64,000 nt of DNA from an uncultured Gammaproteobacteria bacterium (GTDB lineage: Bacteria > Patescibacteriota > Patescibacteriia > Veblenbacterales > UBA10138). The stretch spans positions 367,463 through 431,462 of the forward strand of contig CAYGDX010000001.1 in the NCBI GenBank assembly GCA_964348825.1, in the 5' to 3' direction. The notes under the pieces are model-generated. The model worked only from the letters and a program-made list of their open reading frames with translations, did not search any database and was not told where the DNA came from. Within the stretch, counting starts at the first letter, position 1, and every line of letters starts with the position of its first letter. Made by a program: the position numbers and the translations under genes. Shown one piece after another: positions 1 to 64,000 of the stretch.

Positions 1-433
1 CCGCAATCACAAGTAATTAGTAGTTTTACATTTTTAGTGTGTAAATATTTTATTGCTTCATCGTTCAAGCCATAACCCTCACGTTCGCGGTGTGGTAGAT
101 ATGTTTCGGTTTTTGCGCCTAATTTTTGTAAAGTAGTAGTTAAGAGTGCGGCGGCACATACACCGTCGGCGTCGTAATCACCAAAAATACCAATTACATC
201 GTTTCGTGAAATACTTTCATAAATTCTCTCTACCGCGCGCTTCATATCTTTAAATAAATAAGGGTCGTGTACATCTTTACTCCAGTCTGGGTTTAAAAAT
301 TCATCAATTTGACTTTGTTCAGTTAGTCCGCGGTTCCATAGCAATTGTAAAAGAATCGGGTCTAATTCCGGAAATAGGCTCTTTGTTTCTTCATTAATTG
401 GTTCGGCAATTTGCCACAGTTTGTTTAACACAT
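1..433 (-). CDS. recJ: Single-stranded-DNA-specific exonuclease RecJ, N-terminal part; the gene continues beyond the window start
   Basis: Reverse-strand translation from the ATG at 431-433 gives MCLNKLWQIAEPINEE...VIGIFGDYDADGVCAAALL...ITCDCG. The DHH motifs I and II are typical of RecJ, and the frame stays open to position 1. This ORF is not in the supplied track because it is incomplete. Confidence 0.8.
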
Positions 434-557
434 TAGTATATTACCTATTTTAGTAGCGATTGACAATTGATATGAGTTGGAGTAAGCTTGGAAACGAAAT
501 TACATACAAAATTGTACATTTTTCACAAACAAAAAACAAAAGAAAAGGAAAATTGTT

Positions 558-1031
558 ATGTTAAAAAAATATGAAATAAATCTTTTAGATTTTACGGCTA
601 ATATCGTTATTATAATTTTATCCGTACTATCATTATCCCAGTATTTTATTTTATCAAGTGAAAATAGATTATGGCGAAGTTATTTTGATGTTGGAATTTT
701 AACTAGTTTATTTGTTTTTACTAGTTATTGGTTAGGTCACTATTTTCAAAATTTTTTTCGAATGATCGTTCAACTTGATAAATTAGAGGCAATAAATTTA
801 CGTCACTTGTGGTTCATTAGTTTATTAACCGGAATTCTAAACTCTTTTATATCTTTTTTAATGTATGACAGAATACCAGGTCTGGGTTATAAAGTTGTAA
901 TGTTGATCTTATTAATTTCCTGCGCTACTATTGGTTTTTTTGCTGGTGTAATTCAAGCCGCTGGGTTTATTGAAGGTGAAAATAAAAAACTAAAAGAAGA
1001 TTATCTGCAGTTATTTAGGAGGGAACAATGA
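558..1031 (+). CDS. Hypothetical multi-pass membrane protein
   Basis: ORF with several hydrophobic segments. It overlaps the next ORF by 4 nt (ATGA). Confidence 0.45.
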   Translation: MLKKYEINLLDFTANIVIIILSVLSLSQYFILSSENRLWRSYFDVGILTSLFVFTSYWLGHYFQNFFRMIVQLDKLEAINLRHLWFISLLTGILNSFISFLMYDRIPGLGYKVVMLILLISCATIGFFAGVIQAAGFIEGENKKLKEDYLQLFRREQ

Positions 1032-1396
1032 ATATAGGACGAGGGCTAGGATTTTTTTCTGTCGCACTGCCGTTACTTGTAATATTATATATTCTTTTAC
1101 CTACGAGATATCGGTTTAAATTTAGTTTCGCAATTGCGGCCATAGCTTCATTTGTTATTGGTTTAATACCAACTCCAACTATTTATGATTTCATTGCTCA
1201 AATGTTGATTAGTTTGTTATCTATTATTGGTAGTTGGTTTATGGCCACTATATTTAAGGTTGAAAAACTAAGAAAGGTTACAGAAAGAAGAAAAATAAGA
1301 AAACAAAATAAAAAAATAAAACGTCTAGCCAAAAGACGTCAAAAAAATATTAGAAAAAAGCAAAAAATTGCTAAGAGGATGTTAAGACATGATTAG
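1028..1396 (+). CDS. Hypothetical membrane protein with a strongly basic Lys/Arg-rich C-terminal tail
   Basis: Hydrophobic N-terminal two thirds, then a KRRKIRKQNKKIKRLAKRRQK tail. Start/stop overlap with the upstream ORF suggests translational coupling. Confidence 0.45.
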   Translation: MNIGRGLGFFSVALPLLVILYILLPTRYRFKFSFAIAAIASFVIGLIPTPTIYDFIAQMLISLLSIIGSWFMATIFKVEKLRKVTERRKIRKQNKKIKRLAKRRQKNIRKKQKIAKRMLRHD

Positions 1397-1418
1397 TTTG
1401 GAAAAACGTCATGTCTTT

Positions 1419-1661
1419 TTATTTATTTTCAGTGGTTGAAACAAGTCGGCTTATTTTTACAGTTACTAATACTACCAATACAGTAATTATTAAAGCGTAA
1501 ACAAATTTAGCCCAAATAGCTGATTGTTCGCCAAAAATATATTTGAATAAGGTTTGAATAGCATCGTTCCAAGCTAATGCCGCTACCAAACCAAAACCAG
1601 CAGTGGTGAGCTCAGAAACTTTTTTAATAATTTGTGTTTTTAAATTTTTCTCATCTGACAT
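1419..1661 (-). CDS. Small membrane protein, hypothetical
   Basis: 80 aa ORF with two predicted TM helices. Confidence 0.4.
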   Translation of the reverse strand: MSDEKNLKTQIIKKVSELTTAGFGLVAALAWNDAIQTLFKYIFGEQSAIWAKFVYALIITVLVVLVTVKISRLVSTTENK

Positions 1662-1663
1662 AA

Positions 1664-2281
1664 TTATTCAAAATTAATTTCATCAGCGTTAATAAATCTA
1701 TGTATTTTTTCCCATACGCCTGATTGAATTGCACCTTTATTATTTAACAATTCAATCACTTCCCACCAGTATTCATGAATCCATAAATTTGGTGGCGGAG
1801 CATTTTGTTGCTGTAATGATTTTATCCAACCTAAGCAATTAACTAATTCATCAAAAGTACCAACCTTGCCCGGAAAAATAACTACATTGGGTAAAATTGT
1901 CATTATATCTTTGCGGGTTTGATAGGAATTTACAGTAACTTTGGCGCCAAATTTTATTAGTTGGTGGGATGGGCAAACAATGTGTAGTGTTATATCAGGT
2001 TGGGCGTTGGTAATAGCGAGCATGGTGCCACCGTTTTCACCGGCGTTTACTAGTACGCCACCAAGGCGTGCCACTTTCATGGCGAGTTTTTCGGCTTCAA
2101 AACAAATTGGATCGCCAAGTGGATAATTCATTCCCCCACTGGTTGCCACCACCAACCCTTCAGCTTTTACTTCTACTTCACCATTATCTATTCCACGCTT
2201 AATAGAAACAAAACCAGCAGAATTTTTAATTTCGCCTTCTTGAATTACTTTACCGGGTACAGTGCCGAATAAGGATGGCAT
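1664..2281 (-). CDS. LOG family protein (TIGR00730-type Rossmann fold; cytokinin riboside 5'-monophosphate phosphoribohydrolase-like)
   Basis: Contains the PGKVGTFDE (PGGxGTxxE-like) LOG signature motif and is about 205 aa, as expected. Confidence 0.7.
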   Translation of the reverse strand: MPSLFGTVPGKVIQEGEIKNSAGFVSIKRGIDNGEVEVKAEGLVVATSGGMNYPLGDPICFEAEKLAMKVARLGGVLVNAGENGGTMLAITNAQPDITLHIVCPSHQLIKFGAKVTVNSYQTRKDIMTILPNVVIFPGKVGTFDELVNCLGWIKSLQQQNAPPPNLWIHEYWWEVIELLNNKGAIQSGVWEKIHRFINADEINFE

Positions 2282-2286
2282 TTTAA

Positions 2287-3240
2287 TTATGATTTTAATT
2301 TTAACAATTCCGACTTAGTTAACAATCCCTTTTGTGCTCCGTTGTGCATTATTACAGCCGTAGCATTAAGCATTCCCCAATATAAAGCGGTTTTGGTGTT
2401 GCCTTCAGAATTAATAAACCCAGCCAAAAATCCACTACCAAATGCATCACCGGCACCAGTGGTGTTTACGGGATTAACTTTAAAAGCTGGTTGGTGATAA
2501 ATACCAGTTTGATTCATATAATAAGCGCCATTTGCACCATCGGTAATCAAAGCGGAATGAACGCCAGTTTTAAGAAGCTTAGGCAACAAATTTTCAGGTT
2601 TATCTGGTTTGGAATTTAATAATTGCTCGGCCTCTTCTTTATTTACATCTAAAATTGAAACGTATGGCAAAAGTTTTTTCATTAAACTTGGTTTTAGTAA
2701 TTGCGCTTGACCAGGGTTCCAAAAAATTGATTGCCCTTGCTTTTTACAATTAGCAAATAATGTTTGTAGTTTACTAGACCAATCCTTACTATATAAGCTT
2801 GTAATATAAAGCCAGGTAGTATTTTTATTAATTATTGACGGAATATCTAAATTCGTAGTAGCGCCACGAGCCACAAAAGCCACGTGGTCATGCGGTCCGC
2901 CACCAGTAACAATAAATGATAAAGCAGTTGCCAACTTTTTATCAGTTTGTAAATTAGTAGTGCCAACCCCTTCGCTCTGCAAGTGTTTTATTACTTCTTG
3001 GCCACGAAAATCAGCGCCCACACGACTAATAATATTAGCCGTGAATCCCAATCGAGCTAATCCAACCGCTACATTGGCCGCGCCACCACCAAAATTATAA
3101 ATCACCTGCTCGGCATCAATTTTTCCGCCATAAGGAAAACTAAGGTAGTTTAATCCGTTTTTAGTATTTAGTTCGACTTGTGAGGTAGTTAAAAATACAT
3201 CCCAAGTAGAACCGCCGATAGTAATAATTTGATTAGTCAT
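2287..3240 (-). CDS. PfkB-family carbohydrate/nucleoside kinase (ribokinase-like)
   Basis: GG(x)AN N-terminal motif and the C-terminal TGAGDAFGSGFLAG PfkB signature. Confidence 0.75.
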   Translation of the reverse strand: MTNQIITIGGSTWDVFLTTSQVELNTKNGLNYLSFPYGGKIDAEQVIYNFGGGAANVAVGLARLGFTANIISRVGADFRGQEVIKHLQSEGVGTTNLQTDKKLATALSFIVTGGGPHDHVAFVARGATTNLDIPSIINKNTTWLYITSLYSKDWSSKLQTLFANCKKQGQSIFWNPGQAQLLKPSLMKKLLPYVSILDVNKEEAEQLLNSKPDKPENLLPKLLKTGVHSALITDGANGAYYMNQTGIYHQPAFKVNPVNTTGAGDAFGSGFLAGFINSEGNTKTALYWGMLNATAVIMHNGAQKGLLTKSELLKLKS

Positions 3241-3285
3241 AAGTTAATCTTAACATTTTTAGATGGTTAATGCTATACTAAAATT

Positions 3286-3627
3286 ATGATTAAATTGTAT
3301 TCACGATTTATTAGTGTAGTTCTATTTATACTTGGCCTGTGGGGGTTTTGGATTGGTAGTATTCCTCAATTTGTACAATTTGATTTGTGGCAAAGTTTTA
3401 TTTACTTAATTTTGGGTGGTGTAGGGTTACAATTAAGTTTTGGTAAACATGAATTTAAATATCTTGTTAATTATTTAAAAACAGCTGGAGTCGTTTGTTT
3501 GGTGTTTTTATTGTTTGGATTAACCTTTCCTAATTTTTTTGATGTTTTTCATTTTGAAGTACCGGAACATATTGGGCATCTTATTTTGGGAGTACTTAGT
3601 TTGATGATTGTTAAAAAATATGATTAA
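3286..3627 (+). CDS. Hypothetical membrane protein
   Basis: 113 aa ORF with three or four hydrophobic helices. Confidence 0.4.
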   Translation: MIKLYSRFISVVLFILGLWGFWIGSIPQFVQFDLWQSFIYLILGGVGLQLSFGKHEFKYLVNYLKTAGVVCLVFLLFGLTFPNFFDVFHFEVPEHIGHLILGVLSLMIVKKYD

Positions 3628-3645
3628 ATATAAAATAATTGTATT

Positions 3646-3740
3646 TAAATCCCCAAGATTCAAATCCCAATTCCCAAAATTTAGTAAACTATTTTCTGTA
3701 CTACTTGGGGATTGGATCTTGGGATTTGGGAATTAAACAT
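3646..3740. repeat. Intergenic AT-rich palindromic repeat of the AAATCC(N)AA / TTGG(N)ATTT family (copy 1)
   Basis: aaatccccaagattcaaatcccaattcccaaaa ... ttggggattggatcttgggatttgggaatt forms a long imperfect hairpin. Confidence 0.6.
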
Positions 3741-3777
3741 TTGGTTATTGAAATTTAATTTTGATACTAAGAACGCA

Positions 3778-4140
3778 TTACTTCCCAATCGCCCGCTTAA
3801 TCGCCTCCATTGACATCAGCGCACATTTAAGGCGGTTAGGTCCAACTGAAATATTAAGTAGATCAACTATAAATTTTTGATCTATTTTTTTTAAATCATT
3901 TATTTTTTGTCCAACAATTTTTTCAAGTAGCATTGAGGCCGCGGCTTGAGATAATACACAACCTTCGCCCGTAAATCCGGCTTGTTTTATAACTCCCCCA
4001 TCATCAATCATAAGTTGCACTGTTAAACTATCACCGCAAGATTTGTTTTCGGCACGACCTGTGTGGGTAGCATTTTTTACATCACCACGCTTCCGCGGAT
4101 TTTTGTAGTGATCAAGAATGTTTTGTTGATAGAGGTCCAT
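3778..4140 (-). CDS. sufU: SUF system Fe-S cluster assembly scaffold SufU (NifU/IscU-like)
   Basis: NifU-like N-terminus DLYQQNILDHYKNPR...CGD...GC with conserved Cys ligands. It is the last gene of the suf operon. Confidence 0.8.
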   Translation of the reverse strand: MDLYQQNILDHYKNPRKRGDVKNATHTGRAENKSCGDSLTVQLMIDDGGVIKQAGFTGEGCVLSQAAASMLLEKIVGQKINDLKKIDQKFIVDLLNISVGPNRLKCALMSMEAIKRAIGK

Positions 4141-4144
4141 AAAG

Positions 4145-4212
4145 TTTAAAATCCAAAATCCGAATACCGAAATCCTAAATTTTCGAATTTAGTGCTTCGA
4201 ATTTTGGATTTA
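4145..4212. repeat. Intergenic palindromic AAATCC-family repeat (copy 2) between sufU and sufS
   Basis: aaaatccaaaatccgaataccgaaatcctaaattttcgaattt...cgaattttggattt inverted structure. Confidence 0.55.
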
Positions 4213-5427
4213 ACTTAGTATCACTTGTGCTCGTTTAATTCCCGCTACTAGCGCATCAATATCTTCAGGTGTGTTATAAAGGCCAAAACTAGCTCGGGTG
4301 GTGGCTACTAAGCCCAATTTAGTGTGGAGTGGCATAGCACAGTGGTGGCCAGCCCGCACTGCGATATTGACTTCATCAAGTAAACTAGCTAAATCATGAG
4401 GATGAATTTTATTTACCACAAAAGAAAAAACTGCGCCGCGTTTACTTACATCGGTTGGCCCAACTAAACGTAGATTATTTATTTTTGTTAATTGTTCTAA
4501 ACCATAAGCGGTAATTTTATTTTCGTGTTCTTGAATATCGCGCCAGCCGATTTTGGTAATAAATTTTATAGCGGAGGCGAGCCCTACCACCTCTGCTATT
4601 GGTGGTGTGCCAGCTTCAAATTTATCAGGGACGTTGGTCCAAGTGGCATTTTCAAAACTTACTTCATTAATCATTCCCCCACCATACTCAAATGGTTCTA
4701 ATTTATTTAATAATTCAGTTTTGCCGTAGAGCACACCAATTCCAGTTGGACCATAAATTTTATGTCCAGAAAAAGCTAAGAAATCACAATTCAATTCTTT
4801 AACATCTATTTCCACATGCGCGGCGGCTTGTGAAGCGTCTATTATTGTTAATGCTCCCGCCGTGTGTGCTGATTTGATAATTGTTTTTAGGTTAGTAATT
4901 TCGCCGGTTACATTAGACATACCTGACACGCTCACAATTTTAGTTTTTGGGTTTATTAATTGATTTAAATCAGATAAAATTAATTGCCCATTTTCATCAA
5001 CTGGTATAAAACGCAAAATTAAGTTATGTTTTTGGGCCGCTTGTTGCCAAGGCACGAGATTGGCGTGATGTTCTAGTTCAGTTAATAAAATTTCGTCACT
5101 TGGTGTTAAATTTGTTGTTAAACTAGCGGCTAATAAATTAAGCCCACTGGTGGTACCACGGGTAAAAATAATTTCGTGTGGACTTTCGGCGTTTACAAAA
5201 TTAGCTACTGTTTCGCGCGCCTCTTCGTAAGCTAAACTTGCTTTTTCCGCTAATTTATAAACACCACGATGGATATTAGCATATGAAGTACGATAAAAAT
5301 TATCCATGGCTTTTAAAACTTGCTCTGGTTTTTGGGCCGAAGCGCCACTATCCAAAAATACCAAATCTTTGTTGATTGGGGCATTAAAAATTGGGAATTG
5401 TTCTTTGATTTTACTTTGGTCAAACAT
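4210..5427 (-). CDS. sufS: Cysteine desulfurase SufS (class V aminotransferase)
   Basis: FPIF...LVFLDSGASAQKP N-terminus, the SGHKIYGPTGIGVLYGK PLP-lysine motif and the active-site HHCA loop. The track ORF runs to 5487, but the likely true start is the ATG at 5425-5427 (MFDQSKIKEQFPIF), which overlaps the sufD stop. Confidence 0.85.
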   Translation of the reverse strand: MFDQSKIKEQFPIFNAPINKDLVFLDSGASAQKPEQVLKAMDNFYRTSYANIHRGVYKLAEKASLAYEEARETVANFVNAESPHEIIFTRGTTSGLNLLAASLTTNLTPSDEILLTELEHHANLVPWQQAAQKHNLILRFIPVDENGQLILSDLNQLINPKTKIVSVSGMSNVTGEITNLKTIIKSAHTAGALTIIDASQAAAHVEIDVKELNCDFLAFSGHKIYGPTGIGVLYGKTELLNKLEPFEYGGGMINEVSFENATWTNVPDKFEAGTPPIAEVVGLASAIKFITKIGWRDIQEHENKITAYGLEQLTKINNLRLVGPTDVSKRGAVFSFVVNKIHPHDLASLLDEVNIAVRAGHHCAMPLHTKLGLVATTRASFGLYNTPEDIDALVAGIKRAQVILS

Positions 5428-6055
5428 ACGATTTAAGTTTAGCACTAATCGATTTTTGGACAAGCGCGTTAGGCGGTAAAATAGCATTTATAAAACCAGC
5501 AATTAAAATTTGACTGGCTTGCTTTGCCGATAAGCCACGACTGCGCAAATAAAAAATATCTTCGTTTGACAAACGCCCAACAGTTGCACCGTGTGAGGCC
5601 TTAACGTCATTGGTTAAAATTTCCAAACTGGGAATTGATTCGGCTTTAGCATTATCGCCGACTAAGAGTGATTTATCTGACAAATAAGCATCAGTACCAC
5701 TCCCATTTTTATCTATTTTTATCATGGCGCGACAAAAACTTTCAGAACTTCCAAATTGCACTCGCCTGATATTAAGGCGCGAGAAACAATTTTTACCACA
5801 ATGGTTTACGGTGAAATTAAATTGTTGGTTTTCAGTCTTACCGCCCAAGTGAACAAAACTCGCCTCTAGTTTTGAATTGTTACCAGCTAAATTAAAATTA
5901 ATATTAAAATTTTTATCGGTAGCACCGTAATTTATAAAGTATAATTTTATGTTGCAGTTGTTTTCTAAAATAAAATCGTAATCTTTTTCTAAAGATATGA
6001 TTTTTTGTTCTATAAATAGTTCATCTTTTTTGTTATTTTTAAAATATTTTTTCAT
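5420..6055 (-). CDS. sufD: Fe-S cluster assembly protein SufD, unusually short (211 aa)
   Basis: SufB/SufD beta-helix C-terminal region (FYLRSRGLSAKQASQILIAGF). It sits between sufB and sufS. Confidence 0.7.
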   Translation of the reverse strand: MKKYFKNNKKDELFIEQKIISLEKDYDFILENNCNIKLYFINYGATDKNFNINFNLAGNNSKLEASFVHLGGKTENQQFNFTVNHCGKNCFSRLNIRRVQFGSSESFCRAMIKIDKNGSGTDAYLSDKSLLVGDNAKAESIPSLEILTNDVKASHGATVGRLSNEDIFYLRSRGLSAKQASQILIAGFINAILPPNALVQKSISAKLKSYV

Positions 6056-6061
6056 AATTTA

Positions 6062-7468
6062 TTATCCCACACTTCCCTCCATCTCCAGTTGGATTAAACG
6101 ATTTAATTCTACGGCATATTCGAGTGGTAATTCTTTGGCCACGGGCTCTATAAAACCAGAAACAATTAATGACACTGCTTCGTTTTCAGACAGCCCACGA
6201 GAGCGCAAATAAAATAATTGCTCCTCCCCTACTTTTGAGACCACGGCTTCATGTTCAATTTGTGTATCACTCGCCTGTATTTTCATAGTGGGGTAAGTGT
6301 CACTCCGTGATTTATCATCCAAAATTAAAGCATCGCATTTTACTTTTGATTTTACACTAGTTGCTTGCGGTGCGACTTTTAAAAGTCCGCGATAACTAGT
6401 ACGTCCGCCGTGATGTGATACTGATTTCGAAATTATGTTTGAGCTAGTATCGGGTGCTAAGTGAATTACTTTAGCACCCGCATCTTGATATTGATTATGG
6501 CCCGCTACCGCTAGTGATAAAATGTCAGCTCGCGCGCCACGACCAGTCATTACCACGCAAGGATATTTCATAGTTAATTTGGCGCCAAAATTACCATCAA
6601 CCCATTCTACAATCGCGCCTTCTTGCGCGACTGCCCGTTTGGTAACTAAATTATAAACATCAGTGGACCAGTTTTGAATGGTAGTATAACGCACGCGCGA
6701 ATAAGGTTTGGCAATAATTTCCACCACCGCGGCGTGTAAAGAATCCACCGCGTAAATTGGCGCGGTACAACCTTCTACATAGTGCACGAAACTTCCCTCT
6801 TCGGCGATTATTAAAGTGCGTTCAAATTGTCCCATATTCGCGGCATTCAAGCGAAAATAAGCTTGGAGTGGTAAAGTAACTTGTACGCCCGCAGGCACAT
6901 AAACAAAACTACCACCACTCCATACGGCGGTGTTGAGGGCGGCAATTTTATTATCGGCGATTGGTACTACTGTACCAATATATTTTTTTACAAGCTCTGG
7001 ATATTTTTGCAGTGCTTCATCAAGTCCGCAAAAAATAACTCCCAATTTTTGCCACTCAGCTTTTAAATTATGATAAATAGTTTCTGATTCGTATTGCGCG
7101 CCTACACCAGCTAAAAATTCTCGCTCAGCTTGAGGTACGCCCAATTTATTAAAAGTATTTTTGATTTTGGTTGGAACTTCGCTCCATTTTTGAGCTTCTC
7201 TTTCAGTCGGCTTAATATAATATTGTATTTTATCAAAATTTAAAGCTGATAAATCAGGCGCCCAAGTTGGCATTGTCTTGGCTTTAAAAATTTGAAGAGC
7301 ACGTAGGCGATTTTGTAGCATCCAGTGGGGTTCATTTTTTAAATAGGAAATCTCTTGGACTACTGGTTCAGATAATCCAGCGGGGATAGAATAAAAAGGC
7401 ACGACATCATCACGAAAGCCGTATCTAGTTCGGTAATTATTAGTGTTGGTGGAATATTTGTTGGACAT
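6062..7468 (-). CDS. sufB: Fe-S cluster assembly protein SufB
   Basis: 468 aa with the typical SufB C-terminus ...FYLRSRGLSENEA...ELNRLIQLEMEGSVG. Confidence 0.9.
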   Translation of the reverse strand: MSNKYSTNTNNYRTRYGFRDDVVPFYSIPAGLSEPVVQEISYLKNEPHWMLQNRLRALQIFKAKTMPTWAPDLSALNFDKIQYYIKPTEREAQKWSEVPTKIKNTFNKLGVPQAEREFLAGVGAQYESETIYHNLKAEWQKLGVIFCGLDEALQKYPELVKKYIGTVVPIADNKIAALNTAVWSGGSFVYVPAGVQVTLPLQAYFRLNAANMGQFERTLIIAEEGSFVHYVEGCTAPIYAVDSLHAAVVEIIAKPYSRVRYTTIQNWSTDVYNLVTKRAVAQEGAIVEWVDGNFGAKLTMKYPCVVMTGRGARADILSLAVAGHNQYQDAGAKVIHLAPDTSSNIISKSVSHHGGRTSYRGLLKVAPQATSVKSKVKCDALILDDKSRSDTYPTMKIQASDTQIEHEAVVSKVGEEQLFYLRSRGLSENEAVSLIVSGFIEPVAKELPLEYAVELNRLIQLEMEGSVG

Positions 7469-7640
7469 ACAATTTTGAAAATCCGAAATCAGAATTGTCT
7501 AATTACTAATCTCTAAAATCTAATTTCTAAAAATGACAAATGTCTAATAACTAAATTTAGAGATTGGGAATTAGATATTTTTAGATATTAGAAATTAGTC
7601 ATTAGTGATTTTTTGTTTTTGGATTCCCGCCTCCGCGGGA
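7469..7640. repeat. Intergenic palindromic AAATCC / tandem 'aatc/ctaa' repeat (copy 3) inside the suf operon
   Basis: ctaatttctaaaaat...atttttagatattagaaattag inverted arrangement of about 170 nt between sufC and sufB. Confidence 0.55.
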
Positions 7641-7649
7641 ATGACAATT
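7621..7649. repeat. Conserved 29-nt GC hairpin motif GGATTCCCGCCTCCGCGGGAATGACAATT (copy 1)
   Basis: TCCCGC/GCGGGA stem just 3' of the sufC stop. A second copy with compensatory stem changes lies at 22385-22413. Confidence 0.6.
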
Positions 7650-7659
7650 GCTAATACTC

Positions 7660-8418
7660 TTACTCTAAGCTCTTACTCTTACTAAAATACTTATATCCAA
7701 ACTGATCAATTTTCTTCACCAACTCCTTTCCCCCACTCGCTACAATTTGTCCGTCAAGCATAATATGAATAAAATCAGGTTTTAGGTAATCCAAAAGTCG
7801 CTGGTAATGTGTGATTACCAAAAATCCCCTTGTTTTGTGTCGTAGTTCGCTAATACCATTCGCCACTGATTTTAAGGCGTCTAAATCAAGGCCAGAATCA
7901 GTTTCATCTAGTACTGCAAGCCGTGGTTTAAATAATAATAGTTGGAGTACTTCTAATTTTTTTTTCTCACCACCGGAAAAATTGTCGTTAATTGAGCGTT
8001 CTAAAAATTCAGGATTTAAATTTAATTGATTCAAAATTGGTTTTAATTTTTTTTGTAGTTCGGCTGGATTTATTTTTATAGAATGTAAATTATTGTAAGC
8101 CAAATGCAAAAAATTAAATATCGGCACACCGCTCAAGCTTTGTGGATTTTGAAAGGCTAAAAAAATTCCGGCTCGGGCTCTTATTTCTGGCGACATGGCG
8201 TTAATTTTTTTATCATTAAATTTTATATCACCGCGAGTTATTTTATAAGCTGGATGCCCAGCTATAGTTAAAGCTAGAGTAGATTTACCCGAGCCATTGG
8301 GCCCCATTATTACATGAGTTTCATTGGCTTTAACTTTGAGTGATAATCCATTGATAATTTTTTTATTTTCCGCCGCGACTGATAAATTATTTATAGATAG
8401 TAACATTTTAAATAACAT
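7660..8418 (-). CDS. sufC: Fe-S cluster assembly ATPase SufC
   Basis: Walker A GPNGSGKST, ABC signature LSGGEKK and Walker B VLDETDSGLD. It is the first gene of the suf operon. Confidence 0.9.
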   Translation of the reverse strand: MLFKMLLSINNLSVAAENKKIINGLSLKVKANETHVIMGPNGSGKSTLALTIAGHPAYKITRGDIKFNDKKINAMSPEIRARAGIFLAFQNPQSLSGVPIFNFLHLAYNNLHSIKINPAELQKKLKPILNQLNLNPEFLERSINDNFSGGEKKKLEVLQLLLFKPRLAVLDETDSGLDLDALKSVANGISELRHKTRGFLVITHYQRLLDYLKPDFIHIMLDGQIVASGGKELVKKIDQFGYKYFSKSKSLE

Positions 8419-9013
8419 TAAGACGATTTTCTACCTCAGTCCAATTTATTACTTGGAAGTATGCTTCAACATATTCTGGTCGACGATTTTGGTATTTCAA
8501 ATAGTAAGCGTGTTCCCACACATCAAGCCCTAAAATTGGAGTAAGTTTTTGACTAATTGGACAATCTTGGTTGGGAGTATTAACAATAGATAATTTTTTA
8601 GTTTGGTCAGCTGTAAGCCAAGTGAAGCCACTGCCAAATAGGGAAAGTGCCGATTTAGTAAAAGATTCTTTAAATTTTGCAAAGTCGCCAAAATCGCTAG
8701 TAATTTGTTCAGCTAATTTGCCTTGTGGCTCCTTAGCAACACCCGGTTTAATAATTTCCCAAAATAAACAGTGATTAAAATGCCCACCACCGTGATTGCG
8801 CACCGTAGTGCGAATACTTTCGGGTACAATATTTAAATTAGTTAGTAACCATTCGATTGATTTGTCAGCTAGTTCGGGGGCTTGGGTTAGCACTTCATTC
8901 AATTTGTTAACATAAGTTTGATGATGCTTACTATAGTGTATTTCCATTGTTTTAGCATCAAAATATGGCTCCAGCGCGTCGTAGGAGTAAGGCAATTTAG
9001 GTAATTCAAACAT
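8408..9013 (-). CDS. Fe/Mn-family superoxide dismutase
   Basis: LPKLPYSYDALEPYFDAKTMEIHYSKHHQTYV and DVWEHAYY metal-ligand motifs. Confidence 0.9.
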   Translation of the reverse strand: MFELPKLPYSYDALEPYFDAKTMEIHYSKHHQTYVNKLNEVLTQAPELADKSIEWLLTNLNIVPESIRTTVRNHGGGHFNHCLFWEIIKPGVAKEPQGKLAEQITSDFGDFAKFKESFTKSALSLFGSGFTWLTADQTKKLSIVNTPNQDCPISQKLTPILGLDVWEHAYYLKYQNRRPEYVEAYFQVINWTEVENRLNVI

Positions 9014-9116
9014 AGATAAAATATTAATAATTAAGTAAGATTAGTATAGCAAAAATTTCTAAAAATAGTTAATTTCATTTGTCAATCATGGTTTTTAATA
9101 CTATAATCAGCTTATT

Positions 9117-10523
9117 ATGAGTTTAGATTTATTCAACACCTTATCACGTCAAAAAGAAGAGTTTAAGCCCCTACAAGCTGGGCAGGTGGGCCTATATACT
9201 TGTGGGCCAACGGTTTATGCTGCGCCGCATTTGGGAAATTTGCGTACTTATATTTTTGAAGATATTTTAAAACGCACATTGCTAGCAAACGATTACAAAG
9301 TTAAGCATGTGATGAATATTACTGATGTCGGACATTTAGTAAGCGACGCGGATGAGGGTGAAGATAAAATGGAAAAAGGTTCGCGGGCGACAGGCAAAAC
9401 CGTGTGGGAGATAGCCACCGAATTCACGCAGGAATTTAAAAATAATTTAGTTGACCTTAATATTTTACCACCTGATATTTATTGCCCGGCGACTGATTAT
9501 ATTTCCGAGCAGATTGATTTAATAAAAAAGTTAGAGGCTAAGGGTTTTACTTATGTAATACCCGATGGTGTTTATTTTGATACTTCAAAATTATCTGATT
9601 ATGGCAAACTCGCGCGCCTTGATTTGGAAGGATTAAAAGCTGGCGCGCGAGTAGAAATTGCTAGTGGTAAAAAAAATATTACTGATTTTGCGCTTTGGAA
9701 ATTATCTTATTCTGGTGGAAGGTCTTTCGACCCAGCTCAAGACGACGCGAAGTCGCGTCGTCAAATGGAGTGGGATTCGCCTTGGGGTAAGGGTTTTCCA
9801 GGTTGGCATATTGAATGCAGTGCTATGAGTATGAAATACTTAGGCGAAATATTTGATATTCATTGTGGTGGCATTGACCATATTCCAGTGCATCATACTA
9901 ATGAAATCGCCCAAAGCGAAGCTGTAACTGGTAAAGTGCCAGCCAATTTTTGGATGCATGGCGAATTTATGGTGGTGGATGAAAAACGAATGGGAAAATC
10001 TGAAGGCAATGCTATGACTTTAGATTGGTTAAAAGAACAAAATATTTCACCACTTGAGTATCGTTATTTTTGTTTAGGTACTCATTATCGTAAACCACTT
10101 AGTTTTTCTTTGGAGGCGATTGTAAGCGCATCTAAAGCGCTTAAGAATATCCAAGCTAAAGTAGCTACTATGGTTGAAGTTCAAATCGGTTGCGCTGAAT
10201 TAGAGCAGAAATTTAAAGAAGCGATTAATGATGATTTAAATACACCGCAAGCGCTCGCCGTAGTGTGGGAAGTTTTAAAATCAAATTATCCAGATGGCGT
10301 TAAAAAAGCCTCATTACTTAAAATAGATGAAGTGTTGGGTTTGGGGTTAAAAGATATAAAATTAGTAGTTATACCACCAGCAGTTCAAACATTTGCAGAT
10401 GAACGTGAACAAGCGCGCCACGACAAAGATTTTACCAAGGCCGATGTAATTAGACAAAGTATAAAAGAATTGGGTTTTACAGTAGACGACACCGACTTTG
10501 GTCCAGTAATAAAAAAATTATAG
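9117..10523 (+). CDS. cysS: Cysteinyl-tRNA synthetase
   Basis: HLGN (HIGH-type) motif, KMGKS (KMSKS) motif and the Zn-binding Cys at CGPTVY. Confidence 0.9.
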
Positions 10524-10540
10524 CTATTACTTTGATTACT

Positions 10541-10633
10541 TCAACAACATACCAACATACTCCAGTTTGTTGGTATGTTGTTTTATTATCTAATTATGTC
10601 CGGCCGGACATAATTAGATAATAAAGTTTTTTT
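10541..10633 (+). terminator. Tandem intrinsic terminators downstream of cysS, including a perfect 42-bp palindrome
   Basis: Hairpin AACATAC...GTATGTTG followed by TTTT. Then TTATTATCTAATTATGTCCGG|CCGGACATAATTAGATAATAA at 10583-10624, followed by AGTTTTTTT. Confidence 0.65.
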
Positions 10634-10643
10634 AGGAAAATTT

Positions 10644-10716
10644 GGAAAATAAAAAAACGGTTCAGAATTTTTTGATTAGTGACTTATTGTCAAAAATCTC
10701 AATTCCGAACCGTTGT
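10644..10716 (-). terminator. Putative intrinsic terminator for the minus-strand secreted-protein gene
   Basis: Inverted repeat AACGGTTCAGAATT...AATTCCGAACCGTT, followed on the minus strand by a TTTTTTTATTTT run. The loop is large. Confidence 0.4.
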
Positions 10717-10764
10717 GTTCGTATGTTACGATTGGGTCAGCTAATCAATCGCAACGTACTTAAA

Positions 10765-13014
10765 TTATTTCTGCAGGATCATTCGCTCGTTTTGGACGAA
10801 TTCACCGGCTTGTAAACGATAGACATACACACCGCTTGGTAAATCAGAAGCGTTAAAGTCAACCGAACGCTCCCCCGCTTCCTGTTGAACCCCATTTAAC
10901 AATGTTGCCACTTCCTGCCCCAGCATATTGTACACCCTAAGTGTAACACTTGTTGCTATGGGTAAGCTGTAACGAATTGTTGTTGTAGGATTAAACGGAT
11001 TGGGGAAGTTTTGTTGGAGCGCAAACTGTTTGGGTGTTGAAGTTACATCATCACCCACGCCAGTTACTCCTGAAACTTCAACATTGATATTCTCAGTAGT
11101 AGTAAAATAACTACCCTTAAGATTCTCAAGAGAAAGTTGGAGGTTATCAACCGAACCTAGCATCACAATTTCCACTAAAGTTGCTTCATTTGCCATAATA
11201 CTGTCGTACCGAGCAAATGAAACCAAACCATCAGTAGTGTAATAATTTGCTAATTCTTCAATGATGCTACCAGGATAAGTTACGCTTTCCACTGTAAGTC
11301 GTGGGTTGAAGTGTAATTTTCCAGTGAATCGCTGTGCCGAACCGTAATTTCCGGTAAAACTAAACGATAACTTTGTTTTACCTTTCATAGTAATCGGAGT
11401 TATCAATACGGTTCCTTCAGCTGGATTGTTACTTTGAATTTGTTTCAATCCAGTTTTACCAAATCCGCTGATCGCGCCTTCGTAAATATTAGTAACATCA
11501 TCGCCATCGGTATCACCATCATAATCACCATCACCTAAATTTTTCACTGGTGGTGTACTGTCCGGCAAAATGTAAGCGTTGTTTAGTTTTACAGCATCGG
11601 CAATAGTATGATTATAATTCATATTCACATCAAGACGTGAATAGAAATATAGACGCGTTTTTGGCGTCCAAGCTGTAAAATCATCGTCGCCAGCAACATC
11701 AGCTAAAACTGCGTCGGTTAGATAGATGTCGGATGTACTGTTGTATGAGACGATTCCAATGGTCGCCAATTTGAAATCAGAGCTATTAAAGCCACTGGAA
11801 TTCATACCTCCAACACGAATGTTGTTGGTACAATAAAACCGATTAGTACCCTTACGCGCTGAAAAACCGTTATGACCTTCGATATCCATCATCCACTGTT
11901 GATCGTGATAAGTATTGTCAGACAAATCAACCTGATAGGCTGCTAAATTATACGGGTTACGGTAGATTGTTAGATTAGATTCAGTTGTATCACCATAAGT
12001 ACCAGCCGCGCCGTTTAAAACTAATATCGGTCTTTGTTGAGCGGCTTGAGCAAAGTAGGCAATTGTTGAGCTACTTAGTTGGTCATTTTCAGTGATGTTA
12101 AAAGACTCCCACGGCAAATTGCGAGCAGTAGCTTCAGCCGAATCAAGATTTACCCCATACTCTCGAAGTAACCATCTTGTTTCGTCCATCTCGTTGTTGT
12201 AGTTATTACACTGATCTTTTTTGAATAGACTAAGTAGAACATCGCGTAAGTACCAACCATACATATTATAGTTATATTGCTGTTCGTCTGACCACCATGA
12301 TATTCCACCAATAGCTTGTAGGTGACGGTAAGCAGGAGTAGTGAGAGTGTTTGGCACTTCATATTCGGGCAAGTTCATCTTATTGATACAAAACAGTGTA
12401 TCAATCATTTTGGCAAAATCGCCGTAGGTAACCGGATTAACTGCTGGAGGCAATATGATTGAAATATAATGATGGACCAACGGTAACCCATTTGCATTGT
12501 AACGAATCCCAGTAGTTAGATCGGTGACAATAATAGTTTGGGTTATTAAATTATAATGGCCAACTTTATAGGGTACGTCCGCTATAATTTGTAATTCAAC
12601 CGTTGTCCCTTTTGTGATGGAAAGATTAATTCCATCATCTAAGCTGTACCACATTACATTGTTAACACTATCGAGCATTCTTAAACCTAAGGATTCAGGA
12701 CCAGATGAATTAGTTGTCATAATAATTCTATCAATCCTAATGTCACTAGGAGATGTTGTTGGAACTGTAATCCTGAGTCTCGCATGGATTACATTATTTG
12801 TTCCAGCCAATACCTCTTGGATTGCTTCCCCTTCACCTATCTCGCATTTAATAGGTGGTGGTGTTGGTATTGGACAACCTGGGCATGGTGGTGGATTTCC
12901 ACCGTCGCCACCGCCATCTGGAGGTGGAACTTGTGCGAACGAATTTGTTGCGCTGAAAGTCAGGAATAAAACCCCGACAATAATTAATATTGTTAAAGAG
13001 AAAATAGATTTCAT
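10765..13014 (-). CDS. Large secreted protein with a type IX secretion system (Por) C-terminal sorting domain. It has an N-terminal signal peptide, a Pro/Gly-rich CxxC linker and a DGDYDGDTDGDD Ca-binding-like repeat
   Basis: The C-terminal roughly 80 aa (NFPNPFNPTTTIRYSLP...VTLRVYNMLGQEVATL...SGVYVYRLQAGEF) match the T9SS CTD consensus. The signal peptide is MKSIFSLTILIIVGVLFLTFSATNSFAQ. Local GC and codon usage look higher than in neighbouring genes. Confidence 0.7.
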   Translation of the reverse strand: MKSIFSLTILIIVGVLFLTFSATNSFAQVPPPDGGGDGGNPPPCPGCPIPTPPPIKCEIGEGEAIQEVLAGTNNVIHARLRITVPTTSPSDIRIDRIIMTTNSSGPESLGLRMLDSVNNVMWYSLDDGINLSITKGTTVELQIIADVPYKVGHYNLITQTIIVTDLTTGIRYNANGLPLVHHYISIILPPAVNPVTYGDFAKMIDTLFCINKMNLPEYEVPNTLTTPAYRHLQAIGGISWWSDEQQYNYNMYGWYLRDVLLSLFKKDQCNNYNNEMDETRWLLREYGVNLDSAEATARNLPWESFNITENDQLSSSTIAYFAQAAQQRPILVLNGAAGTYGDTTESNLTIYRNPYNLAAYQVDLSDNTYHDQQWMMDIEGHNGFSARKGTNRFYCTNNIRVGGMNSSGFNSSDFKLATIGIVSYNSTSDIYLTDAVLADVAGDDDFTAWTPKTRLYFYSRLDVNMNYNHTIADAVKLNNAYILPDSTPPVKNLGDGDYDGDTDGDDVTNIYEGAISGFGKTGLKQIQSNNPAEGTVLITPITMKGKTKLSFSFTGNYGSAQRFTGKLHFNPRLTVESVTYPGSIIEELANYYTTDGLVSFARYDSIMANEATLVEIVMLGSVDNLQLSLENLKGSYFTTTENINVEVSGVTGVGDDVTSTPKQFALQQNFPNPFNPTTTIRYSLPIATSVTLRVYNMLGQEVATLLNGVQQEAGERSVDFNASDLPSGVYVYRLQAGEFVQNERMILQK

Positions 13015-13214
13015 ACGAAATCCCTTTATATTGGTTTTGAATGTGCCACCTTGTCCCGCCTTGTGAGCATTAGGATTAAGTAGCTGTTATTTGTATTTTA
13101 ATTTTCGAACTAATTTACCATAGAATTATAAATCTGTCAAGCATATCCACCGATTAGGTGGAGACAAATTTTATTCTATGGCGCTATATTTAACGCTTTT
13201 ACCTATATTTACTT

Positions 13215-13253
13215 ACAAAAAAATACCTAGCCAAACATAAAAATTTGGCTAGG
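13215..13253 (-). terminator. Intrinsic terminator after the small minus-strand membrane ORFs
   Basis: 10-bp stem CCTAGCCAAA/TTTGGCTAGG with an 8-nt loop, followed on the minus strand by a T7 run. Confidence 0.6.
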
Positions 13254-13265
13254 ATTAGGGAAAAT

Positions 13266-13460
13266 TCAATTTAAATATATATCTGATAATAAATCACTTG
13301 GCGTGTTAAGGTACAGCTCCTTTTGGTAGTCATATTCACTCATTTGATTATTTAATAGCCATGATTTTTTAAAAGACACACCGAGTGTATTAAGTGCTAA
13401 CCCAATAGCAATCCATAAACTAATTGAACAAGTTAATATAACTTGAGCATCATTGATCAT
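13266..13460 (-). CDS. Small hydrophobic protein (64 aa), hypothetical
   Basis: Its ATG overlaps the TGA stop of an upstream 56-aa ORF (ATGA overlap). Confidence 0.35.
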   Translation of the reverse strand: MINDAQVILTCSISLWIAIGLALNTLGVSFKKSWLLNNQMSEYDYQKELYLNTPSDLLSDIYLN

Positions 13461-13627
13461 AGTTCCACTCCGTTTTTAACTACCACATCTTGGTCAGAAA
13501 GTTTTACGCGTAAAATATTCATAACCATTGGTGTTATACCAATAATGCCGTAAGCTAGTGTTAGCAATAAGCTAAATAATACACAAAGAACAAATATAGC
13601 ACCGTGAAATAATTTTTGAAAGATCAT
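13457..13627 (-). CDS. Small membrane protein (56 aa, MIFQKLFHGAIFVLCVLFSLLLTLAYGIIGITPMVMNILRVKLSDQDVVVKNGVEL), hypothetical
   Basis: Hand-translated ORF below the track's size cut-off. Its stop overlaps the start of the next small ORF. Confidence 0.3.
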   Translation of the reverse strand: MIFQKLFHGAIFVLCVLFSLLLTLAYGIIGITPMVMNILRVKLSDQDVVVKNGVEL

Positions 13628-13697
13628 TTTTACTCCTGATTATTTTTTTGATTTTGATTTAATATATTTGTTTTTAAATTACTCTTAATACTTAGGG

Positions 13698-13726
13698 TTG
13701 TCAAATCGAAAAAAATTAGTTATAAT
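13698..13726 (+). promoter_or_regulatory. Near-consensus sigma70-type promoter for the dus gene, with an almost leaderless start
   Basis: TTGTCA at 13698-13703, a 17-nt spacer, then TATAAT at 13721-13726. The ATG is at 13738 with no Shine-Dalgarno sequence. Confidence 0.5.
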
Positions 13727-13737
13727 ATCACGGCTTT

Positions 13738-14754
13738 ATGAATGATAATTTTTGGACAAAATTACCAAAACCAATTTTAGCTCTCGCCCCTATGGCGGGG
13801 GTAACAGATTTTGCTTTTCGGCAAATGTGTAAAAGTTATGGCGCTGATGTTATTTATACTGAATTTGCTTCGGCCAATGCTTTGGTGTATGAGAATGCTA
13901 AAACTAAAGATATGATTAAATTCTCCTCCACCGAACAACCAGTGGTTTGTCAGATTTTTGGTAATCAACCCGAAATGTTTTTTAAAGCCGCTAAAATTTT
14001 GGAAGAAATGGGTTTTGCAGGCGTAGATATAAATTTTGGCTGCCCGGCGTACAAAGTAGTAAAAACTGGTGGCGGAGTAAGCTTGATGCGTAATTTAAAT
14101 TTGTGTTATGAAATTGTACAAGCCACTTGTGAGGCAGTAAAAATTCCCGTATCTATAAAAATACGAGCTAGTATTAAGCATAACCAAAATACGAAGGATA
14201 AAATTGAAGGTGGCGCCAGTGATGATTGCCAAGATGTTTGTTCAACCGACACTGTAACCGCGGTTGATTTGGTTAATAGAATTGGGAAATTGCCAGTGGG
14301 TGCGATTATGATTCACGCTCGTTCATTTGAACAACCATTTGATGGCGAACCAAAATTAGAGATTATCAATGAAGTGAGGAAAGTGTGGTCAGGAATTTTA
14401 ATTGCCAATGGTGGTATTAGCACGCCTGAAAAAGCTAAAGAAATTTTAAATACCACTTTCGCCGATGGGGTTGGCTTAGCACGTGGGGCTTGGGGGCATC
14501 CGTGGCTATTTAAACAAACTAAAGATTACTTAAAAACTGGTGAGTATGAAATACCAGTTTGGGGAGAGATTAAGCGAGATATAATAAAACACGCACGCTT
14601 AGCTTTTGAAAATAGCGGCACACACGGTTTAATTGAACTACGCAAGCATTTGGGTTGGTATGTGAAAGGTTTTCCAAGTGCCTCTGAAATTCGAGCCAAA
14701 TTAATGACTTGTAGAAGTGTGGAAGAAATAGAAAATGTTTTGAATAATAATTAA
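13738..14754 (+). CDS. tRNA-dihydrouridine synthase (Dus family, FMN-dependent)
   Basis: LAPMAGVTDFAFRQMC...VDINFGCP...IANGGI conserved Dus motifs. Confidence 0.85.
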   Translation: MNDNFWTKLPKPILALAPMAGVTDFAFRQMCKSYGADVIYTEFASANALVYENAKTKDMIKFSSTEQPVVCQIFGNQPEMFFKAAKILEEMGFAGVDINFGCPAYKVVKTGGGVSLMRNLNLCYEIVQATCEAVKIPVSIKIRASIKHNQNTKDKIEGGASDDCQDVCSTDTVTAVDLVNRIGKLPVGAIMIHARSFEQPFDGEPKLEIINEVRKVWSGILIANGGISTPEKAKEILNTTFADGVGLARGAWGHPWLFKQTKDYLKTGEYEIPVWGEIKRDIIKHARLAFENSGTHGLIELRKHLGWYVKGFPSASEIRAKLMTCRSVEEIENVLNNN

Positions 14755-14770
14755 GCGTATAATTTTAAAT

Positions 14771-14810
14771 AAAAAAATAAGCCCACTCGAAGTAAGGTGG
14801 GCTTTGTAAT
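14771..14810. terminator. Bidirectional intrinsic terminator between convergent genes
   Basis: AAGCCCAC/GTGGGCTT stem flanked by an A-run on one side and a T-rich run on the other. Confidence 0.55.
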
Positions 14811-14826
14811 AATAAAAATATAATAT

Positions 14827-15225
14827 TTAGCTATTGAGTGGCAACTCAATAATATTATTTTGTAAATTTTGAAAATTAAAATTTTTCGCGCCCAAATGTG
14901 TAGCTAAACCACTATTTACAATTGTACTTTTAAAACCATTGTAACCGAGTTTTTCACAAATATTGTACAAGGTTTGTTGAGCGTCGGTAGGAGTTTTTTG
15001 AACAAGTTTTCCAATCTTAGTAAAATCTACATCTACAATATGCGAATCACAATTTTCCAAAAATTTTGTTAGGAAATTGTATTCGTCTTGTTTCAAGATA
15101 CGATTACCGTGTTCATTTAGCAACTTTAAAATCGCTGTAGAATGGTTGTTATCGTTTATTCTTATTGGATAAACTTTAAGGTGGTACAAAATGTGAAGCA
15201 GGGCTAACGAATTTGCTTTTAACAT
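14827..15225 (-). CDS. Hypothetical protein
   Basis: 132 aa ORF with no recognisable motif. Confidence 0.35.
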   Translation of the reverse strand: MLKANSLALLHILYHLKVYPIRINDNNHSTAILKLLNEHGNRILKQDEYNFLTKFLENCDSHIVDVDFTKIGKLVQKTPTDAQQTLYNICEKLGYNGFKSTIVNSGLATHLGAKNFNFQNLQNNIIELPLNS

Positions 15226-15313
15226 AGTTATCCTATTATTTTTGTTTGGTTTTTGATTTTGGTTGGTTATTTAGGTTTGTTTCAAACAATCTTACATTAA
15301 TATAAATTTTATG

Positions 15314-15967
15314 TCAATTTTTTTCAAGCCATTCTGGTAACCATTTATCTACTATCTTTAAAGCATCTTTTTCAGCTTGATCTAAAACTTCTTTGGGTGT
15401 TTTAAGGTGATCTTTACGCCAAGATGGGATAACTGAGTAAAGTATAGCCTGACGCATTAAAATCATTCGGTAATCTTTATCGCTACGAGCCAGTTCAGCT
15501 AGCGCATGATTAATTGACCAAAATAAGCTGCGATATTCTCCGCCCGATGTTTCCATTATGTGTTTAATATCAGCACTTAACCCCTTATTAATATCTGGTA
15601 GAAAAATACGATTTATTTCTGGTTGTTTAGAATTTTTAAAAAACTTTTCATCACTACTAGCTTCATTCAATATTTTTTCAATATCTTTTTTTCTTAATTC
15701 TAGTTTTTGTAATTCGATGGGTGTACAATCTCCCATTTTTCCAGTTAGCGCTTCTTTAATGTTTATTAATTCGCTACGGTAGCTATTTAAAATTTCCCAG
15801 TGGTCAGACGCCTTATCGTTATTTTCAAATTTTTTTACTTGTTCAGAATCAACGCGAACTTCACCGCTTGATTCATCAATTCGCTCTGCATTATTAAAAA
15901 ATTCTGTAAAACCCTCCTTCATATTACCTACTCTTAGAATTAACCCGCGAACCAAAGCGCACATCAA
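15314..15967 (-). CDS. Hypothetical protein
   Basis: 217 aa ORF, acidic and helical, with no recognisable motif. Confidence 0.35.
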   Translation of the reverse strand: MMCALVRGLILRVGNMKEGFTEFFNNAERIDESSGEVRVDSEQVKKFENNDKASDHWEILNSYRSELINIKEALTGKMGDCTPIELQKLELRKKDIEKILNEASSDEKFFKNSKQPEINRIFLPDINKGLSADIKHIMETSGGEYRSLFWSINHALAELARSDKDYRMILMRQAILYSVIPSWRKDHLKTPKEVLDQAEKDALKIVDKWLPEWLEKN

Positions 15968-16805
15968 TATACTCGGCTTTGCTTAGGAAGTCCTCACCTT
16001 TTTCAGCTATAAATTTAACTAAGGTTAGTAGTTGAGCATCAAGCGGACGACTAGTGGTAACTAAAATATAAAAACCATTCTCAGTTATTACTCGCCAAGT
16101 TGGTAGATCTTTGGGGTTATAATTAATTTTAGAGATTTTTATATTTGGTAGCCGAGGCGTCCAAGTAGCACTTAGTTCACCTAAAAATTCCGCTGATTTA
16201 TCGTCAAGTATACTGTCGCCTAAATTTAACTCTTTATCTGACACATCATTGATTAAAATATAAGGTGTAGTGTCGCCTGCGTTGTATTTCATTAATTTGC
16301 CATTTCTATCTAGTAAAAAAATTTCTTTGTCATTTTGCCACTTAGCTACTACTACATCTTGGGTTAAGGAAACCCTCAAAACATTTGGCCATTGCTTTTG
16401 AAATTCAGCACTATTGGCTGCAAAATTTTGGGTTAAATTTTCTTTGGCGCGGGCTTCATTAAAAAATAGTAAATTATTTTGTGGTATAACTAGCGCCCAA
16501 AAATTACGAGTGTAACCGCGTACTAATTCTGCAATTTCAGTTCTAGTAGTTGGTGTTTTTACACCGGTTACAATAATATTTCTAATTTGAAGGATTGGCG
16601 AATAAACTATTACTACCACTAATGCAAATAAACCAATCAAGGTGAGTCGAAAGGGCCAAGATTGTAACATACTGGTATGACCAGCCCCACGATAGGCCTG
16701 CGACAAATGCCGTACCGAGCTTGGAGTATGATTCACCCGCGGCGCAAAATCGCGCATCGTCACAAGTGTGCGACGTCGTTTTTTATATTTTATTCCTTGT
16801 ACCAT
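15924..16805 (-). CDS. ftsQ: Cell division protein FtsQ/DivIB-like
   Basis: Basic N-terminus, a single TM segment and a POTRA-like region. It lies immediately downstream of ddl, as in dcw clusters. Confidence 0.55.
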   Translation of the reverse strand: MVQGIKYKKRRRTLVTMRDFAPRVNHTPSSVRHLSQAYRGAGHTSMLQSWPFRLTLIGLFALVVVIVYSPILQIRNIIVTGVKTPTTRTEIAELVRGYTRNFWALVIPQNNLLFFNEARAKENLTQNFAANSAEFQKQWPNVLRVSLTQDVVVAKWQNDKEIFLLDRNGKLMKYNAGDTTPYILINDVSDKELNLGDSILDDKSAEFLGELSATWTPRLPNIKISKINYNPKDLPTWRVITENGFYILVTTSRPLDAQLLTLVKFIAEKGEDFLSKAEYIDVRFGSRVNSKSR

Positions 16806-17917
16806 GATTTTTTAGGCTTAAAACTAGTTTGTAATTTTATTTTAGCGGAAGCGCGCTCAATTGCCAAATTAATTAGCTTGTCTAGGAGTTTAATATAAGT
16901 AAGTCCTGAAGCTTCCCAGAGTTTTGGATACATACTAATACTAGTAAACCCGGGGATTGTATTGACTTCGTTTAAATAAATGCGATACGGATTAGCTTGC
17001 ACTAAAAAATCTACTCGGGCCATACCCGCAAGATCTAAAGCTTTAAAAGCCGCCGTGGCGTAATTTTGAATTTCCTTGGCTATTTTAGATGGCAAGGGTG
17101 CGGGAATAACTGCTTGCGATTTACCATCTACATATTTGGCATCGTAATCATAAAATTCATTAGAAGAAATGATTTGGCCAAGTACTGAAGCTTCCGGATT
17201 ATCATTTCCCAGCACCGCACACTCTATTTCTAAAGGATTTGCAACTGCTTGTTCTACAATAATACGGCGGTCATACTTGACGGCTAAATTAATAGCTTGA
17301 ATAAGTCCTTTTTCATTATGGGCCTTACTAATTCCGACCGACGATCCTAAATTTGCTGGTTTAACAAAGCAAGGCAACCCAATCTGTTTTAGAATGTCTT
17401 TAACAAGTAGGGGCTTATTTTTTTGCCAAGCTGAAGCGGTAAAATATGTGAATTTTGGTGTAGGAATGTTATTTGATTCAAAAATCATTTTTTGAGCAAT
17501 TTTATCCATTCCAACTGCAGAGCCAAGCACACCCGCACCCACATAGGGAATACCCGCCAACTCTAAAAGTCCTTGCACTGTACCATCTTCCCCAAATGTA
17601 CCATGGAGCACAGGGAAAATTACATCAAGTGGTGTCGCCGATGTTTTATTAATATTTAAACTGACTAGAGATTTAATAGTTGGGTCAGCTGGCACCATAC
17701 TCGCTAATTGTTTTGGTATTGCAGTTTGACTTTTTAGTATACTCAAAACCTTATCACCTGAAAGCCATTTACCTTCCTTACTAATACCAATCGGTACTAC
17801 TTCATACTTTTTTGGATCCAAGTTTTTTATAATTGAAGTGGCGGAAACCAAAGACACTTCATGCTCGGCCGACCGACCACCAAATAATACACCAACTTTT
17901 ATTCTTTTTGATTTCAT
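16790..17917 (-). CDS. ddl: D-alanine--D-alanine ligase
   Basis: ATP-grasp Ddl motifs: KVGVLFGGRSAEHEVSL...GEDG..QG..E...IPYVG and the C-terminal NEVNTIPGFT. Confidence 0.9.
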   Translation of the reverse strand: MKSKRIKVGVLFGGRSAEHEVSLVSATSIIKNLDPKKYEVVPIGISKEGKWLSGDKVLSILKSQTAIPKQLASMVPADPTIKSLVSLNINKTSATPLDVIFPVLHGTFGEDGTVQGLLELAGIPYVGAGVLGSAVGMDKIAQKMIFESNNIPTPKFTYFTASAWQKNKPLLVKDILKQIGLPCFVKPANLGSSVGISKAHNEKGLIQAINLAVKYDRRIIVEQAVANPLEIECAVLGNDNPEASVLGQIISSNEFYDYDAKYVDGKSQAVIPAPLPSKIAKEIQNYATAAFKALDLAGMARVDFLVQANPYRIYLNEVNTIPGFTSISMYPKLWEASGLTYIKLLDKLINLAIERASAKIKLQTSFKPKKSWYKE

Positions 17918-18558
17918 AGTTTAATTTCTCCATAAATAGCGAGCGGTGCGCCTGATTTCATCGCCCACAATTGATCACCATAATCAAAATGCCACCACTC
18001 TTCTGGGTATTGCATAAAACCAATAGCTAACATAGCTTCACGAAAAATTTTACGATTTTTACGAACCGTTTCGTTTATGGCGTTCTCTTCAAAATATAAA
18101 GGTGAGGCCTCGGGACCAAAATAATCAAAATCTGTACCCATATCTAATTCTTTGCCTACCTGATCAACTAAAGTTAAATCCACTGCCCCACCAGTAGCAT
18201 GAGGTGGAATCCGACCCGGCTCATGTGGTGGTGTTACAAAAGTCCCCACTTCTATCGCTAATTTATTTTCATCCCATTCAGGATGTTTAAGTTTAAACTC
18301 CTCCCAAGTACTTTTATAAAGTGTATTTTGCACTTCTCTGGGGCGAAACCCATCCCAAATTTTAAATTTATAAATTTTTAAATCTTTCTGAATTTCCTGT
18401 AATTTTTTCGCCACACCTACTCGTAAAAACATGCGCTGATTAGTAGTAAATCCTCGGTTAAAATATATTGGATCTAAAATAAAATCAAAACTACTTAAAT
18501 CAACCAGTGGTTCATTATTCTCTTGTATTGGAATTGTTTGATAACTGGCAATGGACAT
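17914..18558 (-). CDS. D-Ala-D-Ala dipeptidase, VanX/DdpX-like (M15D family)
   Basis: WDGFRPREVQ...PHATGGAVDLTL...WWHFDY Zn-ligand motifs. The track ORF runs to 18678, but the likely start is the ATG at 18556-18558, just after the alr stop. Confidence 0.7.
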   Translation of the reverse strand: MSIASYQTIPIQENNEPLVDLSSFDFILDPIYFNRGFTTNQRMFLRVGVAKKLQEIQKDLKIYKFKIWDGFRPREVQNTLYKSTWEEFKLKHPEWDENKLAIEVGTFVTPPHEPGRIPPHATGGAVDLTLVDQVGKELDMGTDFDYFGPEASPLYFEENAINETVRKNRKIFREAMLAIGFMQYPEEWWHFDYGDQLWAMKSGAPLAIYGEIKL

Positions 18559-18562
18559 AAAT

Positions 18563-19717
18563 TTACGACAACATTCTTGGCAATTGTGGATTAATTCGTG
18601 TGACCACTTCGTAATTAATCGTTTCAGTAAGTATAGCGATTTCATCAGCAGTAATTTCCTCTGCCTTTTGTTTGCCAATTAATACTACTTCATCCCCCAC
18701 CTTAACATTTGGAACTTCTGTTACATCTACCATTGTAATATTCATACAAATTTTACCAATAATTTTACACTTTGTCCCGTGAATGATTACTGATCCACGA
18801 TTGGAAAGCTTTCGATCATAGCCGTCGAAGTACCCAATCGGTAGTGTAGCCATCACCGTTGGGCGTTTAGTAATAAATGAGCAATCATAACCCACCGGTG
18901 TTTTAGCTGGCAGGTTTTGAATTTGAATTACTTGTGTTTTCCAAGTGAGCGCTGGTTTTAAATCAAAATTAGGATGATTTTTTTGTACCATTTGTTTGTT
19001 ATCGTCACTAGGCCACAAGCCATACAAACCAATACCAAGTCGCACTAAATTGTGTTGTGATTTAGGTGCGGTAGTAATAGCGGCCGTACAAGCCGTATGT
19101 TCATATAAATCTTTTGGTAGCAATTTTTTAACTTTATTTAAAAATTCGTTAAAATTATTTAGTTGCTCGTTTAAAAACCAATGATCTTGTGATTCAGCAG
19201 TGGCAAAATGCGTGGCAATACCTTCTAATTGTAAATAGGATGAATTTAAAATTCGCTTTAAAAAAATAGTAGCTTGTTCGGCATTTAATCCTAATCGCGC
19301 CATGCCAGTTTCAAGTTTTAAATGTACTCGAGCAACTTTACCGCATTTTTTAGCTGCTTGCTCTAAAGCTTTTAATTGTTCTTCTTCGTACACAGCAAAA
19401 GAAATTTTTTGCGATAAGGCGGTAATTAAATCATGACTAATAAAAGGGCGGAAATAACTTAATACTAAAATTGGTAAATTAATTCCGCTTTGTCTTAAAG
19501 CTAGTGCTTCATTTAAACCCGCTACGCCCAGCATATCTACTTGATGCGACCTTTCACAAACTCGCGCTGCGAGCTCTAAACCGTGACCGTAAGCATTTGA
19601 TTTTACCACGGCTAAAAGTTTTACGCCGCGACCCAATAAACGACGATGGGCACGAATGTTTGAAATAAGTGCCCGCTGTGAAATTTCTAGCCAAGAATAG
19701 TGGGGAGATTTTGTCAT
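18563..19717 (-). CDS. alr: Alanine racemase
   Basis: PLP-lysine motif AVVKSNAYGHG and a C-terminal beta-domain. Confidence 0.85.
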   Translation of the reverse strand: MTKSPHYSWLEISQRALISNIRAHRRLLGRGVKLLAVVKSNAYGHGLELAARVCERSHQVDMLGVAGLNEALALRQSGINLPILVLSYFRPFISHDLITALSQKISFAVYEEEQLKALEQAAKKCGKVARVHLKLETGMARLGLNAEQATIFLKRILNSSYLQLEGIATHFATAESQDHWFLNEQLNNFNEFLNKVKKLLPKDLYEHTACTAAITTAPKSQHNLVRLGIGLYGLWPSDDNKQMVQKNHPNFDLKPALTWKTQVIQIQNLPAKTPVGYDCSFITKRPTVMATLPIGYFDGYDRKLSNRGSVIIHGTKCKIIGKICMNITMVDVTEVPNVKVGDEVVLIGKQKAEEITADEIAILTETINYEVVTRINPQLPRMLS

Positions 19718-19733
19718 GATTTATCATTTAAAT

Positions 19734-20186
19734 TTATGAATATTTTTTATTATTAAAATATTCTTTCCAACTACGTATATAGATTATATTGATAATAATG
19801 CTACTCCAAAAAAACAACATACCAAGAGGGATTAACATAATATAATATAATGATACATATGATATACTACTACTGAAAGGCAATCCAAAAAAACTTATGG
19901 TATCTAAAAATAATGACACCCCACCTTCTGTAGGTATAAAAATACTTGATAATATGACAATACAAACTAGTATTAATAAATTTAATCCTAATTTTCTACC
20001 CTTTAATAATAAAATACTGGAAATTGTAATACCAATGGAATTTATTAAATAGTAAAGAAAATAAAAAAATATCGCAGACCGTGAACCATCACTGAATATA
20101 TTATAAAATGACACACTTAAAATAATTCCAATTACCCCGCCTAATAACAATAAATACGATATTATTTTGAACTTACGTGGTAGCAT
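19734..20186 (-). CDS. Hypothetical integral membrane protein
   Basis: Highly hydrophobic. The track ORF runs to 20258, but the likely start is the ATG at 20184-20186 (MLPRKFKI), which avoids overlap with serS. Confidence 0.4.
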   Translation of the reverse strand: MLPRKFKIISYLLLLGGVIGIILSVSFYNIFSDGSRSAIFFYFLYYLINSIGITISSILLLKGRKLGLNLLILVCIVILSSIFIPTEGGVSLFLDTISFFGLPFSSSISYVSLYYIMLIPLGMLFFWSSIIINIIYIRSWKEYFNNKKYS

Positions 20187-20190
20187 ATAA

Positions 20191-21477
20191 TTAACTCTTA
20201 ATAATTGTTTTATTGGGCATGTACGACTGGAGCACTTCTGGAATTTTAATTGAGCCATCTGCTTGCTGATAATTTTCTATAATCGCAATAATAGTTCGGC
20301 CAATGGCAAATACCGTGGCATCTACCATATGTACGAATTCTGCTTTGTTGCCCAGCTTAACTTTTGTTCCCAAACGACGGGCTTGATAATCAGTGTTTAA
20401 ATCAGAGGTGGTAGTTTCACGATAAGTGCCTTGCCCCGGCATCCAAGAGTTAATATCAATTTGTCGAGCATCTGGCCCGCCCATATCACCCGTACAAATA
20501 CTAATCACCTGATACGGAATGCCAAGTTGTTGTAATAAATATTCTTGAATCGCTACGGTAAAATCTTGCTCGGCGCGTGAATTTTCCGGCAAGCAAAATA
20601 TTTCCATTTCTAATTTATCAAATTGATGAACGCGTAAAATACCTTTTGTATCTTTACCATAAGTGCCTGATTCGCGGCGAAAAGCACTAGAAAAACCAGC
20701 ATAGCGAATTGGTAAATCTTTGGCCTCAAAAGTGTGATCCATATGCATAGGCCCTAAAGTATGCTCAGCTGAGCCAACCAACCACAAATCGTCCGATGGT
20801 ATATGATAGCGATCATCGCTTGGATCAAGTCGTGCCATTTTACGATACACTTCTTCGCGTAACATAACAGGTGGCACTACCGGCATAAATGGTTTAGTGC
20901 TTATGGCTGTTAAATTATTTGCTTCAGCAATTTTAGCTAATACATTGGAATCTGTTAAAACAGAATATCCAAATTGAATAAGCGCAAATTCAAGTAGCGC
21001 CGCATCGCCTTTTAAATAACCAAAACGACTGCCGGAAACTTCCGCCGCAGTTTTAACATCAATAATATCTAACTCTTCGGCGATGGTTAAATAATCTTTA
21101 GGCGTGAAATCAAATTTTCGTTTCTCCCCTACTTCACGAGCTACTACATTATCAGCTTCAGATTTACCAATCGGCACATCATCAAATGGGATATTCGGCA
21201 CCTTGTACATCAACTCTTGAAGATTTGCGGATAATTCATTATATGTTTTTTCCAAACTCTGTATGGCGGTTTTTAAAGTTTTAAGCTCGGCTGATTCACC
21301 ACGCGCTTCTTTGCTTTTAATTTTTTGCTCCGCGCGCTTTTGCTCCAGTTCCACTTGCACCACCCGCGCTTCGGCATCTATTTTTAAAAGCTCATCAATG
21401 TCAACTTTGCCGTTCTTATTTAGAACGGCTTTTTTTACTATTTTTGGATTTTCACGAATGAATTTAATGTCTAACAT
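20191..21477 (-). CDS. serS: Seryl-tRNA synthetase
   Basis: N-terminal coiled coil plus class II motifs (FRRE...GILRVHQF, GRTIIAIIENYQ). Confidence 0.9.
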   Translation of the reverse strand: MLDIKFIRENPKIVKKAVLNKNGKVDIDELLKIDAEARVVQVELEQKRAEQKIKSKEARGESAELKTLKTAIQSLEKTYNELSANLQELMYKVPNIPFDDVPIGKSEADNVVAREVGEKRKFDFTPKDYLTIAEELDIIDVKTAAEVSGSRFGYLKGDAALLEFALIQFGYSVLTDSNVLAKIAEANNLTAISTKPFMPVVPPVMLREEVYRKMARLDPSDDRYHIPSDDLWLVGSAEHTLGPMHMDHTFEAKDLPIRYAGFSSAFRRESGTYGKDTKGILRVHQFDKLEMEIFCLPENSRAEQDFTVAIQEYLLQQLGIPYQVISICTGDMGGPDARQIDINSWMPGQGTYRETTTSDLNTDYQARRLGTKVKLGNKAEFVHMVDATVFAIGRTIIAIIENYQQADGSIKIPEVLQSYMPNKTIIKS

Positions 21478-21478
21478 A

Positions 21479-21988
21479 TTAATTTACTCTAACTGATATA
21501 GTTTTAAGCTTATCAAGCGATATACCCATACTAGCAATTTCTTCAGCTTTTTTCAACTCTTCCTCTATCCCAACGTGTTTAATGTTTTTTAAGTCATCAA
21601 GGCTCACCCACTGATAATCTGTAAAATCATTTTGGTCAATTATAACTTTTGAATCATTCTTCACCTCGCATAAGTAGGACCACACTTTACTAGTTTGACC
21701 GTCGGGGCGTACAAAACTTTTATCTTTAAGCAAAATCTTGCCGGGTTTAAGCGTAAGACCGGCTTCTTCTTGCGCTTCTCTGACTAAAGTTTCCTCTACG
21801 GTATCATTACCTTCTATTTTTCCACCGGGAAACGTGTACATATCTGGGTAGGCCAATTCATGCTCGGCTCGTTTCAAAACTAAATACTTACCAACTGAAT
21901 TCCTGATGACGGCGACTACTGTTACACTGTGTAATTTATTATTGGACATAAAAATTATTCCATCTTCTCTATCGCCCCAATTACCCAC
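21479..21988 (-). CDS. NUDIX hydrolase
   Basis: Nudix box GGKIEGNDTVEETLVREAQEEAG. Confidence 0.75.
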   Translation of the reverse strand: MGNWGDREDGIIFMSNNKLHSVTVVAVIRNSVGKYLVLKRAEHELAYPDMYTFPGGKIEGNDTVEETLVREAQEEAGLTLKPGKILLKDKSFVRPDGQTSKVWSYLCEVKNDSKVIIDQNDFTDYQWVSLDDLKNIKHVGIEEELKKAEEIASMGISLDKLKTISVRVN

Positions 21989-22365
21989 TCGCTCCTCAAT
22001 TTATCTTTCATCTGATAAATTTCATCCTTCGTAAACCACTTGGCATCCATTATTTCATCCTCAGGAATTTTTAACTCACCACCGGAAATCGTAGCTTCAA
22101 ATGCATGTTTAGGTGGAGTGTTTGTAGTATCTTGAAAAATACCTAATTTTTTAATTAATTTAACATCATAACCACATTCTTCTTTCGCTTCTTTAATAGC
22201 TGTTTGTTCAATCGTATCGCCTTGTTCTACTCTACCTGCTGGCCAATTCCATAAACCATACGCTTTAGGTTGTTTTTCTTGAATTAACAAAAATTTGTTA
22301 TTTTTTTTGATAACTACCCCAGCCACAATAGGTACTAGTATTGGATCAAATTTATTATTTTCCAT
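21955..22365 (-). CDS. NUDIX hydrolase
   Basis: Nudix box GRVEQGDTIEQTAIKEAKEECG. It overlaps the previous NUDIX gene. Confidence 0.75.
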   Translation of the reverse strand: MENNKFDPILVPIVAGVVIKKNNKFLLIQEKQPKAYGLWNWPAGRVEQGDTIEQTAIKEAKEECGYDVKLIKKLGIFQDTTNTPPKHAFEATISGGELKIPEDEIMDAKWFTKDEIYQMKDKLRSEWVIGAIEKME

Positions 22366-22384
22366 AAATTAAAATTAGTTTTCT

Positions 22385-22413
22385 GGATCCCCGCCTGCGC
22401 GGGGATGACAATT
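22385..22413. repeat. Conserved 29-nt GC hairpin motif GGATCCCCGCCTGCGCGGGGATGACAATT (copy 2)
   Basis: Identical to the 7621-7649 copy at 27 of 29 positions, with a compensatory stem change. It overlaps the stop codon of the HD-domain gene. Confidence 0.6.
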
Positions 22414-22966
22414 AAAGTCCAAGTGATAGTGCTATTTCTTGCATAGCTTTAAGCTCTATTTCAATTAACTGGTCAAGGGTTAAACCAATCATTACATCGC
22501 ACTTCGCTATGATTTCACGATTCACACCCGAAGCAAACGATTTGTCTTTGAATTTCTTTTTAACTGATGAAACTTTTACGCTAGCGAGTTTTTTATCTGG
22601 TTGTACAAAAGCGCAAGCAATTATTAAGCCAGTTAATTCTTCTGCACACCACAAAGCTTTTTCCATCAACGTTTCAGGTGTAAATCCGTGAGTGTGGTTA
22701 TGAACTTTAACTGCTTTTACAATTTCTGGCGCAAGTCCTGCTTCAGCCAGCCACTGGGCACCCACCAAAGAATGTTTCTCTGGTTCGCTTTCCGTTGATT
22801 CCCAATCAATATCATGCGTAAGCCCAGCTAACCCCCACATTTCCTCATTCTCACCAAAATGACGTGCTAGCGCTCGCATTATGCTTTCCGAAGCTAGTAA
22901 GTGCGTACGCAAAAAATTACCTTGTACTTTACTCTGCACTAATTCCCAAGCTTCTGCACGCGTCAT
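22412..22966 (-). CDS. HD-domain metal-dependent phosphohydrolase
   Basis: H...HD...D motif pattern (LTHDIDWES, HNHTHG). Confidence 0.6.
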   Translation of the reverse strand: MTRAEAWELVQSKVQGNFLRTHLLASESIMRALARHFGENEEMWGLAGLTHDIDWESTESEPEKHSLVGAQWLAEAGLAPEIVKAVKVHNHTHGFTPETLMEKALWCAEELTGLIIACAFVQPDKKLASVKVSSVKKKFKDKSFASGVNREIIAKCDVMIGLTLDQLIEIELKAMQEIALSLGL

Positions 22967-23340
22967 ATTAAATTACCTCGAGTTATAATTTGATACAAGG
23001 CTAATATTGTAATTACAGAAGTTGCTATTAACAAAAAATAATCAATAATTTTTTCTAACGTTGGATATTTTTTAGCGCTGTTATCTAATATTACCGCTAT
23101 TATGTAAGTCAGCACCACTGTATTAGCAATACCGATAAAATTTATATCAGCTGGTGTAATACATACGCCATTATTTAGTACTACTGGATATTTGATTGGC
23201 AGTTGACATTTGATTGTTTGGTAATTGAAAAAATTAAACCAAGTGTACTTTTGAAATTGAATAATAATAGCAAATATCACCAAATCCAAAATCAAAAACG
23301 CTTTTCTAATACTAAGCGCTAAAAATTTAAATCTCCCCAT
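22963..23340 (-). CDS. Hypothetical membrane protein
   Basis: 125 aa with three hydrophobic helices. Confidence 0.35.
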   Translation of the reverse strand: MGRFKFLALSIRKAFLILDLVIFAIIIQFQKYTWFNFFNYQTIKCQLPIKYPVVLNNGVCITPADINFIGIANTVVLTYIIAVILDNSAKKYPTLEKIIDYFLLIATSVITILALYQIITRGNLI

Positions 23341-23356
23341 ATCTTTATTTTAAAAT

Positions 23357-23581
23357 TTAACGAATAAAAACCATTAAAATCCAAAAAGCGCCGAGCACTA
23401 TCATTAACCAAGCAATAGCCCGATTTAATTTTATAGTAGTTGGGTCGGGTTCTTTGGGGGCACTTCTTAGTTTGTTGCCCAAATCAAGTATTTGCCTAAT
23501 AAATTTTTCTCTGGAATATACCACACCTAATATTATTAAAAATACTCCGTATATTATAGCGCTCGTGGATTCTGTATTCAT
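23357..23581 (-). CDS. Small membrane protein, hypothetical
   Basis: 74 aa with two TM helices. Confidence 0.35.
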   Translation of the reverse strand: MNTESTSAIIYGVFLIILGVVYSREKFIRQILDLGNKLRSAPKEPDPTTIKLNRAIAWLMIVLGAFWILMVFIR

Positions 23582-23601
23582 TGATTTGTTAATTTAAAAA
23601 A

Positions 23602-25089
23602 TTATTTACTCCTCATTGGTGGGAAGATTACAGTTTCTCGAATTGGTTTATCTACAATAAAACTAAATAAACGTTCGGAAAAGCCAAATCCAGCCGCGGG
23701 CGGCATACCGTATTCCAAGGCGGTTACAAAATCTTCATCCATCATTTGCGCTTCATTGTCCCCTGCTTCCCTAAGCTTCATTTGCCCTTCAAAACGTTCT
23801 CTTTGATCAAATGGGTCATTCAGCTCAGACCAGCCATTACCAAGCTCACTCCCTGCCACAATCACCTGCATACGTTGCACACGACCTTCCAAAGTATCGT
23901 GCTTTTTAGCGAGTGGCGAAACTTCAATTGGGTGATTAATTAAGAATAATGGCCCCAAAACTTTCGGTCGCACTAATTTTTTCCAAAATAAATCAATCAG
24001 CCGCCCAGCGCCCATATTTTCGTCATAGCGCACTTTGTGTTTTTGTAAAAGTTTTTGTAATTGGGCAACTTCTGTGACACCGGCTAAATCCTCACCCGAA
24101 ATTTCTTTAATTAATTCAAAATAATCTTTACGTGGCCAAGTGCCACTCCAATCAATTTCTTTGCCGTCGTAAACTGTTTTAAGTCCGCCTGAAACTTCTT
24201 CCACAATATGCTGATATAATTTTTCTGTTAAATCCATTAAATTATTATAATCGGCATAGGCCCAATAAAATTCACAAGTATCGTAGTCCTGCAAATGTTC
24301 AGTATCAATACCTTCATTGCGAAATACTTTACCTATTTCGTACACTTTTTCAAAACCACCAACTAGCAATCGCTTAAGTGGCAGTTCTAAAGAGATGCGT
24401 AAATAAAAATTTTGATCCAAAGCATCGTGATGAGTAATAAATGGATTAGCGTCGGCTCCACCCGGTATTGCCTCAAGCGCCGGAGTTTGCACTTCCATAA
24501 AATTTGTTTTCGCAAAAAATTCTCGTGCCGCTTGCCAGTACTTAGCTTTTTTAATAAATAGTTCACGCGTTTCAACGCTAGTCATTAAATCTAAATAACG
24601 TTGCCTAAGTCGCGCTTCAATATCTTTAAGCCCGTGCCATTTTTCTGGTAGCGGATGTAAACATTTACTAAGTGGTGTAACCGAAGTTGCAAGAATGGTA
24701 ATTTCACCGCGTTTAGTTTTAACCAGTGGCCCACTCACGCCCACAATATCGCCCATATCAAATAAATTTACTAACTCCCAAGATTTTTTATCTAAGGCCG
24801 ATTCTAAAAATGCTACTTGAATTTTTCCGGCCGTATCTTGAAGTGTGGCAAATACTAATTGCCCGTGCGGACGAATTGTCATTAGCCGCCCAGCCGATGT
24901 AGCCATCACCGATTTTGGTACTTCAGCACCTTCTAAAATCGGTAAATCCTTACCTTCAACTAAAGCTAAAATATCAGCGGTAGAGTGTTCCTTATTAAAA
25001 ATTGCTGGGTACAAAGCAAAACCTAAAGTGCGCCAAGCATCCAAATGCTCTTTTCTGCTTTGCAATTCTTGTTGTTCTCGTGTAGACAT
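23602..25089 (-). CDS. lysS: Lysyl-tRNA synthetase, class II
   Basis: N-terminal OB anticodon-binding domain and class II motifs (FRNEG, GGADANPF, GFGFSERL). Confidence 0.9.
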   Translation of the reverse strand: MSTREQQELQSRKEHLDAWRTLGFALYPAIFNKEHSTADILALVEGKDLPILEGAEVPKSVMATSAGRLMTIRPHGQLVFATLQDTAGKIQVAFLESALDKKSWELVNLFDMGDIVGVSGPLVKTKRGEITILATSVTPLSKCLHPLPEKWHGLKDIEARLRQRYLDLMTSVETRELFIKKAKYWQAAREFFAKTNFMEVQTPALEAIPGGADANPFITHHDALDQNFYLRISLELPLKRLLVGGFEKVYEIGKVFRNEGIDTEHLQDYDTCEFYWAYADYNNLMDLTEKLYQHIVEEVSGGLKTVYDGKEIDWSGTWPRKDYFELIKEISGEDLAGVTEVAQLQKLLQKHKVRYDENMGAGRLIDLFWKKLVRPKVLGPLFLINHPIEVSPLAKKHDTLEGRVQRMQVIVAGSELGNGWSELNDPFDQRERFEGQMKLREAGDNEAQMMDEDFVTALEYGMPPAAGFGFSERLFSFIVDKPIRETVIFPPMRSK

Positions 25090-25130
25090 GACTATATAGT
25101 AACAAAATTACTAATTTTAGCAATATCACA

Positions 25131-25184
25131 AAATAAAAAACCGCCTCAACCTTTGTATTTTCATACAAAAATTGTGACGGTTAA
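25131..25184 (-). terminator. Putative intrinsic terminator after the 189-aa gene
   Basis: Imperfect inverted repeat AACCGCCTCAA...TTGTGACGGTT with a nested TTTGTAT...ATACAAA palindrome and a minus-strand T-run. Confidence 0.4.
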
Positions 25185-25203
25185 CTCAGCTATTTACATA
25201 GCC

Positions 25204-25773
25204 TTATTTTGTTACAGTGATTTCATTAAATACCACTTGAGTATGTTCCGGGTTAGCAAACTTCGCCATAAAAAGCCGAATATTGGCTTTAACGAAGTCC
25301 ATTTCCAGAACAGTTTTAGCGGTACTAATAAGATCAACCTTTTGACGATCAAGTAATGAAACAAACCGTCGTAAGAACATACTACCTATTTTTTCCTGCA
25401 AGAATTTATAAGCGGCACAATCTTCGTGGTTTATTAAAATTACCGTACCAATGGTTGGAAAATGTTTGAGTAAGAACTCAATCTGATCTTTAGCTACCTT
25501 AAATTGCTTTGATAACGTTATCACATCAGTAAAACAACTTACTCCACCAGGAATCACCAAGTTAACGTATTCATCTTCCTTAAAACCAAGACACCCCTTA
25601 GCGCCATCGCCTTCAATAAAATTTCGAAACGCTTTTCGAAACCTTACATCGGCACAATGTACAATAAGTGCTTTGGGTTTTGGATTTACAACAACTGGAA
25701 AGATTACTTGGACTGATTCTGACGTAACATCTCCAACCCTATCTCTGGTTGTGGTGTTAACTGTTTTCATCAT
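25204..25773 (-). CDS. Hypothetical protein with divergent beta-carbonic-anhydrase-like motifs
   Basis: VHCADVRF (CxDxR) and INHEDCAA (HxxC) resemble the beta-CA Zn-ligand motifs. The assignment is tentative. Confidence 0.3.
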   Translation of the reverse strand: MMKTVNTTTRDRVGDVTSESVQVIFPVVVNPKPKALIVHCADVRFRKAFRNFIEGDGAKGCLGFKEDEYVNLVIPGGVSCFTDVITLSKQFKVAKDQIEFLLKHFPTIGTVILINHEDCAAYKFLQEKIGSMFLRRFVSLLDRQKVDLISTAKTVLEMDFVKANIRLFMAKFANPEHTQVVFNEITVTK

Positions 25774-25779
25774 ATCTCC

Positions 25780-27501
25780 TTAAGCTTCAACTACGGTTGG
25801 CGTTTTTTCTTCAGATTTTACACCCAATCCGGGGAATAGCCGCTCGATATCTTCAGTTTTGATACCAATTTTCTCGAGCATACCGGAGATGTCCATATTC
25901 ATTGCTTTCATTTGGGCGAACATTTTGAAGACGAGATTTGGAATCAGCATTGACATACGTTCAACGCTACCATTGCCGTCTTTACCACCACCCATATCAA
26001 CAATGTTGATGTTGTCAACGTTACTGAGTCCAGCGCCGGCAGATTTGAAGATACTTTCCATAATTTTCGCTCCAGCTTCACCGGTTTGTTCAATGAGAAT
26101 CGGCAAACGGTCAAGAATGAGAATCAATTTTGCTTGATCACTCATTTTTTCCATTGCTTTCTGCATAGCTTCAACGCCAGCTGCTTCAGCAAGAAGTGAT
26201 TGTCTACGACCTTCGGCTGTAGCGAGTAACTTGGCTTTATCACCTTCAGCTTCGGCAGTAAGTTTTGCCCTCAAACCATCCGCATCAGCAAGTAAACCCG
26301 CCTTCTTTCCGTCAGCTTCGGCAGTAAGTTTTGCTTTTTGACCTTCACCTTCGTTGGTGTCAGCTTCTTTTTGAGCCAATGCTTTCGTCTTCATAGCTTC
26401 ACCTGCCGCCTCTGCATCAATCACAGCTTTCTTCTTGTTGGCTGCGGCTTCAATCTCCAGCTTCTGTTGAGCCGCCTCTGCATTAATCACGGCAGCTTGC
26501 TTGTTGGCTTCGGCTTGTTTAATAACTGTAGCTTTTAAATGAGCTTCAACACGTGCACCTTCTTTTTCTTCAACCTTCAACTGCGCTTCTTTTTCTGCAG
26601 CATCTCGCTCCGCTTGCTTAATCTTCAAAGTTTTTTCCTGTTCCGCCGTAGCAATTGACATAGCTGTATTAGCCTCAGCCTGCTTGGTGTCACGTTCCAC
26701 TTGGTACGATGCTTTTTTAAGATCACGATCTTTTTCAGCCTCTGCAATTAAGGCTTCATTTTGTGCTTTTACTGTGGCAGCTTCTTTTGTTGCATTAGAA
26801 ACTTGTATCTCAGTATCTCTAGTAGCTTCCGCAACTTTAATATCAGCTTCTCTTTTTGCTTCAGCCACAGCTTTTTTACCAAGAGATTCAATATATCCTT
26901 CGGCGTCGTTGACATCCTTGATAACCAAATTGATGATTTGAATACCGAGACGTTTTAACTCTCCAGTTGATTCTTGAATTACCTTCTTGTTAAATTCATC
27001 ACGTTTACGGAGCAAATCATTGATATCGAGGTTGCCGATTATTGAACGCAAATGTCCTTGTAAAATATTTTTAACCAAGGTCTGAATTTCCGCCCCACTC
27101 TTACCAAGAAAGTTTTGAGCAGCATTTAAAAGATCTTCCGGAGTTATAGAAATATTACAAGTAGCAATTCCTTGAACATTAATTGGTACATTGTCCATAT
27201 TAGGAATGCCTTTTTCATTGATTTCAATTTGAAATGCTGAAGTGTCCATCTCCTGATAATTTTCAACAAACGGCATAACTATACCGCCACCTGAAGCAAC
27301 TACCCGGAAACCTTTTTCAACCATCTGGCCATCCGCACCTTTAAATTTACTTTTACGACCATAGAATATTCCGACCTTACCGGGAGGAATCTTCTTGTAG
27401 CGCCGAGATACAACATAGAATCCCATGAGGATCCCAACCCCGACAAGTAAAATCATAATCGGGACAAAAGTCCCTGAGAAAAAATCCATTACTTGGTTCA
27501 T
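25780..27501 (-). CDS. Flotillin-like SPFH/band-7 protein
   Basis: N-terminal TM segment, SPFH domain and a long Ala/Glu/Lys-rich coiled coil with EA repeats. Confidence 0.8.
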   Translation of the reverse strand: MNQVMDFFSGTFVPIMILLVGVGILMGFYVVSRRYKKIPPGKVGIFYGRKSKFKGADGQMVEKGFRVVASGGGIVMPFVENYQEMDTSAFQIEINEKGIPNMDNVPINVQGIATCNISITPEDLLNAAQNFLGKSGAEIQTLVKNILQGHLRSIIGNLDINDLLRKRDEFNKKVIQESTGELKRLGIQIINLVIKDVNDAEGYIESLGKKAVAEAKREADIKVAEATRDTEIQVSNATKEAATVKAQNEALIAEAEKDRDLKKASYQVERDTKQAEANTAMSIATAEQEKTLKIKQAERDAAEKEAQLKVEEKEGARVEAHLKATVIKQAEANKQAAVINAEAAQQKLEIEAAANKKKAVIDAEAAGEAMKTKALAQKEADTNEGEGQKAKLTAEADGKKAGLLADADGLRAKLTAEAEGDKAKLLATAEGRRQSLLAEAAGVEAMQKAMEKMSDQAKLILILDRLPILIEQTGEAGAKIMESIFKSAGAGLSNVDNINIVDMGGGKDGNGSVERMSMLIPNLVFKMFAQMKAMNMDISGMLEKIGIKTEDIERLFPGLGVKSEEKTPTVVEA

Positions 27502-27568
27502 TACTGTGTTCCTTAAATTATTTTATTGAATGTGAATTATTTTTTGATTTTTTAATGCTGTTGTAAAA

Positions 27569-28108
27569 CTACGAAAGTTTTGATTGAACGATTAACTCAC
27601 TACCAGCTACGCCAACAACTTCCACTGTTCTTCCGCGAAGAATTTCACTACCATCTTTTGATTTTGCAGTATAAGTGAGGTATGAGCCGTCGATAGTGAC
27701 ACCTACCTCACCATTGCTTTGAGCAGATATAGTAATTGTAACATTACCTATCTTACCCACTGCATTTTTCGTAGAAATAATAGAAGAAGCTTGCTGCTTA
27801 TACAGCAAGGCCATGAGTGAATACATAATTAATGAAAGTATAACAGCACTTCCAAGCCCCCAAATAGAGGAACTTATAATGCTTTCATCATTGTATCGAG
27901 CGATAGAGCCAGCCGCCCCAAATCCCATTAGAAAAGTTGATATAACCTTACTAGAGAATAAGGAGATAGTTGGCGCATCGTGTGAAACATCGTGATCTGT
28001 ATCATGATCAACACTTACTTCGTGCTCGACCTCGTGGTCGTGCCCAAAAAGTAAAGAGAAGACCAATCCTAACAAACCAACAAACGCCAATGCGACGAAT
28101 ATTAACAT
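27569..28108 (-). CDS. NfeD-like membrane protein (flotillin partner) with a His/Asp-rich segment
   Basis: TM helices plus a C-terminal OB-like beta domain. The HDHEVEHEVSVDHDTDHDVSHD region suggests metal binding. It is adjacent to the flotillin gene, as in NfeD-flotillin operons. Confidence 0.6.
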   Translation of the reverse strand: MLIFVALAFVGLLGLVFSLLFGHDHEVEHEVSVDHDTDHDVSHDAPTISLFSSKVISTFLMGFGAAGSIARYNDESIISSSIWGLGSAVILSLIMYSLMALLYKQQASSIISTKNAVGKIGNVTITISAQSNGEVGVTIDGSYLTYTAKSKDGSEILRGRTVEVVGVAGSELIVQSKLS

Positions 28109-28285
28109 GATTTATTAACCTTTATATAATTGTGATTATTGTTGTATTTAGTTGTAAAAATTACATTTTTGCGTATTTTTATTTATAAACCATCTTACAA
28201 TAAATGACGAAATATGTCAAGGGAAATTTTTTTAAATAAAAAAACAGAGCTTTTACCCTGTTTTTAGATCAAAATAGTTAATTAT

Positions 28286-28756
28286 TTACCTCACCGCCAC
28301 AATTTCGTATTTCATTATACCTTTAGGCACTTTAACATCCACCTCATCGCCTTTCATACGCCCTAAAAAGGCCTGCCCGAGTGGTGATTCGTTGGAAATA
28401 AGGCCTTGAGCAGGACTTGCTTCATTTGAACCTACAATGGTAAATTCGCGCTGCACGCCATCAATTTTTACAACTACAGTTGAGCCAATATTAACGAGGC
28501 CCGCTCCACCCGATGACTCGTCAATTATTTCGGCATTTTTTAAAATATTTTCAATTTCAATAATCCGGCCTTCAATAAAACCTTGCTCATCTTTAGCTTC
28601 GGCATACTCGGCATTTTCCGACAAATCACCCAGCTCTTTGGCTTCGCGAATACGATGCGCCACATCGAGCCGGCGATTCGTTTTTAAATCGAGTAACTCT
28701 TTTTTTATTCTAGCTAAACCATCTTTGGTCATGTAGGCCTGTGAATCTGCACTCAT
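28286..28756 (-). CDS. greA: Transcription elongation factor GreA
   Basis: N-terminal coiled coil with acidic tip and a C-terminal FKBP-like domain. The sequence is typical of GreA. Confidence 0.85.
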   Translation of the reverse strand: MSADSQAYMTKDGLARIKKELLDLKTNRRLDVAHRIREAKELGDLSENAEYAEAKDEQGFIEGRIIEIENILKNAEIIDESSGGAGLVNIGSTVVVKIDGVQREFTIVGSNEASPAQGLISNESPLGQAFLGRMKGDEVDVKVPKGIMKYEIVAVR

Positions 28757-28785
28757 ATAAATAAGATAATAAATACCCTAAGAAG

Positions 28786-28818
28786 GGAAAATAATTAAAC
28801 GCCCGTAATTTGGGCGAC
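28786..28818 (-). terminator. Putative terminator after mrdA
   Basis: CGCCC/GGGCG stem with a 7-nt loop, followed on the minus strand by TTTAATTATTTT. Confidence 0.3.
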
Positions 28819-28839
28819 AAAAGTAAGATAAAACAAATA

Positions 28840-30762
28840 TTATTTCTTGTCAAGAAAACTTGATTGATTCGCTGCGTACCAGCTAAATATTTCACGCGCG
28901 ATTGGTACTGCCACGCTAGAGCCCTCACCGCCATTTTCAAGCATCACCACTAGTGCAATTTCTGGCTTGTCGTATGGCGCGTAACCAGCAAACCAAGCGT
29001 GTGGCATTTTGCCAGTGCCCGCTTGAGCCGTACCAGTTTTTCCAGCCACGGCAATTGGTAAAGTATTTAAACTACGAGCACTACCACTAACTACCGTTTG
29101 CCGCATCCCCTGCCTTACAACTTCAAAAACTTCTGGACGTAAATTAACTGTTGGATAATTTTTATCATCGGTAGCACTTAAATTATTTTTTTTATCATCT
29201 GATATTTTAAAATTTATTAATTTGCCATTATTTAATAAAGCCACATAACTTTTGAGTAACTCAAGTGGCGTAACAAGTAAATTGCCTTGGCCAATGGAAA
29301 TATTATAGGTATCACCTAAAAACCAACGATCATTTAAAGTTTTTTGTTTCCACTCCGGGCTGGGTACAACTCCCGCTTCAACTTGTGGTAAATCTATTTG
29401 CGGCGCTTCATTAAATTTAAATTGTTTTAAATAAGATGTAATTCTATTTACCCCCAAACCCTCTCGTTCATTATTTCCCCCGCCAGTTAAATAAAAAAAT
29501 GTGTTGACTGATTCGGCTATTGCTTGAATAACATTTACCCGACCATGCCCACCTGGTTTCCAATCGGCAAAAAACCTGTTCCCTAATTGCACCCCGCCAG
29601 TACTTAAAAAGGTAGTGCTCGGTGTTATAACATTCTCCTGTAAAGCTCCAGCCGCAATAATTGGCTTAATAGTTGAACCGGGCGGATAAGTAGCTTGCAG
29701 AACGCGATTAAATAAAGGACGACTAGAATTACTTAATAAATTTTTAATGATTTTATTATCACGTTTGATAGTAAAAACATTGGGATTAAAACTGGGGTAA
29801 CTCGTAAGCGCTAAAATTTGACCGCTTTGTACTTCGGTTACAACCACCGAACCGCTAATACCTCGTGGTGCCGCGGCGCGAGCTAAAGCTGTAAAGGCGA
29901 GTTCTTGCAAATCAGCATCCACACTTAAATAAAAATCTTGCCCCGGAATGGCTTTATTTTCAGTATAAATTTTAAGTTCTGTGCCACTGGGTGCTACTTC
30001 AACTTCACGTTTACCAGTAACCCCGCGCAAAACATCATCATAAGTTTTTTCAAGACCTGTTTTACCAATCAAATCATTTAAATTATAACGACCCGAATTA
30101 TTTTTATATTGATCCTCAGAAATCTGAGCAACATAGCCGAGCAAATGACCAAAAGCCGAATTATCAATGTACGACCTTACTCCCACCACTTCGATATTTA
30201 AACCTGATAGATTGTTAATTCTAGTCGCTATTTGGAGGGCTAATTCGCGTGGCAAATTATAAGCCAAAATTTGTGGTAAGTAATTACTTGATTTTAAATT
30301 TTGTAAATTATCTGTTTCCAAAAGTTCAGTGGGCACATCTTTCAATAAATCATTAAGCAGTGCTTCACGCTCATTAGCTTGCTTAGGCAAACTAGCTGGC
30401 ACCACTGTTAATCTAAACCCAGGCACTGTGCTGGCTAAAATTTTACCACGTCGATCATAAATCACACCACGCGGAGCTGGAATAAATTGCGTACGAATTC
30501 TATTACCCTCGGCCACTGATCGTAAATATCCACCCTGACTCACTTGTAAATAAATTAAACGCGAAAGTCCTCCTAAAATTAATATGCCTAAAATTATAGC
30601 AAAAATACTAGGCCACCTTTCGCTAATAACGCGCCGGAGTGAAGCGAGCCCCACTTCACCTAAAGTTGAACCTTCAAACAAGCGATAACTAAAACCCCTA
30701 ACATTTCGATCAGAAATGTCACCGCCCCGAGTTTTAATAGCAAATGGATCAGAATTTTTCAT
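28840..30762 (-). CDS. mrdA: Penicillin-binding protein 2 (elongasome transpeptidase)
   Basis: PBP dimerisation domain plus transpeptidase motifs STIK, SxN (SVN) and KTG(T). It is located directly after mreD. Confidence 0.85.
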   Translation of the reverse strand: MKNSDPFAIKTRGGDISDRNVRGFSYRLFEGSTLGEVGLASLRRVISERWPSIFAIILGILILGGLSRLIYLQVSQGGYLRSVAEGNRIRTQFIPAPRGVIYDRRGKILASTVPGFRLTVVPASLPKQANEREALLNDLLKDVPTELLETDNLQNLKSSNYLPQILAYNLPRELALQIATRINNLSGLNIEVVGVRSYIDNSAFGHLLGYVAQISEDQYKNNSGRYNLNDLIGKTGLEKTYDDVLRGVTGKREVEVAPSGTELKIYTENKAIPGQDFYLSVDADLQELAFTALARAAAPRGISGSVVVTEVQSGQILALTSYPSFNPNVFTIKRDNKIIKNLLSNSSRPLFNRVLQATYPPGSTIKPIIAAGALQENVITPSTTFLSTGGVQLGNRFFADWKPGGHGRVNVIQAIAESVNTFFYLTGGGNNEREGLGVNRITSYLKQFKFNEAPQIDLPQVEAGVVPSPEWKQKTLNDRWFLGDTYNISIGQGNLLVTPLELLKSYVALLNNGKLINFKISDDKKNNLSATDDKNYPTVNLRPEVFEVVRQGMRQTVVSGSARSLNTLPIAVAGKTGTAQAGTGKMPHAWFAGYAPYDKPEIALVVMLENGGEGSSVAVPIAREIFSWYAANQSSFLDKK

Positions 30763-31239
30763 TTATTTTTTCTTATTAGCTGACAAATATTTAAATCCAA
30801 AACCTAAAATTAAATTTCCCATAATCACTAGTAGTACCCAACCAAAATAAAATTGCGACTTGAATGGATTCAACTGATTATTAAGTTGCCAAACCATAAA
30901 TTCTAAAATACCAAGCCACAATAAATTTAAAATTATTCCCGCCATTAATCTAAACCATAATTCATCAAAACGTTTAACCAAATTATTGATTTGTTTAAAA
31001 ATTGGCCAAATTATTAAGGTGGTAATTGTAAAAATTGGTTGGAACTCAAAATTAGACCAATCGGTCAAAATACTGGCAACAAGCAGTGGTAAAATATATA
31101 GCTGGTTGGTAAATAATAAATATGATACCGCAATAATCGGCAAAATTGGCAAAGCGGTATAATCAAAAAAAATAGTTAGTAAGTAGTAAACTAGCCAAAT
31201 TAAAATACCAAACATTAATCTTACCCACCACTTATTCAT
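30763..31239 (-). CDS. mreD: Rod shape-determining protein MreD
   Basis: 158 aa polytopic membrane protein between mreC and mrdA. Confidence 0.6.
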   Translation of the reverse strand: MNKWWVRLMFGILIWLVYYLLTIFFDYTALPILPIIAVSYLLFTNQLYILPLLVASILTDWSNFEFQPIFTITTLIIWPIFKQINNLVKRFDELWFRLMAGIILNLLWLGILEFMVWQLNNQLNPFKSQFYFGWVLLVIMGNLILGFGFKYLSANKKK

Positions 31240-32060
31240 AACTCGTTAAGTAATACTCCCACCTTATCCAAATGTTCTAAATTAAAAGGCGGCTCAATAA
31301 TAGCTGATTTAAATAACTCACCAGGTGGGGCGTCAACCACCGTAATTTTACCAATTAAAAGTCCGGCTGGCATTTTGTCATTTAAATGGCTGGTAAAAAC
31401 AAAACTGCCGGGGGCTATATTATCAGCCGCTGGTATCATACCCAGGCGTAATCCCAAATTATATTCACCCCGCACCAAACCAATTATTTTATCCTGATTT
31501 AAAACTTGACCAACTACCGCAGTATGATAATTAGAAAGCGGCCAAATTTGGCTTTGATTTTGATCAACCTGTCCAATTATACCAAGGAGTACTAAAGTTT
31601 CTAGTTGATTATTAATTTGATTGTCATTTTTTATTACAATCGCATCTCCTAAAGTTAGGCCGTCATTTTTTCCCAAATCAATTACATAAGCGTAACCATC
31701 GGCGGCGTTTAGGCGACTGATAATCGAACCGATTTTTATTTTTTTACCAATCGGCGCTTTGATTTTTAACAACTGACGCAAGTTGTTATTCTCAGCTTGT
31801 AATTTTTGAGTTGAAAAATCATTAAGCGTAACTTGAGCATTTTTAATTTTTAAATCGTTAAGCTCGTTATTTATTTGTGGGGCGTTTAAAAAGAAATTAT
31901 AGCGGGTGTATAAACTATAACCTAAACTTTCCAGTGGTCTTAATATATAACGAAAATATTTACCACTATTTAACCATTTACTGCTGCCACCTAAATAAAT
32001 TAGCGCCAGCAACAAAAGCAACCAGCTGATAATTTTTAGCAGTGATTTAGATTTAATCAT
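31236..32060 (-). CDS. mreC: Rod shape-determining protein MreC
   Basis: N-terminal TM segment, coiled coil and a beta-rich C-terminal domain. It follows mreB. Confidence 0.75.
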   Translation of the reverse strand: MIKSKSLLKIISWLLLLLALIYLGGSSKWLNSGKYFRYILRPLESLGYSLYTRYNFFLNAPQINNELNDLKIKNAQVTLNDFSTQKLQAENNNLRQLLKIKAPIGKKIKIGSIISRLNAADGYAYVIDLGKNDGLTLGDAIVIKNDNQINNQLETLVLLGIIGQVDQNQSQIWPLSNYHTAVVGQVLNQDKIIGLVRGEYNLGLRLGMIPAADNIAPGSFVFTSHLNDKMPAGLLIGKITVVDAPPGELFKSAIIEPPFNLEHLDKVGVLLNEL

Positions 32061-32147
32061 ATTGATGAGTTGATGCTAGATTCCCTCCACCATTCGCCAA
32101 CTGGTCGGCGGCGAATCACAGGGTTAACACCTTATATTTAAATTTTA

Positions 32148-33200
32148 TTAGGATCTGGGTGTGGGTGGCAACATTAAATCCCGACCAGCTTCAATATCTT
32201 CTAAAATTACACCCGTGCCTCGTACCACCGCAGTTAATGGATCGTCAACAATTTGTACTGGCACGCCCAATTCATCGGCTAGCATTCTATCTAAATGTTT
32301 AAGCATAGCGCCACCACCTGACATATACAGCCCCTTTTCATAAATATCAGCCACCAATTCCGGCGGAGTGGCTTCAATAGTATCTTTAACATTAACAACC
32401 AATAGTCGTATAACTTTTTGTAGTGATTCGCGCACTTGCCCATCGTTTATAATTACTTCGCGTGGCAGGCCTGATACTAAATCACGTCCACGGATTTTCA
32501 TTTCGAGTGGTTCATCAAGTGGTATGGCGGAACCAATTTTAATTTTAATCTCTTCGGCGGTGTGGTCGCCGAGTAGTAAACTAAAATTATCACGTACATA
32601 TTGACTAACAGCATCGGTTAATTCATCGCCCGCAATTCTAAGTGACCGCCAAGTAACAACTCCACCCAAACTAATTACCGCAATCTCAGAAGTTCCACCA
32701 CCAATATCCAAAATAAAGTGAGCTGATGGGTCGCGCACTGGTAATCGCGAGCCTAAAGCCGCCGCCATTGGTTCTTCAATTAGCATTACCTCGCGCGCGC
32801 CCGCTGAATAAGCTGCATCTTCTACCGCCTTTCTTTCTACTTCAGTTACATCAAGTGGCACACCAATAACTACGCGAGGCCTTGGTGAAATATTAAAACT
32901 TTCACGATGTACTTTTTCAATAAAATATTTAAGCATTTTTTCCGCCACTTCAAAATCTGAAATCACACCATCTTGCAGTGGCCGCGAAGCGACTAAATGC
33001 ATTGGTGTTTTTCCCACCATTTTTTTAGCTTCGTGCCCTACCGCCACAATTTGATCAAGCCGAGTATTAATTGCCACCACCGACGGTTCATTAATTACAA
33101 TGCCCTTATCTTTGACGTACACCAAAGTATTGGCCGTACCGAGGTCAATTCCAATATCTTTAGAAAATCTACCAAAAAAAGCGTCTAACATACCCTGCAT
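32148..33200 (-). CDS. mreB: Rod shape-determining protein MreB (actin homologue)
   Basis: DLGTANTLVYV, DIGGGTSE and the overall actin fold motifs. Confidence 0.9.
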   Translation of the reverse strand: MQGMLDAFFGRFSKDIGIDLGTANTLVYVKDKGIVINEPSVVAINTRLDQIVAVGHEAKKMVGKTPMHLVASRPLQDGVISDFEVAEKMLKYFIEKVHRESFNISPRPRVVIGVPLDVTEVERKAVEDAAYSAGAREVMLIEEPMAAALGSRLPVRDPSAHFILDIGGGTSEIAVISLGGVVTWRSLRIAGDELTDAVSQYVRDNFSLLLGDHTAEEIKIKIGSAIPLDEPLEMKIRGRDLVSGLPREVIINDGQVRESLQKVIRLLVVNVKDTIEATPPELVADIYEKGLYMSGGGAMLKHLDRMLADELGVPVQIVDDPLTAVVRGTGVILEDIEAGRDLMLPPTPRS

Positions 33201-33382
33201 ATCAACTTCGCTCGACCAGCTAAAACGCGGAACGAGCTAGAAATAAATAATTATCCTGAATTAACTTCTAAACTAAATATAAATTTGGCTGGTCGGAAAC
33301 CAGCGTAAGCGAAGTTGTATTGCAGGGATAATACAAATAGATTGTAATTAAATTGGCGCTTAATGTAAAGCTATTAAATTTA

Positions 33383-34627
33383 TTATTGAACACCAAAAGT
33401 ATTCAATAATTCATCTTCTGAAATCATTTTTAATTCCTGATCTCCCCGTAATTTTAATTCAATTTTATCACCCGTGCGTTCACTTATTACAGCACGATAT
33501 GATAGCCCCAGTAAATCACTATCTTGAAATTTCACACCAGCTGATTCACTACGATCATCATATAAAACTTCCACACCTTGGTTTACTAATTTTTGGTACA
33601 GTGCGTCAGCTTTATTTTTGACTATTTCCGATTCACCTAAGGCAAGTAAGTGAAGTTTAAATGGTGAAATTTCATCTGGCCAAATAATTCCCTTATCATC
33701 GTGATTCACTTCTACCACTGTACCCATCACCCGCCCTGGCCCAATACCATATGAAGCCATAATTACAAATTTACTTTCACCTGTTTCATCGTGATATTTT
33801 AAATCCAAACTTTCGGAAAATTTTGTACCGAGTTTAAAAATATTTCCCACTTCCACACTTTTACTTTCAATCAAAGTATCATTTTTACAAGTTGGGCATG
33901 TATCCCCTGCTACATTTTTACAAACTTCTTTATTTTGCGCAAAACTACACTTTGGACAATAAATTATTAAATCTTCGCCAGCTTCACAAGGTACTTGAAA
34001 TTCATGACTAAATTTTTTAGTAAAAGCACCACCCGAGGCCTCCACCACTCGCGCATTTAATCCGCAACGTTTAAAAATTTTCAAATAAGCCGCCTTTACT
34101 ATTTCGTAATAATTATCTAAATCGGCTTCCGAGGCGTGGAAACTATACAAATCTTTCATTATAAACTCACGGGTACGTAGTAAACCTGACTTGGCTCGCG
34201 GTTCATTGCGAAATTTTGTTTGTAATTGATAAACCGACCGTGGTAAATCACGATAAGAATTAATAAATTTTTTAGCTATTTCCGTTACCGGCTCTTCGTG
34301 CGTCCAAGCCAACCCCACCGCTTGACCTTTGGTTGTTTCAAATTTATACATTATTTCTTCGGGTGTAACCCAACGTCCAGTTTTTTCCCACAACTCCTTA
34401 GGTTGTAGTGAAGTCATAGTGATTTCTTGTCCACCCACCGCATTTATTTCTTCGCGGATAATTTTGCAAATTTTATTAAATACCAAATGCCCGAGTGGTA
34501 GATATGAATAAGCGCCAGCCAGCGCCTTATCAATAAAGCCGCCCTTAAGTAGTAATTGAGCGTTGATTGACACTTCTTCCGCCCCCACTGATCTTATAGT
34601 TTTAGTAAATAATTGAGATTGTTTCAT
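33383..34627 (-). CDS. proS: Prolyl-tRNA synthetase, compact form lacking the INS editing domain
   Basis: N-terminus matches ProRS (…GAYSYLPLGHLV...QP.ELW..TGRW). Class II motif 2 is FRNEPRAKSGLLRTREFIMKDLYSFH. There is a C-terminal class IIa anticodon-binding domain and an inserted Cys4 cluster (CPKC...CPTC). Confidence 0.75.
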   Translation of the reverse strand: MKQSQLFTKTIRSVGAEEVSINAQLLLKGGFIDKALAGAYSYLPLGHLVFNKICKIIREEINAVGGQEITMTSLQPKELWEKTGRWVTPEEIMYKFETTKGQAVGLAWTHEEPVTEIAKKFINSYRDLPRSVYQLQTKFRNEPRAKSGLLRTREFIMKDLYSFHASEADLDNYYEIVKAAYLKIFKRCGLNARVVEASGGAFTKKFSHEFQVPCEAGEDLIIYCPKCSFAQNKEVCKNVAGDTCPTCKNDTLIESKSVEVGNIFKLGTKFSESLDLKYHDETGESKFVIMASYGIGPGRVMGTVVEVNHDDKGIIWPDEISPFKLHLLALGESEIVKNKADALYQKLVNQGVEVLYDDRSESAGVKFQDSDLLGLSYRAVISERTGDKIELKLRGDQELKMISEDELLNTFGVQ

Positions 34628-34739
34628 ATGGTATTATCTTAGCAAATTGGCTGATTATTACAAATTTTGATTAAATTTGAAATAAAACACTCAAAAATGT
34701 GTAATAGAATTAAGGTGTTAATCATAATCATTTATACTT

Positions 34740-36500
34740 ATGTTGAATTTTTTAAAGACCAAATGGCTTACTCTAATATTAATAATAATTGCCTTAGCCG
34801 CAATTTATTATTTTTTTATTCGTACCGATAAAATTAATACGGAAGTTACCTATATTACCACACCAGTTACCCGCGGCACCTTAGCTATTACAATTGGTGG
34901 TTCTGGTCAAGTGGCTAGTGGCAATCAAGTAGAAATTAAACCGCAAGTAGCTGGCACGGTTAGCTATGTGAATGTAAAAAACGGACAGGAAGTAAAGAGT
35001 GGTGCATTGTTATTTCAAATTGATGCCAAAGAAGCTATCAAATCCGTACGTGATGCTGAAGCCAACTTAGATTCAGCTAAACTTTCTTTAGAAAAATTAT
35101 TAAAACCGGCCGACGCTTTATCGATTATTCAAGCGGAAAATTCTTTAGCCCAAAGTCAAGAATCAAAAATAAAAACGGCTAGCGCTATTACCAAGGGTTA
35201 CGACGACGCGTTTAGTGCGGTGGCTAATTCGTTTTTAGATTCCCCTACCATTATATCGGAACTTTACAACATGCTTTATGCTACAACTATCGCTGATAGC
35301 GATTATAGCGTAGGACGCGGCACTTGGAATTACAATGCCTTACTTAACACTTTAAGTAATAGTGATAACCGTCTTGATTTAGAAAAATACACTACTAAAG
35401 CGCGAACTGATTATGAATCAGTTCGCGCCTTGTATGATACAAATTTTGATAAATACAAAACCGCTGGTCGTTATGACAATACTGAAGAAATTGAATCATT
35501 ATTAACTGATACATTGAAAACTATTCGTAGTTTAGCTGAAGCCGCTAAAAGCGCCAGTAATATGTTTGACGTTTGGGTAGATTATCGCTCACAAGAAAAT
35601 AATAAAACTATAAGCGCGATCACTGCTTATCAATCAAAATTATCTGATTATATTGGTAAAACCAACAATCATTTATCCACCTTATTAAATCAACAAACCA
35701 GTTTGACCGATAATAAACAAGCTTTAATTAATGCCGACCGATCGATTAAGGAAAAAACTGAAAGTTTAGCTAAATTAAAAGCCGGAATTGATATTTTAGA
35801 TCTTAAAACACAACAACTAACTATAAAACAACGTGAAAATTCTTTACGTGATGCACAGGAAAAATTGGCTGATTATTATGTTCGTGCGCCATTTACTGGA
35901 GTGATTGCAAAATTAGATATTAAACGAGGCGACCAAGCATCGTCGGGTACCAGTCCAATTACTTTAATTACGCAAAATAAAATTGCTGAAATTTCACTAA
36001 ATGAAGTTGATGTGGCTAAAGTAAAAATTGGTCAGAAGGTTACCCTAACTTTTGACGCTATTGATAATTTAACACTCACTGGCCAAGTAGCCGAGATTGA
36101 TTCACTGGGCACCACTACCCAAGGTGTAGTTTACTACGCTGTTAAAATATCTTTTGACACGCAAGACGAACGTATAAAACCAAGTATGAGTGTTTCTGCT
36201 AATATTATTACCGAAGCGCGACCTGATATTTTAATCGTACCAAGTAGTGCCATAAAAACCAGTAACAATGGGCAAAACTATGTAGAAATTCTCGTTAATA
36301 ATACACCAGAGTCAAAAAATGTTACAGTTGGTATTAGTAACGACACTAACACTGAAATAACAGAGGGTTTAAGTGAAAATGAATCTATAATTACTCAAAC
36401 TATTCAACCTAGTGCTAACTCTACTCAAACTCCTGCTCGTAGTGGAAATTCTTTAATTCCAGGACTCGGCGGTGGCGGACAAATTAGGGGTGTACGTTAG
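34740..36500 (+). CDS. HlyD/MacA-family periplasmic adaptor (membrane fusion protein)
   Basis: N-terminal TM anchor, biotinyl-lipoyl-like and coiled-coil hairpin regions, and beta-barrel motifs. It precedes the MacB-like ABC pair. Confidence 0.75.
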   Translation: MLNFLKTKWLTLILIIIALAAIYYFFIRTDKINTEVTYITTPVTRGTLAITIGGSGQVASGNQVEIKPQVAGTVSYVNVKNGQEVKSGALLFQIDAKEAIKSVRDAEANLDSAKLSLEKLLKPADALSIIQAENSLAQSQESKIKTASAITKGYDDAFSAVANSFLDSPTIISELYNMLYATTIADSDYSVGRGTWNYNALLNTLSNSDNRLDLEKYTTKARTDYESVRALYDTNFDKYKTAGRYDNTEEIESLLTDTLKTIRSLAEAAKSASNMFDVWVDYRSQENNKTISAITAYQSKLSDYIGKTNNHLSTLLNQQTSLTDNKQALINADRSIKEKTESLAKLKAGIDILDLKTQQLTIKQRENSLRDAQEKLADYYVRAPFTGVIAKLDIKRGDQASSGTSPITLITQNKIAEISLNEVDVAKVKIGQKVTLTFDAIDNLTLTGQVAEIDSLGTTTQGVVYYAVKISFDTQDERIKPSMSVSANIITEARPDILIVPSSAIKTSNNGQNYVEILVNNTPESKNVTVGISNDTNTEITEGLSENESIITQTIQPSANSTQTPARSGNSLIPGLGGGGQIRGVR

Positions 36501-36531
36501 GTGTTTAAAAATAAAGTACTACTAAAAAAAT

Positions 36532-37209
36532 ATGATTGAGTGTCATAATCTAAATAAAATTTATAAAACCGGTGAAACTGAAACTATCGCCCTTGATAAT
36601 ATTTCGTTTACTATTGAAAATGGTGAATTTGTAGCTATTATGGGACCATCGGGCTCGGGCAAATCAACTCTCATGCATATTTTAGGTGCCCTAGACACAC
36701 CAACTTCCGGTAGTTATTTACTTGATAATGAAGATATTTCACAATTAAACGACGATGATTTAGCAGAAATTAGAAAAAAGAAAATTGGTTTTGTTTTTCA
36801 ATCTTTTAATTTACTGCCTCGCGCTACAGTACTGCGCAATGTCACACTACCTTTAGTTTACGCTGGCGTACCAAAAGCTGAGCGTGAAGCCGCGGCGCGT
36901 GAGGCCTTAAAAAATACTGGCCTTGAAGAAACTCGTTTTTATAATTTATCAAATCAACTTTCTGGTGGACAAATGCAAAGAGTAGCTATTGCCCGCGCGC
37001 TGGTGAATAATCCAAGTTTAATTTTAGCCGACGAACCAACTGGCAATTTAGATACCAAAACAGGTGAAATGGTTTTAAATACTTTTCAAAAGTTAAATAA
37101 AGAAGGTCACACTATTATTTTAATTACCCATGAGCCCGATGTAGCCACTTGGGCCAAGCGAGTAATTAATATTCGTGATGGTAAAATTATTTCTGATCAT
37201 AAAAATTAA
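36532..37209 (+). CDS. ABC transporter ATP-binding protein (MacB/LolD-like)
   Basis: Walker [11 protein letters not shown]-loop, signature [15 protein letters not shown] and Walker [12 protein letters not shown]. Confidence 0.9.
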
Positions 37210-37210
37210 T

Positions 37211-38437
37211 ATGAAATTAATTGATTTGTTAGAAGAAACATATTTAGCGATTACGGTAAATAAAGCGCGCTCGAGTCTCACAATTTTAGGTATTGTAATC
37301 GGTATTGGTTCGGTAATTACCATGATTGCAGTAGGACGTGGCGCCCAAGCCACCATTGAGGATAATATTCAATCAATTGGTTCTAATTTACTTCTTATAA
37401 TGCCAGGCTCCGGGCGCGGTGGTGCTAGTGGCCCAGTTAGCGCTGGGCGCGGTTCAGCTCAAACTTTAACAGGTAGCGATGCCGAAGCAATTACTAAAGA
37501 AATAAATTTTGAAAGTAAAATTGCACCGGAAATTTCTCGCCGTTATCAAATTACCGCGCGGGGTAAAAATACCAATACACAAGTGATTGGTACCGTACCC
37601 GATTACACCACAGTACGTAATGTACAAATAGCTAGTGGTAATTTTATAACTTCAAATCAAATTACCTCAGCCGCTAAAGTGGCTATACTTGGTCCAACTA
37701 CCGCCACTGATTTATTTGCTGAAGGCGTAAGCCCAATTGACCAAACTATTCGCATTAATCGTGTAGAATTTAAAATTATTGGGGTTACTAAAAGTAAAGG
37801 CGGTACTGGTTTTGGTAATCAAGATGATGTAATTTACGTACCACTAACTACCGCGCAAAGATTTTTAGCAGGTGATAATTATGTTACAACCATTAGCGTA
37901 CAAATTAACGATCAAGCAAATATGAGCGCGGCTCAACAACAAATTACCAATATACTTTTAGCCCGTCACAATATTTCAAATCCACAACTAGCTGATTTTA
38001 ATGTTTTAAATCAATCGGATATTGTAGCAACCGCCACTAGTGTCACTGATATATTTACTATGTTACTCGCCTCAATTGCCGGTATTTCACTACTAGTCGG
38101 TGGAATTGGTATTATGAATATGATGCTAACAAATGTTACAGAACGCACCCGCGAAATTGGTTTGCGCAAAGCTATTGGCGGAAAAAGAAACGATATTTCT
38201 ACTCAATTTTTAATTGAATCAGTAATGCTTACTTTTTTAGGTGGAATATTTGGTGTAATATTAGGTTGGTTGTTAGCGCTCGGAGTCACTAAATTTGCAG
38301 GCATTACCACCGAAATAAGTTGGGAATCTGTTCTTTTGGCATTTTCAGTAGCGGCGGGAATAGGTGTAATTTTTGGTTATTATCCAGCGCGCCGAGCAGC
38401 TAAATTAAACCCGATTGAAGCGCTCCGTTATGAATAA
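37211..38437 (+). CDS. ABC transporter permease, FtsX/MacB family
   Basis: N-terminal TM segment, a large periplasmic domain and a C-terminal FtsX-type 3-TM bundle. The likely start is the ATG at 37211, immediately after the ATPase stop; the track ORF starts at 37175. Confidence 0.8.
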   Translation: MKLIDLLEETYLAITVNKARSSLTILGIVIGIGSVITMIAVGRGAQATIEDNIQSIGSNLLLIMPGSGRGGASGPVSAGRGSAQTLTGSDAEAITKEINFESKIAPEISRRYQITARGKNTNTQVIGTVPDYTTVRNVQIASGNFITSNQITSAAKVAILGPTTATDLFAEGVSPIDQTIRINRVEFKIIGVTKSKGGTGFGNQDDVIYVPLTTAQRFLAGDNYVTTISVQINDQANMSAAQQQITNILLARHNISNPQLADFNVLNQSDIVATATSVTDIFTMLLASIAGISLLVGGIGIMNMMLTNVTERTREIGLRKAIGGKRNDISTQFLIESVMLTFLGGIFGVILGWLLALGVTKFAGITTEISWESVLLAFSVAAGIGVIFGYYPARRAAKLNPIEALRYE

Positions 38438-38476
38438 ATATTTATTATTTAATTTTAATAACTAAGCACAATTTTT

Positions 38477-38938
38477 ATGAACAAAACAATCACAATCGCG
38501 GCCCTTGCGGCAATTATATTAGGTGCTATTGGTTTTTATAGTGGAATGAAGTATAGTGAATCAAAAATTCCCGCTCGGCGAGGGAATCAATTAGGGATGA
38601 TGAATGGCGCACCCGGACAATTTCAAAATGGTGCTGGAGGCCCCGCTGGAATGCGTGGCCAACGTAATGGAGAAAACGCTATGAATTTTATAGCTGGTGA
38701 AATAATTAGTCGTGACGCGCAAAGTATAACTGTAAAATTACGCGATGGTGGCTCAAAAATTATCTTTTTATCTAAAACTACAGAAATCAGCAAAACTACC
38801 GATGGCGCAATTGCCGACTTGGAGGTTGGCAAACAAATTACGGCTACTGGCACAGCTGGCACCGATGGCAATGTAACCGCGCAAATGATTCAAATTCGTC
38901 CCCTACCGCCGGTTATAACTCCACCAACTACTAAATAA
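38477..38938 (+). CDS. Hypothetical secreted Gly/Asn-rich protein
   Basis: Signal/anchor sequence followed by a low-complexity region and a beta-rich C-terminus. Confidence 0.4.
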   Translation: MNKTITIAALAAIILGAIGFYSGMKYSESKIPARRGNQLGMMNGAPGQFQNGAGGPAGMRGQRNGENAMNFIAGEIISRDAQSITVKLRDGGSKIIFLSKTTEISKTTDGAIADLEVGKQITATGTAGTDGNVTAQMIQIRPLPPVITPPTTK

Positions 38939-38950
38939 TTTTTTATATCT

Positions 38951-39358
38951 ATGACGCAAGATTTAATTTCTAATCCAAATAATAAATCAAAAATAAAAAT
39001 AATTATCAGCCTTATAATTCTGATTGTGCTTATTAGTTCAATTTGGTTTTTATACTACAAAAATAAAAACTCGCCAATCAGTCCCCCATCTAATAATACC
39101 CAAACTGAAAATACTTCTGACAAAATATATACTATGGCTGATGTATCACAACATTCTAATTCAACTAATTGTTGGGCAGTTGTGAATGGTGGTGTTTATA
39201 ATTTGACTCCATATTTATACCGCCATCCGGGTGGATATAATTATATTTTATCTATGTGTGGAAAAGACGGCTCCAGTAATTTTACTGCCCAACATGGTGG
39301 TCAAAAACGACCTGAATCAGAATTAAGTAAACTTAAAATTGGCAACTTGAGCTCATAA
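38951..39358 (+). CDS. Membrane-anchored cytochrome b5-like heme-binding domain protein
   Basis: N-terminal TM segment plus WAVVNGGVYNLTPYLYRHPGG...HG (HPGG heme-ligand motif). Confidence 0.65.
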   Translation: MTQDLISNPNNKSKIKIIISLIILIVLISSIWFLYYKNKNSPISPPSNNTQTENTSDKIYTMADVSQHSNSTNCWAVVNGGVYNLTPYLYRHPGGYNYILSMCGKDGSSNFTAQHGGQKRPESELSKLKIGNLSS

Positions 39359-39462
39359 GTTAGTAATCCACAGCTAAAAATTTGCGTCTTATAAAAAAGT
39401 ATGAAACAATATAAGTCCGGAGTAAAATTTTTACTCCAAACTTAATAATTATTTTTTATTTT

Positions 39463-40017
39463 ATGGATCAAATTGATCAAAATCAAATGCCACCGGCCCC
39501 AGCCGCCGCTTCAAACGCTGGTGATGGTGGCAAAGCGCCACTTTATGCACTAGTTGCAATTATTGTAATCGTGGCTGGTGGGTATTTATGGTTTAGCTTA
39601 AGCAAATCAAACGAAGTTGAAGATGCTTTAAACAACGCAGAAAATCTGCCGATTGAACAAACTAATATGCCAGTGCCCGATGGTTTTGTGCCACCTACCA
39701 ACCAACCACCAATTGAACCAGAAACTGTAGTTGTACCAGAACAAGTAAAAACCTTTACACTAGTAGCTAAAAATTTTTCTTTTTTACCTTTAGAAATAAA
39801 AGTTAAACAGGGTGACAAAGTAAAAATTGTACTAGACAACCAAGAAGGCTTTCATGATTTAGTGATTGATGAATTTGGTGTACGTACCAAACAAATTACC
39901 GCTGGCCAAACCGACGAAATTAATTTCACAGCTGATAAGGCAGGTACTTTTGAATATTACTGTTCAGTAGGTAAACACCGATCGATGGGAATGAAAGGTA
40001 ATTTGATAGTTGAGTAA
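39463..40017 (+). CDS. Cupredoxin-like (type-1 copper) domain protein, membrane-anchored
   Basis: C-terminal H...C..H...M ligand pattern (GFHD...YYCSVGKHRSMGM), typical of plastocyanin, azurin or the CuA-like fold. Confidence 0.65.
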   Translation: MDQIDQNQMPPAPAAASNAGDGGKAPLYALVAIIVIVAGGYLWFSLSKSNEVEDALNNAENLPIEQTNMPVPDGFVPPTNQPPIEPETVVVPEQVKTFTLVAKNFSFLPLEIKVKQGDKVKIVLDNQEGFHDLVIDEFGVRTKQITAGQTDEINFTADKAGTFEYYCSVGKHRSMGMKGNLIVE

Positions 40018-40025
40018 ACAAACGT

Positions 40026-40076
40026 CATCACCATTTCCCTCCCCTTAATGGGGAGGGTTAGGGAGGGGTGATCACT
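40026..40076 (+). promoter_or_regulatory. GC-rich alternative-pairing hairpin (CCCTCCCC / GGGGAGGG / GGGAGGGG), just 3' of the cupredoxin gene
   Basis: TCACCATTTCCCTCCCCTTAATGGGGAGGGTTAGGGAGGGGTGA, in which the 5' C-run can pair with either of two G-runs. Confidence 0.35.
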
Positions 40077-40088
40077 TTATATAAACAA

Positions 40089-40124
40089 AAACACTCTTAC
40101 TCGTCCAGTAAGAGTGTTTTTTAA
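40089..40124 (+). terminator. Intrinsic terminator of the plus-strand efflux / cytochrome-b5 / cupredoxin unit
   Basis: Perfect 12-bp stem AACACTCTTACT/AGTAAGAGTGTT followed by TTTTTT. Confidence 0.8.
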
Positions 40125-40280
40125 TTATTTAATTATAATTACAGTGTCTCCCATCCAAAGCTCCGGACCTACCTGTGTAGGCAACTATTTTACCTCTTAG
40201 ACGAACGAATTTTTAAGTAATTCCTGAACGAATTAATTTTTTTATTGTCCGAAGGGCTACTGTAAAACGGTAATTTTATT

Positions 40281-40535
40281 AAAAAAATACCGGGCCTTTT
40301 AATTGGGCCCGGGATAGTACCTGATCGATCTCATTAAAGCGCAAAGATACGTCCGCTTCAATAATATCCCTATTCTTCCCTCACAAGACTGGGAAACGTC
40401 TTTGTGATGACCTAGCTGTTCGCTACGACTAAAGTCCGCTAGGCGACATTCAGTATTTGTTATACTGTCATACTTTGTAAAATATGTCAAGCGGACGTGC
40501 TTTACTTGGTCTAGGTATTTAAAATTAAGTCAAAA
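40281..40535 (-). ncRNA. Candidate structured non-coding RNA or structured 3' UTR, with its own intrinsic terminator at 40281-40313
   Basis: GC-rich island of about 250 nt (roughly 50% GC against about 33% nearby) with no credible ORF. The minus-strand terminator is CCGGGCC/GGCCCGG followed by UUUUUUU. The RNA class was not identified. Confidence 0.3.
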
Positions 40536-40592
40536 AATTAATAATCAATACAAAGTCCATTTTTATTTTTTTAATGGCTTTTTATTAACCAA

Positions 40593-41042
40593 CTAAGAAT
40601 ACCCCGTAGCTCTCCTGCGACTGGGTAATTCATTTTTTAGTAAATCAATAATAATTTTACGGGCTGGTTGGGTAATAAAATCTTGTGGCACTTCACCAAG
40701 CCCAAACCAACGCCACTCAGAAAAATTAGCTGGCTCCATCAATCGCGGAATTTGTTTAGTTTGGCATAAAAATAAAAACACTTTATCACCCTCTAAATAA
40801 CCATCAAGTTCAGTAATATATTTTAAAATTTCAAAATCAGTTATGCCTATTTCTTCGCCAACTTCACGACGCAAAGCAATCTCAATTGTTTCACCACTAT
40901 TACATCTACCACCCGGACAAGTCCAAAATACTTCATTTTCAGAATAATGACGCTTACCCATTAAAACCTTACTATTTTGAATAATCACCGCCACTGGGCA
41001 GGTTTTATTATTGCCTATTTGTTGTAATATATTTTGTAACAT
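40593..41042 (-). CDS. NUDIX hydrolase (MutT-like)
   Basis: Nudix box GGRCNSGETIEIALRREVGEEIG. Confidence 0.75.
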   Translation of the reverse strand: MLQNILQQIGNNKTCPVAVIIQNSKVLMGKRHYSENEVFWTCPGGRCNSGETIEIALRREVGEEIGITDFEILKYITELDGYLEGDKVFLFLCQTKQIPRLMEPANFSEWRWFGLGEVPQDFITQPARKIIIDLLKNELPSRRRATGYS

Positions 41043-41484
41043 TTTCTAACATCTCAAAAGTTTTAGGCCAAACAGTTTTTGCTGAAGGTACTAATTCAAA
41101 TTCAGACACTGGTGTTATAAGAAATTCCTTCACACTTTTTAGCGACAACCATTTCATATCAGCTACCTCTGCTGTATCAATTTTAAATTTATTGGTAATT
41201 TCTTTTTCTACCAACGCGTAATAAATATTAAATCTACGCACTTGCCCATCACTATGATTAAAATCAGTGGTAAATAAAAAATTAGGATTATAATCACCAA
41301 GTTTCAAGCCAAGTTCTTCTTTAACCTCACGTACCAAAGTTTGTATTGGCGTTTCATTTACTTCTGCCGTACCAGTAACAGTTGGTCCCCATACTCCAGG
41401 ATGTAAAGATTTTGTAAGCGATCTTTTGGCTAACAAAATTTCATTTTCTTTATTAATTAACCAAAGTACCGCAATTTCTAACAT
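41008..41484 (-). CDS. NUDIX hydrolase
   Basis: Nudix box GTAEVNETPIQTLVREVKEELG. It overlaps the downstream NUDIX gene. Confidence 0.7.
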   Translation of the reverse strand: MLEIAVLWLINKENEILLAKRSLTKSLHPGVWGPTVTGTAEVNETPIQTLVREVKEELGLKLGDYNPNFLFTTDFNHSDGQVRRFNIYYALVEKEITNKFKIDTAEVADMKWLSLKSVKEFLITPVSEFELVPSAKTVWPKTFEMLENVTKYITTNRQ

Positions 41485-41493
41485 AAAATATAA

Positions 41494-42069
41494 TTATTTT
41501 TCAAAATTTAAAACTTCAAAAACTTTATCTCTCAACTTCTCAAACTTCAAATAGCCAGCTTTTTTGTTGAAATGCCCAGCGTTTGGTACAAAATCCAAAT
41601 TAACACCTAAATGTTTTGCCAACTCCTCACCATTACCCAACGAAACAAATGGATCGTTATCAGATTGAAAAACACTAAAATAATTGGCCTTAGTTTTTAT
41701 TAAATCAAAGTTAAAATCAAAACCGGAAAATGCGCTATCGCGGTCATAATTTAAAATTGGCCTCACGCCAATTGGCGTGCCAGTAAAAAACGCGGCGCGA
41801 ATAGGGTTTTCTAACTTTTCAAGCACGCGCAACGCAAAAACTCCACCCAAACTATGCCCAATTATAACCGCATTTTCATTTAAATAATCCTCGTAATTCT
41901 TAAACACCTCAAACCACTCCCCTATTTTGGCCGCTACAACAGGCGGGGTTGGAAATTGGGGTATAAAAACCTTGCAACCTTTTTGCTCTAATTCTTGCTT
42001 CAACCACGGAAACCAATTTTCTTCCGGATATCCTTCCGTGCCGTGGAAAATAAAAATGTTGATAGGCAT
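41494..42069 (-). CDS. Alpha/beta-hydrolase, RBBP9/YdeN-like serine hydrolase
   Basis: IFIFHG...GHSLGG nucleophile elbow plus C-terminal D and H residues. The size of about 190 aa fits. Confidence 0.65.
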   Translation of the reverse strand: MPINIFIFHGTEGYPEENWFPWLKQELEQKGCKVFIPQFPTPPVVAAKIGEWFEVFKNYEDYLNENAVIIGHSLGGVFALRVLEKLENPIRAAFFTGTPIGVRPILNYDRDSAFSGFDFNFDLIKTKANYFSVFQSDNDPFVSLGNGEELAKHLGVNLDFVPNAGHFNKKAGYLKFEKLRDKVFEVLNFEK

Positions 42070-42107
42070 ATTTTTTATATAATTATAATTTTATATAAGT
42101 AAAAACT

Positions 42108-42449
42108 TTAATCACACAACAAACATTCGCAAGGTTTATTCTTTAAAAAACTTTTTTGCTCTTTAGTGGTATTAATAAATATCTGTTGACTGCTTGAACC
42201 GCTGGCTAATTTTTTATCAAGATCAGAATGGTGCTTGTATCCACGACGAAAAAACTCCTTTACCAACGATTCGTGTCTATTGTAAAGCGCTTTAGTTTTA
42301 CCAACCCAACGCAATGTTTCAGGATGCCTTGAATACCCACCTTTGGCACCATGCTTGGTTAAAATGTTCCATAAGCCATGAAGTTCACGGTGTTCAGCAA
42401 GTAAATGCTTTCGGCATAAATGTTTTGGATGTATATCCCAAATACGCAT
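42108..42449 (-). CDS. Pyrimidine-dimer DNA glycosylase (T4 endonuclease V / DenV family)
   Basis: N-terminus MRIWDIHPKHLCRKHLLAEHRELHGLW matches the conserved DenV-family start, in which the N-terminal amine and Glu form the catalytic pair. Confidence 0.6.
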   Translation of the reverse strand: MRIWDIHPKHLCRKHLLAEHRELHGLWNILTKHGAKGGYSRHPETLRWVGKTKALYNRHESLVKEFFRRGYKHHSDLDKKLASGSSSQQIFINTTKEQKSFLKNKPCECLLCD

Positions 42450-42553
42450 AAATTTAGACTAATTAAGAACTAGAAATATCTAAGTCTACCCTACTTCCCC
42501 ATGTGTTTAATGTGATTATTTTCATAATTAATATAAAAAGCAACTACTTTATT

Positions 42554-42805
42554 TTAGCGATGTGTGCAACCAGCCCAACAACAAGGTCTGCGCATTCCGA
42601 CCTTAAGCTTCGAGAGTGCCTTTTCTATTCGAATAGCCCGAGTTTTGGATTTCTTAGCGGAAATTACCCAACAGATCCATTCATTGCGTGCGAGTGGTGT
42701 AATATCCGCCCATATTGCTTTCACATCTGGTGAAGAAATAATGGCTTTTCGTAAATCTGCTGGTACTTTATGCGCTACACCCGCGGCACTTTCTTTTTTG
42801 GTCAT
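42554..42805 (-). CDS. YdeI/OmpD-associated family small protein
   Basis: 83 aa. The ...AIWADITPLARNEWICWVISAKK...R pattern is typical of the DUF1801/YdeI C-terminal domain. Confidence 0.45.
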   Translation of the reverse strand: MTKKESAAGVAHKVPADLRKAIISSPDVKAIWADITPLARNEWICWVISAKKSKTRAIRIEKALSKLKVGMRRPCCWAGCTHR

Positions 42806-42809
42806 AGTT

Positions 42810-43241
42810 TTAATTATTTACTACGAACTTTTTAAAATTCTCAAGAATTGCAGACCAGCCGGCTTTTTGCATTTCCGTGCTATTTACCTCTTCAGGATAA
42901 AATTCTTCTTCAATTTTCGTGGTGCCATTTCCTAAATCAGTAAAAATAATTTCACATTCTCTGTGTTGATCCTCACCATCCGCTTTATCCATGATGTATT
43001 TAATATTCTCAAACGGAGTGATATTTGTATAGGTGCCGGTAAAATCAAAAGAGGCACTGCCATCTTTGGCAGACATTCTGGTTAAAAATCTACCCCCAAC
43101 CCTTACATCATTTTCGGCATACGGACATTCCCAAGTTGAACTTGCAAAGGCCCAACCTTTGATACTTTCGGGGTTATTCCAATGTTCCCAAACTTTTTTG
43201 ATATCAGCATTTATTATTGTTTCTACTTTTATTTTCTGCAT
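42810..43241 (-). CDS. SRPBCC-superfamily protein (AHSA1 / activator-of-Hsp90-ATPase-like)
   Basis: IINADIKKVWEHWNNPESIKGW...FDFTGTY...GW pattern. The likely start is the ATG at 43239-43241; the track extends to 43310 and overlaps the upstream gene. Confidence 0.6.
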   Translation of the reverse strand: MQKIKVETIINADIKKVWEHWNNPESIKGWAFASSTWECPYAENDVRVGGRFLTRMSAKDGSASFDFTGTYTNITPFENIKYIMDKADGEDQHRECEIIFTDLGNGTTKIEEEFYPEEVNSTEMQKAGWSAILENFKKFVVNN

Positions 43242-43257
43242 ATAGTTATTCTTAAGT

Positions 43258-44013
43258 TTAGTGTGTCTCTTCCGCTTCTTTTCTTGTGTTAGAGTACGCG
43301 CACCAATCACAATGCTCTCCAGATTCTGGTGTCACATTACTTTCCAAACATTTCTTAATTTCAAACAAAGTTTTTTCTACCCACGAATCATCACCTTTAT
43401 GTTCAATCAAATTAACATCAAAATCAATTCGCTTATCAAAAGCTTGCCTATCCATTTTCCCAGTGCAATATACGAAATAACCAACATCAGATACTTTGAG
43501 CCCATTCTGTCGCAAAAGCCACTGGTATACCTCCATTTGGCGCTTGTAGCCATTCTGCCACTCTTTATCTAGTGCTTTGACTGCTTCATCTTTGGCGGTT
43601 GCCTTATAATCCACGACAATATATTCGCTCTTCCCGTTGATCCACAAATCATCAATCGCACCAGTTACTAAAAGTTCTGTTGGTTCGTGCAGGAATCTCA
43701 CACCACCAAAATTTCTTCGCCATTCATCAAGCTCCTCGTGAGACATTGGTCGCGCATCAATTCCATATTCTTTTTGTAATGGATGCTGTTCATTCTTCAC
43801 CCGATACGAGTCAAATTCTTGTTTCAAAAGAAAATCCACAGCACTGTTGATGGAAAAAGGAAATCCCGGTACCCGTTTTACACCAAGCTTGTTATCTATA
43901 TAAAAACATCGCGGACATTCCTTAAACAAATCAATTTTGGAACGAGAAAGTTTCCAATTCTTGCCTCCATAATTCCACGATTCCATTCGGTTTGGGTTGT
44001 AGTATTCAGACAT
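43258..44013 (-). CDS. Cas4-like PD-(D/E)XK nuclease with an Fe-S Cys cluster (DUF83 / PDDEXK_1-like)
   Basis: N-terminal LSRSKIDLFKECPRCFYI (a Cas4/AddB-type motif), a D...VVDYK catalytic core, and C-terminal Cys residues (KKC...HCDWC). It sits 5 nt downstream of hsdR. Confidence 0.6.
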   Translation of the reverse strand: MSEYYNPNRMESWNYGGKNWKLSRSKIDLFKECPRCFYIDNKLGVKRVPGFPFSINSAVDFLLKQEFDSYRVKNEQHPLQKEYGIDARPMSHEELDEWRRNFGGVRFLHEPTELLVTGAIDDLWINGKSEYIVVDYKATAKDEAVKALDKEWQNGYKRQMEVYQWLLRQNGLKVSDVGYFVYCTGKMDRQAFDKRIDFDVNLIEHKGDDSWVEKTLFEIKKCLESNVTPESGEHCDWCAYSNTRKEAEETH

Positions 44014-44017
44014 AAAA

Positions 44018-47000
44018 TTAAATTGCTACTGGAAAATACTCCCTATAAACTCGCACAGTTTCAAGATAGATAGATTCAATCAACCTTTTAGTCTGCATCT
44101 CCTCAACAATTCCTTTCTGAAGCAAAAGAAGTCTTACGTTCTGACGAATGCGCGCTTTTATTGTTTCGTTGTTAGTCCAGTCAATCGCCAAATCACGTCT
44201 AATACGTTTGGTAAGTTCCTTAACAAATTCTTTTATATCAATTCCTGCATTTTTTAGATCAGGATTTTTTTCAAGAGTATCGTAAAACACAATTTCCTCT
44301 TCAGAAAGTCCTGTATCTTTACTCTCTTGATCTAACTTCTTAATTTCATCCGCAATTTCAAGAAGTTGTTTTATTATTTCAGCCGAACTGATAACATTGT
44401 TTTCATATTTTTCAATAAGACCTTCCAATAGAGTAAGCATCGTTTCGTATCTGGCAGTATTAACACGCATACGAGAGCGAATTTCCTGATCGAGAAGTTT
44501 ACGGACAGAATCAACAGCAAAATTGTGATATTGGGATTTCTTTATTTCGGCAACAAATTTCTCATCGAAAATTGAAATACTTTTCTTTTCTTGACCTTCC
44601 ACATTAAACAAATCAACAATACCTTCAGCTTGAATTGAATCTTGCATTAAACTACGAATAGCACTTTCTGTCTCCTCTGGGAAAATAGCATGAGGTAATA
44701 CTGTCTGCTTCCGTATCGCTTCACGAATTGATTGAAAGAATTGTAAATCATTCACAATTTTCATTGCTTCCTCTCCCGGCATAACAAGAGCATGCAGTTT
44801 CGAAAGTTTCGAAACCATTCCCATATATTTCATTTTTCGCTCATCAGATAAATATCCGCTATTGGTTATTACTTCGTTTATTCCGGCTTGCATAATTCTA
44901 ACAAGCTCAACTCCTTTCTTCTGTTTCCAAGAAGTATAATCAACTTTGCCAAAAAATTCGCCGACCTGTTTGTGTATGATGTGCATTTGTGCGACAACCT
45001 CATTAATAGGAATTAGTGCACCATTTTGAATGTCGGAATCATACCAAGCAAGTGCTTTCTTTAAGTTTTCAGCAATACCAATATAATCAACAATCAAGCC
45101 CCCTGGTTTATCTTTAAAAACTCGGTTTACACGAGCAATTGCCTGCATAAGCCCGTGATTTTTAAGTGGTTTATCAAGATACATCGTGTGCAAACATGGT
45201 ATATCAAAGCCGGTGAGCCACATATCGCACACAATGGCAATTTTCAGAGAATCATTTACTTTTTTAAATCTTTTCTCTAGTTTCTTTACATCTTTCTCTG
45301 ATTGTATAACGGAAGCATATTCATCGCTGCTTGAAATAACCACCGCACATTCCGGAGCACCATCAATTTTTTTGATCGCTTCATACATCAGAACCGCGAT
45401 CCTACGACTCATTGTCACGATCATTGCCTTACCCTCAATTGGTCTATTATTAAAGTGATTTACAATATCTTCTGCAATTTTATTTATGCGACTTGGCGCT
45501 CCAACAACTTCTTCGAGCACAGCCCATTCTTTACGCATTCTCGCGTTATCATCAGAGACAACTTCGCCCAATACTGCATCAAATTTAGAATCAATAAATT
45601 TATCGGCAAGATGAAGTGGCACAAGCCGACCTTCGTAGTAAATTGGTACCGTAGATTTATCTATTACCGATTGGCTGATCTTGTACGAACTAACTACATT
45701 ACCAAAAACCCTAACTGTGTCTTTATCATTTTTCGAAATAGGTGTTCCAGTTACTCCCAAAAAGCTTGCATTAGGTAATGCAAGGCGCACATTACCAGCT
45801 AAATTGCTGTATTGCGTACGATGAGCCTCATCAGCAAGAACAATTATATTGTCTCGTTCGGTTAAGGCATTTTGAGCAACTGGATCTTCTTGGAATTTCT
45901 GAATGGTAGTAAAGATAAGCTCACTACCCAAATGTGACAATCGAGTGCGTAAATCTTGTATACTCGACGCTTTTTTCGCAAGCGTTCCATATCCGGTGCG
46001 ACTGAAAGTTTTAAATAACTGATCATCTAAATCTTCACGGTCTGTTAGAAATACATACGCAGGACTTTTTAACTCTGGAATATTTTTTGTTTTATTCACA
46101 TAAAAAACCATTGAAAGTGATTTTCCCGAACCCTGTGTATGCCAAAATACACCAATTTTATGTTCTTGTTTTCCAAGTACTGAGTTAATTGTACTTTCAA
46201 TAGTTTTGTTTACTCCATAATACTGGTGATAGAGTGCCATCTTTTTTGTGTAGGTAACTGCATCACCATCACTGTCGGCTTCAAAAATTGTGAAGTGTTG
46301 TAGCACATCTAAGAATCGCTCTTTGTTAAAAAGTCCTTTAGTCAATACTTCTAATTCTTCCGCTTCTTTAGAAAAATCATTTTCAACATTGATACCTTTC
46401 CATGTTCCATATCGTTCCCATGAACTAGAGATAGTGCCGTGTCGCGCATTAAACAAATCAGACAGCCCGACAACTTGGTTGAATAAAAATAGTTTCGGAA
46501 TTTCCTTTTTGTAATATTCAATATCTCGATACGCCTCACCAATTGTCGCTTCTGTACGAACGCCACTCTTTAATTCGAAAACACCGAGTGGTAAACCATT
46601 CACAAAGACAACAGCGTCTAGACGGCACACCGAATCAATACCTTGCACAGTGAATTGATTCACAACCAAAAATTCATTAGATAACGGCTCGGCAAAATCT
46701 ATAAGTTTAACCAAATCAGTTTTTTCATCTCCATTTTCAGTCCACGAAATCTTTTTACCATTTGTAATCCATGAATAAACCTCCTTGTTGCCAAGGATAA
46801 GATCAGCATGAGAATAATCCGCAATTTCTTTAACAATAATTTCCGCCTGTTCAGCAGGAAGCGACGGATTTATTCTTCGAATGGCTCCAAGAAGTCTGCC
46901 TCTTAAAACCACACCTCGAAAATCCTCACGCTCGGCGCGAGCCTGTCCAGGGTTTATATCTGGCCCATAGATGTGCTCATAACTCTCGCCCTTGAGCCAG

Positions 47001-47047
47001 TCGGTGAGTGATTGTTCCGTTAAATTGTTTTCGTTGATGGGGTTCAT
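44018..47047 (-). CDS. hsdR: Type I restriction enzyme R subunit (HsdR), SF2 helicase-nuclease
   Basis: 1009 aa with an N-terminal nuclease region and helicase motifs I (GSGKS), II (DEAH) and VI. It is adjacent to hsdS and hsdM. Confidence 0.9.
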   Translation of the reverse strand: MNPINENNLTEQSLTDWLKGESYEHIYGPDINPGQARAEREDFRGVVLRGRLLGAIRRINPSLPAEQAEIIVKEIADYSHADLILGNKEVYSWITNGKKISWTENGDEKTDLVKLIDFAEPLSNEFLVVNQFTVQGIDSVCRLDAVVFVNGLPLGVFELKSGVRTEATIGEAYRDIEYYKKEIPKLFLFNQVVGLSDLFNARHGTISSSWERYGTWKGINVENDFSKEAEELEVLTKGLFNKERFLDVLQHFTIFEADSDGDAVTYTKKMALYHQYYGVNKTIESTINSVLGKQEHKIGVFWHTQGSGKSLSMVFYVNKTKNIPELKSPAYVFLTDREDLDDQLFKTFSRTGYGTLAKKASSIQDLRTRLSHLGSELIFTTIQKFQEDPVAQNALTERDNIIVLADEAHRTQYSNLAGNVRLALPNASFLGVTGTPISKNDKDTVRVFGNVVSSYKISQSVIDKSTVPIYYEGRLVPLHLADKFIDSKFDAVLGEVVSDDNARMRKEWAVLEEVVGAPSRINKIAEDIVNHFNNRPIEGKAMIVTMSRRIAVLMYEAIKKIDGAPECAVVISSSDEYASVIQSEKDVKKLEKRFKKVNDSLKIAIVCDMWLTGFDIPCLHTMYLDKPLKNHGLMQAIARVNRVFKDKPGGLIVDYIGIAENLKKALAWYDSDIQNGALIPINEVVAQMHIIHKQVGEFFGKVDYTSWKQKKGVELVRIMQAGINEVITNSGYLSDERKMKYMGMVSKLSKLHALVMPGEEAMKIVNDLQFFQSIREAIRKQTVLPHAIFPEETESAIRSLMQDSIQAEGIVDLFNVEGQEKKSISIFDEKFVAEIKKSQYHNFAVDSVRKLLDQEIRSRMRVNTARYETMLTLLEGLIEKYENNVISSAEIIKQLLEIADEIKKLDQESKDTGLSEEEIVFYDTLEKNPDLKNAGIDIKEFVKELTKRIRRDLAIDWTNNETIKARIRQNVRLLLLQKGIVEEMQTKRLIESIYLETVRVYREYFPVAI

Positions 47048-47051
47048 AATA

Positions 47052-47909
47052 CTATTTTACCTTTGGAACAACGCCAGTTATGTCAGAGACCATATCCTTT
47101 ATATCTGACACAATGGGCATTATTTTTTTATCAAACTTATCGCTCCCTGTCTCATTATCTCTAATGTTTTTCATCGGTGATGAATATAGTTGTCCTATTG
47201 ATTCCAAGATAAAATCAAGTTTTTTCTTATACTCATCTCCCGGTTGATCTGCAAACAAGTTCTCAATTATTTCTTTGTAAGCTTCAAGTGAACGAGCAAT
47301 GGAAGCTTTAAATTCATATTCTTCAATTAATCTTTTTGAGCGAGAATACTCACGATTTACAAAAAATTCAAAAAAGATTATTGGAGAAGTCAAAGCAAGC
47401 TTTACTAAGAAACTTATCTCAAAGATTGTATCTCCCTTAGAAACCTGCCATACAACTACTCCGAAAACAGCTAAAAGCAGTGCGGTACTTGTACCTACGA
47501 GCCACTTAAACCATTTCTCATTGTCTTTCTTTAAATCATCTTTTACTTTATCAAAAGAGTTTGATAATTTTTCGTTTGAAATAATGCCAAGTTGTTGCAA
47601 TGAGAGGGTATGTATCTCATCCGTTTTGGTTTTAAGTGCCTCAACTGTACCCTTAATTTCTTCGGTTAAATTTTGTTGCTCAGTAGTGCTTTCTTTAAGA
47701 GTCTCAACTTCTTGTACTAGATTATCTAATTCCAGTTTTTTTGCAGGAATAGCATCTATGTTTACTTTCTGTGCTTGTAATTGTGCAATCAACGTATCCA
47801 TAACTTGCTTTTCTGATGAAACATTTTGCACCAAAACATTCAAATCTCCCAGTGCCTTAAGATTTTGATCTATTTCTGTTAATTTTTGTGCTAATTCTTT
47901 TTTATTCAT
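47052..47909 (-). CDS. Uncharacterised protein embedded between hsdS and hsdR: an N-terminal coiled coil of about 130 aa, two TM helices and a cytoplasmic C-terminal domain
   Basis: Heptad-rich N-terminus, then the hydrophobic segments WFKWLVGTSTALLLAVFGVVVWQV and IFEISFLVKLALTSPIIFFEFFV. No known domain was recognised. Confidence 0.45.
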   Translation of the reverse strand: MNKKELAQKLTEIDQNLKALGDLNVLVQNVSSEKQVMDTLIAQLQAQKVNIDAIPAKKLELDNLVQEVETLKESTTEQQNLTEEIKGTVEALKTKTDEIHTLSLQQLGIISNEKLSNSFDKVKDDLKKDNEKWFKWLVGTSTALLLAVFGVVVWQVSKGDTIFEISFLVKLALTSPIIFFEFFVNREYSRSKRLIEEYEFKASIARSLEAYKEIIENLFADQPGDEYKKKLDFILESIGQLYSSPMKNIRDNETGSDKFDKKIMPIVSDIKDMVSDITGVVPKVK

Positions 47910-47913
47910 AAAT

Positions 47914-49005
47914 TTAAATTAATTTTTCTAATAATTGATCTCTCGACTCTTTAAGTTTTACATTTTCTTTTTCAAGCACAACCATTTCACTTATAAAACT
48001 TTTAATTTTTGAAACAAAAGCCTTCGCGAGTTCAACGGGGGGTATGAAAAATTCAATACTCGATAACTCGCTCCAATGACGCTTGTACTCTCTCTGGTCA
48101 ATCAAATCTTTTGTCAAAAAATAAGTAAATATTGGGTTGTAACCATCTTTCTCGCCAAGAGGAATTGTATTAGGACCTAACGAGAATGGTTCACATATAA
48201 TTTGGGTTCTGCAAGTATGATCACCGAAAATTAGCACCGGATTATATATATTTGCCTTAAAAGAAGGTTCTTCTTCACTAAAACCAATTATCCCTTTTGA
48301 AGATTGGTCGTAAACGGGTATAGAACCTTTGTTCAACAATGAATCTTCTTTGTAGGTTTTTTGTGTAGATAATCGTTCAACAACATCTTCGATTTTCCCC
48401 ATATTCCACCCCTCCGGAATTTCTCCCATTTCACTTTCTATCATTTTCTTTTTTTCATATCCCGGAAAACGCAAGTTTACAAACCATTCATTAAAAATTG
48501 TTTGTGCTGTAGCTTCAAGATTTTTGATTATCTTATTATTATTTTCAATTTTTGAATCATAAGCACTCAATATTTCGGTAATTTTCTTTTGTGTTAAAAA
48601 TTCTGGGGTCTCAACTTGTAAGTTATATATGGTATCTCTACTTAATCCCGGAACAGCAGAATCGCCACCATAACGAGGTAAATTAATTCTCTTTAAGAGA
48701 TAGAAAATATATTTTAAATCAAAACCTTCTTTGGGTTCATCAATAAAAAATGCAGTGTCGATAGGAAAAGAAGGTTGTTCAGAAAAATAGAGAGATCCTA
48801 CATTTCCTTTTCGTCCAATGATTATTGCGGGCGTATTAACTTTCGCTTCATTGTGATAACCCACAACCCCACTTGATGCATAAACTGGGACAGATCCCTT
48901 AATTCTTTTTGGTTCGGGCAATCCAAAACCATATTTAATATCAGCCAAGTCGCTGACAAGATATGGTTTTGATTCTATATTTATTTGTTCCAGTAATTTG
49001 CTCAT
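47914..49005 (-). CDS. hsdS: Type I restriction-modification specificity subunit (HsdS)
   Basis: Target-recognition domain followed by the conserved coiled-coil repeat (ILSAYDSKIENNNKIIKNLEATAQTIFNEWF). At 363 aa it is somewhat short. Confidence 0.8.
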   Translation of the reverse strand: MSKLLEQINIESKPYLVSDLADIKYGFGLPEPKRIKGSVPVYASSGVVGYHNEAKVNTPAIIIGRKGNVGSLYFSEQPSFPIDTAFFIDEPKEGFDLKYIFYLLKRINLPRYGGDSAVPGLSRDTIYNLQVETPEFLTQKKITEILSAYDSKIENNNKIIKNLEATAQTIFNEWFVNLRFPGYEKKKMIESEMGEIPEGWNMGKIEDVVERLSTQKTYKEDSLLNKGSIPVYDQSSKGIIGFSEEEPSFKANIYNPVLIFGDHTCRTQIICEPFSLGPNTIPLGEKDGYNPIFTYFLTKDLIDQREYKRHWSELSSIEFFIPPVELAKAFVSKIKSFISEMVVLEKENVKLKESRDQLLEKLI

Positions 49006-49011
49006 ATATAA

Positions 49012-49776
49012 TTATTTTTTACTAACTAAATCAAGAATATCCTTGGTTGGTTTTATTTCCAGAAATTGGTACAGACTTGGTTTAATAACTTCCAATATAG
49101 AAGCAAGGAATCCAGAAGTTTGCCCGTTGTTATTTTTTGCAGTTTTTAACCATCGAGCTTTTGCAACATCAAATGATTCAATTTTATCTTTTTTTAATTT
49201 CGCGATCGCAACAGGTTTATATTCTTGATTAATGATAGAAGCCATAGATGGATTATTTAACATATCAATAACACGCTGTGCATTTTCTGCTTTCATTAAA
49301 TCTCCATCTATAAACTGAAAGTTTCTGTGTACATGCTGTATTCTATGCTCAATGACACCATTAAATACCTCTTTTGTTTTTTCTACGCCTGCTTGAAAAA
49401 AGTCTTCAATGTCATCCTTATTTATTGCAATTTTCTTTATATCTTTTTTTAGTCCAAAAAACAGATTTTCTATTTTATTCTTTAAGGTATCCATATCTTG
49501 TAGATATGCATGAATATGATGATTAAGTTCTTCTGTTCTATCTATTTTTTCTGAATTAGAATAGAACTCTTGAAAATATACTTCATATCGTAAAATCTTC
49601 TGCCATGCATAATTTACACTAATTAATAAATTGTTATACTTCTCGAGATTCTTCTTGTTCAATCTCGAAACATCTAACAAATTTTTCAATTCATTTTTCA
49701 AAATATCTGGATAAAGACAAATTCCAAAGTCTCCCAATATTTCATCCATTATGTGATTTTGGTTTTGGGTAAGCAT
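49012..49776 (-). CDS. Uncharacterised soluble protein embedded between hsdM and hsdS
   Basis: 254 aa with no recognisable domain. It contains an RIQHVH segment (Rx4H-like). It is tightly packed, with 6-7 nt gaps on either side. Confidence 0.45.
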   Translation of the reverse strand: MLTQNQNHIMDEILGDFGICLYPDILKNELKNLLDVSRLNKKNLEKYNNLLISVNYAWQKILRYEVYFQEFYSNSEKIDRTEELNHHIHAYLQDMDTLKNKIENLFFGLKKDIKKIAINKDDIEDFFQAGVEKTKEVFNGVIEHRIQHVHRNFQFIDGDLMKAENAQRVIDMLNNPSMASIINQEYKPVAIAKLKKDKIESFDVAKARWLKTAKNNNGQTSGFLASILEVIKPSLYQFLEIKPTKDILDLVSKK

Positions 49777-49781
49777 ATAAT

Positions 49782-51569
49782 TTAAAATCCTAATTCCTTA
49801 AGATTTTTCTCAATATCTTTTTCTAATTCACGACCCTTTGTAAATGCTTCCCGGAGTTCTCCAGAGAGTTTTTGCATTTTTTCTTCAAAAGAAATTCCAT
49901 CATCTTCAATATCTGCAAGTCCGACATATCTTCCCGGGGTAAGAGTATATCCGTTCTTTTTTATTTCTTCTAGGTTTGCTGATTTACAAAAACCAGAAAC
50001 ATCTTCGTATTTTAGCGCTCCTTTTTCTTCACGCCATGAACGAACAGTACCCGCAATCTTTTCAAGATTATCTTTATTGAAAACAACCTGTTTTCGAGAA
50101 ATTTGTTCAAAAATATCTCGGGCATCAATAAAAAGAGTTTCACCTTTGCGATTACGGAAACGATCGCCACTTTTATTTTTTGCCAAAAACCACAAAGAAA
50201 CCGGGAGAGATACATTATAAAAGAGTTTTGATGGACAAGAAATAATCACGTCCACAAGGTCTGCGTCGATGAGCTTCTGACGAAGTTCACCCTCTTTTCC
50301 AGACACAGCAAGCGCTCCATTTGGCATAACGAATCCCGCATGTCCGTTTGGTGAAAGATGATGTGTAAAGTGTTGCACCCACATAAAATTTGCACTGCCA
50401 GAAGGCGGTACACCTAAAATAATGCGTGGGTCATTGTCAGAAAGTTTTTGAGGTTCCCATTCTGCATTAAACGGAGGATTGGCGATAACAAAATCTGCTT
50501 GAAGATTAGGAAATTTGTCTTGATAGTATGTATTGCCCAATTCTATTTTTCCTGAAAGTCCCCGAATAGCAAGATTCATTTTACAAAGACGAAGTGTTGT
50601 TTGATTGCTTTCTTGTCCACTGATAGAAAGCTTGGATGGATCCATTTTATGATCATGTAAATATTCTCCCATAGACACAAACATTCCACCACTACCGCAG
50701 GCAGGATCAAGAATGCGAGCGTTTTCATATGGCTCAAGAATTTCAACAAGAAGTTTTACAATAGAACGAGGGGTAAAAAATTCTCCTCCGCGCTTTCCTT
50801 CGGCAGAAGCAAATTGTCCCAAAAAATATTCATAGATGCGACCGAGAATGTCTTTTTCTCGGTCAAAATCGTGATCAAAAGAAATTTTAGAAAAAATATT
50901 TACCAATTCACCAAGAACAGTGTGGTCCAAATTTGTTTTTGTATATACACGAGGAAGAACATTTTCAAGTTGTACAGGATTATCTTTCTCAATCAATTCC
51001 ATTGCGTTGTCCAAAACTTTTCCCAAATCAGGACTCATGGTCTTTGTTTGTAAATATTCCCAACGAGATTTTTCCGGAACGTAGAATACACCCTCGGAAG
51101 TATAAAAATCTTTTGTTTCAAGAATTGCTTTTCGTGCTTCATCGGTCGGAACATAAAAATCTTCATTCTTTTTATCGCGAGTCATTCCCGTAAGAATTTC
51201 TCTGCGTTTATAGAATGAGTCAGAAATGTATTTCAAGAAAAGTAAGCCTAAAACTATGTTTTTATATTCCGAAACGTCTATATTTCCACGTAATTTATCT
51301 GCCGCCGCCCAAAGTTCTTTTTCAAAACCAAGGTCATGGTGATTAACCCCAGTCTTTTTGGAAATTGCTTTTTCTTGAGCTTTTTTTTGCTCTTCTTTTA
51401 TACGATCTTTTATTTGCTGAGATAAACTACCTATTTCATATAAAAAACCGGTACCTACTTCCTTAACCTTTAAATTGGCTTCGCCTTTTAATTTCTTTTG
51501 AATTGCCTGCCTCGTAACTCCCAAAATACGAGCCAAGTCTGCAGTTGAAATGTAGTCATTATTATTCAT
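49782..51569 (-). CDS. hsdM: Type I restriction-modification methyltransferase subunit (HsdM) with an N-terminal HTH extension
   Basis: N-terminal HTH region YISTADLARILGVTRQAIQKKL, then the HsdM N-domain and a gamma-class N6-adenine MTase domain (FFTPRSIV; NPPF motif VIANPPFN). The likely start is the ATG at 51567-51569; the track's TTG-start extension to 51587 would lie inside the promoter. Confidence 0.85.
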   Translation of the reverse strand: MNNNDYISTADLARILGVTRQAIQKKLKGEANLKVKEVGTGFLYEIGSLSQQIKDRIKEEQKKAQEKAISKKTGVNHHDLGFEKELWAAADKLRGNIDVSEYKNIVLGLLFLKYISDSFYKRREILTGMTRDKKNEDFYVPTDEARKAILETKDFYTSEGVFYVPEKSRWEYLQTKTMSPDLGKVLDNAMELIEKDNPVQLENVLPRVYTKTNLDHTVLGELVNIFSKISFDHDFDREKDILGRIYEYFLGQFASAEGKRGGEFFTPRSIVKLLVEILEPYENARILDPACGSGGMFVSMGEYLHDHKMDPSKLSISGQESNQTTLRLCKMNLAIRGLSGKIELGNTYYQDKFPNLQADFVIANPPFNAEWEPQKLSDNDPRIILGVPPSGSANFMWVQHFTHHLSPNGHAGFVMPNGALAVSGKEGELRQKLIDADLVDVIISCPSKLFYNVSLPVSLWFLAKNKSGDRFRNRKGETLFIDARDIFEQISRKQVVFNKDNLEKIAGTVRSWREEKGALKYEDVSGFCKSANLEEIKKNGYTLTPGRYVGLADIEDDGISFEEKMQKLSGELREAFTKGRELEKDIEKNLKELGF

Positions 51570-51577
51570 ACCAAGTA

Positions 51578-51623
51578 AGTGTAGCAAAACACTAATAGGT
51601 TGTCAAGTGACAACCTATTAGTG
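51578..51623 (-). promoter_or_regulatory. Promoter of the hsdM operon, embedded in a perfect 16-2-16 palindrome (candidate autoregulatory operator)
   Basis: On the minus strand, TTGACA (51601-51606), a 17-nt spacer, then TACACT (51578-51583), with the ATG 8 nt downstream. The palindrome CACTAATAGGTTGTCA-AG-TGACAACCTATTAGTG spans 51590-51623. Confidence 0.5.
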
Positions 51624-51879
51624 AATCAATCTGCCACAAAAATACTTAAAAAACAGTCTCAAAAAGTAGTTCTAAAAAATAGCCAATTTATTAATTACAA
51701 TGCTAGCAAATTTTACAAAAATTGTCTAAAAAATAACACTTCCTAATAATCAGCCAAAACACATACTTTTATCTCAATTTTCTACTAAATCATGCACGCC
51801 ACTGGACTTGGTATAACTAACGACAATTTAAACACTATTACAACCACACAATTTTAATTCAGCGTAACCCTATATTACA

Positions 51880-51912
51880 AAAACTTCCCCGCTATCTTGG
51901 GGAAGTTTTTTA
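51880..51912. terminator. Bidirectional intrinsic terminator
   Basis: AACTTCCCC/GGGGAAGTT stem flanked by an A-run and a T-run. It separates the HTH-ATPase gene unit from the RM operon. Confidence 0.65.
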
Positions 51913-52028
51913 CCTGTTGCCACAGATATATAATAGAAAAACTTGCATTCTTTTGCAAGAGTGTAACATAATGCATAGATGTCCACCCCGCTACACTTAT
52001 AAATCTAAACAAATAATTCTACGCATCG

Positions 52029-52187
52029 CTGGGAGACATGGATTCTGCGCCTTTTCGGCGCATCCGCCGTGAAGGCGGAGAACTACTTTATATTTAGATC
52101 CAGAATCTGTTGTCCCCGCCTTTTCGGCGCGCCTGCCTCCTCGGCAGGTAAATCGCAAATGAGGCGACTACCATTAAACGACCCCCT
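52029..52187 (-). repeat. Degenerate tRNA-Gln-like composite element (copy A)
   Basis: In minus-strand orientation it reads AGGGGGTCGTTTAATGGTAG, then a 52-nt insert, then GGACAACAGATTCTGGATCT, then about 50 nt, then AGAATCCATGTCTCCCAG. The tRNA-Gln D-arm, anticodon arm (CUG) and 3' end are interrupted by a structured module with GAAA-tetraloop hairpins. The acceptor stem is not complementary, so it is probably non-functional. Confidence 0.55.
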
Positions 52188-52211
52188 TAGTTTCGTAATT
52201 CAAAGTTCACA

Positions 52212-53261
52212 TTACTTTTTAATCTTTGCCTCATTTTTTGACCTCTCGACCATAAACCTTACTCCTTCTGACATATTAGATTCTTTAATTTCTATATCCG
52301 GATGAGCATTTTGAAAAACACGATAAATTTCATCAGCAAATGCTTGACCAACTACCGGCACACCATCAAAATCAAGTAGTATTATTTTAAATTTATCTAA
52401 ACCAAATAGAATTCGTCGTGCTTGTGAACGTGAAATATTAACACCGCCCATTGTAAAAAGTTTAACTCTAATTTCAGTTTTATCAAAACCATAATCACTG
52501 TCAACTGAAATATTTGTATACTTCTTGAACACATCAGTAAGGTGTAGCCCTGAATTAACATCGATTTCAAAAATAACCTTAGTACCTCTTTTTACTATTG
52601 GAATATTTTTTATATTTGGACCTTTTGCCGTAATGATAAGTTGATAACGGAAACTATTCAATATAAATGTATCTGCTGATTTAGAGGTAAAAAAAATCCC
52701 CTCTCCAGAATGAGATTTTGACATTGTTGTTGTTTTACCTTTGAGTAAATCTTGAATCGCCTCAATTTCAGAATGAAGCTTTTTTTTCTTCATAATATTA
52801 CGAAATACTCCCACACCCGAATCCTCTACTATAAAAGAAAGTTTGCTATCGCGAATCGCAACTTCAATATTTATTACTTTTGACTTCGAATGTTCAATCG
52901 CATTATTAAATATTTCAGAAAATGCAAAGGTAAAAATACTTTGAATGTTTTCTGGTAATTTTAGAAGCTGTGAAAATCTCTGCTCTACTTCCATAAGAAC
53001 TTTGTGTTCTTCTAATTTTATATTTTTATATTTTTTACGAAAAATAGATGGAAATACCTTGGGATTTTTTTCTGCATATTCCGTAGAAATGTAAAAGGCA
53101 GAGCGTGTTCCACCAAATTTTATTATTTCTTTTTCAAAAATAAGCTCTGCTATAAGTTGGTTTACATATTGGCGAGACACACCAAACTGCACAGAAAGCT
53201 CTTTAGTAGTCACTTTCCCTTGTTTATTCGCTATTTCTAGTATTTTTATTTTATTTATCAT
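52212..53261 (-). CDS. Three-domain protein: N-terminal winged HTH, GHKL/HATPase_c ATPase (anti-sigma-factor-kinase-like) and a C-terminal STAS-like DUF4325 domain
   Basis: HTH KVTTKELSVQFGVSRQYVNQLIAEL. GHKL N-box EIFNNAIEHS, G1 box VEDSGVGV and G2 box SGEGIFF. C-terminal LLDFDGVPVVGQAFADEIYRVF is typical of DUF4325. The likely start is the ATG at 53259-53261; the track's TTG-start ORF extends to 53294. Confidence 0.6.
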   Translation of the reverse strand: MINKIKILEIANKQGKVTTKELSVQFGVSRQYVNQLIAELIFEKEIIKFGGTRSAFYISTEYAEKNPKVFPSIFRKKYKNIKLEEHKVLMEVEQRFSQLLKLPENIQSIFTFAFSEIFNNAIEHSKSKVINIEVAIRDSKLSFIVEDSGVGVFRNIMKKKKLHSEIEAIQDLLKGKTTTMSKSHSGEGIFFTSKSADTFILNSFRYQLIITAKGPNIKNIPIVKRGTKVIFEIDVNSGLHLTDVFKKYTNISVDSDYGFDKTEIRVKLFTMGGVNISRSQARRILFGLDKFKIILLDFDGVPVVGQAFADEIYRVFQNAHPDIEIKESNMSEGVRFMVERSKNEAKIKK

Positions 53262-53271
53262 AAGCAAGTAT

Positions 53272-53312
53272 ATTGTAAACCAATCTATAATCAATTGTCA
53301 AGTAATTGACAA
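53272..53312 (-). promoter_or_regulatory. Promoter with a palindromic -35 region for the HTH-GHKL-STAS gene
   Basis: On the minus strand, TTGTCAATTACTTGACA includes a TTGACA -35 (53296-53301). A 17-nt spacer follows, then TACAAT (53272-53277), with the ATG 10 nt downstream. It shares the TTGTCA/TGACAA half-sites with the hsdM promoter. Confidence 0.5.
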
Positions 53313-53371
53313 CTAGCCCAGTAATGTTTTATATGAAACAAATCCGCCAAAATTGTTAATCATCGTCCCAA

Positions 53372-53491
53372 CTGGGAGACATGGATCCCTGTAGTATATC
53401 ACTTCGGTGATAACTACAGGGCGCGGTCGGCGCCTCTTCGGCGGGCCTGCCTCACCGGTAGGTAAATCGCTAATTAGGCGACTACTCATTC
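53372..53491 (-). repeat. tRNA-Gln-derived structured repeat (copy B), immediately 3' of the genuine tRNA-Gln
   Basis: It carries the same roughly 55-nt three-hairpin module as copy A (GTAGTCGCCTAATTAGCGATTTACCTACCGGTGAGGCAGGCCCGCCGAAGAGGCG). After that comes a perfect 13-bp hairpin with a CGAA loop, and then a copy of the tRNA 3' end, GATCCATGTCTCCCAG. Confidence 0.55.
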
Positions 53492-53500
53492 TCTATATAA

Positions 53501-53571
53501 CTGGGGGACATGGATTCGAACCATGATAAACAGATCCAGAATCTGTTGTCCTACCATTAGACGATCCCCCA
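53501..53571 (-). tRNA. tRNA-Gln (anticodon CUG)
   Basis: Hand-folded cloverleaf. Acceptor stem UGGGGGA/UCCCCCA with U1:A72 and discriminator G73, both Gln identity elements. D-arm GUCU/GGAC. Anticodon arm ACAGA-UUCUGGA-UCUGU. A 4-nt variable loop. T-arm CAUGG-UUCGAAU-CCAUG. No CCA is encoded. Confidence 0.85.
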
Positions 53572-53589
53572 ACGTATTTAAATTCTAAA

Positions 53590-53710
53590 CACTAAATCCG
53601 AAATCCTAAATAAATTTTAAAATCCTAAATTCAAATGTTTAAAACTTTTTTTTGGATTTTAGTCATTGGGATTTATTTGGGATTTAGAAATTAGGATTTA
53701 GGATTTTTAA
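53590..53710. repeat. Intergenic palindromic AAATCC-family repeat (copy 4) between tRNA-Gln and dnaX
   Basis: aaatccgaaatcctaaataaattttaaaatcctaaatt ... tttggattttagtcattgggatttatttgggatttagaaattaggatttaggattttt. Confidence 0.6.
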
Positions 53711-53780
53711 ACGATTGATATGTCTTATTAGTTGGGTTTGCTCTCTCAAATTTCGAGATTACAACCCAATCTACCTACCT

Positions 53781-55316
53781 TTACCCATCCACCACTTGCC
53801 CACCAAAAGTATTAAGCACACTGGAAAATAAATCAGGCGTGGTTGGTGGCGGGCTAACAATTGATTTTATTTTGAGAGTTGTGCCCATAATTTCCGCCAC
53901 CGCTTTTTCCACAGCTAAATTAATTTTGCTATCTGCTAAACGTTCTTTGTGTAATTTATATTGAAATGAAATAGTAAGTGCGCGCCCCACAAACTCTTTG
54001 GGCTCAGCCATACTTAAAATAAATGACAAAGAGTGATTAACTGGTTTTAATTTAGCAATCACTTGGGGCCACAACTGTTTAATTGATTCCAAAGTTAAAT
54101 CAGTTGGCGTAGTTGCTTCGGTTGATGAATTCTGAGGCACCTCCGCACTTGAATCACTTTGACTAACAACTGAAGCTTGACCACTGGCTGACGCTTTATT
54201 ATTCACCTCTTTTATTTCTGTGCCATTGGTACAAATAGTAATAATAGCAAGCTCTAAATTGAGCTGGGGAATTTCACTTTGCTTCCAACTATTTTCGGCC
54301 TGCGACCAAGTTTGAATAATAAATTGTAAACGCGGCATAGTTAAACCTTCGGCTGATTTGGCCACCGCTATTTGCTCATCTTTCGCCAATAAATTTATTT
54401 CTTCGCTTAATTTTTGTCCACCTAATTTATAAAGCATTATCAAACGCAAAAAATTTAATACTTGACTATAAAAAACTGATAATTCCCCACCCTCATTCAA
54501 ATAATCATTAAGAATTGTGATACCTTGAGCCGCGTCACGTTTGATTAAAGCGCTAATTATATTTTGCACTACTTCAGTATCAACTTTTGGTAAAACTAAA
54601 TTGGCGCGGGCGGAATCTATTTTACTGCCACCTAATCCTAAAACTTTACCGAGTAAACTTTCAGCATCGCGCACCGAACCTTGGGCGAGGTATGCCACGC
54701 GGCGCAAAACTTCATCATCTACCTCAATTTTTTCTAAACCAATTAAATCATTTAAACGGATAAGTAAAACATCAACCGCCACACGATGAAAATCAAAGCG
54801 CTGACAACGGGAAATAATAGTGGCTGGCACTTTGTGAACATCAGTGGTCGCTAGAATGAATACCACGTGCGCTGGCGGCTCTTCTAAGGTCTTTAAGAGC
54901 GCGTTAAAGGCCTCGGTGGTAAGCATATGCACTTCATCCACAATAATCACCTTATAGCGTGAACCGGCTGTGCCTAGTGGGATATTTTCACGAATAGCGC
55001 GAATATCATCAATCCGCCGGTTCGAGGCGGCGTCGAGCTCTAAAACGTCAAGTGATAAACCGCGAGTTATGGCGACACAAGAATCACACTCACCGCACGG
55101 CTCGCCTGAATTCGCCTTCTTTTTTTCGCAGTTTAAGGCCTTGGCGAGTAATCGCGCTACAGTGGTCTTGCCTACTCCGCGCATGCCGCAAAATAAATAA
55201 GCGTGGGCTAATTGCCCACTTAAAATTTGTTGAAGAAGTGTGGTTTTAATATGTTCTTGCCCCACCAAATCACGGAAGAATTGCGGGCGATATTTACGGT
55301 ATAAAGTAGTAGACAT
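53781..55316 (-). CDS. dnaX: DNA polymerase III subunit gamma/tau
   Basis: AAA+ Walker A GMRGVGKTT, a Zn module CGECDSC, box VII/sensor motifs and a C-terminal tau-like extension. Confidence 0.9.
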   Translation of the reverse strand: MSTTLYRKYRPQFFRDLVGQEHIKTTLLQQILSGQLAHAYLFCGMRGVGKTTVARLLAKALNCEKKKANSGEPCGECDSCVAITRGLSLDVLELDAASNRRIDDIRAIRENIPLGTAGSRYKVIIVDEVHMLTTEAFNALLKTLEEPPAHVVFILATTDVHKVPATIISRCQRFDFHRVAVDVLLIRLNDLIGLEKIEVDDEVLRRVAYLAQGSVRDAESLLGKVLGLGGSKIDSARANLVLPKVDTEVVQNIISALIKRDAAQGITILNDYLNEGGELSVFYSQVLNFLRLIMLYKLGGQKLSEEINLLAKDEQIAVAKSAEGLTMPRLQFIIQTWSQAENSWKQSEIPQLNLELAIITICTNGTEIKEVNNKASASGQASVVSQSDSSAEVPQNSSTEATTPTDLTLESIKQLWPQVIAKLKPVNHSLSFILSMAEPKEFVGRALTISFQYKLHKERLADSKINLAVEKAVAEIMGTTLKIKSIVSPPPTTPDLFSSVLNTFGGQVVDG

Positions 55317-55420
55317 ATAGCGTACTTATTTTAGCACTGCTACTGAATCTAGCAAGTAGTTAATTGCTACCACGCCCACTCTTACGCGATAATAAAATCC
55401 TGTAAAAATACGGGGGTAGA

Positions 55421-55545
55421 AATGTCAAATGTCAAAATCCAAATGTCAAATCAAATCCCAAATCCAAATGTTTAAAATTTTAATCATTTGGTCATTTGAC
55501 ATTGATTTGTAATTTGAGCTTGGGATTTTGGATTTTTAAACTAAA
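55421..55545. repeat. Intergenic palindromic repeat (copy 5; AAATGTCAAA / AAATCC units with an inverted partner)
   Basis: aaatgtcaaatgtcaaaatccaaatgtcaaatcaaatcccaaatccaaatg ... catttggtcatttgacattgatttg...tgggattttggattttt. Confidence 0.55.
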
Positions 55546-55572
55546 AACCCCTCTTTTAAACAGGGGCTTTAC
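55546..55572 (-). terminator. Weak intrinsic terminator after the 63-aa gene
   Basis: CCCCT/AGGGG stem with a 9-nt loop, followed on the minus strand by a T-run. Confidence 0.3.
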
Positions 55573-55592
55573 GGAAATTATAAATTTATCAA

Positions 55593-55784
55593 TTACATTT
55601 CTAACGGTGACACATTTTCTTCCTCATGCTTTTGTTTTCGTATTATTTCATCAGCCTTTTTTACAGCATCTTCGTATAACAATCCATTCTCTGCTTCCAT
55701 TAGCTGAAATGCAATAGCATCTCTTTCAAAAAATATCTGATCAATATGATTATTATGATCACCGTTTGGCATAATTTCAATCAA
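55593..55784 (-). CDS. Small acidic hypothetical protein
   Basis: 63 aa ORF with no recognisable motif. Confidence 0.3.
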   Translation of the reverse strand: MIEIMPNGDHNNHIDQIFFERDAIAFQLMEAENGLLYEDAVKKADEIIRKQKHEEENVSPLEM

Positions 55785-55796
55785 AATATATATTAA

Positions 55797-56477
55797 CTAC
55801 ATTTCAACCAACGGCACCTTATCATCATCCTCCTCCACTTTCTTCTTACTTACTCTGGGTTTTTTTTCTACAGTTGGTTCTAAACTTTCCATTGGTGGCA
55901 ATGACTCTAAAACAGCTGGGGCAGATAATTCGCCTTCGGCATTAAATTTCTTAATTACATTTTCTACAGCCGCCCAAGTAGCCGGCGCGCCCTTAGGAAT
56001 TAAAATTACCACTTCATCTCCTAAACTAGCTTTAAAATAAGTAATGCTAGCCAAAAGTACTTTATAATTAGTACCGCGCGCCAAAACTCTTAACTCTTCG
56101 GTTTGATCATCTTTATTTAAAACACCAACAATTCTATCGCGTTCTACTGGCCCAACTTGTTTGTAAATAAACGAGCCATCGGGGCTGATGGTTAGTTTCA
56201 TCATATCCCCTTCAACTAATTTTGATTTAGATGCATAATTGGCTGGCACACTGTAAAGTTTGCCATCGGGCCCAACCATATTTTGCCCATCAAACACGCC
56301 TTCAATAATCACCGAACCCTGCTCCGTGCGCTGAATAGAAGCACCCTGATGCGGTTGAATATCACCTAAAACAACCTCCGCGGCGCCGAGCGCTTGTAGC
56401 AACTGTGTGGCAGTCGTTAAATTACTCCGTGCCGCCTCAACTAATTGTCGTATTAAGCCCAATTTATCAGCTGACAT
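55797..56477 (-). CDS. Hypothetical protein (226 aa), immediately upstream of the VirD4-like ATPase
   Basis: No recognisable motif. The C-terminus is acidic/Lys-rich. Confidence 0.35.
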   Translation of the reverse strand: MSADKLGLIRQLVEAARSNLTTATQLLQALGAAEVVLGDIQPHQGASIQRTEQGSVIIEGVFDGQNMVGPDGKLYSVPANYASKSKLVEGDMMKLTISPDGSFIYKQVGPVERDRIVGVLNKDDQTEELRVLARGTNYKVLLASITYFKASLGDEVVILIPKGAPATWAAVENVIKKFNAEGELSAPAVLESLPPMESLEPTVEKKPRVSKKKVEEDDDKVPLVEM

Positions 56478-56590
56478 ATGTGTTTTTCCTTTTTGCCACA
56501 GGATTTTTAATTTTGTCCAGTGACTTAGTTTTAGTGTTTATGTGGTTATTATACAATAAAGCGAAATTTAGTCAAATTTATTTTACTTAA

Positions 56591-59197
56591 TTATAATGTC
56601 GCCTCCGAAGCCGGAGCTGAACCTTGTGAGCCCGCTTCGCCAAGTTTAGTACGATCCATAATATCAGCATCTACTTCGGCGCGCGAGCGCGCGTATTTAA
56701 GGCGCGAGAGGGCCTTAATTTTTTCAGCCAAAGTCGCATCACCCTTACCCGGTGGCAAAGTGCGCATATTAAATGGTCGCGACGGTGCATTATCAATTAA
56801 TAATTTAATATAGGCATTGTATTGCTCTACGTTCACTAAATCATAAGCCGAGAAAACCGGCGCGAATTCTTTGGCAATTAATTCAGCATCTTCCACGCCA
56901 ATTTTAAAGGAAATAATAGTACCAGTAGTACCAAGCACCGCATCGCGAACTTTCGTATTACCCTTGTCTTGCATCAATTGGCCTAAATATTGATGCGCAA
57001 TAATTAAATCCAAACGATATTTTCGGGCCTCGGATAAAATTGTGGAAATAGAATCGGTAATAAAGTTTTGGAATTCATCAATATACAAATAAAAATCATT
57101 ACGTTCGCTTTCGGCCATATTCGCCCGCGCCATCGCCGCCATTTGAAGTTTTGAAACTACAATTAACCCTAAGAGCGACGAGTTCACTTCTCCGGTTTTA
57201 CCTTTGGATAAATTCACCAACAATATCTTACCTTTATCCATTACCTCGCGAAAATCAAAACCACTTTTAGCTTGGCCAATAATATTTCGCATCATTTCAT
57301 TTTCCACAAAACGACCAACTTTGGAAATCAAATACCCCAGCATTTCTGATTTATGGAAATCCGAAGTTTTGGCCATTTCTTTTTCCCAAAAGGCGCGCAC
57401 TACTACATCTTTTAATTTACTAACTTTGTATTTTTGAAAAGCTGGATCAGTAAACATGCGCGGAATATCGGCAATCGTACCTGGCGAACTTTCATCAGCC
57501 ATTAAAGTCAGCATCACGTTGCGCATATTATGTTCAAACATTGGACCAATCATTTCCGGTGGAAAAAGTTTGTAAAAAATCGCAATCATTTCTTGCACCA
57601 CAAAATCTTTTTGATTTTCGTCGTGGAATTCAAGCATATTTAAGCCCATTGGTCGCTCAATATCGGAAGGATCAAATACAATTACATCATCGGCCCTTTC
57701 CACCGGCACTTGCCTGAGCACGCCTTCCACTAAATCGCCATGCGGATCCACCACACAAACACCCTTGCCGGCTTTAATATCTTGCACAATCATATTTTCA
57801 AGTAGCACCGATTTACCAGTACCTGATTTACCAATAATATACATATGGCGCCGGCGATCATCATCTTTTATTTTTACCTCTACTTCTTCACCGCGGTAAT
57901 AATTTATACCCAAAGTTAGGCCGATTTTTGGAATATTAACTGGCGCTGAAGCACGCCGAGCCGCGAGCCAGCGAATATTAGGCGTTTCGGAAGAAGGTAG
58001 TGGGAAATGAAAAAGCGAAGCGAGCTCTTCAGTATTTAAAATAAAGCGTTTACTATATTGAAATGTACGATGAATAAAATTATAAAAAAACCGATTAGAA
58101 TTCCACGGATGTTTAAAAACAAAAGCATTGCCATACTCATAAATATTAAACTGAGCAAAAGCATTTAAAATATTTCTTAAATACATTTCCGCTGTAGTTT
58201 GATTTTCCCCCATTGCTACTACACGCGCTACAATTTCAAAACCGGCTTTAGAGGCCTTTTGTTCTATACCTTTAACCATTTCTTGCTCTAAGGGTGATAA
58301 TTTATAATCAGTCGGCGGCTTCATTTTTTGATCAGGTTGACTGGCGCTAGTGGGCACCATACCACCTAAAGCACTTAATCCCTTAGAAAATAAACTTCGG
58401 CCGGAAGCATCAGAGGAATTTTTACCTTGCTGCATTCTGGAGGCAAGTTTTACACCTTGACTACGCCAACTAGTCGGCGCCGAACGCACTACTAATTGAA
58501 CTGCCGCCCCATATTCAGTGGGAATTTTTGACATTACATTAGTAATACTATTTAATGGATCGGTTTCAAATTGCTTATAGGTTTTTATTGGGTAAGCAAA
58601 ACCACGCGCTAATTTCATATACGAACCAACTGCCACACCTTGGGGCGAAAAAATATTGTAATCTGGCTCTTCTTCAATTTGGGCGTGCGGATATTGCGCA
58701 TTGATTTGTTGCTCTACAAAAGCCTGGTTTTTGCGAGGAATAGCCACGTAAAAAGATATCATGCCGTTATCCGCCACAATTTCTAAAGCATAATGATCCG
58801 AGCGACCTAAAATAAAATTTTGACATTTTTTAATTATTTTACGGAAAAAAGAATGTGGCTTTAAGCCAACTAAACCAGATAGTAAGATTTCGGCCACGGA
58901 AATTTGCTCTTGAATTTGTTGTGAAGCTGGTTTATCTTGCTTAGCCGCGGCATCGGGCTGACCAACTTCGCGTGGCAAACGCACGAGTAGTATCGCCATA
59001 CCTAAAGAGGCGTGTACTTGATTAATTTTGTGACGTACCGCTCGCCAAAAAATAAATAAAACAACTACAATAAATAAAGTGGTAATTGAAAACCAAAAAC
59101 CAGGTCCAAAATCAAAACTTGGGACTTGCGTATTATACTGCAATCCAATATTAAGATTTTCAAAATCGTAGGGATTATTTTCTGGCATAATTACCAA
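56591..59197 (-). CDS. VirD4/TraD/TraG-family coupling-protein-like ATPase, with N-terminal TM segments and a TrwB-type DNA-binding ATPase domain
   Basis: Two N-terminal TM helices, Walker A IIGKSGTGKSVLL, Walker B YLYIDEFQNF and the helical all-alpha insertion typical of type IV coupling proteins. Confidence 0.7.
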   Translation of the reverse strand: MVIMPENNPYDFENLNIGLQYNTQVPSFDFGPGFWFSITTLFIVVVLFIFWRAVRHKINQVHASLGMAILLVRLPREVGQPDAAAKQDKPASQQIQEQISVAEILLSGLVGLKPHSFFRKIIKKCQNFILGRSDHYALEIVADNGMISFYVAIPRKNQAFVEQQINAQYPHAQIEEEPDYNIFSPQGVAVGSYMKLARGFAYPIKTYKQFETDPLNSITNVMSKIPTEYGAAVQLVVRSAPTSWRSQGVKLASRMQQGKNSSDASGRSLFSKGLSALGGMVPTSASQPDQKMKPPTDYKLSPLEQEMVKGIEQKASKAGFEIVARVVAMGENQTTAEMYLRNILNAFAQFNIYEYGNAFVFKHPWNSNRFFYNFIHRTFQYSKRFILNTEELASLFHFPLPSSETPNIRWLAARRASAPVNIPKIGLTLGINYYRGEEVEVKIKDDDRRRHMYIIGKSGTGKSVLLENMIVQDIKAGKGVCVVDPHGDLVEGVLRQVPVERADDVIVFDPSDIERPMGLNMLEFHDENQKDFVVQEMIAIFYKLFPPEMIGPMFEHNMRNVMLTLMADESSPGTIADIPRMFTDPAFQKYKVSKLKDVVVRAFWEKEMAKTSDFHKSEMLGYLISKVGRFVENEMMRNIIGQAKSGFDFREVMDKGKILLVNLSKGKTGEVNSSLLGLIVVSKLQMAAMARANMAESERNDFYLYIDEFQNFITDSISTILSEARKYRLDLIIAHQYLGQLMQDKGNTKVRDAVLGTTGTIISFKIGVEDAELIAKEFAPVFSAYDLVNVEQYNAYIKLLIDNAPSRPFNMRTLPPGKGDATLAEKIKALSRLKYARSRAEVDADIMDRTKLGEAGSQGSAPASEATL

Positions 59198-59228
59198 CTA
59201 CTATTAATTTGAAGAACTAAACCTAAAA

Positions 59229-59720
59229 TTATTTCTTCAACTTCAAAATTTTGTCCAATTTAATCTTCGCCTCTTGTTCCACAAAAAATTTATTTACCCC
59301 AGGCAAAGTAAACAACCAATCACGAATTAATTTCAAAACCTCCACCAAACGAAATTTGGTTTGCGACACAAGCCCCACAATTTTACGAGCAGTTTGTTCA
59401 CCCAAAACTTTAAATTGCAATTTTTTATCTGGGGTTAAATTTTTATAAGCCGATTCCAACCCTTCGGCTAAAATACCTTCTACTTGTTTTTGAATAGCTG
59501 GTACTGATGGAGCTTGGCTAGAAGGTGATATCGGTGGTTGTATTACTATTTGACTAGGATTAACCTTGTCTTCAGTTCTAAATTTAGCTGATTTATCAAA
59601 ATCTTTTTCGGGCGACAATTCTAAAATCTCCGGCTGCTCCACATGAGGCGCAACTGGTTCTAACTCTGGCGAACGATTGGCATTTATATCCATAACCTTT
59701 TGATGAATATATTTTACCAC
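59229..59720 (-). CDS. Hypothetical Pro/Ser-rich protein
   Basis: 163 aa ORF. It is probably co-transcribed with the VirD4-like gene. Confidence 0.3.
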   Translation of the reverse strand: MVKYIHQKVMDINANRSPELEPVAPHVEQPEILELSPEKDFDKSAKFRTEDKVNPSQIVIQPPISPSSQAPSVPAIQKQVEGILAEGLESAYKNLTPDKKLQFKVLGEQTARKIVGLVSQTKFRLVEVLKLIRDWLFTLPGVNKFFVEQEAKIKLDKILKLKK

Positions 59721-59908
59721 TTACTTACCCACAATTCAAACTACTACTCTAATATTTTAAAAAGTGTTATTATAAAATCATCTATGACCCAGTAATACAA
59801 CTTCGCTTAAGCTTTCACCAAACTAGTACTTACTGTGTTATTTTCTTTACATTATTGGATAATTCTTAACTACTAAACTTTCCTACGCTTTATTCTGGCG
59901 TAGCGAAG

Positions 59909-61609
59909 TTGATATACTTGGGTATGAGTTACGCTTTTGGAGAGGTCAGCGTGCTTATCATTCTCGCATCTTTAGGCGCCTTGATTCTTTTTTTATTACG
60001 CCAACCATCAATTCTCGCCTACCTTTTGGCGGGCGCTATTGCTGGGCCTTTGGGTTTTGGTTTAATTAAAAGTCAGGAAATACTGGGGGTTTTATCATCT
60101 TTTGGTATTGCCCTGCTTTTATTTTTGGTTGGACTAGAACTTGATTTTACAAAACTAAAAAAATTAGGGCGCACTAGCTTAATAATTGGTAGCGCGCAAG
60201 TTATTTTTACCACTTTAATTGGATTTTTTATTTGCCGCTTACTTGGTGTAGGAGTGGCGCCAAGTTTTTATATTGCACTCGCCCTCACCTTTTCTAGCAC
60301 CATAATTATTGTTAAACTTTTCTCTGATCAAGGCGAACTTAATACTTTAGCCGGTCGAATTGCTCTTAGTATTTTATTATTTCAAGATATTGTTGCTTTG
60401 TCGGCCGTTGTTATTTTAGGTGGTTTAAATCAAGATGCTACAATTTGGTTCGGAGTGTTTACATTACTACGCGCTGTGGCTTTAGTGGGTGTAGTAATTT
60501 TTATCGCTCGTTACGCCTTAAAATATTTATTTTCTATTATTGCACGATCATCTGAACTTTTAATGTTAACCGCTCTCGCTTGGTGTTTTGTAGTGGTAAT
60601 GTCATCGCTCCTGCTTGGATTATCGGCTGAACTAGGCGCCTTGATTGCCGGACTAGCCCTCGCCAGCATGCCTTATAATTTAGAAATCAGCGCACGGCTT
60701 AAAAGCTTACGTGATTTTTTCTTAATTTTATTTTTTGTCGGCCTTGGTAGTCAGCTAGCCATTACTAGTTTGGGCACACTTCAACCATTATTTTGGACAC
60801 TCACCGCCTTTGTTTTAATTGGCAATCCTGTAATCGTAATTTTAATCATGAGTTATTTAGGTTACCGCCGACGCACCAATTTAACTGTTGGTTTATCAAT
60901 GGGTATGGTTTCGGAATTTTCATTGGTATTAATTGCTTTAGGCGTAAAACTTGGTCACATCACAAATAATTACTTAACCTTAATTGCCGCCGTGGCCGCC
61001 TTATCAATCGCCGTTACTAGTTATTTAATGTCGCATAGTAACCAAATTTATATTTGGCTAAAGCCCTGGCTTAAAAAATTAGAGCGCAATAAATTTAATA
61101 GTGATGAGCATTCACCTATTATTTTAAAAACAAAAAATCACACCGTTTTATTTGGTTGTGATCGTTTAGGCGAAAGAATACTACGCACTTTAAAATCATT
61201 AAAACATTCTATTGTGGTAGTTGATTTTAATCCTGACGTGGTAACAAAATTAAAAAAGCAAAGCGTAACTTGTCTTTATGGCGACATGAGTGATTTAGAA
61301 GTAATGGAACAACTTAATTTGGATTCCGCTCGAATGATTATCTCCACCGTGCCCGATGTAAACGATAATTTACTCTTACTTAATTTGGTTAGTAAGTTAA
61401 AAAGTAAGGCGGTAATTTATTTAACAGCCAACACTTGGCATGACTGTCAAGAATTATACCAAGCTGGCGCGCATTATGTAATATTTCCACATTATTTATC
61501 GGGCGAACATTTTAGCTCTATTCTTGCTAAACTAACCAGCCCAACCTATCTTAAAGCTGCCAAACGCGATCACTTAGCCGCTATCACCAAACACTATAGT
61601 GTGAAATAA
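59909..61609 (+). CDS. Monovalent cation:proton antiporter (CPA2/Kef-type) with a C-terminal TrkA-N (RCK) NAD-binding domain
   Basis: About 12 TM helices, then a Rossmann-fold GxGxxG-like region (VLFGCDRLGERI). Confidence 0.8.
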   Translation: MIYLGMSYAFGEVSVLIILASLGALILFLLRQPSILAYLLAGAIAGPLGFGLIKSQEILGVLSSFGIALLLFLVGLELDFTKLKKLGRTSLIIGSAQVIFTTLIGFFICRLLGVGVAPSFYIALALTFSSTIIIVKLFSDQGELNTLAGRIALSILLFQDIVALSAVVILGGLNQDATIWFGVFTLLRAVALVGVVIFIARYALKYLFSIIARSSELLMLTALAWCFVVVMSSLLLGLSAELGALIAGLALASMPYNLEISARLKSLRDFFLILFFVGLGSQLAITSLGTLQPLFWTLTAFVLIGNPVIVILIMSYLGYRRRTNLTVGLSMGMVSEFSLVLIALGVKLGHITNNYLTLIAAVAALSIAVTSYLMSHSNQIYIWLKPWLKKLERNKFNSDEHSPIILKTKNHTVLFGCDRLGERILRTLKSLKHSIVVVDFNPDVVTKLKKQSVTCLYGDMSDLEVMEQLNLDSARMIISTVPDVNDNLLLLNLVSKLKSKAVIYLTANTWHDCQELYQAGAHYVIFPHYLSGEHFSSILAKLTSPTYLKAAKRDHLAAITKHYSVK

Positions 61610-61637
61610 TTTATTTTTATTTTCACTACACAATTTA

Positions 61638-61677
61638 AATGATAATAACCTTTTCGCGCGAAAAGGTTATTATCATT
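61638..61677. repeat. Perfect 40-bp palindrome with core ATAACCTTTTCGCGCGAAAAGGTTAT (copy 1), between convergent kef and arsR
   Basis: AATGATAATAACCTTTTCGCGCGAAAAGGTTATTATCATT. It is likely a bidirectional terminator or protein-binding site. Confidence 0.6.
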
Positions 61678-61687
61678 AATAAGTAAA

Positions 61688-61960
61688 TTAAGAAATAAGT
61701 GGTTTTAATAATTGATTGTGACAAGAGTTTAGTTCGTCTGACAAATTGTAATAAACTACATTAGCTCGCCGGTTTTTTATCAAAAAACCAATGTTGTACA
61801 AATTAGTCAAATGCTTGTGTGTAGATTTAATTGACAACTTGATTCCCAGCGCAATATCAGTTACACAAGTTGCGCCGTGTTTATTTAACAATAAAATTAT
61901 TTCTAAACGTCTACGATTACCCAACGCTTTATAATAACGCTCTAATTCATAATGCTTCAT
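61688..61960 (-). CDS. ArsR/SmtB-family winged-HTH transcriptional regulator
   Basis: GNRRRLEIILLL...ATCVTDIALGIKLSIKSTHKHLTNLYNIGFL...VYYNL is a typical ArsR HTH. There are Cys residues in the alpha3 region (TCVTD). Confidence 0.75.
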   Translation of the reverse strand: MKHYELERYYKALGNRRRLEIILLLNKHGATCVTDIALGIKLSIKSTHKHLTNLYNIGFLIKNRRANVVYYNLSDELNSCHNQLLKPLIS

Positions 61961-61970
61961 AAACTATTTA

Positions 61971-62012
61971 TATCATCCATAACCTTTTCGCGCGAAAAGG
62001 TTATGGATGATA
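61971..62012. promoter_or_regulatory. Perfect 42-bp palindrome sharing the 26-bp core ATAACCTTTTCGCGCGAAAAGGTTAT (copy 2), 11 nt upstream of the arsR start. Candidate operator and terminator
   Basis: TATCATCCATAACCTTTTCGCGCGAAAAGGTTATGGATGATA. Confidence 0.5.
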
Positions 62013-62033
62013 GCAAAGAAATTAATTTAAATT

Positions 62034-63008
62034 TTATAGAGTAGTTATAGGGCGGGATTGGGTGATGTAAAACTTACCTTTTTGAAACGCCCATTCAATA
62101 TCACAAGGAAATTTATAATGTTTTTCAATATTCACACAAATTTTTGCAAGCTCCAAAATTTGCTTGCCAGTTAATTTTTGTTTACTACCTTGGACTTTAG
62201 TAAAATTTTTCCACACATTCCCCCCACCGGGCTTGCCGTAAAGCGCGCGGGATTGCTCTGATACATTTATATCAAGTAAATCAAAATTTTTCTTGCCAAT
62301 CACATAAGCATCAGGTGTGATTTGCCCAGAAACAATCGCTTCACCTAAACCGTACCCTGCTTCAATAATCATTTGATTACGATCTTTAGTTACTGGATGT
62401 ACCGTAAAAGCAATGCCGGAAATTTCGGATTGCACCATTACTTGCACCACCACCGCGACTGAAACTTTAGCGCGGTGTAATTTTTTCTCTCGACGATAAA
62501 AAATCGCCCGTGGTGTAAATAGCGACGACCAACACTCCCTTACTCGCCCAAGTAAATTTTTCTCGGTGGTATTTAAATAACTTTCCAGCTCCCCTGCCCA
62601 ACTGGCGGTTGAAGAATCCTCCGCCGTGGCCGAAGAGCGCACTGCCACAAATTTTGACTTTAATTTTTTAAACTCACTTAAAATTTCAATTTGCAAATCT
62701 TTTGGCATGCGCGCCTTGTGAATTAAATCACGAATCACCGCCGAATATTTATCCACCGAACTAACATCTTTGTGATTTACCTTATCTAACTGGGTTTGTA
62801 TTTCTACTTCCAAACCTGTTTCGTGCAAAAACCTATCAAAGGCACTGGCCAGCACCACAAACCCCGGCGGCACAGGAATTCCCGCCTGCGTCATCTCGCC
62901 GAGAGATGCCCCCTTCCCTCCGGCTAAGTGTACGGATTTTTTAGAAAGTTTTGAAAATGGTAATAGATATGATGACATATTGATATGAATATATCTTAAT
63001 ACTACCAA
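62034..63008 (-). CDS. PEP/pyruvate-binding (PPDK_N-like) domain protein, stand-alone N-terminal domain of a PEP synthase or pyruvate phosphate dikinase-type enzyme
   Basis: LAGGKGASLGEMTQAGIPVPPGFVV is the signature start of the ATP-grasp-like PEP-utilising N-domain. The protein is 324 aa. Confidence 0.6.
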   Translation of the reverse strand: MVVLRYIHINMSSYLLPFSKLSKKSVHLAGGKGASLGEMTQAGIPVPPGFVVLASAFDRFLHETGLEVEIQTQLDKVNHKDVSSVDKYSAVIRDLIHKARMPKDLQIEILSEFKKLKSKFVAVRSSATAEDSSTASWAGELESYLNTTEKNLLGRVRECWSSLFTPRAIFYRREKKLHRAKVSVAVVVQVMVQSEISGIAFTVHPVTKDRNQMIIEAGYGLGEAIVSGQITPDAYVIGKKNFDLLDINVSEQSRALYGKPGGGNVWKNFTKVQGSKQKLTGKQILELAKICVNIEKHYKFPCDIEWAFQKGKFYITQSRPITTL

Positions 63009-63094
63009 ACATACAAACTACTGACAAATAATATAACAAGCGCTATAATTAATATAGATTTTAATGTAATAATTTACCATTAACCTATAACAAT

Positions 63095-64000
63095 ATGGGT
63101 GAAAATTCAATAGCTAGAGAAAAATACATTGGCAATAAAGATCTTGAATCTCGAGATTTTGGGCATAACATTACCATGATAATGACTTTCATGCGGCATG
63201 AACAACCAGGGAAAACCCCCGAAGGATTAAGTGCCGACTTTTTGACTGAAGAAGGAGAATTATCTGCCACAAAAAGAGGCGGGGAAAGAAAGATTGAAAA
63301 TCTTAAAATTTATTCTTCCCCTAAATTTAGGGCTCAAAGAACGGTTAATCTTGTAGCGGAGAATGTTGATGAAACTATAAATGTAATTAATAAAACATTT
63401 ACCGAAACTACTAATGTTAATCCTAAAAATGAAGCTTCAAAGAACAAATTTATTGTAAGAGAAGTTAAGGAGTTAGATGCAATTAAAAACATGGGCCCTT
63501 TATATTTAGAGGGCATGCGGCATGCCGATACTTTAATTGCCCAAGGTGATAAACATTCACAATTGGACTTAGCGGTCCAATATGTGTTAGACAACCCTGA
63601 ACGATCGAAGGAGTTAAATTCATTAACTCCCGAAGAAATAGCTAGCGAAATGGCACACAGAATTACATACGAAACACAAATGTCAAATAAATTTTATAAC
63701 AATTCAAAAGTAGAACTACTACATGGTACTCACGGCCCACGTTTTGAACCATTCCTACAACAAGTAATCGTTAACGATGATGGTACTCACGGCTTTAAAC
63801 ATTTAGATGAAATCGGCGGAGCGGCCAAACCAGGAGAAGGTTTTTCAATAATACAAAAACGCTCAACTAAAGACGAGATCAATAATGACAATTATTCTTT
63901 GGAACTTACTTATAAAAATAAAACCTATCAGGTTGATTTAATAAGATTAAAAGAGTTAGCTGTATTATACAAAAAAGAGGTTAAAAATAAAATTTTTAAT
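63095..64000 (+). CDS. Histidine-phosphatase-superfamily (phosphoglycerate-mutase-like) protein, 3' partial
   Basis: Hand-translated ORF MGENSIAREKYIG...TMIMTFMRHEQ (RHG-like motif) ... LLHGTHG. The frame is open to the window end. It is not in the track because it is unterminated. Confidence 0.4.
   Translation, partial: MGENSIAREKYIGNKDLESRDFGHNITMIMTFMRHEQPGKTPEGLSADFLTEEGELSATKRGGERKIENLKIYSSPKFRAQRTVNLVAENVDETINVINKTFTETTNVNPKNEASKNKFIVREVKELDAIKNMGPLYLEGMRHADTLIAQGDKHSQLDLAVQYVLDNPERSKELNSLTPEEIASEMAHRITYETQMSNKFYNNSKVELLHGTHGPRFEPFLQQVIVNDDGTHGFKHLDEIGGAAKPGEGFSIIQKRSTKDEINNDNYSLELTYKNKTYQVDLIRLKELAVLYKKEVKNKIFN

Follow-up and report, generated by a model that had tools for sequence, protein, structure and literature searches.

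Gene content of the locus

The window, by which we mean the whole 64-kb stretch of DNA that was analysed, belongs to a Patescibacteria-like genome and contains a type I restriction-modification (RM) operon of six tightly packed genes on one strand, in the order hsdM-orf254-hsdS-orf285-hsdR-PD(D/E)XK, whose sole recognisable promoter is the one before hsdM (Table 1). The first gene product is a type I methylase subunit as judged by Pfam (N6_Mtase, 5.1e-103; HsdM_N, 1.8e-24) and PADLOC (MTase_I, 3.6e-155), and its start codon was placed from alignment with relatives. Neither ORF254 nor ORF285 has a PADLOC or NCBIfam match.

Table 1. Features of the hsdM operon and of the neighbouring GHKL gene, in window coordinates.
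Feature	Position	Strand	Remarks
hsdM, 595 aa	49782-51569	-	HTH + HsdM_N + N6_Mtase (Pfam, PADLOC)
HsdM N-terminal extension, 80 aa	51330-51569	-	predicted winged HTH (strand-helix-helix-strand-strand), then long helix
Remaining operon genes after hsdM	43258-49776	-	gaps of 4-6 nt or overlaps
ORF254	49012-49776	-	between hsdM and hsdS
hsdS	47914-49005	-	Methylase_S, 4e-17
ORF285	47052-47909	-	between hsdS and hsdR
hsdR	44018-47047	-	HSDR_N, SWI2_SNF2, T1RH-like_C; REase_I, 1.5e-239
PD-(D/E)XK/Cas4-like gene	43258-44013	-	last operon gene
hsdM -10 hexamer TACACT	51578-51583	-	TG-extended; ends 8 nt before ATG at 51569
hsdM -35 hexamer TTGACA	51601-51606	-	within proximal palindrome arm
Perfect 16-2-16 palindrome	51590-51623	-	proposed operator (repeat search); arms 51590-51605 and 51608-51623
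Predicted operator core, 18 bp, GGTTGTCACTTGACAACC	51598-51615	-	family consensus GGTTGnCAnTTGACAACC; information-content profile of 46 distinct upstream regions
HTH-GHKL(HATPase_c)-DUF4325(STAS-like) gene, 349 aa	52212-53261	-	Pfam
Conserved GHKL promoter module, ~50 bp	53262-53312	-	7-4-7 palindrome (53295-53312) is the distal part
GHKL -10 hexamer TACAAT	53272-53277	-	ATG at 53261
GHKL -35 hexamer TTGACA	53296-53301	-	18-nt spacer to -10

By family-level profile search, the N-terminal extension of HsdM is a winged helix-turn-helix (HTH) of the HTH_17/HTH_11 (excisionase) type. Pfam HTH_11 was matched by 15 of 19 family members (best 3e-9) and HTH_17 by 11 of the 19 (best 7.6e-10), in agreement with the HTH that an earlier, sequence-only reading had placed here; several homologues also list precomputed PF12728 matches. 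The window's own extension falls under the Pfam cut-offs, with 24.0 bits for HTH_11 (cut-off 25) and E = 0.098 for HTH_17. A profile of the extension pulls out tandem and stand-alone HTH_17 proteins. The AF2 model (pLDDT 79.5) shows the strand-helix-helix-strand-strand order followed by the long helix, and a Foldseek search returned ArsR/SmtB repressors and excisionases, none of them significant (best E 0.029).

Upstream of the operon lies a gene for an HTH-GHKL-DUF4325 protein. The DUF4325 match (1.9e-11) is above the Pfam cut-off and HATPase_c_2 is borderline at 27.0 bits (cut-off 27.4), while the N-box (E..NA..H) and DxGxG are readable in the protein sequence. The gene has more than 6900 homologues, the best 120 at 66–97% identity, and belongs to a large Patescibacteria family. 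PADLOC and NCBIfam gave no match for the protein, and literature searches on DUF4325 returned almost nothing. Rfam identified tRNA-Gln alone in the interval 51500-53800, and a GC-rich module of tRNA-like elements had no exact match in related loci or IMG/VR.

The hsdM promoter and conservation of its palindrome

The hsdM promoter is overlaid by a perfect palindrome, reading CACTAATAGGTTGTCA-CT-TGACAACCTATTAGTG on the minus strand, whose two 16-nt arms are 100% complementary and separated by 2 nt. As the sequence-only reading had described, it contains the -35 hexamer, which a 17-nt spacer separates from the -10. With only 8 nt between the end of the -10 and the ATG, we predict a leaderless mRNA that starts at the A of the ATG at 51569 or 1–2 nt ahead of it. 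No second copy of the 16-mer arm occurs in the 64-kb window.

Among relatives, the palindrome is kept over the -35 together with the HTH-fused hsdM. Across 46 distinct HTH-hsdM upstream regions, whose N-extensions are 41–72% identical to the window's, conservation is limited to GGTTGnCAnTTGACAACC and the -10; this 18-bp core lies over the -35 in 42 non-redundant metagenomic relatives, with variable flanks. The reduced motif GTTG-N8-CAAC has 60 matches in 1.17 Mb, 44 of which (43 in related loci and one in the window) sit 0–120 nt upstream of an HTH-hsdM start. It was found near the hsdM start in none of 79 loci (L002-L080) whose match stopped short of the HTH extension; these came from a search with an alignment of N-extension plus HsdM_N, which responded to HsdM_N motifs and yielded mostly loci of this kind, and they served as negative control. 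For scanning, an alignment of the N-extensions of all subtypes proved too diverse, and a five-sequence sub-family alignment was used instead. We reject a generic genome-wide repeat, since the palindrome is unique in the window and relatives keep it at the same place. The -10 lies 6–8 nt before the ATG in 26 of the 32 relatives with an assignable -10, so leaderless mRNAs are predicted for these as well.

Within the dyad, the GGTTG...CAACC arms, with a centre-to-centre spacing of 13 bp, are best conserved, and the inner positions of the left arm read TCA, ACA or CTA. Because the right arm overlaps the -35 and is confounded with it, independent evidence comes from the left arm GGTTG only. Loci L123-L127 and L132 form a sub-group in which a second -35, TTGACT, stands downstream of the dyad; the dyad's effect there may differ from simple occlusion. 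The HTH domains fall into at least three subtypes, each with its own dyad: loci whose recognition helix is TRAAINK have CATATGTATAC close to the -35, with GTATACATATG at the start codon, and those whose helix is [ST]R[IV]A[IV]H carry AACTTTACAyrTGTTAAG in place of the window-type motif, a covariation drawn from only 2–4 loci per other subtype. The unfused equivalent of HTH-HsdM occurs in other phyla, where a small HTH gene of its own (HTH_17 in L008; XRE in L012, L041 and L019) stands directly upstream of hsdM.

Given an HTH on HsdM and a matching palindrome at the promoters of about 45 relatives, self-shutoff of the operon is the most likely reading, and we consider it probable that HTH-HsdM represses its own operon through the -35 dyad. 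The winged HTH would bind the dyad GGTTGnCA-n-TTGACAACC, which holds the operon's -35. As HsdM accumulates, two HTH domains, supplied either by a dimer or by both HsdM subunits of the M2S1 methylase, would fill both half-sites and exclude RNA polymerase. The outcome would be negative feedback over the whole operon, through a transcript predicted to be leaderless. We infer DNA binding, repression and stoichiometry of HTH-HsdM; the autoregulatory circuit that the earlier reading had proposed fits the HTH identified by profile and a -35 palindrome conserved with the fusion. We also entertained the more tentative possibility, to which we would give somewhat less than even chances, that HTH and operator make up, at the 5' end of hsdM, a specificity cassette that can be exchanged, with M2S1 as the repressor and systems sorted into 'immunity groups'. 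The relative P0001 and the window share ~76% identity across the 232-aa N-terminal query; its HTH extension is of a different subtype and only 42% identical, the HsdM_N part being visibly much closer.

The palindrome could instead act as a hairpin, either as an intrinsic terminator or insulator against upstream read-through or as a cruciform, and not as a protein operator. A terminator scan does flag it (15 pairs and a 4-nt loop, then TTTTGCTA), and palindromy extends at least 3 bp past the core in 24% of loci compared with 8.7% in a flank-swap control. However, the T-run is weak, canonical terminators are already present ~300 nt upstream (51942-51959, and a GGGGAAG hairpin at ~51880-51910), and many relatives have mismatches at the inner pairs (GGTTGACAC..., GGTTGCTAG...), so that only 5-bp arms stay paired, which would make no useful hairpin. 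The core is conserved in sequence and not merely in pairing, and a hairpin leaves the link between motif and HTH subtype unexplained; we regard this explanation as unlikely.

We think it quite improbable that the dyad is the site of another host factor or a methylation-sensitive promoter element recognised by HsdS, with the HTH serving, for example, in DNA tethering. GTTG-N8-CAAC resembles a bipartite type I target, and control by promoter methylation is known in some type II systems (PMC12707154). Yet HsdS proteins are only 26–57% identical among loci with the common operator, and often not detectably similar. Such divergence under a constant motif led us to reject the RM system's own target site as the identity of the palindrome. 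The motif moreover follows the HTH subtype and is absent at those hsdM loci whose match falls short of the HTH extension.

Comparison of the hsdM and GHKL promoters

The sequence-only reading had further suggested that the GHKL gene may share the hsdM circuit; the HsdM HTH, or a common regulator, would then also bind a TTGTCA/TGACAA palindrome at the GHKL promoter. The inverted repeat with its -35 is present, reading TTGTCAA-TTAC-TTGACAA on the minus strand (53312-53295), and both promoters end 8–10 nt before the ATG, the near-leaderless layout described earlier; for the GHKL mRNA the predicted leader is about 3–4 nt long. Sites of the form TTGTCA-N0-10-TGACAA occur only twice in the 64 kb, at hsdM and GHKL, with 0.10 expected, and none of 100 shuffles contained two matches. 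Nine promoter-like sites (TTGAC[AT]-N16-18-TAnnnT) were found in the window, these two included; at the other seven the ORF start is 63–97 nt downstream or there is none, indicating that the near-leaderless layout is particular to the hsdM and GHKL genes.

Both proteins begin with an HTH, but BLASTP of the N-termini detected no similarity, and in a profile–profile comparison only a 36-column HTH core aligns (95% probability). Both recognition helices begin [ST]RQ. In addition, the sequence in front of the GHKL -35 is, in five of seven contexts, GTTGnCA, which is similar to the hsdM operator's left arm.

Against these likenesses, the hexamers are 6 nt apart in the GHKL palindrome and 2 nt apart in that of hsdM, and the GHKL promoter lacks the GGTTG...CAACC arms. 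Its consensus, TTG[T/A]CAAT-nnC-TTGACAAT[T/C]GAwTAyAGAwtrGTTTACAAT-N10-ATG, is kept in seven unrelated genomic contexts, one of them in a 97%-identical relative, where the downstream neighbour is an EcoRI-like methylase in place of the window's RM system. In four of the seven contexts the upstream hexamer is TTGACA, giving a direct repeat and not a palindrome; since TTGACA occurs there about as often as TTGTCA, the palindrome is not conserved. The ~3 kb around each of roughly 50 related HTH-hsdM loci contained no GHKL homologue. On the GHKL promoters from seven contexts and the absence of GHKL near HTH-hsdM loci we reject a shared operator, and a single circuit for both genes is very improbable. 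The likeness of the two promoters lies mainly in a consensus TTGACA(A) -35, which both use along with another, TTGnCA-like element placed about one turn of the helix further upstream. The GHKL gene is independent of hsdM, widely conserved and equipped with a promoter of its own, and we place it outside the RM circuit; TTGTCA/TGACAA hexamers common to two neighbouring promoters do not make one regulon.

Relation to known regulators of RM systems

Classical C proteins are stand-alone XRE (HTH_3) proteins of ~80 aa in type II RM systems that act at a C-box and both activate and repress the C and R genes. They are likewise dedicated HTH regulators of RM genes on a palindromic promoter box. The HsdM domain, in contrast, is fused to the methylase and has its best Pfam matches in HTH_11/HTH_17, HTH_3 (XRE) reaching only E = 0.009; GGTTGnCAnTTGACAACC is not a C-box, and a separate C gene is absent, so that the description of the circuit as C-protein-like does not hold.

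HTH-fused C5 methylases that repress their own promoters (PMC2760811, PMC3978073; reviewed in PMC12707154) offer the closer analogue, namely the SsoII/Ecl18kI/EcoRII class. In M.SsoII, M.Ecl18kI, M.EcoRII and M.MspI a linker connects an N-terminal HTH of ~70 residues with the methylase, a fusion like that in HsdM, and the operator lies in the promoter region of the methylase gene, which the enzyme itself represses; the conserved -35 dyad of hsdM would be the counterpart of this operator. The members of that class are type II cytosine-5 methylases, whereas HsdM is a type I N6-adenine enzyme. Their operator lies between the M and R promoters and repression of M favours R, whereas here one promoter apparently drives M, S and R, with hsdR on the same strand and gaps of 4–6 nt. 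The HTH_17/HTH_11-like domain and the predicted leaderless hsdM mRNA are further differences.

Type I operons with separate repressors have also been described (RptR, PMC12255303; HsdC, PMC5282649). RptR, found in Gammaproteobacteria upstream of type I RM systems and defence islands, is a repressor whose sites overlap the core promoter (PMC12255303). It is, however, an all-helical protein in its own right, and its targets are three direct TAGCTA repeats that cover the -10 (PMC12255303), whereas the DNA-binding domain considered here is inside HsdM and is predicted to recognise one dyad, over the -35; the hsdM promoter contains no TAGCTA repeats, and a separate repressor gene is absent. HsdC, a C-protein homologue of Mollicutes, controls hsd type I operons; it is of XRE type and acts on direct repeats, (GTGTTA-N5)2, so that both HTH family and motif are unlike those of HTH-HsdM (PMC5282649). 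The regulator–methylase fusions noted with HsdC are type II methylases (PMC5282649).

An HTH-fused HsdM was not described in any of the literature that our searches returned. That literature presents type I RM control as mainly post-translational, through degradation of HsdR by ClpXP and through the order of assembly (PMC12707154), and dedicated transcriptional regulators of these systems have only recently been described, as separate proteins (RptR, HsdC). If HTH-HsdM does repress its own operon, the principle of the regulatory methylase would extend from type II C5 to type I N6 enzymes, and Patescibacteria, which are uncultured and have small genomes and few known regulators, would gain a testable operator/repressor pair. 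Should the cassette reading also be true, type I systems would have a layer of transcriptional control beside post-translational control of the E. coli ClpXP type, and the type I RM systems of Patescibacteria would form 'immunity groups', with a leaderless transcript under the control of M2S1.

The helix-turn-helix extension of HsdM

The HsdM_N and N6_Mtase domains of HsdM are preceded by an N-terminal extension of ~80 aa. Together with the five genes 3' of it (ORF254, hsdS, ORF285, hsdR and a PD-(D/E)XK/Cas4-like gene, which is the last), separated by gaps of 4–6 nt or overlapping, hsdM looks like part of one six-gene operon; every gene treated here is on the minus strand, and source names on homologues point to Patescibacteria (CPR). 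ORF254 and ORF285 received no Pfam, PADLOC or NCBIfam assignment; a 46% identical homologue of ORF254 lies downstream of hsdM in L104, one of the related metagenomic loci fetched (L-numbers).

Features of the hsdM–GHKL region and further elements in the window
Feature	Position	Strand	Detail
hsdM	51569-49782	-	595 aa
HsdM_N domain	residues 83-226		Pfam 1.8e-24
N6_Mtase domain	residues 238-556		Pfam 5e-103
Palindrome upstream of hsdM	51590-51623	-	perfect, 16-2-16
hsdM -35	51606-51601	-	TTGACA, within the palindrome
hsdM -10	51583-51578	-	TACACT, TG-extended; 17-nt spacer; ATG 8 nt downstream
GHKL gene	53261-52212	-	349 aa; ~640 nt upstream of hsdM
Palindrome upstream of GHKL gene	53312-53295	-	TTGTCAA-TTAC-TTGACAA
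GHKL-gene -35	53301-53296	-	TTGACA, within the palindrome
GHKL-gene -10	53277-53272	-	TACAAT; 18-nt spacer; ATG 10 nt downstream
ORF254	49012-49776	-	inside type I operon, between hsdM and hsdS
ORF285	47052-47909	-	between hsdS and hsdR; coiled-coil or membrane-associated in look
tRNA-Gln	53500-53572	-	true tRNA
tRNA-Gln-like elements	52030-52200, 53375-53495	-	flank GHKL gene
AT-rich stretch	51624-52029		~400 bp, between tRNA-like element and hsdM operator candidate
12-mer TTGACAATTGAT	460-471	+	further copy of -35-proximal part of GHKL promoter
Perfect palindromes	61638-61677, 61971-62012		22-23 nt, common core AACCTTTTCGCGCGAAAAGGTT; flank 90-aa ORF (61688-61960, -)
Further perfect palindrome	10582-10625		22 nt

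The sequence-only reading had taken the extension for a helix-turn-helix (HTH), and at the family level this is borne out. The window's extension alone scored just under the Pfam threshold for HTH_11 (24.0 versus 25 bits). Some 25 database homologues span it, and among 19 that were aligned, 15 matched HTH_11 (best 3e-9) and 11 the excisionase-type HTH_17 (best 7.6e-10). An AlphaFold2 model computed from the homologue alignment (pLDDT 79.5) predicts a strand-helix-helix-strand-strand fold followed by a long helix (residues 51–73). Foldseek searches of the PDB returned winged-HTH DNA binders exclusively, at E-values that were not significant (best 0.029), with matches to ArsR/SmtB repressors, the RdfS and Pukovnik excisionases and the Mu transposase DNA-binding domain. 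A profile of the extension gave 656 matches among 1.84 billion representative proteins, including stand-alone proteins of ~85 aa, full-length HsdM and tandem HTH_17-like proteins of 3–8 copies (homologous proteins P0241–P0262; for example, four copies in ~240 aa).

Other phyla encode the corresponding HTH in a small gene of its own directly upstream of hsdM; it resembles HTH_17 in a Planctomycetota locus, and loci of Sphaerochaeta, Proteiniclasticum and Dysgonomonas have an XRE-like one. 'HTH gene + hsdM' is thus a widespread arrangement, of which the fusion represents one variant. One homologue, P0001, is ~76% identical to the window's protein over a 232-aa N-terminal query, yet its HTH extension is 42% identical and of another subtype, the HsdM_N part being visibly much closer. 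This disparity suggests modular exchange of the HTH.

The dyad at the hsdM promoter

Both hsdM and the gene encoding an HTH-GHKL-DUF4325 (STAS-like) protein had been described as having near-leaderless promoters with the -35 hexamer inside a palindrome, and both elements are present as described, with the coordinates, spacers and ATG distances given in the table. The pattern TTGTCA-N0–10-TGACAA occurs at just these two places in 64 kb, against 0.1 expected. For the other seven promoter-like sites in the window, an ORF starts 63–97 nt downstream or not at all, so the near-leaderless layout is genuinely peculiar to these two genes.

Scanning metagenomes with the N-extension sub-family gave 80 loci, ~50 of them with an HTH-fused hsdM, and 46 distinct upstream regions of these genes were aligned on the -35. 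Information is confined to the 18-bp core GGTTGnCAnTTGACAACC, a T-rich patch and the -10, the flanks being uninformative. The left arm, GGTTG, is as strongly conserved as the -35, and no promoter requirement accounts for this. The inner bases of this arm differ between loci (TCA, ACA or CTA), which leaves GGTTG-N8-CAACC as the best-conserved dyad. GTTG-N8-CAAC has 60 occurrences in the window and the 1.17 Mb of fetched DNA combined; 44 of them lie 0–120 nt upstream of an HTH-hsdM start, and none was found near the hsdM start in the 79 loci whose match stopped short of the extension. By rule, 32 of 42 non-redundant upstream regions could be given a -10, which in 26 of the 32 ends 6–8 nt before the ATG, so leaderless transcripts are predicted across the family.

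Palindromy extends at least 3 bp past the core in 24% of loci versus 8.7% in a flank-swap control, a modest enrichment, and the window's palindrome is the longest. The dyad as the restriction-modification (RM) system's own recognition site is rejected, because the HsdS proteins of dyad-bearing loci diverge (26–57% identity to the window's, or no detectable similarity).

The motif found depends on the recognition helix. The helix [ST]RQA[IV]QK, in the window and ~50 metagenome loci, goes with GGTTGnCAnTTGACAACC; TRAAINK (L001, L172) with GGTTGACATATGTATAC at the -35 and the inverse GTATACATATG at the start codon; and [ST]R[IV]A[IV]H (L170, L171, L181 and, more loosely, L180) with an imperfect 9-2-9 dyad, AACTTTACA-yr-TGTTAAGTT. 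This is the pattern expected of a repressor and its own operator, although the samples for the latter two subtypes are small. A site for a foreign factor, or a methylation-sensitive site, is a weaker explanation given this co-variation and the divergence of HsdS. Weaker too is a hairpin terminator: a terminator scan flags the palindrome, but sequence is conserved rather than pairing, and real terminators already lie upstream.

The GHKL gene and its surroundings

In isolation, the N-terminus of the GHKL protein is a winged HTH (Pfam HTH_24 5.5e-5, HTH_11 7.8e-5); the ATPase domain is borderline (HATPase_c_2, 27.0 bits), and DUF4325 (1.9e-11) is mentioned by only three papers in the literature searched. 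The family is very widely conserved in Patescibacteria. There are >6900 database homologues; the best 120 are 66–97% identical and nearly all ~350 aa long (338–374 aa), with Patescibacteria as the named sources and most entries lacking a name.

Upstream regions from seven different genomic contexts all conserve a ~50-bp module, TTG[T/A]CAAT-nnC-TTGACAAT[T/C]GAwTAyAGAwtrGTTTACAAT-N10-ATG. Three contexts (window lineage, L163, L178) have TTGTCA as the upstream hexamer of this module, and four (L165, L166, L173, L177) have TTGACA. Given that TTGnCAA is its own near-palindrome, in which one central base switches a direct into an inverted repeat, this 'palindrome' is not a conserved feature.

The suggestion that the GHKL gene shares the hsdM circuit is thus a weaker reading. 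Its element lacks the CAACC arm and spaces the hexamers 6 nt apart rather than 2, and no GHKL homologue was found within ~3 kb of the HTH-hsdM loci. The two N-termini show no BLASTP similarity; hhalign aligned 36 columns of the HTH core at 95% probability, placing both in one broad winged-HTH class, each with a recognition helix that starts G[IV][ST]RQ. In L161, whose GHKL protein is 97% identical to the window's, the gene is followed by a small XRE-HTH gene and an EcoRI-like methylase (7299–8639) instead of the type I operon (compared stretch of the window, 43258–52200). The site therefore appears to be a variable defence-gene slot, or hotspot, next to tRNA-Gln, and the GHKL gene sits beside hsdM only incidentally. 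Since the SRQY recognition helix is invariant and the -35/-10 spacer unusually conserved, self-regulation of the GHKL promoter is suggested. The family looks like an autoregulated core regulator in which a single polypeptide joins an RsbW-like kinase to a STAS-like domain.

A promoter-like site ~70 nt 5' of an ORF of 157 aa has the 12-mer copy at the window's start as its -35 region; this could be another target of the GHKL-promoter regulator, or chance. The two tRNA-Gln-like elements are broken up by GC-rich tetraloop hairpins, have a common module (GUAGUCGCCUnAUUnGCGAUUUACC...GAGGCAGGC.CGCCGAAnAGGCG) and terminate in GAAUCCAUGUCUCCCAG, as the tRNA 3' end does; ARAGORN and Rfam called neither. 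The predicted fold of element a (-67 kcal/mol, z = -3.7) is closed by an acceptor-like stem, and the close relative L161 carries just one such element (5960–6140), following tRNA-Gln. They could be att-type duplications at island boundaries or a tRNA-derived RNA not yet described. The AT-rich stretch, with no ORF of at least 60 aa and with terminator-like hairpins at 51942–51959 and around 51878–51910 (AAAAACTTCCCC...GGGGAAGTTTTTT), may be the junction of an inserted RM island.

Probable autorepression by HTH-HsdM

Autorepression by HTH-HsdM is the best-supported mechanism and, in our judgement, probably correct. Two HTH domains, supplied by an HsdM dimer or by both HsdM subunits of M2S1, would sit on the dyad over the -35 and shut out RNA polymerase, setting the level of a six-gene transcript predicted to be leaderless; we infer the DNA binding, the repression and the stoichiometry. 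Of the circuit originally proposed, the HsdM part fits the conserved dyad, and promoter and locus evidence speaks against including the GHKL gene.

The type II C5 methylases SsoII, Ecl18kI and EcoRII are HTH-fused and repress their own promoters (PMC2760811, PMC3978073, PMC12707154). Type I operons have separate repressors in RptR (PMC12255303) and in HsdC of Mollicutes, for which fusions to type II methylases are also noted (PMC5282649). No description of an HTH-fused HsdM with its own operator was found in the literature searched. HTH-HsdM would resemble the SsoII class in its mode of working but is not a member, as methylase class, RM type, operon layout and HTH family differ. An RM specialist is unlikely to be surprised by such autorepression. 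The pairing of operator and HTH is clean and open to direct testing, and with it a regulatory principle already known elsewhere would reach type I systems, in a phylum that has been little studied.

Follow-up and report, generated by a model that had tools for sequence, protein, structure and literature searches.

Results

A single working tRNA-Gln(CUG) and two decayed copies

The window analysed here (the whole stretch of 64,000 nucleotides) contains exactly one tRNA according to both ARAGORN and the Rfam tRNA model, a tRNA-Gln(CUG) on the minus strand at ~53501-53571 (called at 53500-53572) that scored 63 bits against RF00005, for a gathering score of 29. Two tRNA-Gln-like copies, A and B, flank a gene for a GHKL ATPase. 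The features of the locus, all on the minus strand, are listed below with their basis in brackets; element M and model R1 are described in the following section.

51942..51959, terminator-like hairpin downstream of copy A (consensus scan only)
52029..52187, copy A, tRNA-Gln-like, read 52187-52029
52029..52045, copy A tRNA 3' end, GAATCCATGTCTCCCAG (repeat search; alignment)
52046..52079, copy A T-loop insert 'Mb', second M-like double hairpin (model R1; alignment)
52096..52115, copy A D-stem 3' strand and anticodon stem-loop with CUG (alignment)
52116..52167, copy A D-loop insert, three-hairpin variant of M (model R1; insertion relative to the tRNA)
52168..52187, copy A 5' part, degenerate acceptor 5' strand and D-stem/D-loop TCGTTTAATGGTAG (alignment with the tRNA)
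52212..53261, cargo gene of 349 aa, HTH + GHKL ATPase (HATPase_c) + DUF4325 (STAS-like) (Pfam)
53272..53312, putative promoter of the cargo gene, TTGACA-18-TACAAT, overlapping palindrome TTGTCAATTACTTGACAA (promoter scan, 11/12 matches)
53372..53490, copy B, tRNA-Gln-like, read 53490-53372
53372..53387, copy B tRNA 3' end, T-stem 3' strand and acceptor 3' strand, GATCCATGTCTCCCAG (repeat search; alignment)
53388..53420, hairpin hp6, CCTGTAGTTATCACC-GAAG-TGATATACTACAGG (fold)
53431..53481, copy B palindromic module, three-hairpin variant of M (85% identity to the copy A module; R1 partial)
53482..53500, trailer TTATATAGAG and D-loop remnant AATGAGTAG (homologous arrangement in relatives L129, L086 and L215)
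53501..53571, functional tRNA-Gln(CUG) (ARAGORN; RF00005; aligned with the inner tRNA of L086)

A search for the tRNA 3' end GAATCCATGTCTCCCAG that allowed one mismatch gave three matches (52029-52045, 53372-53388 and 53501-53517), a number reached in none of 100 shuffles. The 20 nt at 52096-52115 of copy A are identical to the genuine tRNA, and 60 nt of module are common to the two copies (52112-52171 versus 53426-53485, 85% identity); a degenerate 26-mer of the module matched these two places only, with no match expected by chance. Pfam confirmed the domains of the intervening gene, and no integrase domain was present among the families listed for called genes on contigs covering 42.2-64 kb of the window. 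The locus is thus much as the initial annotation had described it: one genuine tRNA-Gln(CUG), two copies reusing its 3' end, a CUG anticodon arm in copy A, a shared module, an HTH-GHKL-STAS gene between the copies and no integrase gene. Two details of that description had to be revised. The loops taken for GNRA-type are 5-nt loops, GAAAA or GAAGA, and where co-varying bases had been reported, comparison of copies A and B showed no compensatory change; the middle hairpin of the copy B module contains an A.C mismatch.

Copies A and B are pseudogenes. Neither was called by ARAGORN, and neither matched the Rfam tRNA model even at E<=10. Alignment of the tRNA, both copies and the elements of a 97%-related strain (L086) identified copy A as a full-length tRNA-Gln(CUG) relic, made up of the tRNA and two inserts, one of ~52 nt in the D-loop after A21 and one of 34 nt in the T-loop between TTC and GAATCC. 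The latter, Mb, reads TCCGCC-TTCAC-GGCGGA TGCGCC-GAAAA-GGCGCA, and an Mb-like element occupies the same T-loop site in opposite orientation in L178. The stems of copy A are broken: its acceptor 5' strand, AGGGGG, has lost one base and the acceptor includes an A.A pair, the T-stem 5' strand is lost, and the anticodon 3' strand reads TCTAA where the tRNA has TCTGT. Its 5' part is 89% identical to tRNA positions 53551-53569.

Copy B and the composite element of L086 are deletion or insertion variants in the same alignment. Copy B is without acceptor 5' strand and anticodon arm; its module reads TCGCC-TAATT-AGCGA, TTTA, CCTACC-GGTGA-GGCAGG, CCCGCC-GAAGA-GGCG. Hairpin hp6 is a third insert restricted to this lineage, present in the L086 composite and in L001 and absent from copy A. 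Positions 53482..53500, between the tRNA and the module, combine the start of copy B with the right arm of a leader/trailer inverted repeat, the left arm of which is missing from the window; the same succession of trailer, D-loop remnant and M was found in L129, L086 and L215. Rfam models at gathering threshold on the whole window returned the tRNA and chance matches only, as did a search at E<=10 of 51600-53800 and of L086 3400-5000 (chance matches to AgvB, miRNA and snoRNA families).

The inserted modules belong to a dispersed repeat family

The ~55-nt module of the window is a diverged, three-hairpin derivative of a strongly conserved 33-nt double hairpin, GTCGCC-TCATC-GGCGAC CCGCC-GANRA-GGCGG, which we call M. 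Model R1, built from 87 copies of M with a short calibration that makes its E-values rough, matched the D-loop insert of copy A at 52171-52129 (24.4 bits, E 5.6e-6), its T-loop insert at 52082-52042 (18.2 bits, E 5e-4; 16.7 bits on the plus strand) and, partially, copy B at 53443-53431 (14.6 bits, E 0.007) and 53485-53448 (9.2 bits). In L086 a canonical M lies at 4729-4767 (60.7 bits), in a position orthologous to the window modules, and the three-hairpin variant is also present in L086 and L215. R1 found nothing beyond copies A and B across the 64 kb, and no significant match in ~480 kb from 80 other CPR genomes. M is therefore not abundant in this sample, unlike classical high-copy REPs.

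M was detected at more than 120 metagenome loci among the matches listed, corresponding to 108 unique canonical contexts. These are D-loops of tRNA fragments near intact tRNA genes, protein genes in which M is in frame, and intergenic DNA. Complementarity of the D-stem across M was seen in 20 of the 108 contexts, and 26 fall within an ORF of 150 aa or more, 16 of them in one and the same frame, encoding VASSATRRxGG. M is carried in-frame by GyrB, GluRS and MurD; GluRS orthologues at 81-84% identity do not have the 11 M-encoded residues. The module is thus neither unique to this locus nor always in tRNA-like context, and the observation named initially as refuting, a module unique to the locus and poorly conserved, clearly does not apply. 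Among the explanations offered initially, a miniature structured mobile element that inserts into tRNA genes comes closest, since the family is dispersed, but it is not confined to tRNA genes.

Nor is M a simple insertion in the tRNA genes where it occurs: once M had been deleted, ARAGORN recovered a tRNA from just 1/108 contexts, so this candidate was rejected. In tRNA contexts M marks the breakpoints of fragmented tRNA copies. One base pair of M changed from C-G to U-A in four copies and is the only pair varying on both sides; the search pattern fixed most positions of M, which weakens a covariation test on this alignment and makes the apparent invariance of M partly a matter of ascertainment. 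Patterns for M and the module gave no match in 2.9 million viral contigs of IMG/VR, so M is not obviously phage-borne. M is absent from Rfam, and a literature search on its sequence, its encoded peptide, palindromic repeats in CPR bacteria, and GIY-YIG nucleases with tRNA genes, covering few subscription journals, returned no description of it. Presence or absence among orthologues and the dispersed, near-identical copies suggest that M is mobile. The analysis identified neither a transposition intermediate nor a target-site duplication, and no dedicated transposase.

A GIY-YIG/tRNA-Gln cassette in relatives

In relatives of the window, including L086, M is part of a recurrent cassette consisting of tRNA-Gln nt 1-21 followed by M, a GIY-YIG nuclease gene, a complete tRNA-Gln, and a D-loop remnant followed by M and a tRNA 3' part. 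The resident tRNA-Gln is thus fractured in its D-loop, with a complete replacement tRNA-Gln inside. Once the M-to-M stretch is removed from L200/L104 and L121, what remains is a perfect outer tRNA-Gln whose acceptor stem is its own and matched; L210 and L213 are cassettes without any 3' part. The nuclease is a small protein of 81-91 aa made up of the catalytic domain only. Wherever the GIY-YIG protein is at least 59% identical, M lies upstream within ~40 nt (canonical at 19 loci and diverged at 2, L086 and L087), and loci of more distant GIY-YIG paralogues have none. In a sample anchored on the nuclease and not on M, M lay upstream and tRNA-Gln directly downstream at all six loci, representing four protein clusters. 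The small GIY-YIG gene could also be a conserved housekeeping gene merely syntenic with tRNA-Gln.

In L086 the cassette lies next to dnaX and is followed by the same GHKL gene as in the window. L086/L087 and L215 have the GIY-YIG ORF at their homologous locus. A tblastn search of the window gave no match to this ORF, and the 5' fragment is likewise missing, so that the link between the window and the cassette rests on homology with L086, L215 and L129. Judged by this homology, the window would hold a decayed, rearranged remnant of the cassette without the nuclease gene, and its tRNA-Gln(CUG) appears to correspond to the complete inner tRNA of relatives.

Variability of the locus and alternative explanations

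L001, L002 and L086 each differ from the window at this locus. In ERZ27247837, copy B follows a tRNA-Gln(UUG) beside ftsX (L001) and different DNA comes after the tRNA-Gln(CUG) that lies beside dnaX (L002). The sequence of the window is that of L002 as far as 53501 and that of L001 from there on, and Logan contigs stop at or inside the tRNA. The succession of tRNA-Gln(CUG) and copy B might then be a chimeric join through sequence common to two tRNA-Gln genes, which we regard as unlikely. DnaX and the GHKL protein are encoded on one record (longest contig 469,265 nt), the related L086 also has dnaX followed by tRNA-Gln(CUG), the relic and the GHKL gene, and the anticodon arm of copy A is of the CUG type. 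Such an artefact bears only on which tRNA-Gln precedes copy B, not on the nature of the copies.

Successive integrations of integrase-type islands at the tRNA-Gln 3' end could also have left attL/attR-like ends bracketing the GHKL gene (and restriction-modification genes), with the module as att-flanking sequence. This is the nested att-remnant explanation of the initial annotation, and part of it stands: there are three direct copies of the tRNA 3' end, direct repeats bracket the cargo gene, and the DNA after tRNA-Gln varies among assemblies and strains, including defence genes (a type I restriction-modification system in the window, an EcoRI-like methylase in L086). About 9 of 80 GHKL homologues, moreover, closely follow a tRNA gene that shares their strand. 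However, copy A carries the 5' acceptor strand, D-arm and anticodon arm and is a whole-gene relic rather than a 3' duplication, the Pfam families listed for called genes at 42.2-64 kb include no integrase domain, and element 1 would measure only 128 nt. The same M-bearing fragments flank many tRNA genes with a spacer of only 15-60 nt and no island, and M was not found in the 2.9 million viral contigs. We conclude that the locus is a variable hotspot at which the accompanying gene of relatives is a GIY-YIG nuclease, not an integrase, and that island scars are an improbable account of the copies.

Functional tRNA-like RNAs are very unlikely. In that view copies A and B would be processing signals, decoys or, in the untranslated regions (UTRs) of the GHKL gene, regulators, and the module would bind a protein. 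Both copies fold far better than shuffles (z = -3.7 and -4.4), they are GC-rich hairpins in a genome of 35% GC, and segments of copy A are ~97% identical to L086. Copy A, moreover, sits between the GHKL stop codon and the terminator-like hairpin, and would lie in the 3' untranslated part of the transcript if the predicted terminator works. Yet palindromic DNA repeats fold well with or without a function; none of the acceptor, anticodon and T stems is intact, large indels separate A, B and L086, and compensatory changes between copies are lacking. As for copy B, the gene's own promoter, -35 box included, lies downstream of it; the start codon is an ATG at 53261.

Neither is there conservation with the gene, which gave no match in PADLOC and has more than 6900 homologues, mostly in Patescibacteria. 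Searches of 80 GHKL-anchored genome loci with the copies, the tRNA and the modules (blastn-short) and with R1 found no module, and an 82%-identical homologue (L088/L089) retains the promoter/operator without any tRNA-like element. A UTR element of the GHKL gene, as proposed initially, was rejected on this evidence, and the gene is not part of the M repeat family.

Finally, the M-bearing 5' fragment and the 3' part could be halves of a working outer tRNA-Gln joined as RNA, either brought together by self-complementary M or joined by excision of the M...M segment. The outer tRNAs restored from L200/L104 and L121 have acceptors (TACGGGA/TCCCGTA and TGCGGGA/TCCCGCA) that are matched and yet unlike that of the inner tRNA, and the inner tRNA always lies in a 6-14 bp leader/trailer helix of lineage-dependent sequence. 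Against this, L137, L178, L174, L086 and the window have outer halves that are degenerate, several cassettes have no 3' part, and we know of no bacterial enzyme that joins such tRNA halves. There is no group I intron signal either (no Intron_gpI match at E<=10 in the window region or L086, for an intron in the interval containing the GIY-YIG gene). The broken stems refute a split tRNA for the window's own copies, and we give it hardly any weight elsewhere.

Discussion

Comparison with known repeats and mobile elements

Rickettsia palindromic elements (RPEs) are short hairpin-forming DNA repeats of roughly 100-150 nt that host-dependent bacteria with small, AT-rich genomes carry at sites where orthologues have none, in RNA genes and, in-frame, in protein genes. 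M is analogous to them and to Coxiella MITEs, being palindromic, hairpin-forming, likewise located in genomes of this kind and in RNA genes, and inserted in-frame in conserved genes (GyrB, GluRS, MurD), with GluRS orthologues that do without it. It differs in its 33 nt, its two adjacent GC-rich hairpins, its low copy number per genome as sampled, and its tight link to a GIY-YIG gene and fractured tRNA genes.

REPs and REPINs are GTAG-tagged palindromes of 20-40 bp mobilised by RAYTs (PMC3733652; PMC3337134). Like them, M is a GC-rich palindrome in the 20-40 bp range, some REPs also lie in genes, and in both cases the repeat is associated with one dedicated nuclease-type gene that it flanks. 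GTA-G directly precedes the stem in ~45% of M copies, including both window copies; positions -3, -2 and -1 are G, T and A in 44, 40 and 68 of 87 copies, most of which are tRNA D-loops, where GGTAG is native. The GTAG of tRNA contexts is thus that of the D-loop, and the gene associated with M is a GIY-YIG, not an HUH/Y1 RAYT. M is also not high-copy in the window or the ~480 kb sampled, has 26/108 of its contexts in ORFs, and occurs mostly as solitary copies, not inverted dimers.

Free-standing GIY-YIG homing endonucleases near tRNA genes are known from phage T4 (SegB; PMC2988022, PMC13096335), as are 'fractured genes' split by a homing endonuclease gene (PMC2677866). The cassette recalls both in its small GIY-YIG ORF between the parts of a broken gene or beside tRNA genes, its presence or absence in close relatives (window versus L086) and its duplicated flanking segments. 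Here, however, the protein consists of the catalytic domain only, and what has been broken is a tRNA gene, with the split in its D-loop; the cassette also contains a complete tRNA as replacement and carries the conserved double hairpin at its ends.

A variable, defence-rich region downstream of a tRNA and directly repeated tRNA segments also recall tRNA-targeted islands, from which the cassette departs in having no integrase, in repeats that include tRNA 5' parts, in a D-loop breakpoint rather than one in the anticodon or T loop, and in replacing the tRNA whole instead of reconstituting it. Group I introns in Patescibacteria tRNA genes are self-splicing, several hundred nt long and located in the anticodon loop at 35/36 (PMC13011429). 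Like M, they are inserted in tRNA genes of this phylum and mask or interrupt them, but M has 33 nt, lies in the D- or T-loop, and its host tRNA copies are fragments.

Origin of the locus

We conclude that the window probably contains a single tRNA-Gln(CUG) in working order and the decayed remains, in two pieces, of a second such gene that was colonised by small GC-rich palindromic repeats, and that these together are a cassette remnant. From its insertion relative to orthologues, its in-frame tolerance and its position at tRNA breakpoints, M behaves like a selfish palindromic element of the RPE/REP type. The cassette may move or be copied by nuclease-initiated recombination, with M as a structured site, and the nuclease part would have disappeared from the lineage of the window. 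The relic could have been duplicated around the GHKL gene by recombination at the repeated tRNA and M segments, and the same recombination could have swapped flanks between two tRNA-Gln loci. Copy B would have lost its anticodon arm and T-loop insert by deletion between repeated hairpins, keeping hp6. No unique series of events leading from an L086-like arrangement to the order copy B, GHKL gene, copy A could be derived. The relics are most likely without function today. The appropriate annotation for copies A and B is tRNA-Gln pseudogene with repeat insertions, in place of tRNA, regulatory RNA or att site of a known island.

A more far-reaching proposal, which we put forward only tentatively, is that M and the small GIY-YIG nuclease form a hitherto unrecognised pair of non-autonomous and autonomous mobile elements in Patescibacteria, in which the full cassette breaks a resident tRNA-Gln gene in the D-loop and at the same time supplies a complete tRNA-Gln in its place. 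If so, the cassette would be selfish in that its loss would take the tRNA with it, M would be a structured DNA site for the nuclease, and solo M copies would be miniature derivatives that have spread to other tRNA genes and, in-frame, to essential protein genes.

M is a conserved 33-nt double-hairpin repeat scattered through Patescibacteria, which adds 11 residues in-frame to the essential proteins GyrB, GluRS and MurD and marks a recurrent cassette of M, GIY-YIG gene and tRNA-Gln with fractured tRNA genes. M and its cassettes would confuse tRNA and gene annotation in CPR genomes and may create recombination hotspots by tRNA genes where defence genes vary. Should the link with the nuclease be causal, it would represent a new partnership of palindromic repeat and nuclease, comparable to REP/RAYT, in the most reduced bacterial genomes.

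Two hairpin-bearing tRNA-Gln relics flank a GHKL gene

The tRNA-Gln-like copies A and B lie on either side of a GHKL gene, within a series of minus-strand features.

55316-53781, minus: dnaX, first in the order on this strand
53501-53571, minus: tRNA-Gln(CUG) (ARAGORN; 63 bits with Rfam), the sole tRNA of the 64 kb
53490-53372, minus: copy B, between tRNA-Gln(CUG) and the GHKL gene
53261-52212, minus: gene for a 349-aa protein with HTH, GHKL ATPase and DUF4325/STAS-like domains (Pfam)
52187-52029, minus: copy A, between the GHKL gene and the restriction-modification operon
51587-49782 (hsdM), 49005-47914 (hsdS), then hsdR, minus: type I restriction-modification operon

The repeats reported in the initial annotation are real and far above chance expectation. 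Two details attached to them did not hold: the supposed GNRA-type loops are 5-nt GAAAA/GAAGA loops, not tetraloops, and the supposed co-varying bases include no compensatory change between copies A and B. Both copies fold better than shuffled sequence, and no tRNA or other Rfam family was detected in either, even at E≤10.

Alignment of the tRNA, copy A, copy B and two elements from L086, a locus of a close relative, identified copy A as a full-length tRNA-Gln(CUG) relic with the following parts.

52187-52168, minus: degenerate acceptor 5′ strand and intact-looking D-stem/D-loop
52167-52116, minus: insert of ∼52 nt with three hairpins, after A21
52115-52096, minus: D-stem 3′ strand and CUG anticodon stem-loop, 20 nt identical to the genuine tRNA
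then, minus: anticodon 3′ strand, variable region and T-stem 5′ strand, all mutated
52079-52046, minus: Mb, a 34-nt double hairpin in the T-loop, at the TTC/GAATCC boundary
52045-52029, minus: T-stem and acceptor 3′ strands

Four parts make up copy B in the same alignment: a D-loop remnant, the common three-hairpin insert, the long and relatively AT-rich hairpin hp6, and the 3′ end. Deletion between repeated CGCCGAAGAGGCG hairpins apparently removed the anticodon arm and Mb from this copy. L086 contains a "composite" element with all relic parts in one piece. Copies A and B are thus a pair of repeat-riddled tRNA-Gln pseudogenes, probably non-functional.

Elsewhere around the locus, AT-rich inverted repeats of AAATCCTAAAT-like units (arms of 25-29 nt, 80-83% complementary) occupy the dnaX-tRNA spacer at 53579-53711. 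Upstream of dnaX, amid housekeeping genes, lies a gene (56591-59197) whose 868-aa product combines TrwB/TraG-type coupling-protein domains with HerA/DUF87 ATPase domains.

The insert is a variant of a dispersed double hairpin

Scanning a metagenome collection with a pattern that let the distance from the first to the last hairpin vary recovered at least 120 loci. Nearly all matches listed share a 31-33 nt core, hereafter M, made of GTCGCC-TCATC-GGCGAC directly followed by CCGCC-GANRA-GGCGG(G), and positions left free by the pattern are near-invariant among them. In four copies a single C-G stem pair is replaced by U-A; the pattern itself kept most of the remaining columns constant, which leaves little power to detect covariation.

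A covariance model built from 87 M copies (R1) matched the D-loop insert of copy A (24.4 bits, E 5.6e-6), its T-loop insert (18.2 bits, E 5e-4) and part of copy B; within the 64-kb window it matched nothing else. R1 aligns hairpins 1 and 2 of the copy A insert as M, so that hairpin 3 represents an extra second hairpin. A canonical M (60.7 bits with R1) occupies the orthologous position in L086, and the three-hairpin variant recurs in L086 and in another retrieved locus, L215. The three-hairpin module of the window is one expansion variant of M.

Expansion by tandem single-hairpin copies was seen in four further loci (L164, at an ORF N-terminus, L205, L115 and L156). Among the examples are a protein carrying SPHRRPW three times, from three tandem copies of hairpin 1, and modules in which an extra hairpin separates the two canonical ones.

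M had no Rfam entry or match, was not found among 2.9 million viral contigs, and its canonical form was absent from the ∼480 kb sampled across 80 other CPR genomes, so that M does not count among high-copy repeats.

M is an insertion in proteins and marks tRNA junctions

We surveyed 108 unique canonical M contexts among the matches listed. M lies within ORFs of at least 150 aa in 26 of the 108, and 16 of these 26 use the frame encoding VASSATRRxGG. Pfam identified the proteins with in-frame copies as GyrB (two loci, M separating the Toprim domain from the C-terminal domain), GluRS and MurD. Precisely the M-encoded residues are missing from GluRS orthologues of 81-84% identity, which establishes M as an insertion. 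Two other GluRS proteins (P0127 and P0130) carry a different insertion of ∼13 residues, EITPEIEQARFGAGRTGER replacing EI-KEAGQ, at the exact site of M in another orthologue (alignment A3, columns 107-135), which points to a hotspot for insertions or to a second family of repeats.

By a strict rule, 20 of the 108 contexts (more by eye) are tRNA D-loops in which D-stem complementarity is kept across M; the remaining contexts are intergenic or on short contigs. Deleting M restored a tRNA in a single context (1/108), so M in tRNAs is almost never a simple insertion. M marks junctions of tRNA fragments, and next to these fragments stands an intact tRNA gene whose isoacceptor is identical or related (Gln, Thr, Met, Pro, Arg and others).

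The T-loop of tRNA-Gln relics (GGTTC|GAATCC, containing the palindrome TTCGAA) is a recurrent insertion site. Independent M-like double hairpins occupy it in opposite orientations in L178 (534-571) and in the window (52046-52079), and another small hairpin does so in L096 (∼300-330). In L215 a third relic, downstream of the cassette described below (2960-3130), has more, unrelated GC-rich hairpins within its anticodon loop and T-arm. It seems that several kinds of hairpin inserts gather in tRNA-Gln relics.

M bounds a GIY-YIG/tRNA-Gln cassette

Wherever a GIY-YIG ORF shared at least 59% identity with the query, M lay no more than ∼40 nt upstream of its start codon: in 19 loci as canonical M, and in L086 and L087 as the diverged variant. 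More distant GIY-YIG paralogues had no M upstream. In a further sample, found through GIY-YIG homologues and not through M, all loci (6/6, from four protein clusters, of which one was named Roizmanbacteria) had M upstream and a complete tRNA-Gln downstream, which started within ∼15 nt of the GIY-YIG stop codon or overlapped it.

The left end of the cassette is formed by tRNA-Gln nt 1-21, M and (G)GACA, followed by the GIY-YIG gene, whose 81-91 aa product comprises the catalytic domain only. A leader arm, a complete (inner) tRNA-Gln and a trailer arm make up the middle, and the right end is a D-loop remnant, M, GGAC and the remainder of a tRNA-Gln. Excision from the first M through the second yields a perfect outer tRNA-Gln in L200/L104 and L121, with an acceptor stem that is internally matched and differs in sequence from that of the inner tRNA. 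The outer halves are decayed in L137, L178 and L174, and identical to the inner tRNA in L215.

The leader and trailer arms form a 6-14 bp inverted repeat that extends the inner acceptor stem (L200, L137, L178, L121, L174, L086 at 4627-4721, L096, L160, L215 and L129); only its right arm exists in the window, at 53491-53500. Its sequence differs in every lineage and complementarity is always kept. It may be either an RNA processing helix or a DNA-level repeat.

M is a palindromic, structured repeat of DNA, seen as an insertion and tolerated within proteins; it bounds segments inserted into tRNA D-loops, and its coupling with one GIY-YIG subfamily and tRNA-Gln is invariable.

The window retains the right end of a cassette

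L086 and L087, from Hainich groundwater and an NCBI MAG, encode a GHKL protein 97% identical to that of the window. Their order is dnaX, a methyltransferase, a 5′ fragment with three-hairpin M, GIY-YIG, tRNA-Gln(CUG), the composite relic, GHKL and an EcoRI-like methylase. The trailer, D-loop remnant and M that follow the tRNA in the window are homologous to the cassette right end in L086, L129 and L215, identifying copy B as the outer 3′ part. Neither a GIY-YIG gene nor the tRNA-Gln 5′ fragment of the cassette was found in the window. Copy A, an unsplit M-bearing relic, has no counterpart in L086. Recombination among repeated tRNA and M segments may have duplicated the relic around the GHKL gene.

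Two loci from a single sample (ERZ27247837, megahit) are arranged differently. L001 has tRNA-Gln(UUG) next to ftsX, then copy B, GHKL, copy A and restriction-modification genes; L002 has dnaX and tRNA-Gln(CUG), then unrelated DNA. Up to 53501 the window shows 100% identity to L002; beyond this point it matches L001 at 99.92% overall over 53571-42212. It joins the two arrangements (L001 1-1100, L002 11746-12221) at the shared tRNA 3′ half, with the junction at 53500/53501. Either the two tRNA-Gln loci exchanged flanks in nature or one assembly was mis-joined. The window DnaX and GHKL proteins are both encoded on a 469-kb NCBI contig, L086 backs the order dnaX, tRNA(CUG), relic, GHKL, and cassettes also occur at the ftsX-linked tRNA-Gln(UUG) locus (L210, L214, L215). 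The locus is a variable hotspot, and the junction question leaves the identity of copies A and B unchanged.

The module is not conserved with the GHKL gene

Homologues of the GHKL gene number more than 6900 at ∼70% identity, the few with a source name being from Patescibacteria; these are MAGs of several candidate phyla, the protein being very widespread and unusually conserved. The HTH-GHKL-DUF4325 protein matched no PADLOC defence model. The module left no trace at 80 genome loci with GHKL homologues (blastn-short and covariance model), and no tRNA-like element accompanies the 82%-identical homologue in L088/L089, where the promoter and operator region (TTGTCAAT.ACTTGACAATTGATTATAGATTGGTTTACAATA) is kept. 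Copy B of the window lies upstream of the GHKL gene's own near-consensus promoter. An earlier proposal of regulatory RNAs in the UTRs of this gene is rejected, since the modules are not conserved with the gene and the promoter lies downstream of copy B.

A palindrome, TTGTCAATTACTTGACAA, overlaps this promoter (53295-53312 and 53272-53301, minus strand), is conserved in the 82%-identical homologue and is likely the gene's autoregulatory operator. A perfect 16+16-nt palindrome, CACTAATAGGTTGTCA..TGACAACCTATTAGTG, lies directly upstream of hsdM (51590-51623); its half-sites resemble those upstream of the GHKL gene, with different spacing. HsdM (49782-51587) has an unusual N-terminal HTH (Pfam HTH_11). 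In ∼9/80 loci (L006-L085) a tRNA gene, not always for the same tRNA, lies a short way upstream of the GHKL gene, which stands beside different restriction-modification genes in the window and L086.

A possible mechanism and its relation to known elements

We propose that the catalytic-domain-only GIY-YIG nuclease may act on M hairpins or cruciforms, or on the tRNA-Gln gene, and that break repair or recombination at M would copy or insert the cassette. The complete tRNA-Gln inside it would make up for the fractured resident gene, and solo M copies may be miniature derivatives. Alternatively, another agent could mobilise M as a repeat of the REP type. The linkage of the GIY-YIG gene with tRNA-Gln could also be no more than synteny, or the main role of M could be to stabilise, from the 5′ side, GIY-YIG mRNA driven by the tRNA promoter.

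Rickettsia-type palindromic elements insert in frame in proteins and also in RNA genes; they are among the closest functional analogues, and M differs from them in size and copy number. So are GTAG-tagged REPs, which have a dedicated RAYT nuclease (PMC3733652) and from which M differs in size, copy number and associated enzyme, and T4 SegB and other free-standing GIY-YIG homing endonucleases encoded close to tRNA genes, as well as "fractured genes" (PMC2988022, PMC2677866). The M cassette differs from homing cassettes by its double-hairpin terminus and enclosed replacement tRNA. M is not of the kind of the group I introns recently reported in Patescibacteria tRNA genes (PMC13011429). No description of M was found in the literature searched, which was covered incompletely, and the repeat family and its cassette appear to be undescribed so far. 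Together they represent a variant of known selfish palindromic and nuclease elements.

Follow-up and report, generated by a model that had tools for sequence, protein, structure and literature searches.

Pairs of GHKL kinases and STAS-domain proteins gate immune operons and a toxin upon DNA damage (Chambers et al., EMBO J 2026, PMC13373217). In the two-gene CapK/CapS module, CapS is a winged helix-turn-helix (wHTH) autorepressor that acts cooperatively on its own promoter. Its STAS domain governs oligomerisation, and phosphorylation of that domain releases the repressor (PMC13373217). In the three-gene VapKSC module, VapK, a kinase with STAS and GHKL domains, is accompanied by VapS, a DUF4325 STAS antitoxin, and VapC, a PIN toxin; the antitoxin role of VapS has been shown experimentally, and the module protects against a phage (PMC13373217). 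Both CapK and VapK are activated by single-stranded DNA (ssDNA), and 88 of 443 capKS pairs adjoin restriction-modification (RM) systems (PMC13373217). These modules are the closest characterised systems to the gene described here, which is best regarded as a fused variant of that kind, joining a wHTH, a GHKL domain and a DUF4325 domain in a single chain.

The gene occupies positions 52212..53261 of the window, that is, the whole 64-kb stretch of DNA that was analysed; it lies on the minus strand, as do all features given below. The longest open reading frame listed runs from a TTG start (52212..53294, 360 aa). Alignment with 24 relatives sets the start codon to the ATG at 53261-53259, from which the protein reads MxNK and extends for 349 aa to the stop codon at 52214-52212. 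A split into two genes by a frameshift was considered and rejected, as the frame is intact and relatives all measure about 335-360 aa. The first-pass annotation had described a single polypeptide with a winged HTH, a GHKL domain and a DUF4325 domain, and the intact frame, the shared length and the Pfam matches all support this description.

The three domains follow one another along the chain. The N-terminal wHTH (approximately residues 1-65; 53067..53261), whose recognition helix lies around G27-V-S-R-Q-Y-V-N-Q-L, matches Pfam HTH_24 over residues 3-41 with an E-value of 3.6e-4 and 20.5 bits against a cutoff of 21.9. The SpoIIAB/RsbW-type GHKL ATPase/kinase domain (approximately residues 70-250; 52512..53054) matches HATPase_c (residues 113-234, E=1.6e-5) and HATPase_c_2 (residues 99-199, E=4.9e-6), the latter at 27.0 bits, slightly below the cutoff of 27.4. 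The C-terminal DUF4325/STAS-like domain (approximately residues 258-349; 52215..52490), delimited by Pfam PF14213, alignment to VapS and conservation, scores above its cutoff: PF14213 matches residues 281-334 of the full protein (E=1.9e-11, 43.9 bits against 23), and the domain searched alone gives E=1.4e-12.

Conservation was counted over 128 diverse cluster representatives. The N box (E116..N120..H124) retains N119, N120 and H124 in every member and E116 in 126 of the 128. The G1 box (D147-S-G-V-G151) is invariant at D147xG149xG151, and in the G2 box (H184-S-G-E-G188) G186 is invariant and G188 present in 127; a lid, K174-G-K-T-T-T179, lies between G1 and G2. With its N, G1 and G2 boxes and Bergerat fold, the protein is a member of the GHKL group. 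Structure comparison of the predicted model (pTM 0.64, with low confidence at residues 250-290) gave the best fold matches to SpoIIAB and RsbW, and the NCBIfam spIIAB and RsbW models matched weakly, far below their family cutoffs. The family profile matched nothing significant among PDB sequences, PHROGs offered no informative family (PHROG 3364 is of 'unknown function'), and a BFVD viral fold search yielded generic GHKL, HTH and DUF4325 matches only.

The position that carries the phosphate in VapS is replaced in this family. Alignment of the DUF4325 domain to VapS pairs the phospho-serine S48 with Q306, within G305-Q306-A307-F308-A-D-E, and all but one of the 128 diverse representatives have Gln there (127 of 128); the following position, 307, is Gly or Ala, with Ser in five of the 128. 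No Ser or Thr thus stands at the canonical phospho-acceptor position in the VapS alignment of these members. Because Gln replaces the phospho-serine, a classical kinase-to-STAS phosphoswitch at the VapS-S48 site is excluded, and this rules out a classical substrate role of the RsbV/SpoIIAA type for the STAS-like domain. The alignment instead suggests that the DUF4325 domain is a pseudo-substrate, or at least no conventional substrate. The same domain carries S277-R-S279, and S277, R278, S279 and A281 are invariant across the 128 representatives; this SRS motif is an alternative candidate phosphorylation site. Without that phospho-acceptor, the parallel with a release triggered by phosphorylation may break down.

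Upstream of the gene lies a sigma-70-type promoter (53272..53301), with a -35 TTGACA at 53301-53296 and a -10 TACAAT at 53277-53272. It matches 11 of 12 consensus positions, in keeping with the near-consensus promoter of the first-pass annotation, with a spacer of 18 nt rather than the 17 given there. Only 10 nt separate the -10 element from the ATG, and with no recognisable Shine-Dalgarno sequence the transcript probably has little or no leader. The palindrome reported at the -35 element, TTGTCAA-ttac-TTGACAA, is present at 53312-53295, but as an operator it does not hold, for relatives show direct repeats. The first repeat, at -51 (53305..53312), reads TTGTCAAT here and TTGACAAT in most relatives; the second, at -40 (53294..53301), reads TTGACAAT and includes the -35 hexamer; the third, at -18 (53272..53279), reads TTTACAAT and includes the -10 hexamer. 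The palindrome, formed by the first two, arises because a single base has changed in the distal repeat.

These TTKACAAT direct repeats are helically phased, 11 and 22 bp apart, and conserved at -51, -40 and -18, sometimes with a further copy at -8; some relatives carry up to seven. When copies of one 8-mer were counted in the 120 nt upstream of 79 genome loci and in 1,412 control upstream regions, at least three were found in 78 of the 79 loci versus 309 controls, and at least four in 47 loci versus 40 controls. The repeated word shifts as the protein diverges, from TTGACAAT to TTGACAAC, TTTACGGT, GACATAGAA, CTTACAAG, ATCTTAAAAC and others. Clusters of the operator word are confined to the gene's own upstream region in about 45 loci (about 600 kb), with one exception, L101, which has a second cluster; in the 64-kb window they occur nowhere else. 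In a metagenome-wide scan for TTGACAATNNNTTGACAAT, a homologue followed only 12 of 132 among the matches listed; at that scale, the 16-base pattern is too frequent by chance to single out other regulated genes. Mere resemblance to -35 and -10 elements was rejected as the source of the repeats, given the conserved -51 copy, the arrays of up to seven and the co-variation of word and protein.

The conservation of the repeats, their overlap with the -35 and -10 elements, their occurrence at this gene only and their co-variation with the protein argue for autorepression. The protein thus appears to repress its own promoter, with DNA binding deduced from repeat conservation and co-variation. The one-component switch of the first-pass annotation survives in this respect, as comparative operator evidence points to a self-contained, autoregulated unit, whereas a classical STAS phosphoswitch is contradicted. 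If its own promoter is the sole DNA target, the biological output is left without explanation. Phased direct repeats are also bound by ParR at parC and by Rep proteins at iterons. The product could be a DNA-binding ATPase of a mobile element that serves replication, partition or maintenance, with the GHKL domain as an ATP-driven clamp and not a kinase. The 11-bp phasing, the longer arrays and the mobility of a single gene near tRNA or tmRNA genes are compatible with such a role. However, the repeats usually number just three and in every case fall on the -35 and -10 elements of the gene itself, the neighbour survey linked it to no recombinase, replication or partition gene, and the loci are chromosomal, which together make an iteron- or centromere-type function extremely improbable.

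The family is large and unevenly placed. At least 6,900 relatives have length and architecture in common, falling into 2,233 clusters at 50% identity with an E-value threshold of 1e-3 and into 612 at 1e-30, and more than 585 matches have been confirmed among GTDB species genomes. Most relatives are in Patescibacteria, and distant ones occur in prophage contigs. They are already recorded as 'DUF4325 domain-containing protein' or 'anti-sigma regulatory factor', the fusion being neither rare nor new to the databases. DNA similarity to relatives begins at the first operator word (53312-53316) and ends at the stop codon or within 11 nt of it (52212-52223); as judged from these boundaries, the conserved mobile unit is the operator-promoter plus the open reading frame only, about 1.1 kb. 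The cassette is 97% identical to that of one relative, and the flanking dnaX is 91% identical. Between different CPR classes the protein retains 66-77% identity and the promoter is conserved as well, which argues for transfer and not vertical housekeeping descent. Widespread yet patchily distributed, the family looks horizontally transferred, at odds with ubiquitous housekeeping conservation. Searches with tblastn of 50,697 phage genomes on deposit and of 72,556 plasmids ended without a homologue. The distant homologues occupy prophage accessory slots between the late activator and terS, and at about 14 such loci a sigma-region-4-like late activator precedes the gene.

This last arrangement, together with the fold matches to SpoIIAB and RsbW and the weak NCBIfam matches to the same families, is what a conventional anti-sigma factor might be expected to show. 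On that account, the GHKL domain would sequester a host or phage sigma factor, the fused STAS domain would be its antagonist, and the whole would serve CPR bacteria as a regulator of the housekeeping type. Against this stand the patchy, variable genomic positions, the signs of transfer between classes and the CPR loci themselves, where no neighbour is conserved and no sigma factor gene is linked. Anti-sigma factors, moreover, are not known to combine an HTH with an operator of their own. A role of this type is very unlikely.

The immediate surroundings in the window bear traces of tRNA-Gln. An intact tRNA-Gln(CTG) lies upstream of the module at 53500..53572 (ARAGORN; Rfam, 63 bits), followed by a partial tRNA-Gln-derived repeat (53372..53485) made up of a 60-nt GC-rich segment (53426-53485) and a duplicate of the tRNA 3' end (53372-53388). 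Directly past the stop codon, alignment and repeats reveal a tRNA-Gln-like pseudo-gene (52029..52190) in which an acceptor/D arm, a 53-nt GC-rich insert, an anticodon arm, a second insert and a tRNA 3' end (52029-52045) succeed one another; it has a fold z-score of -3.2 and is not called as a tRNA by ARAGORN or Rfam. The 17-nt 3' end of the tRNA is thus repeated on both sides of the gene and promoter, with 0.09 copies expected by chance, and the type I RM island adjoins, in agreement with the earlier placement of the gene between tRNA-Gln-derived repeats at the edge of an accessory island. Beyond the window, tRNA or tmRNA genes adjoin the gene in 7 of 60 loci.

The context survey suggested with the first-pass annotation was carried out and gave no conserved neighbour. 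Clustering of the four neighbours on either side at 123 loci found no conserved partner gene in genomes, and the only recurring neighbours were the phage late activator, terS, terL and portal genes of a group of related prophage contigs. Pfam and PADLOC scans of the 127 genes next to it in 80 genomes gave a heterogeneous picture, with 122 Pfam families represented. A PIN/VapC gene was found neither in the window nor among the neighbours at the 80 genome loci, and the genome loci surveyed held no capS-like neighbour. PADLOC-DB 2.0 recognised no defence system in the protein, its sole hit being mad1 (E=0.024) in the HTH region. BLAST with seven RM/defence queries placed RM homologues within 10 kb of the gene in 4 of 80 independent loci, so a defence-island regulator was rejected as the main reading.

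The gene adjoins hsdM-hsdS-hsdR in the window, and a local controller of this type I RM or accessory island, comparable to CapK/CapS, BrxR or CapW, would account for the adjacency. The frequency with which capKS pairs adjoin RM systems and the methyltransferase or RM genes near the gene at L249, L001 and L004 point the same way. However, a pseudo-tRNA and terminator-like hairpins separate the gene from the RM operon, the operator word is not clustered elsewhere in the window or, apart from L101, in the flanks of relatives, and in a close relative the same cassette stands next to another RM type. Because RM and defence genes rarely adjoin the gene elsewhere, the type I RM island looks incidental, and control of it is most unlikely.

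The variety of neighbours, the rarity of RM genes and the confinement of the operator word also count against the abortive-infection or defence controller that the first-pass annotation had envisaged. A related possibility is a one-gene abortive-infection or toxin-antitoxin-like module, in which the GHKL kinase would be an effector that phosphorylates proteins of the host or of a phage, the STAS domain, devoid of the Ser, its inhibitor in cis and the HTH an autorepressor, until a phage cue releases the kinase. Fused antitoxins have a precedent in CapRel-type systems, the action of VapS on VapC offers a second comparison, and tight autorepression is typical of type II antitoxins. The free-standing mobile gene, with its strong predicted autorepression and a cassette better conserved than the flanking dnaX, would suit such a module, as would the antitoxin and phage-protective properties of the VapKSC components (PMC13373217), the prophage accessory slots of distant homologues, and the RM, methyltransferase or defence genes that adjoin or lie near the gene in the window and at L001, L004 and L249. 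Set against these are the lack of a PADLOC match, the scarcity of defence or RM neighbours across the 80 genomes and the failure to find homologues among deposited phages and plasmids. RsbW-type kinases, in addition, are not known to be toxins. On balance, this explanation is rather unlikely.

The reading favoured here, at a probability of roughly 55%, is that the gene represents a family of single-chain wHTH-GHKL-DUF4325 switches that are autorepressing and ATP-dependent, with a STAS domain that may dock on the GHKL domain. As comparison strongly suggests, the wHTH would bind at least three TTKACAAT direct repeats on one face of the helix and so repress its own synthesis, probably as a cooperative, head-to-tail oligomer similar to PhoB. 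The invariant catalytic motifs imply that the GHKL domain would bind and hydrolyse ATP, and the tethered STAS-like domain may dock on it in cis or across a dimer, like SpoIIAB-SpoIIAA and CapK-CapS. By the same analogy, the nucleotide state, or a phosphate at a non-canonical site such as S277 or S279, could alter oligomerisation and DNA binding and thereby relieve repression. Speculatively, stress or infection might supply the signal, for instance in the form of ssDNA, to which CapK and VapK respond. Any output beyond self-induction could lie in the kinase or ATPase activity of the accumulated protein or in a partner encoded elsewhere, which is likewise speculative.

If this reading is correct, the family would be the most compact form of a GHKL-kinase/STAS system, in which a single chain would sense, switch and bind DNA and the operator-promoter would be portable. 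The family is also far commoner than CapK and concentrated in Patescibacteria, where regulation and phage defence are little studied. Predictions open to direct test follow from the clear operator, the catalytic residues that never vary, the Gln in place of Ser and the equally invariant SRS motif, and a 1.1-kb module with co-varying pairs of operator and protein could provide orthogonal regulatory parts. Should the protein be merely an autoregulated transcription factor, its significance would be modest. A more ambitious version would make it an autonomous, horizontally spreading sensor-effector that packs a kinase, a tethered STAS pseudo-substrate and an autorepressing HTH into one chain. Its switch, rewired from the canonical phospho-serine to S277-R-S279 or to nucleotide state alone, would respond to an infection or DNA-damage cue (e.g., ssDNA), and de-repression would yield a kinase-driven minimal defence or stress module. 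Such an extension is unlikely; if true, it would be especially relevant to genome-reduced CPR bacteria.

Compared with known systems, the favoured single-chain switch combines familiar parts in an unfamiliar order. PhoB/OmpR-type winged-helix proteins bind tandem direct repeats that are phased at 11 bp and overlap the -35 element. The analogy is one of DNA recognition only, as these are unrelated receiver-domain activators and not GHKL/STAS autorepressors. SpoIIAB-SpoIIAA and RsbW-RsbV share with the protein the N, G1 and G2 boxes, a TTKP-like lid and a STAS-fold partner. In contrast to SpoIIAB and RsbW, it has no evident sigma factor partner, its fused STAS domain is devoid of the phospho-serine, and a DNA-binding domain is present. 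The kinase and STAS domains had been described as separate proteins in established systems, but Rv1364c, CapK and VapK already join the two in one chain. Rv1364c of Mycobacterium tuberculosis (PDB 3KE6) is a PAS-RsbU-RsbW-RsbV fusion that targets sigma F. It includes PAS and PP2C phosphatase domains but lacks an HTH, and it does not form a mobile one-gene unit with an operator to itself.

CapK/CapS has the same types of domain, namely an HTH, an anti-sigma-type GHKL kinase and a STAS domain. The relationship of the GHKL domain to CapK emerged only when family was compared with family (E=4e-5, 70% probability, GHKL domain only); single CapK or CapS sequences compared with the close-homologue alignment in hhalign were not significant. 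In CapK/CapS, these domains are divided between two genes, ordered HTH-STAS-GHKL in CapK and STAS-wHTH in CapS, whereas one gene here encodes wHTH-GHKL-STAS. The phospho-serine S54 of CapS is absolutely conserved; the matching position here, traced through VapS S48, is occupied by Gln, with Gly or Ala as the next residue. CapS sites are palindromes and those here phased direct repeats, and capKS always stands ahead of an immune operon, while the genes downstream of the present one vary at nearly every locus. CapK and CapS lack the Pfam DUF4325 match that this protein has, and the CapK family counts 361 hits against at least 6,900 here. The VapK comparison (hhalign, E=2e-5) likewise reflects modest similarity, the probabilities for CapK and VapK being 70-77% and limited to the GHKL domain; it is seen in the N-box and G1 regions, for example EIYANSFEHSKSK versus EIFNNAIEHSKSK. 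VapS belongs to the same Pfam family as the C-terminal domain, PF14213 (E=1.3e-17 for VapS and 1.4e-12 here). As in VapKSC, a GHKL domain and a STAS domain would act together as a module; there a PIN/VapC gene is linked, which is not the case here, whereas here the kinase and the DUF4325 domain are fused and an HTH has been added.

The gene under study is encoded by a minus-strand ORF that runs without interruption at 52212-53294 in the ORF listing of the window, and alignment with 24 close relatives places its true start at the ATG at 53261 (MxNK...), giving a protein of 349 amino acids. Pfam finds all three domains that the first-pass annotation had assigned to this single polypeptide: a winged-helix HTH (HTH_24, residues 3-41, E=3.6e-4), a GHKL ATPase/kinase domain whose matches fall slightly below cutoff (HATPase_c_2, residues 99-199, 27.0 vs 27.4 bits; HATPase_c, residues 113-234, 25.7 vs 26.4 bits), and DUF4325 (residues 281-334, 43.9 bits against a curated cutoff of 23, E=1.9e-11). 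An AlphaFold2 model built from the 24-relative alignment (mean pLDDT 78, pTM 0.64) matches SpoIIAB (1til_E) in Foldseek with E=8e-6, which agrees with the domain assignment.

Residue conservation was scored across 128 diverse cluster representatives. N119, N120, H124, D147, G149, G151 and G186 are invariant, while E116 is kept in 126 and G188 in 127. Because these ATP-binding residues are invariant or nearly so, the predicted nucleotide binding is under strong selection. The lid, K174-G-K-x-T178-T179, resembles SpoIIAB's TTKP lid. A genuine DUF4325 forms the C-terminal domain; on the same Pfam model VapS, a structurally and functionally characterised antitoxin (PDB 9Z7O), scores E=1.3e-17, and coupling of one VapC clade with DUF4325 genes had been noted in an earlier census (PMC5499597). 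In a profile alignment, LDFSNVKMFA-S48-PFF of VapS pairs with LDFDGVPVVG-Q306-AFA of the gene under study. Position 306 is Gln in 127/128 members and position 307 is Gly or Ala, and the phospho-acceptor of VapS, CapS, SpoIIAA and RsbV is therefore absent. A classical anti-sigma role is improbable. S277 (128/128), R278 (127), S279 (126) and A281 (128) make up an invariant SRSxA motif where the first STAS helix has its N-cap; this motif is a candidate for a relocated acceptor, or for a nucleotide or nucleic-acid contact.

The gene has the near-consensus promoter that had been claimed for it, matching at 11 of 12 positions, but with a spacer of 18 rather than 17 nt. Its -35 element (TTGACA, 53301-53296) and -10 element (TACAAT, 53277-53272, minus strand) form the best sigma-70-like site of the region. 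The -10 hexamer lies only 10 nt from the ATG (ATACTTGCTT; window 53262-53277, minus strand) and no Shine-Dalgarno sequence is visible between them, which makes a leaderless or near-leaderless mRNA probable. In many relatives, a further TTTACAAT word abuts the ATG.

Alignment of the 110 nt upstream of ~80 homologues from Patescibacteria (CPR) yields a conserved layout, (G)TTGACAAT-nnn-TTGACAAT-(14 nt)-GTTTACAAT, often with another TTTACAAT, and then the ATG. The copies of this operator word begin at -51, -40, -18 and sometimes -8; the steps of 11, 22 and ~11 bp therefore place all of them on one helix face, with the -35 hexamer inside the -40 copy and the -10 inside the -18 copy. The palindrome previously noted at the -35 element is present in the window, where it results from one base in the distal copy (TTGTCAAT), TTGTCAA being the reverse complement of TTGACAA. 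However, it belongs to a phased direct-repeat operator, and the distal position holds a plain direct repeat in most relatives; TTGTCAA is also found in four loci carrying homologues (L049, L068, L069, L074).

When copies of one 8-mer were counted in the 120 nt upstream, with one mismatch allowed, at least three were found at 78/79 genome loci compared with 309/1,412 control upstream regions from the same loci, and at least four at 47/79 compared with 40/1,412. In more divergent homologues the repeated word shifts together with the HTH, taking forms such as CTTGACAAC, GTTTACGGT, GTTGACATAGAA, CTTACAAG, ATCTTAAAAC and TTGACACC; GTTTACGGT goes with the recognition helix VSRQQASK. Across ~45 loci (~600 kb in total), word clusters occur only upstream of the gene itself, with one exception (L101). 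The sole phased triple in the 64-kb window lies at 53312, 53301 and 53279, and the single word is not enriched there (16 observed vs 14.3 expected). Judged from sequence, the phased repeats are the signature of an autoregulatory operator recognised by the protein's own wHTH, and autorepression is its natural reading since the repeats cover both core promoter elements.

Two other groups of words were observed. At the exceptional locus L101, a second phased cluster (L101 8659-8692) lies 1.3 kb upstream of the homologue, beside a minus-strand HicA/HicB-like pair, and no plus-strand gene follows. This cluster may be what is left of another copy, or it may mark a second target. In the window, three close-set TTGACATT words at ~55421-55449 (minus strand), ~110-130 nt upstream of dnaX, each differ from the operator word by one mismatch. 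Their spacing of 15 and 7 bp departs from the 11-bp phase, and they are therefore probably unrelated to the operator.

The wHTH-GHKL-DUF4325 architecture is that of a large family and no one-off. Among 5.8 billion proteins searched, at least 6,900 are relatives with E<=1e-3; the 120 best matches are all 338-374 aa long (nearly all 345-360) and 66-97% identical. The architecture is already in databases under DUF names, and the labels given to the relatives include ('DUF4325 domain-containing protein', 'ATP-binding protein', 'anti-sigma regulatory factor (Ser/Thr protein kinase)'). Exhaustive HMMER searching of 50%-identity cluster representatives gave 2,233 clusters with E<=1e-3, 612 of which reach E<=1e-30; full-length members predominate. 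Two peptide motifs identified at least 585 confirmed homologues in GTDB contigs (one genome per species), and the best 80 come almost all from Patescibacteria of many classes (Saccharimonadia, Paceibacteria, Microgenomates, Gracilibacteria, Peregrinibacteria, Doudnabacteria); MAGs of Spirochaetia and Kiritimatiellia contain more distant ones. The bacterial group in which the family is abundant is poorly understood. Homologues with 25-45% identity are carried by 41 IMG/VR viral or prophage contigs. Searches of 50,697 deposited phage genomes and of 72,556 plasmids yielded no homologue. An iteron or partition-type protein, which a direct-repeat array might also denote, is highly improbable. In ~14 related prophage contigs (among L019-L044, IMG/VR), the homologue lies between a late-gene activator on its 5' side (sigma-region-4-like, ~140 aa) and terS, terL and portal, a typical accessory or moron gene slot.

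Clustering of four genes on each side of 123 loci revealed no conserved partner gene in genomes. The 127 immediate neighbours are spread over 122 Pfam families of at most three members each, with enolase, Pol I, RuvB, secretion ATPases and glycosyltransferases among them; PADLOC matches among these neighbours are few and mainly generic. A tRNA or tmRNA gene lies within ~500 bp in 7/60 loci as well as in the window, and the tRNAs differ every time. In relatives at 71-81% DNA identity, similarity starts at 53312-53316, the first operator word, and stops at the stop codon or no more than 11 nt away from it. Relatives from different CPR classes share 66-77% protein identity and a conserved promoter, which points to horizontal spread and does not fit vertical housekeeping descent. 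L249, a locus whose protein is 97% identical, has the order dnaX, methyltransferase, GIY-YIG, tRNA-Gln, gene under study, EcoRI-like methylase, and the same cassette therefore adjoins a different restriction-modification (RM) type there. DNA identity to L249 is 97% over the cassette (window 53443-52211) and 91% over the flanking dnaX (55317-53781), a difference that would fit a cassette transferred or exchanged recently. The gene under study is a free-standing and apparently mobile one-gene module.

Its position at the edge of an accessory island, among tRNA-Gln-derived repeats, is borne out. An intact tRNA-Gln(CTG) lies at 53500-53572, 17-nt copies of its 3' end recur at 53372-53388 and 52029-52045 (0.09 copies expected by chance), and the gene with its promoter sits between the second and third 3'-end copies. 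A GC-rich segment of 60 nt is also present twice, at 53426-53485 and 52112-52171 (85% identity). Beyond the third copy is a type I RM island with hsdM (49782-51587), hsdS (47914-49005) and hsdR (44018-47047); its interleaved minus-strand ORFs of 285 aa (47052-47909, between hsdR and hsdS) and 254 aa (49012-49776, between hsdS and hsdM), both lacking a Pfam match, may be accessory RM-linked genes. Nevertheless, the proposed role as a controller of a defence island gains no support from context, as neighbours are so diverse and homologues of seven RM/defence proteins occur within +-10 kb in only 4/80 independent loci. A local regulator of the adjoining RM island accordingly has little probability.

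Several further features surround the tRNA. A tRNA-Gln-like sequence directly downstream of the gene (52029-52190, minus strand), with a partial copy after the intact tRNA-Gln (53372-53485, minus strand), keeps the acceptor/D arm, anticodon arm and 3' end. Two inserts interrupt it: one, GC-rich and 53 nt long, separates the D arm from the anticodon arm, and the other replaces the 5' half of the T arm. It is called by neither ARAGORN nor Rfam, and its fold is better than that of shuffled sequences (z=-3.2); its origin could lie in an att-site duplication that has decayed or in a tRNA relic with inserts. In L249 (5519-6083), the same tRNA-Gln-derived pieces stand in a different arrangement on both sides of a GIY-YIG endonuclease gene (L249 5610-5867), which suggests a recombination or homing hotspot at the tRNA-Gln downstream of dnaX. 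Two genes from dnaX, in an otherwise core-like stretch of the genome, an 868-aa protein (56591-59197, minus strand) bears TrwB/VirD4-type coupling-protein and HerA/DUF87 ATPase signatures.

The self-contained switch proposed at first pass is supported, and the operator analysis sharpens the idea. The favoured reading, with a probability of roughly 0.55, is an autorepressing, ATP-dependent one-component switch. The wHTH would bind cooperatively head-to-tail to give autorepression, and an intramolecular or dimeric GHKL-STAS switch would make DNA binding depend on nucleotide state or on phosphorylation at a non-canonical site. More speculatively, the analogy with CapK and VapK suggests ssDNA or infection as the signal; the output might be the protein's own kinase activity once it is de-repressed, or a partner whose gene lies elsewhere. 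A less likely reading is a module of the fused toxin-antitoxin or abortive-infection-like type. Searchable literature mentioning DUF4325 contained no description or test of this architecture.

The one-component switch is best considered beside known kinase-STAS systems. CapK (HTH-STAS-GHKL) is switched on by ssDNA and phosphorylates Ser54 of CapS (STAS-wHTH), an autorepressor whose dimer is split by phosphorylation, de-repressing the adjacent immune operon; in VapKSC, a CapK-like kinase phosphorylates the DUF4325 antitoxin VapS, releasing the PIN toxin VapC (Chambers et al., EMBO J 2026, PMC13373217). Sequences were compared using CapK and CapS from that paper's source data, VapS from the 9Z7O SEQRES and VapK from an AlphaFold 3 model file. 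The family has no significant match to single CapK or CapS sequences, and no DUF4325 match was found in CapK, CapS or VapK. At the profile level the GHKL domains align (44-member family profile vs 26-member CapK profile, 70% probability, E=4e-5), as does VapK (77% probability, E=2e-5). The parts list is shared with both systems, and the logic probably is as well. In contrast to them, the gene under study encodes a single chain in the order HTH-GHKL-STAS, its STAS domain lacks the phospho-serine, its operator is a direct-repeat array instead of a palindrome, and it has no dependent operon. The family is best filed as a fused, rewired variant beside CapK/CapS and VapKSC.
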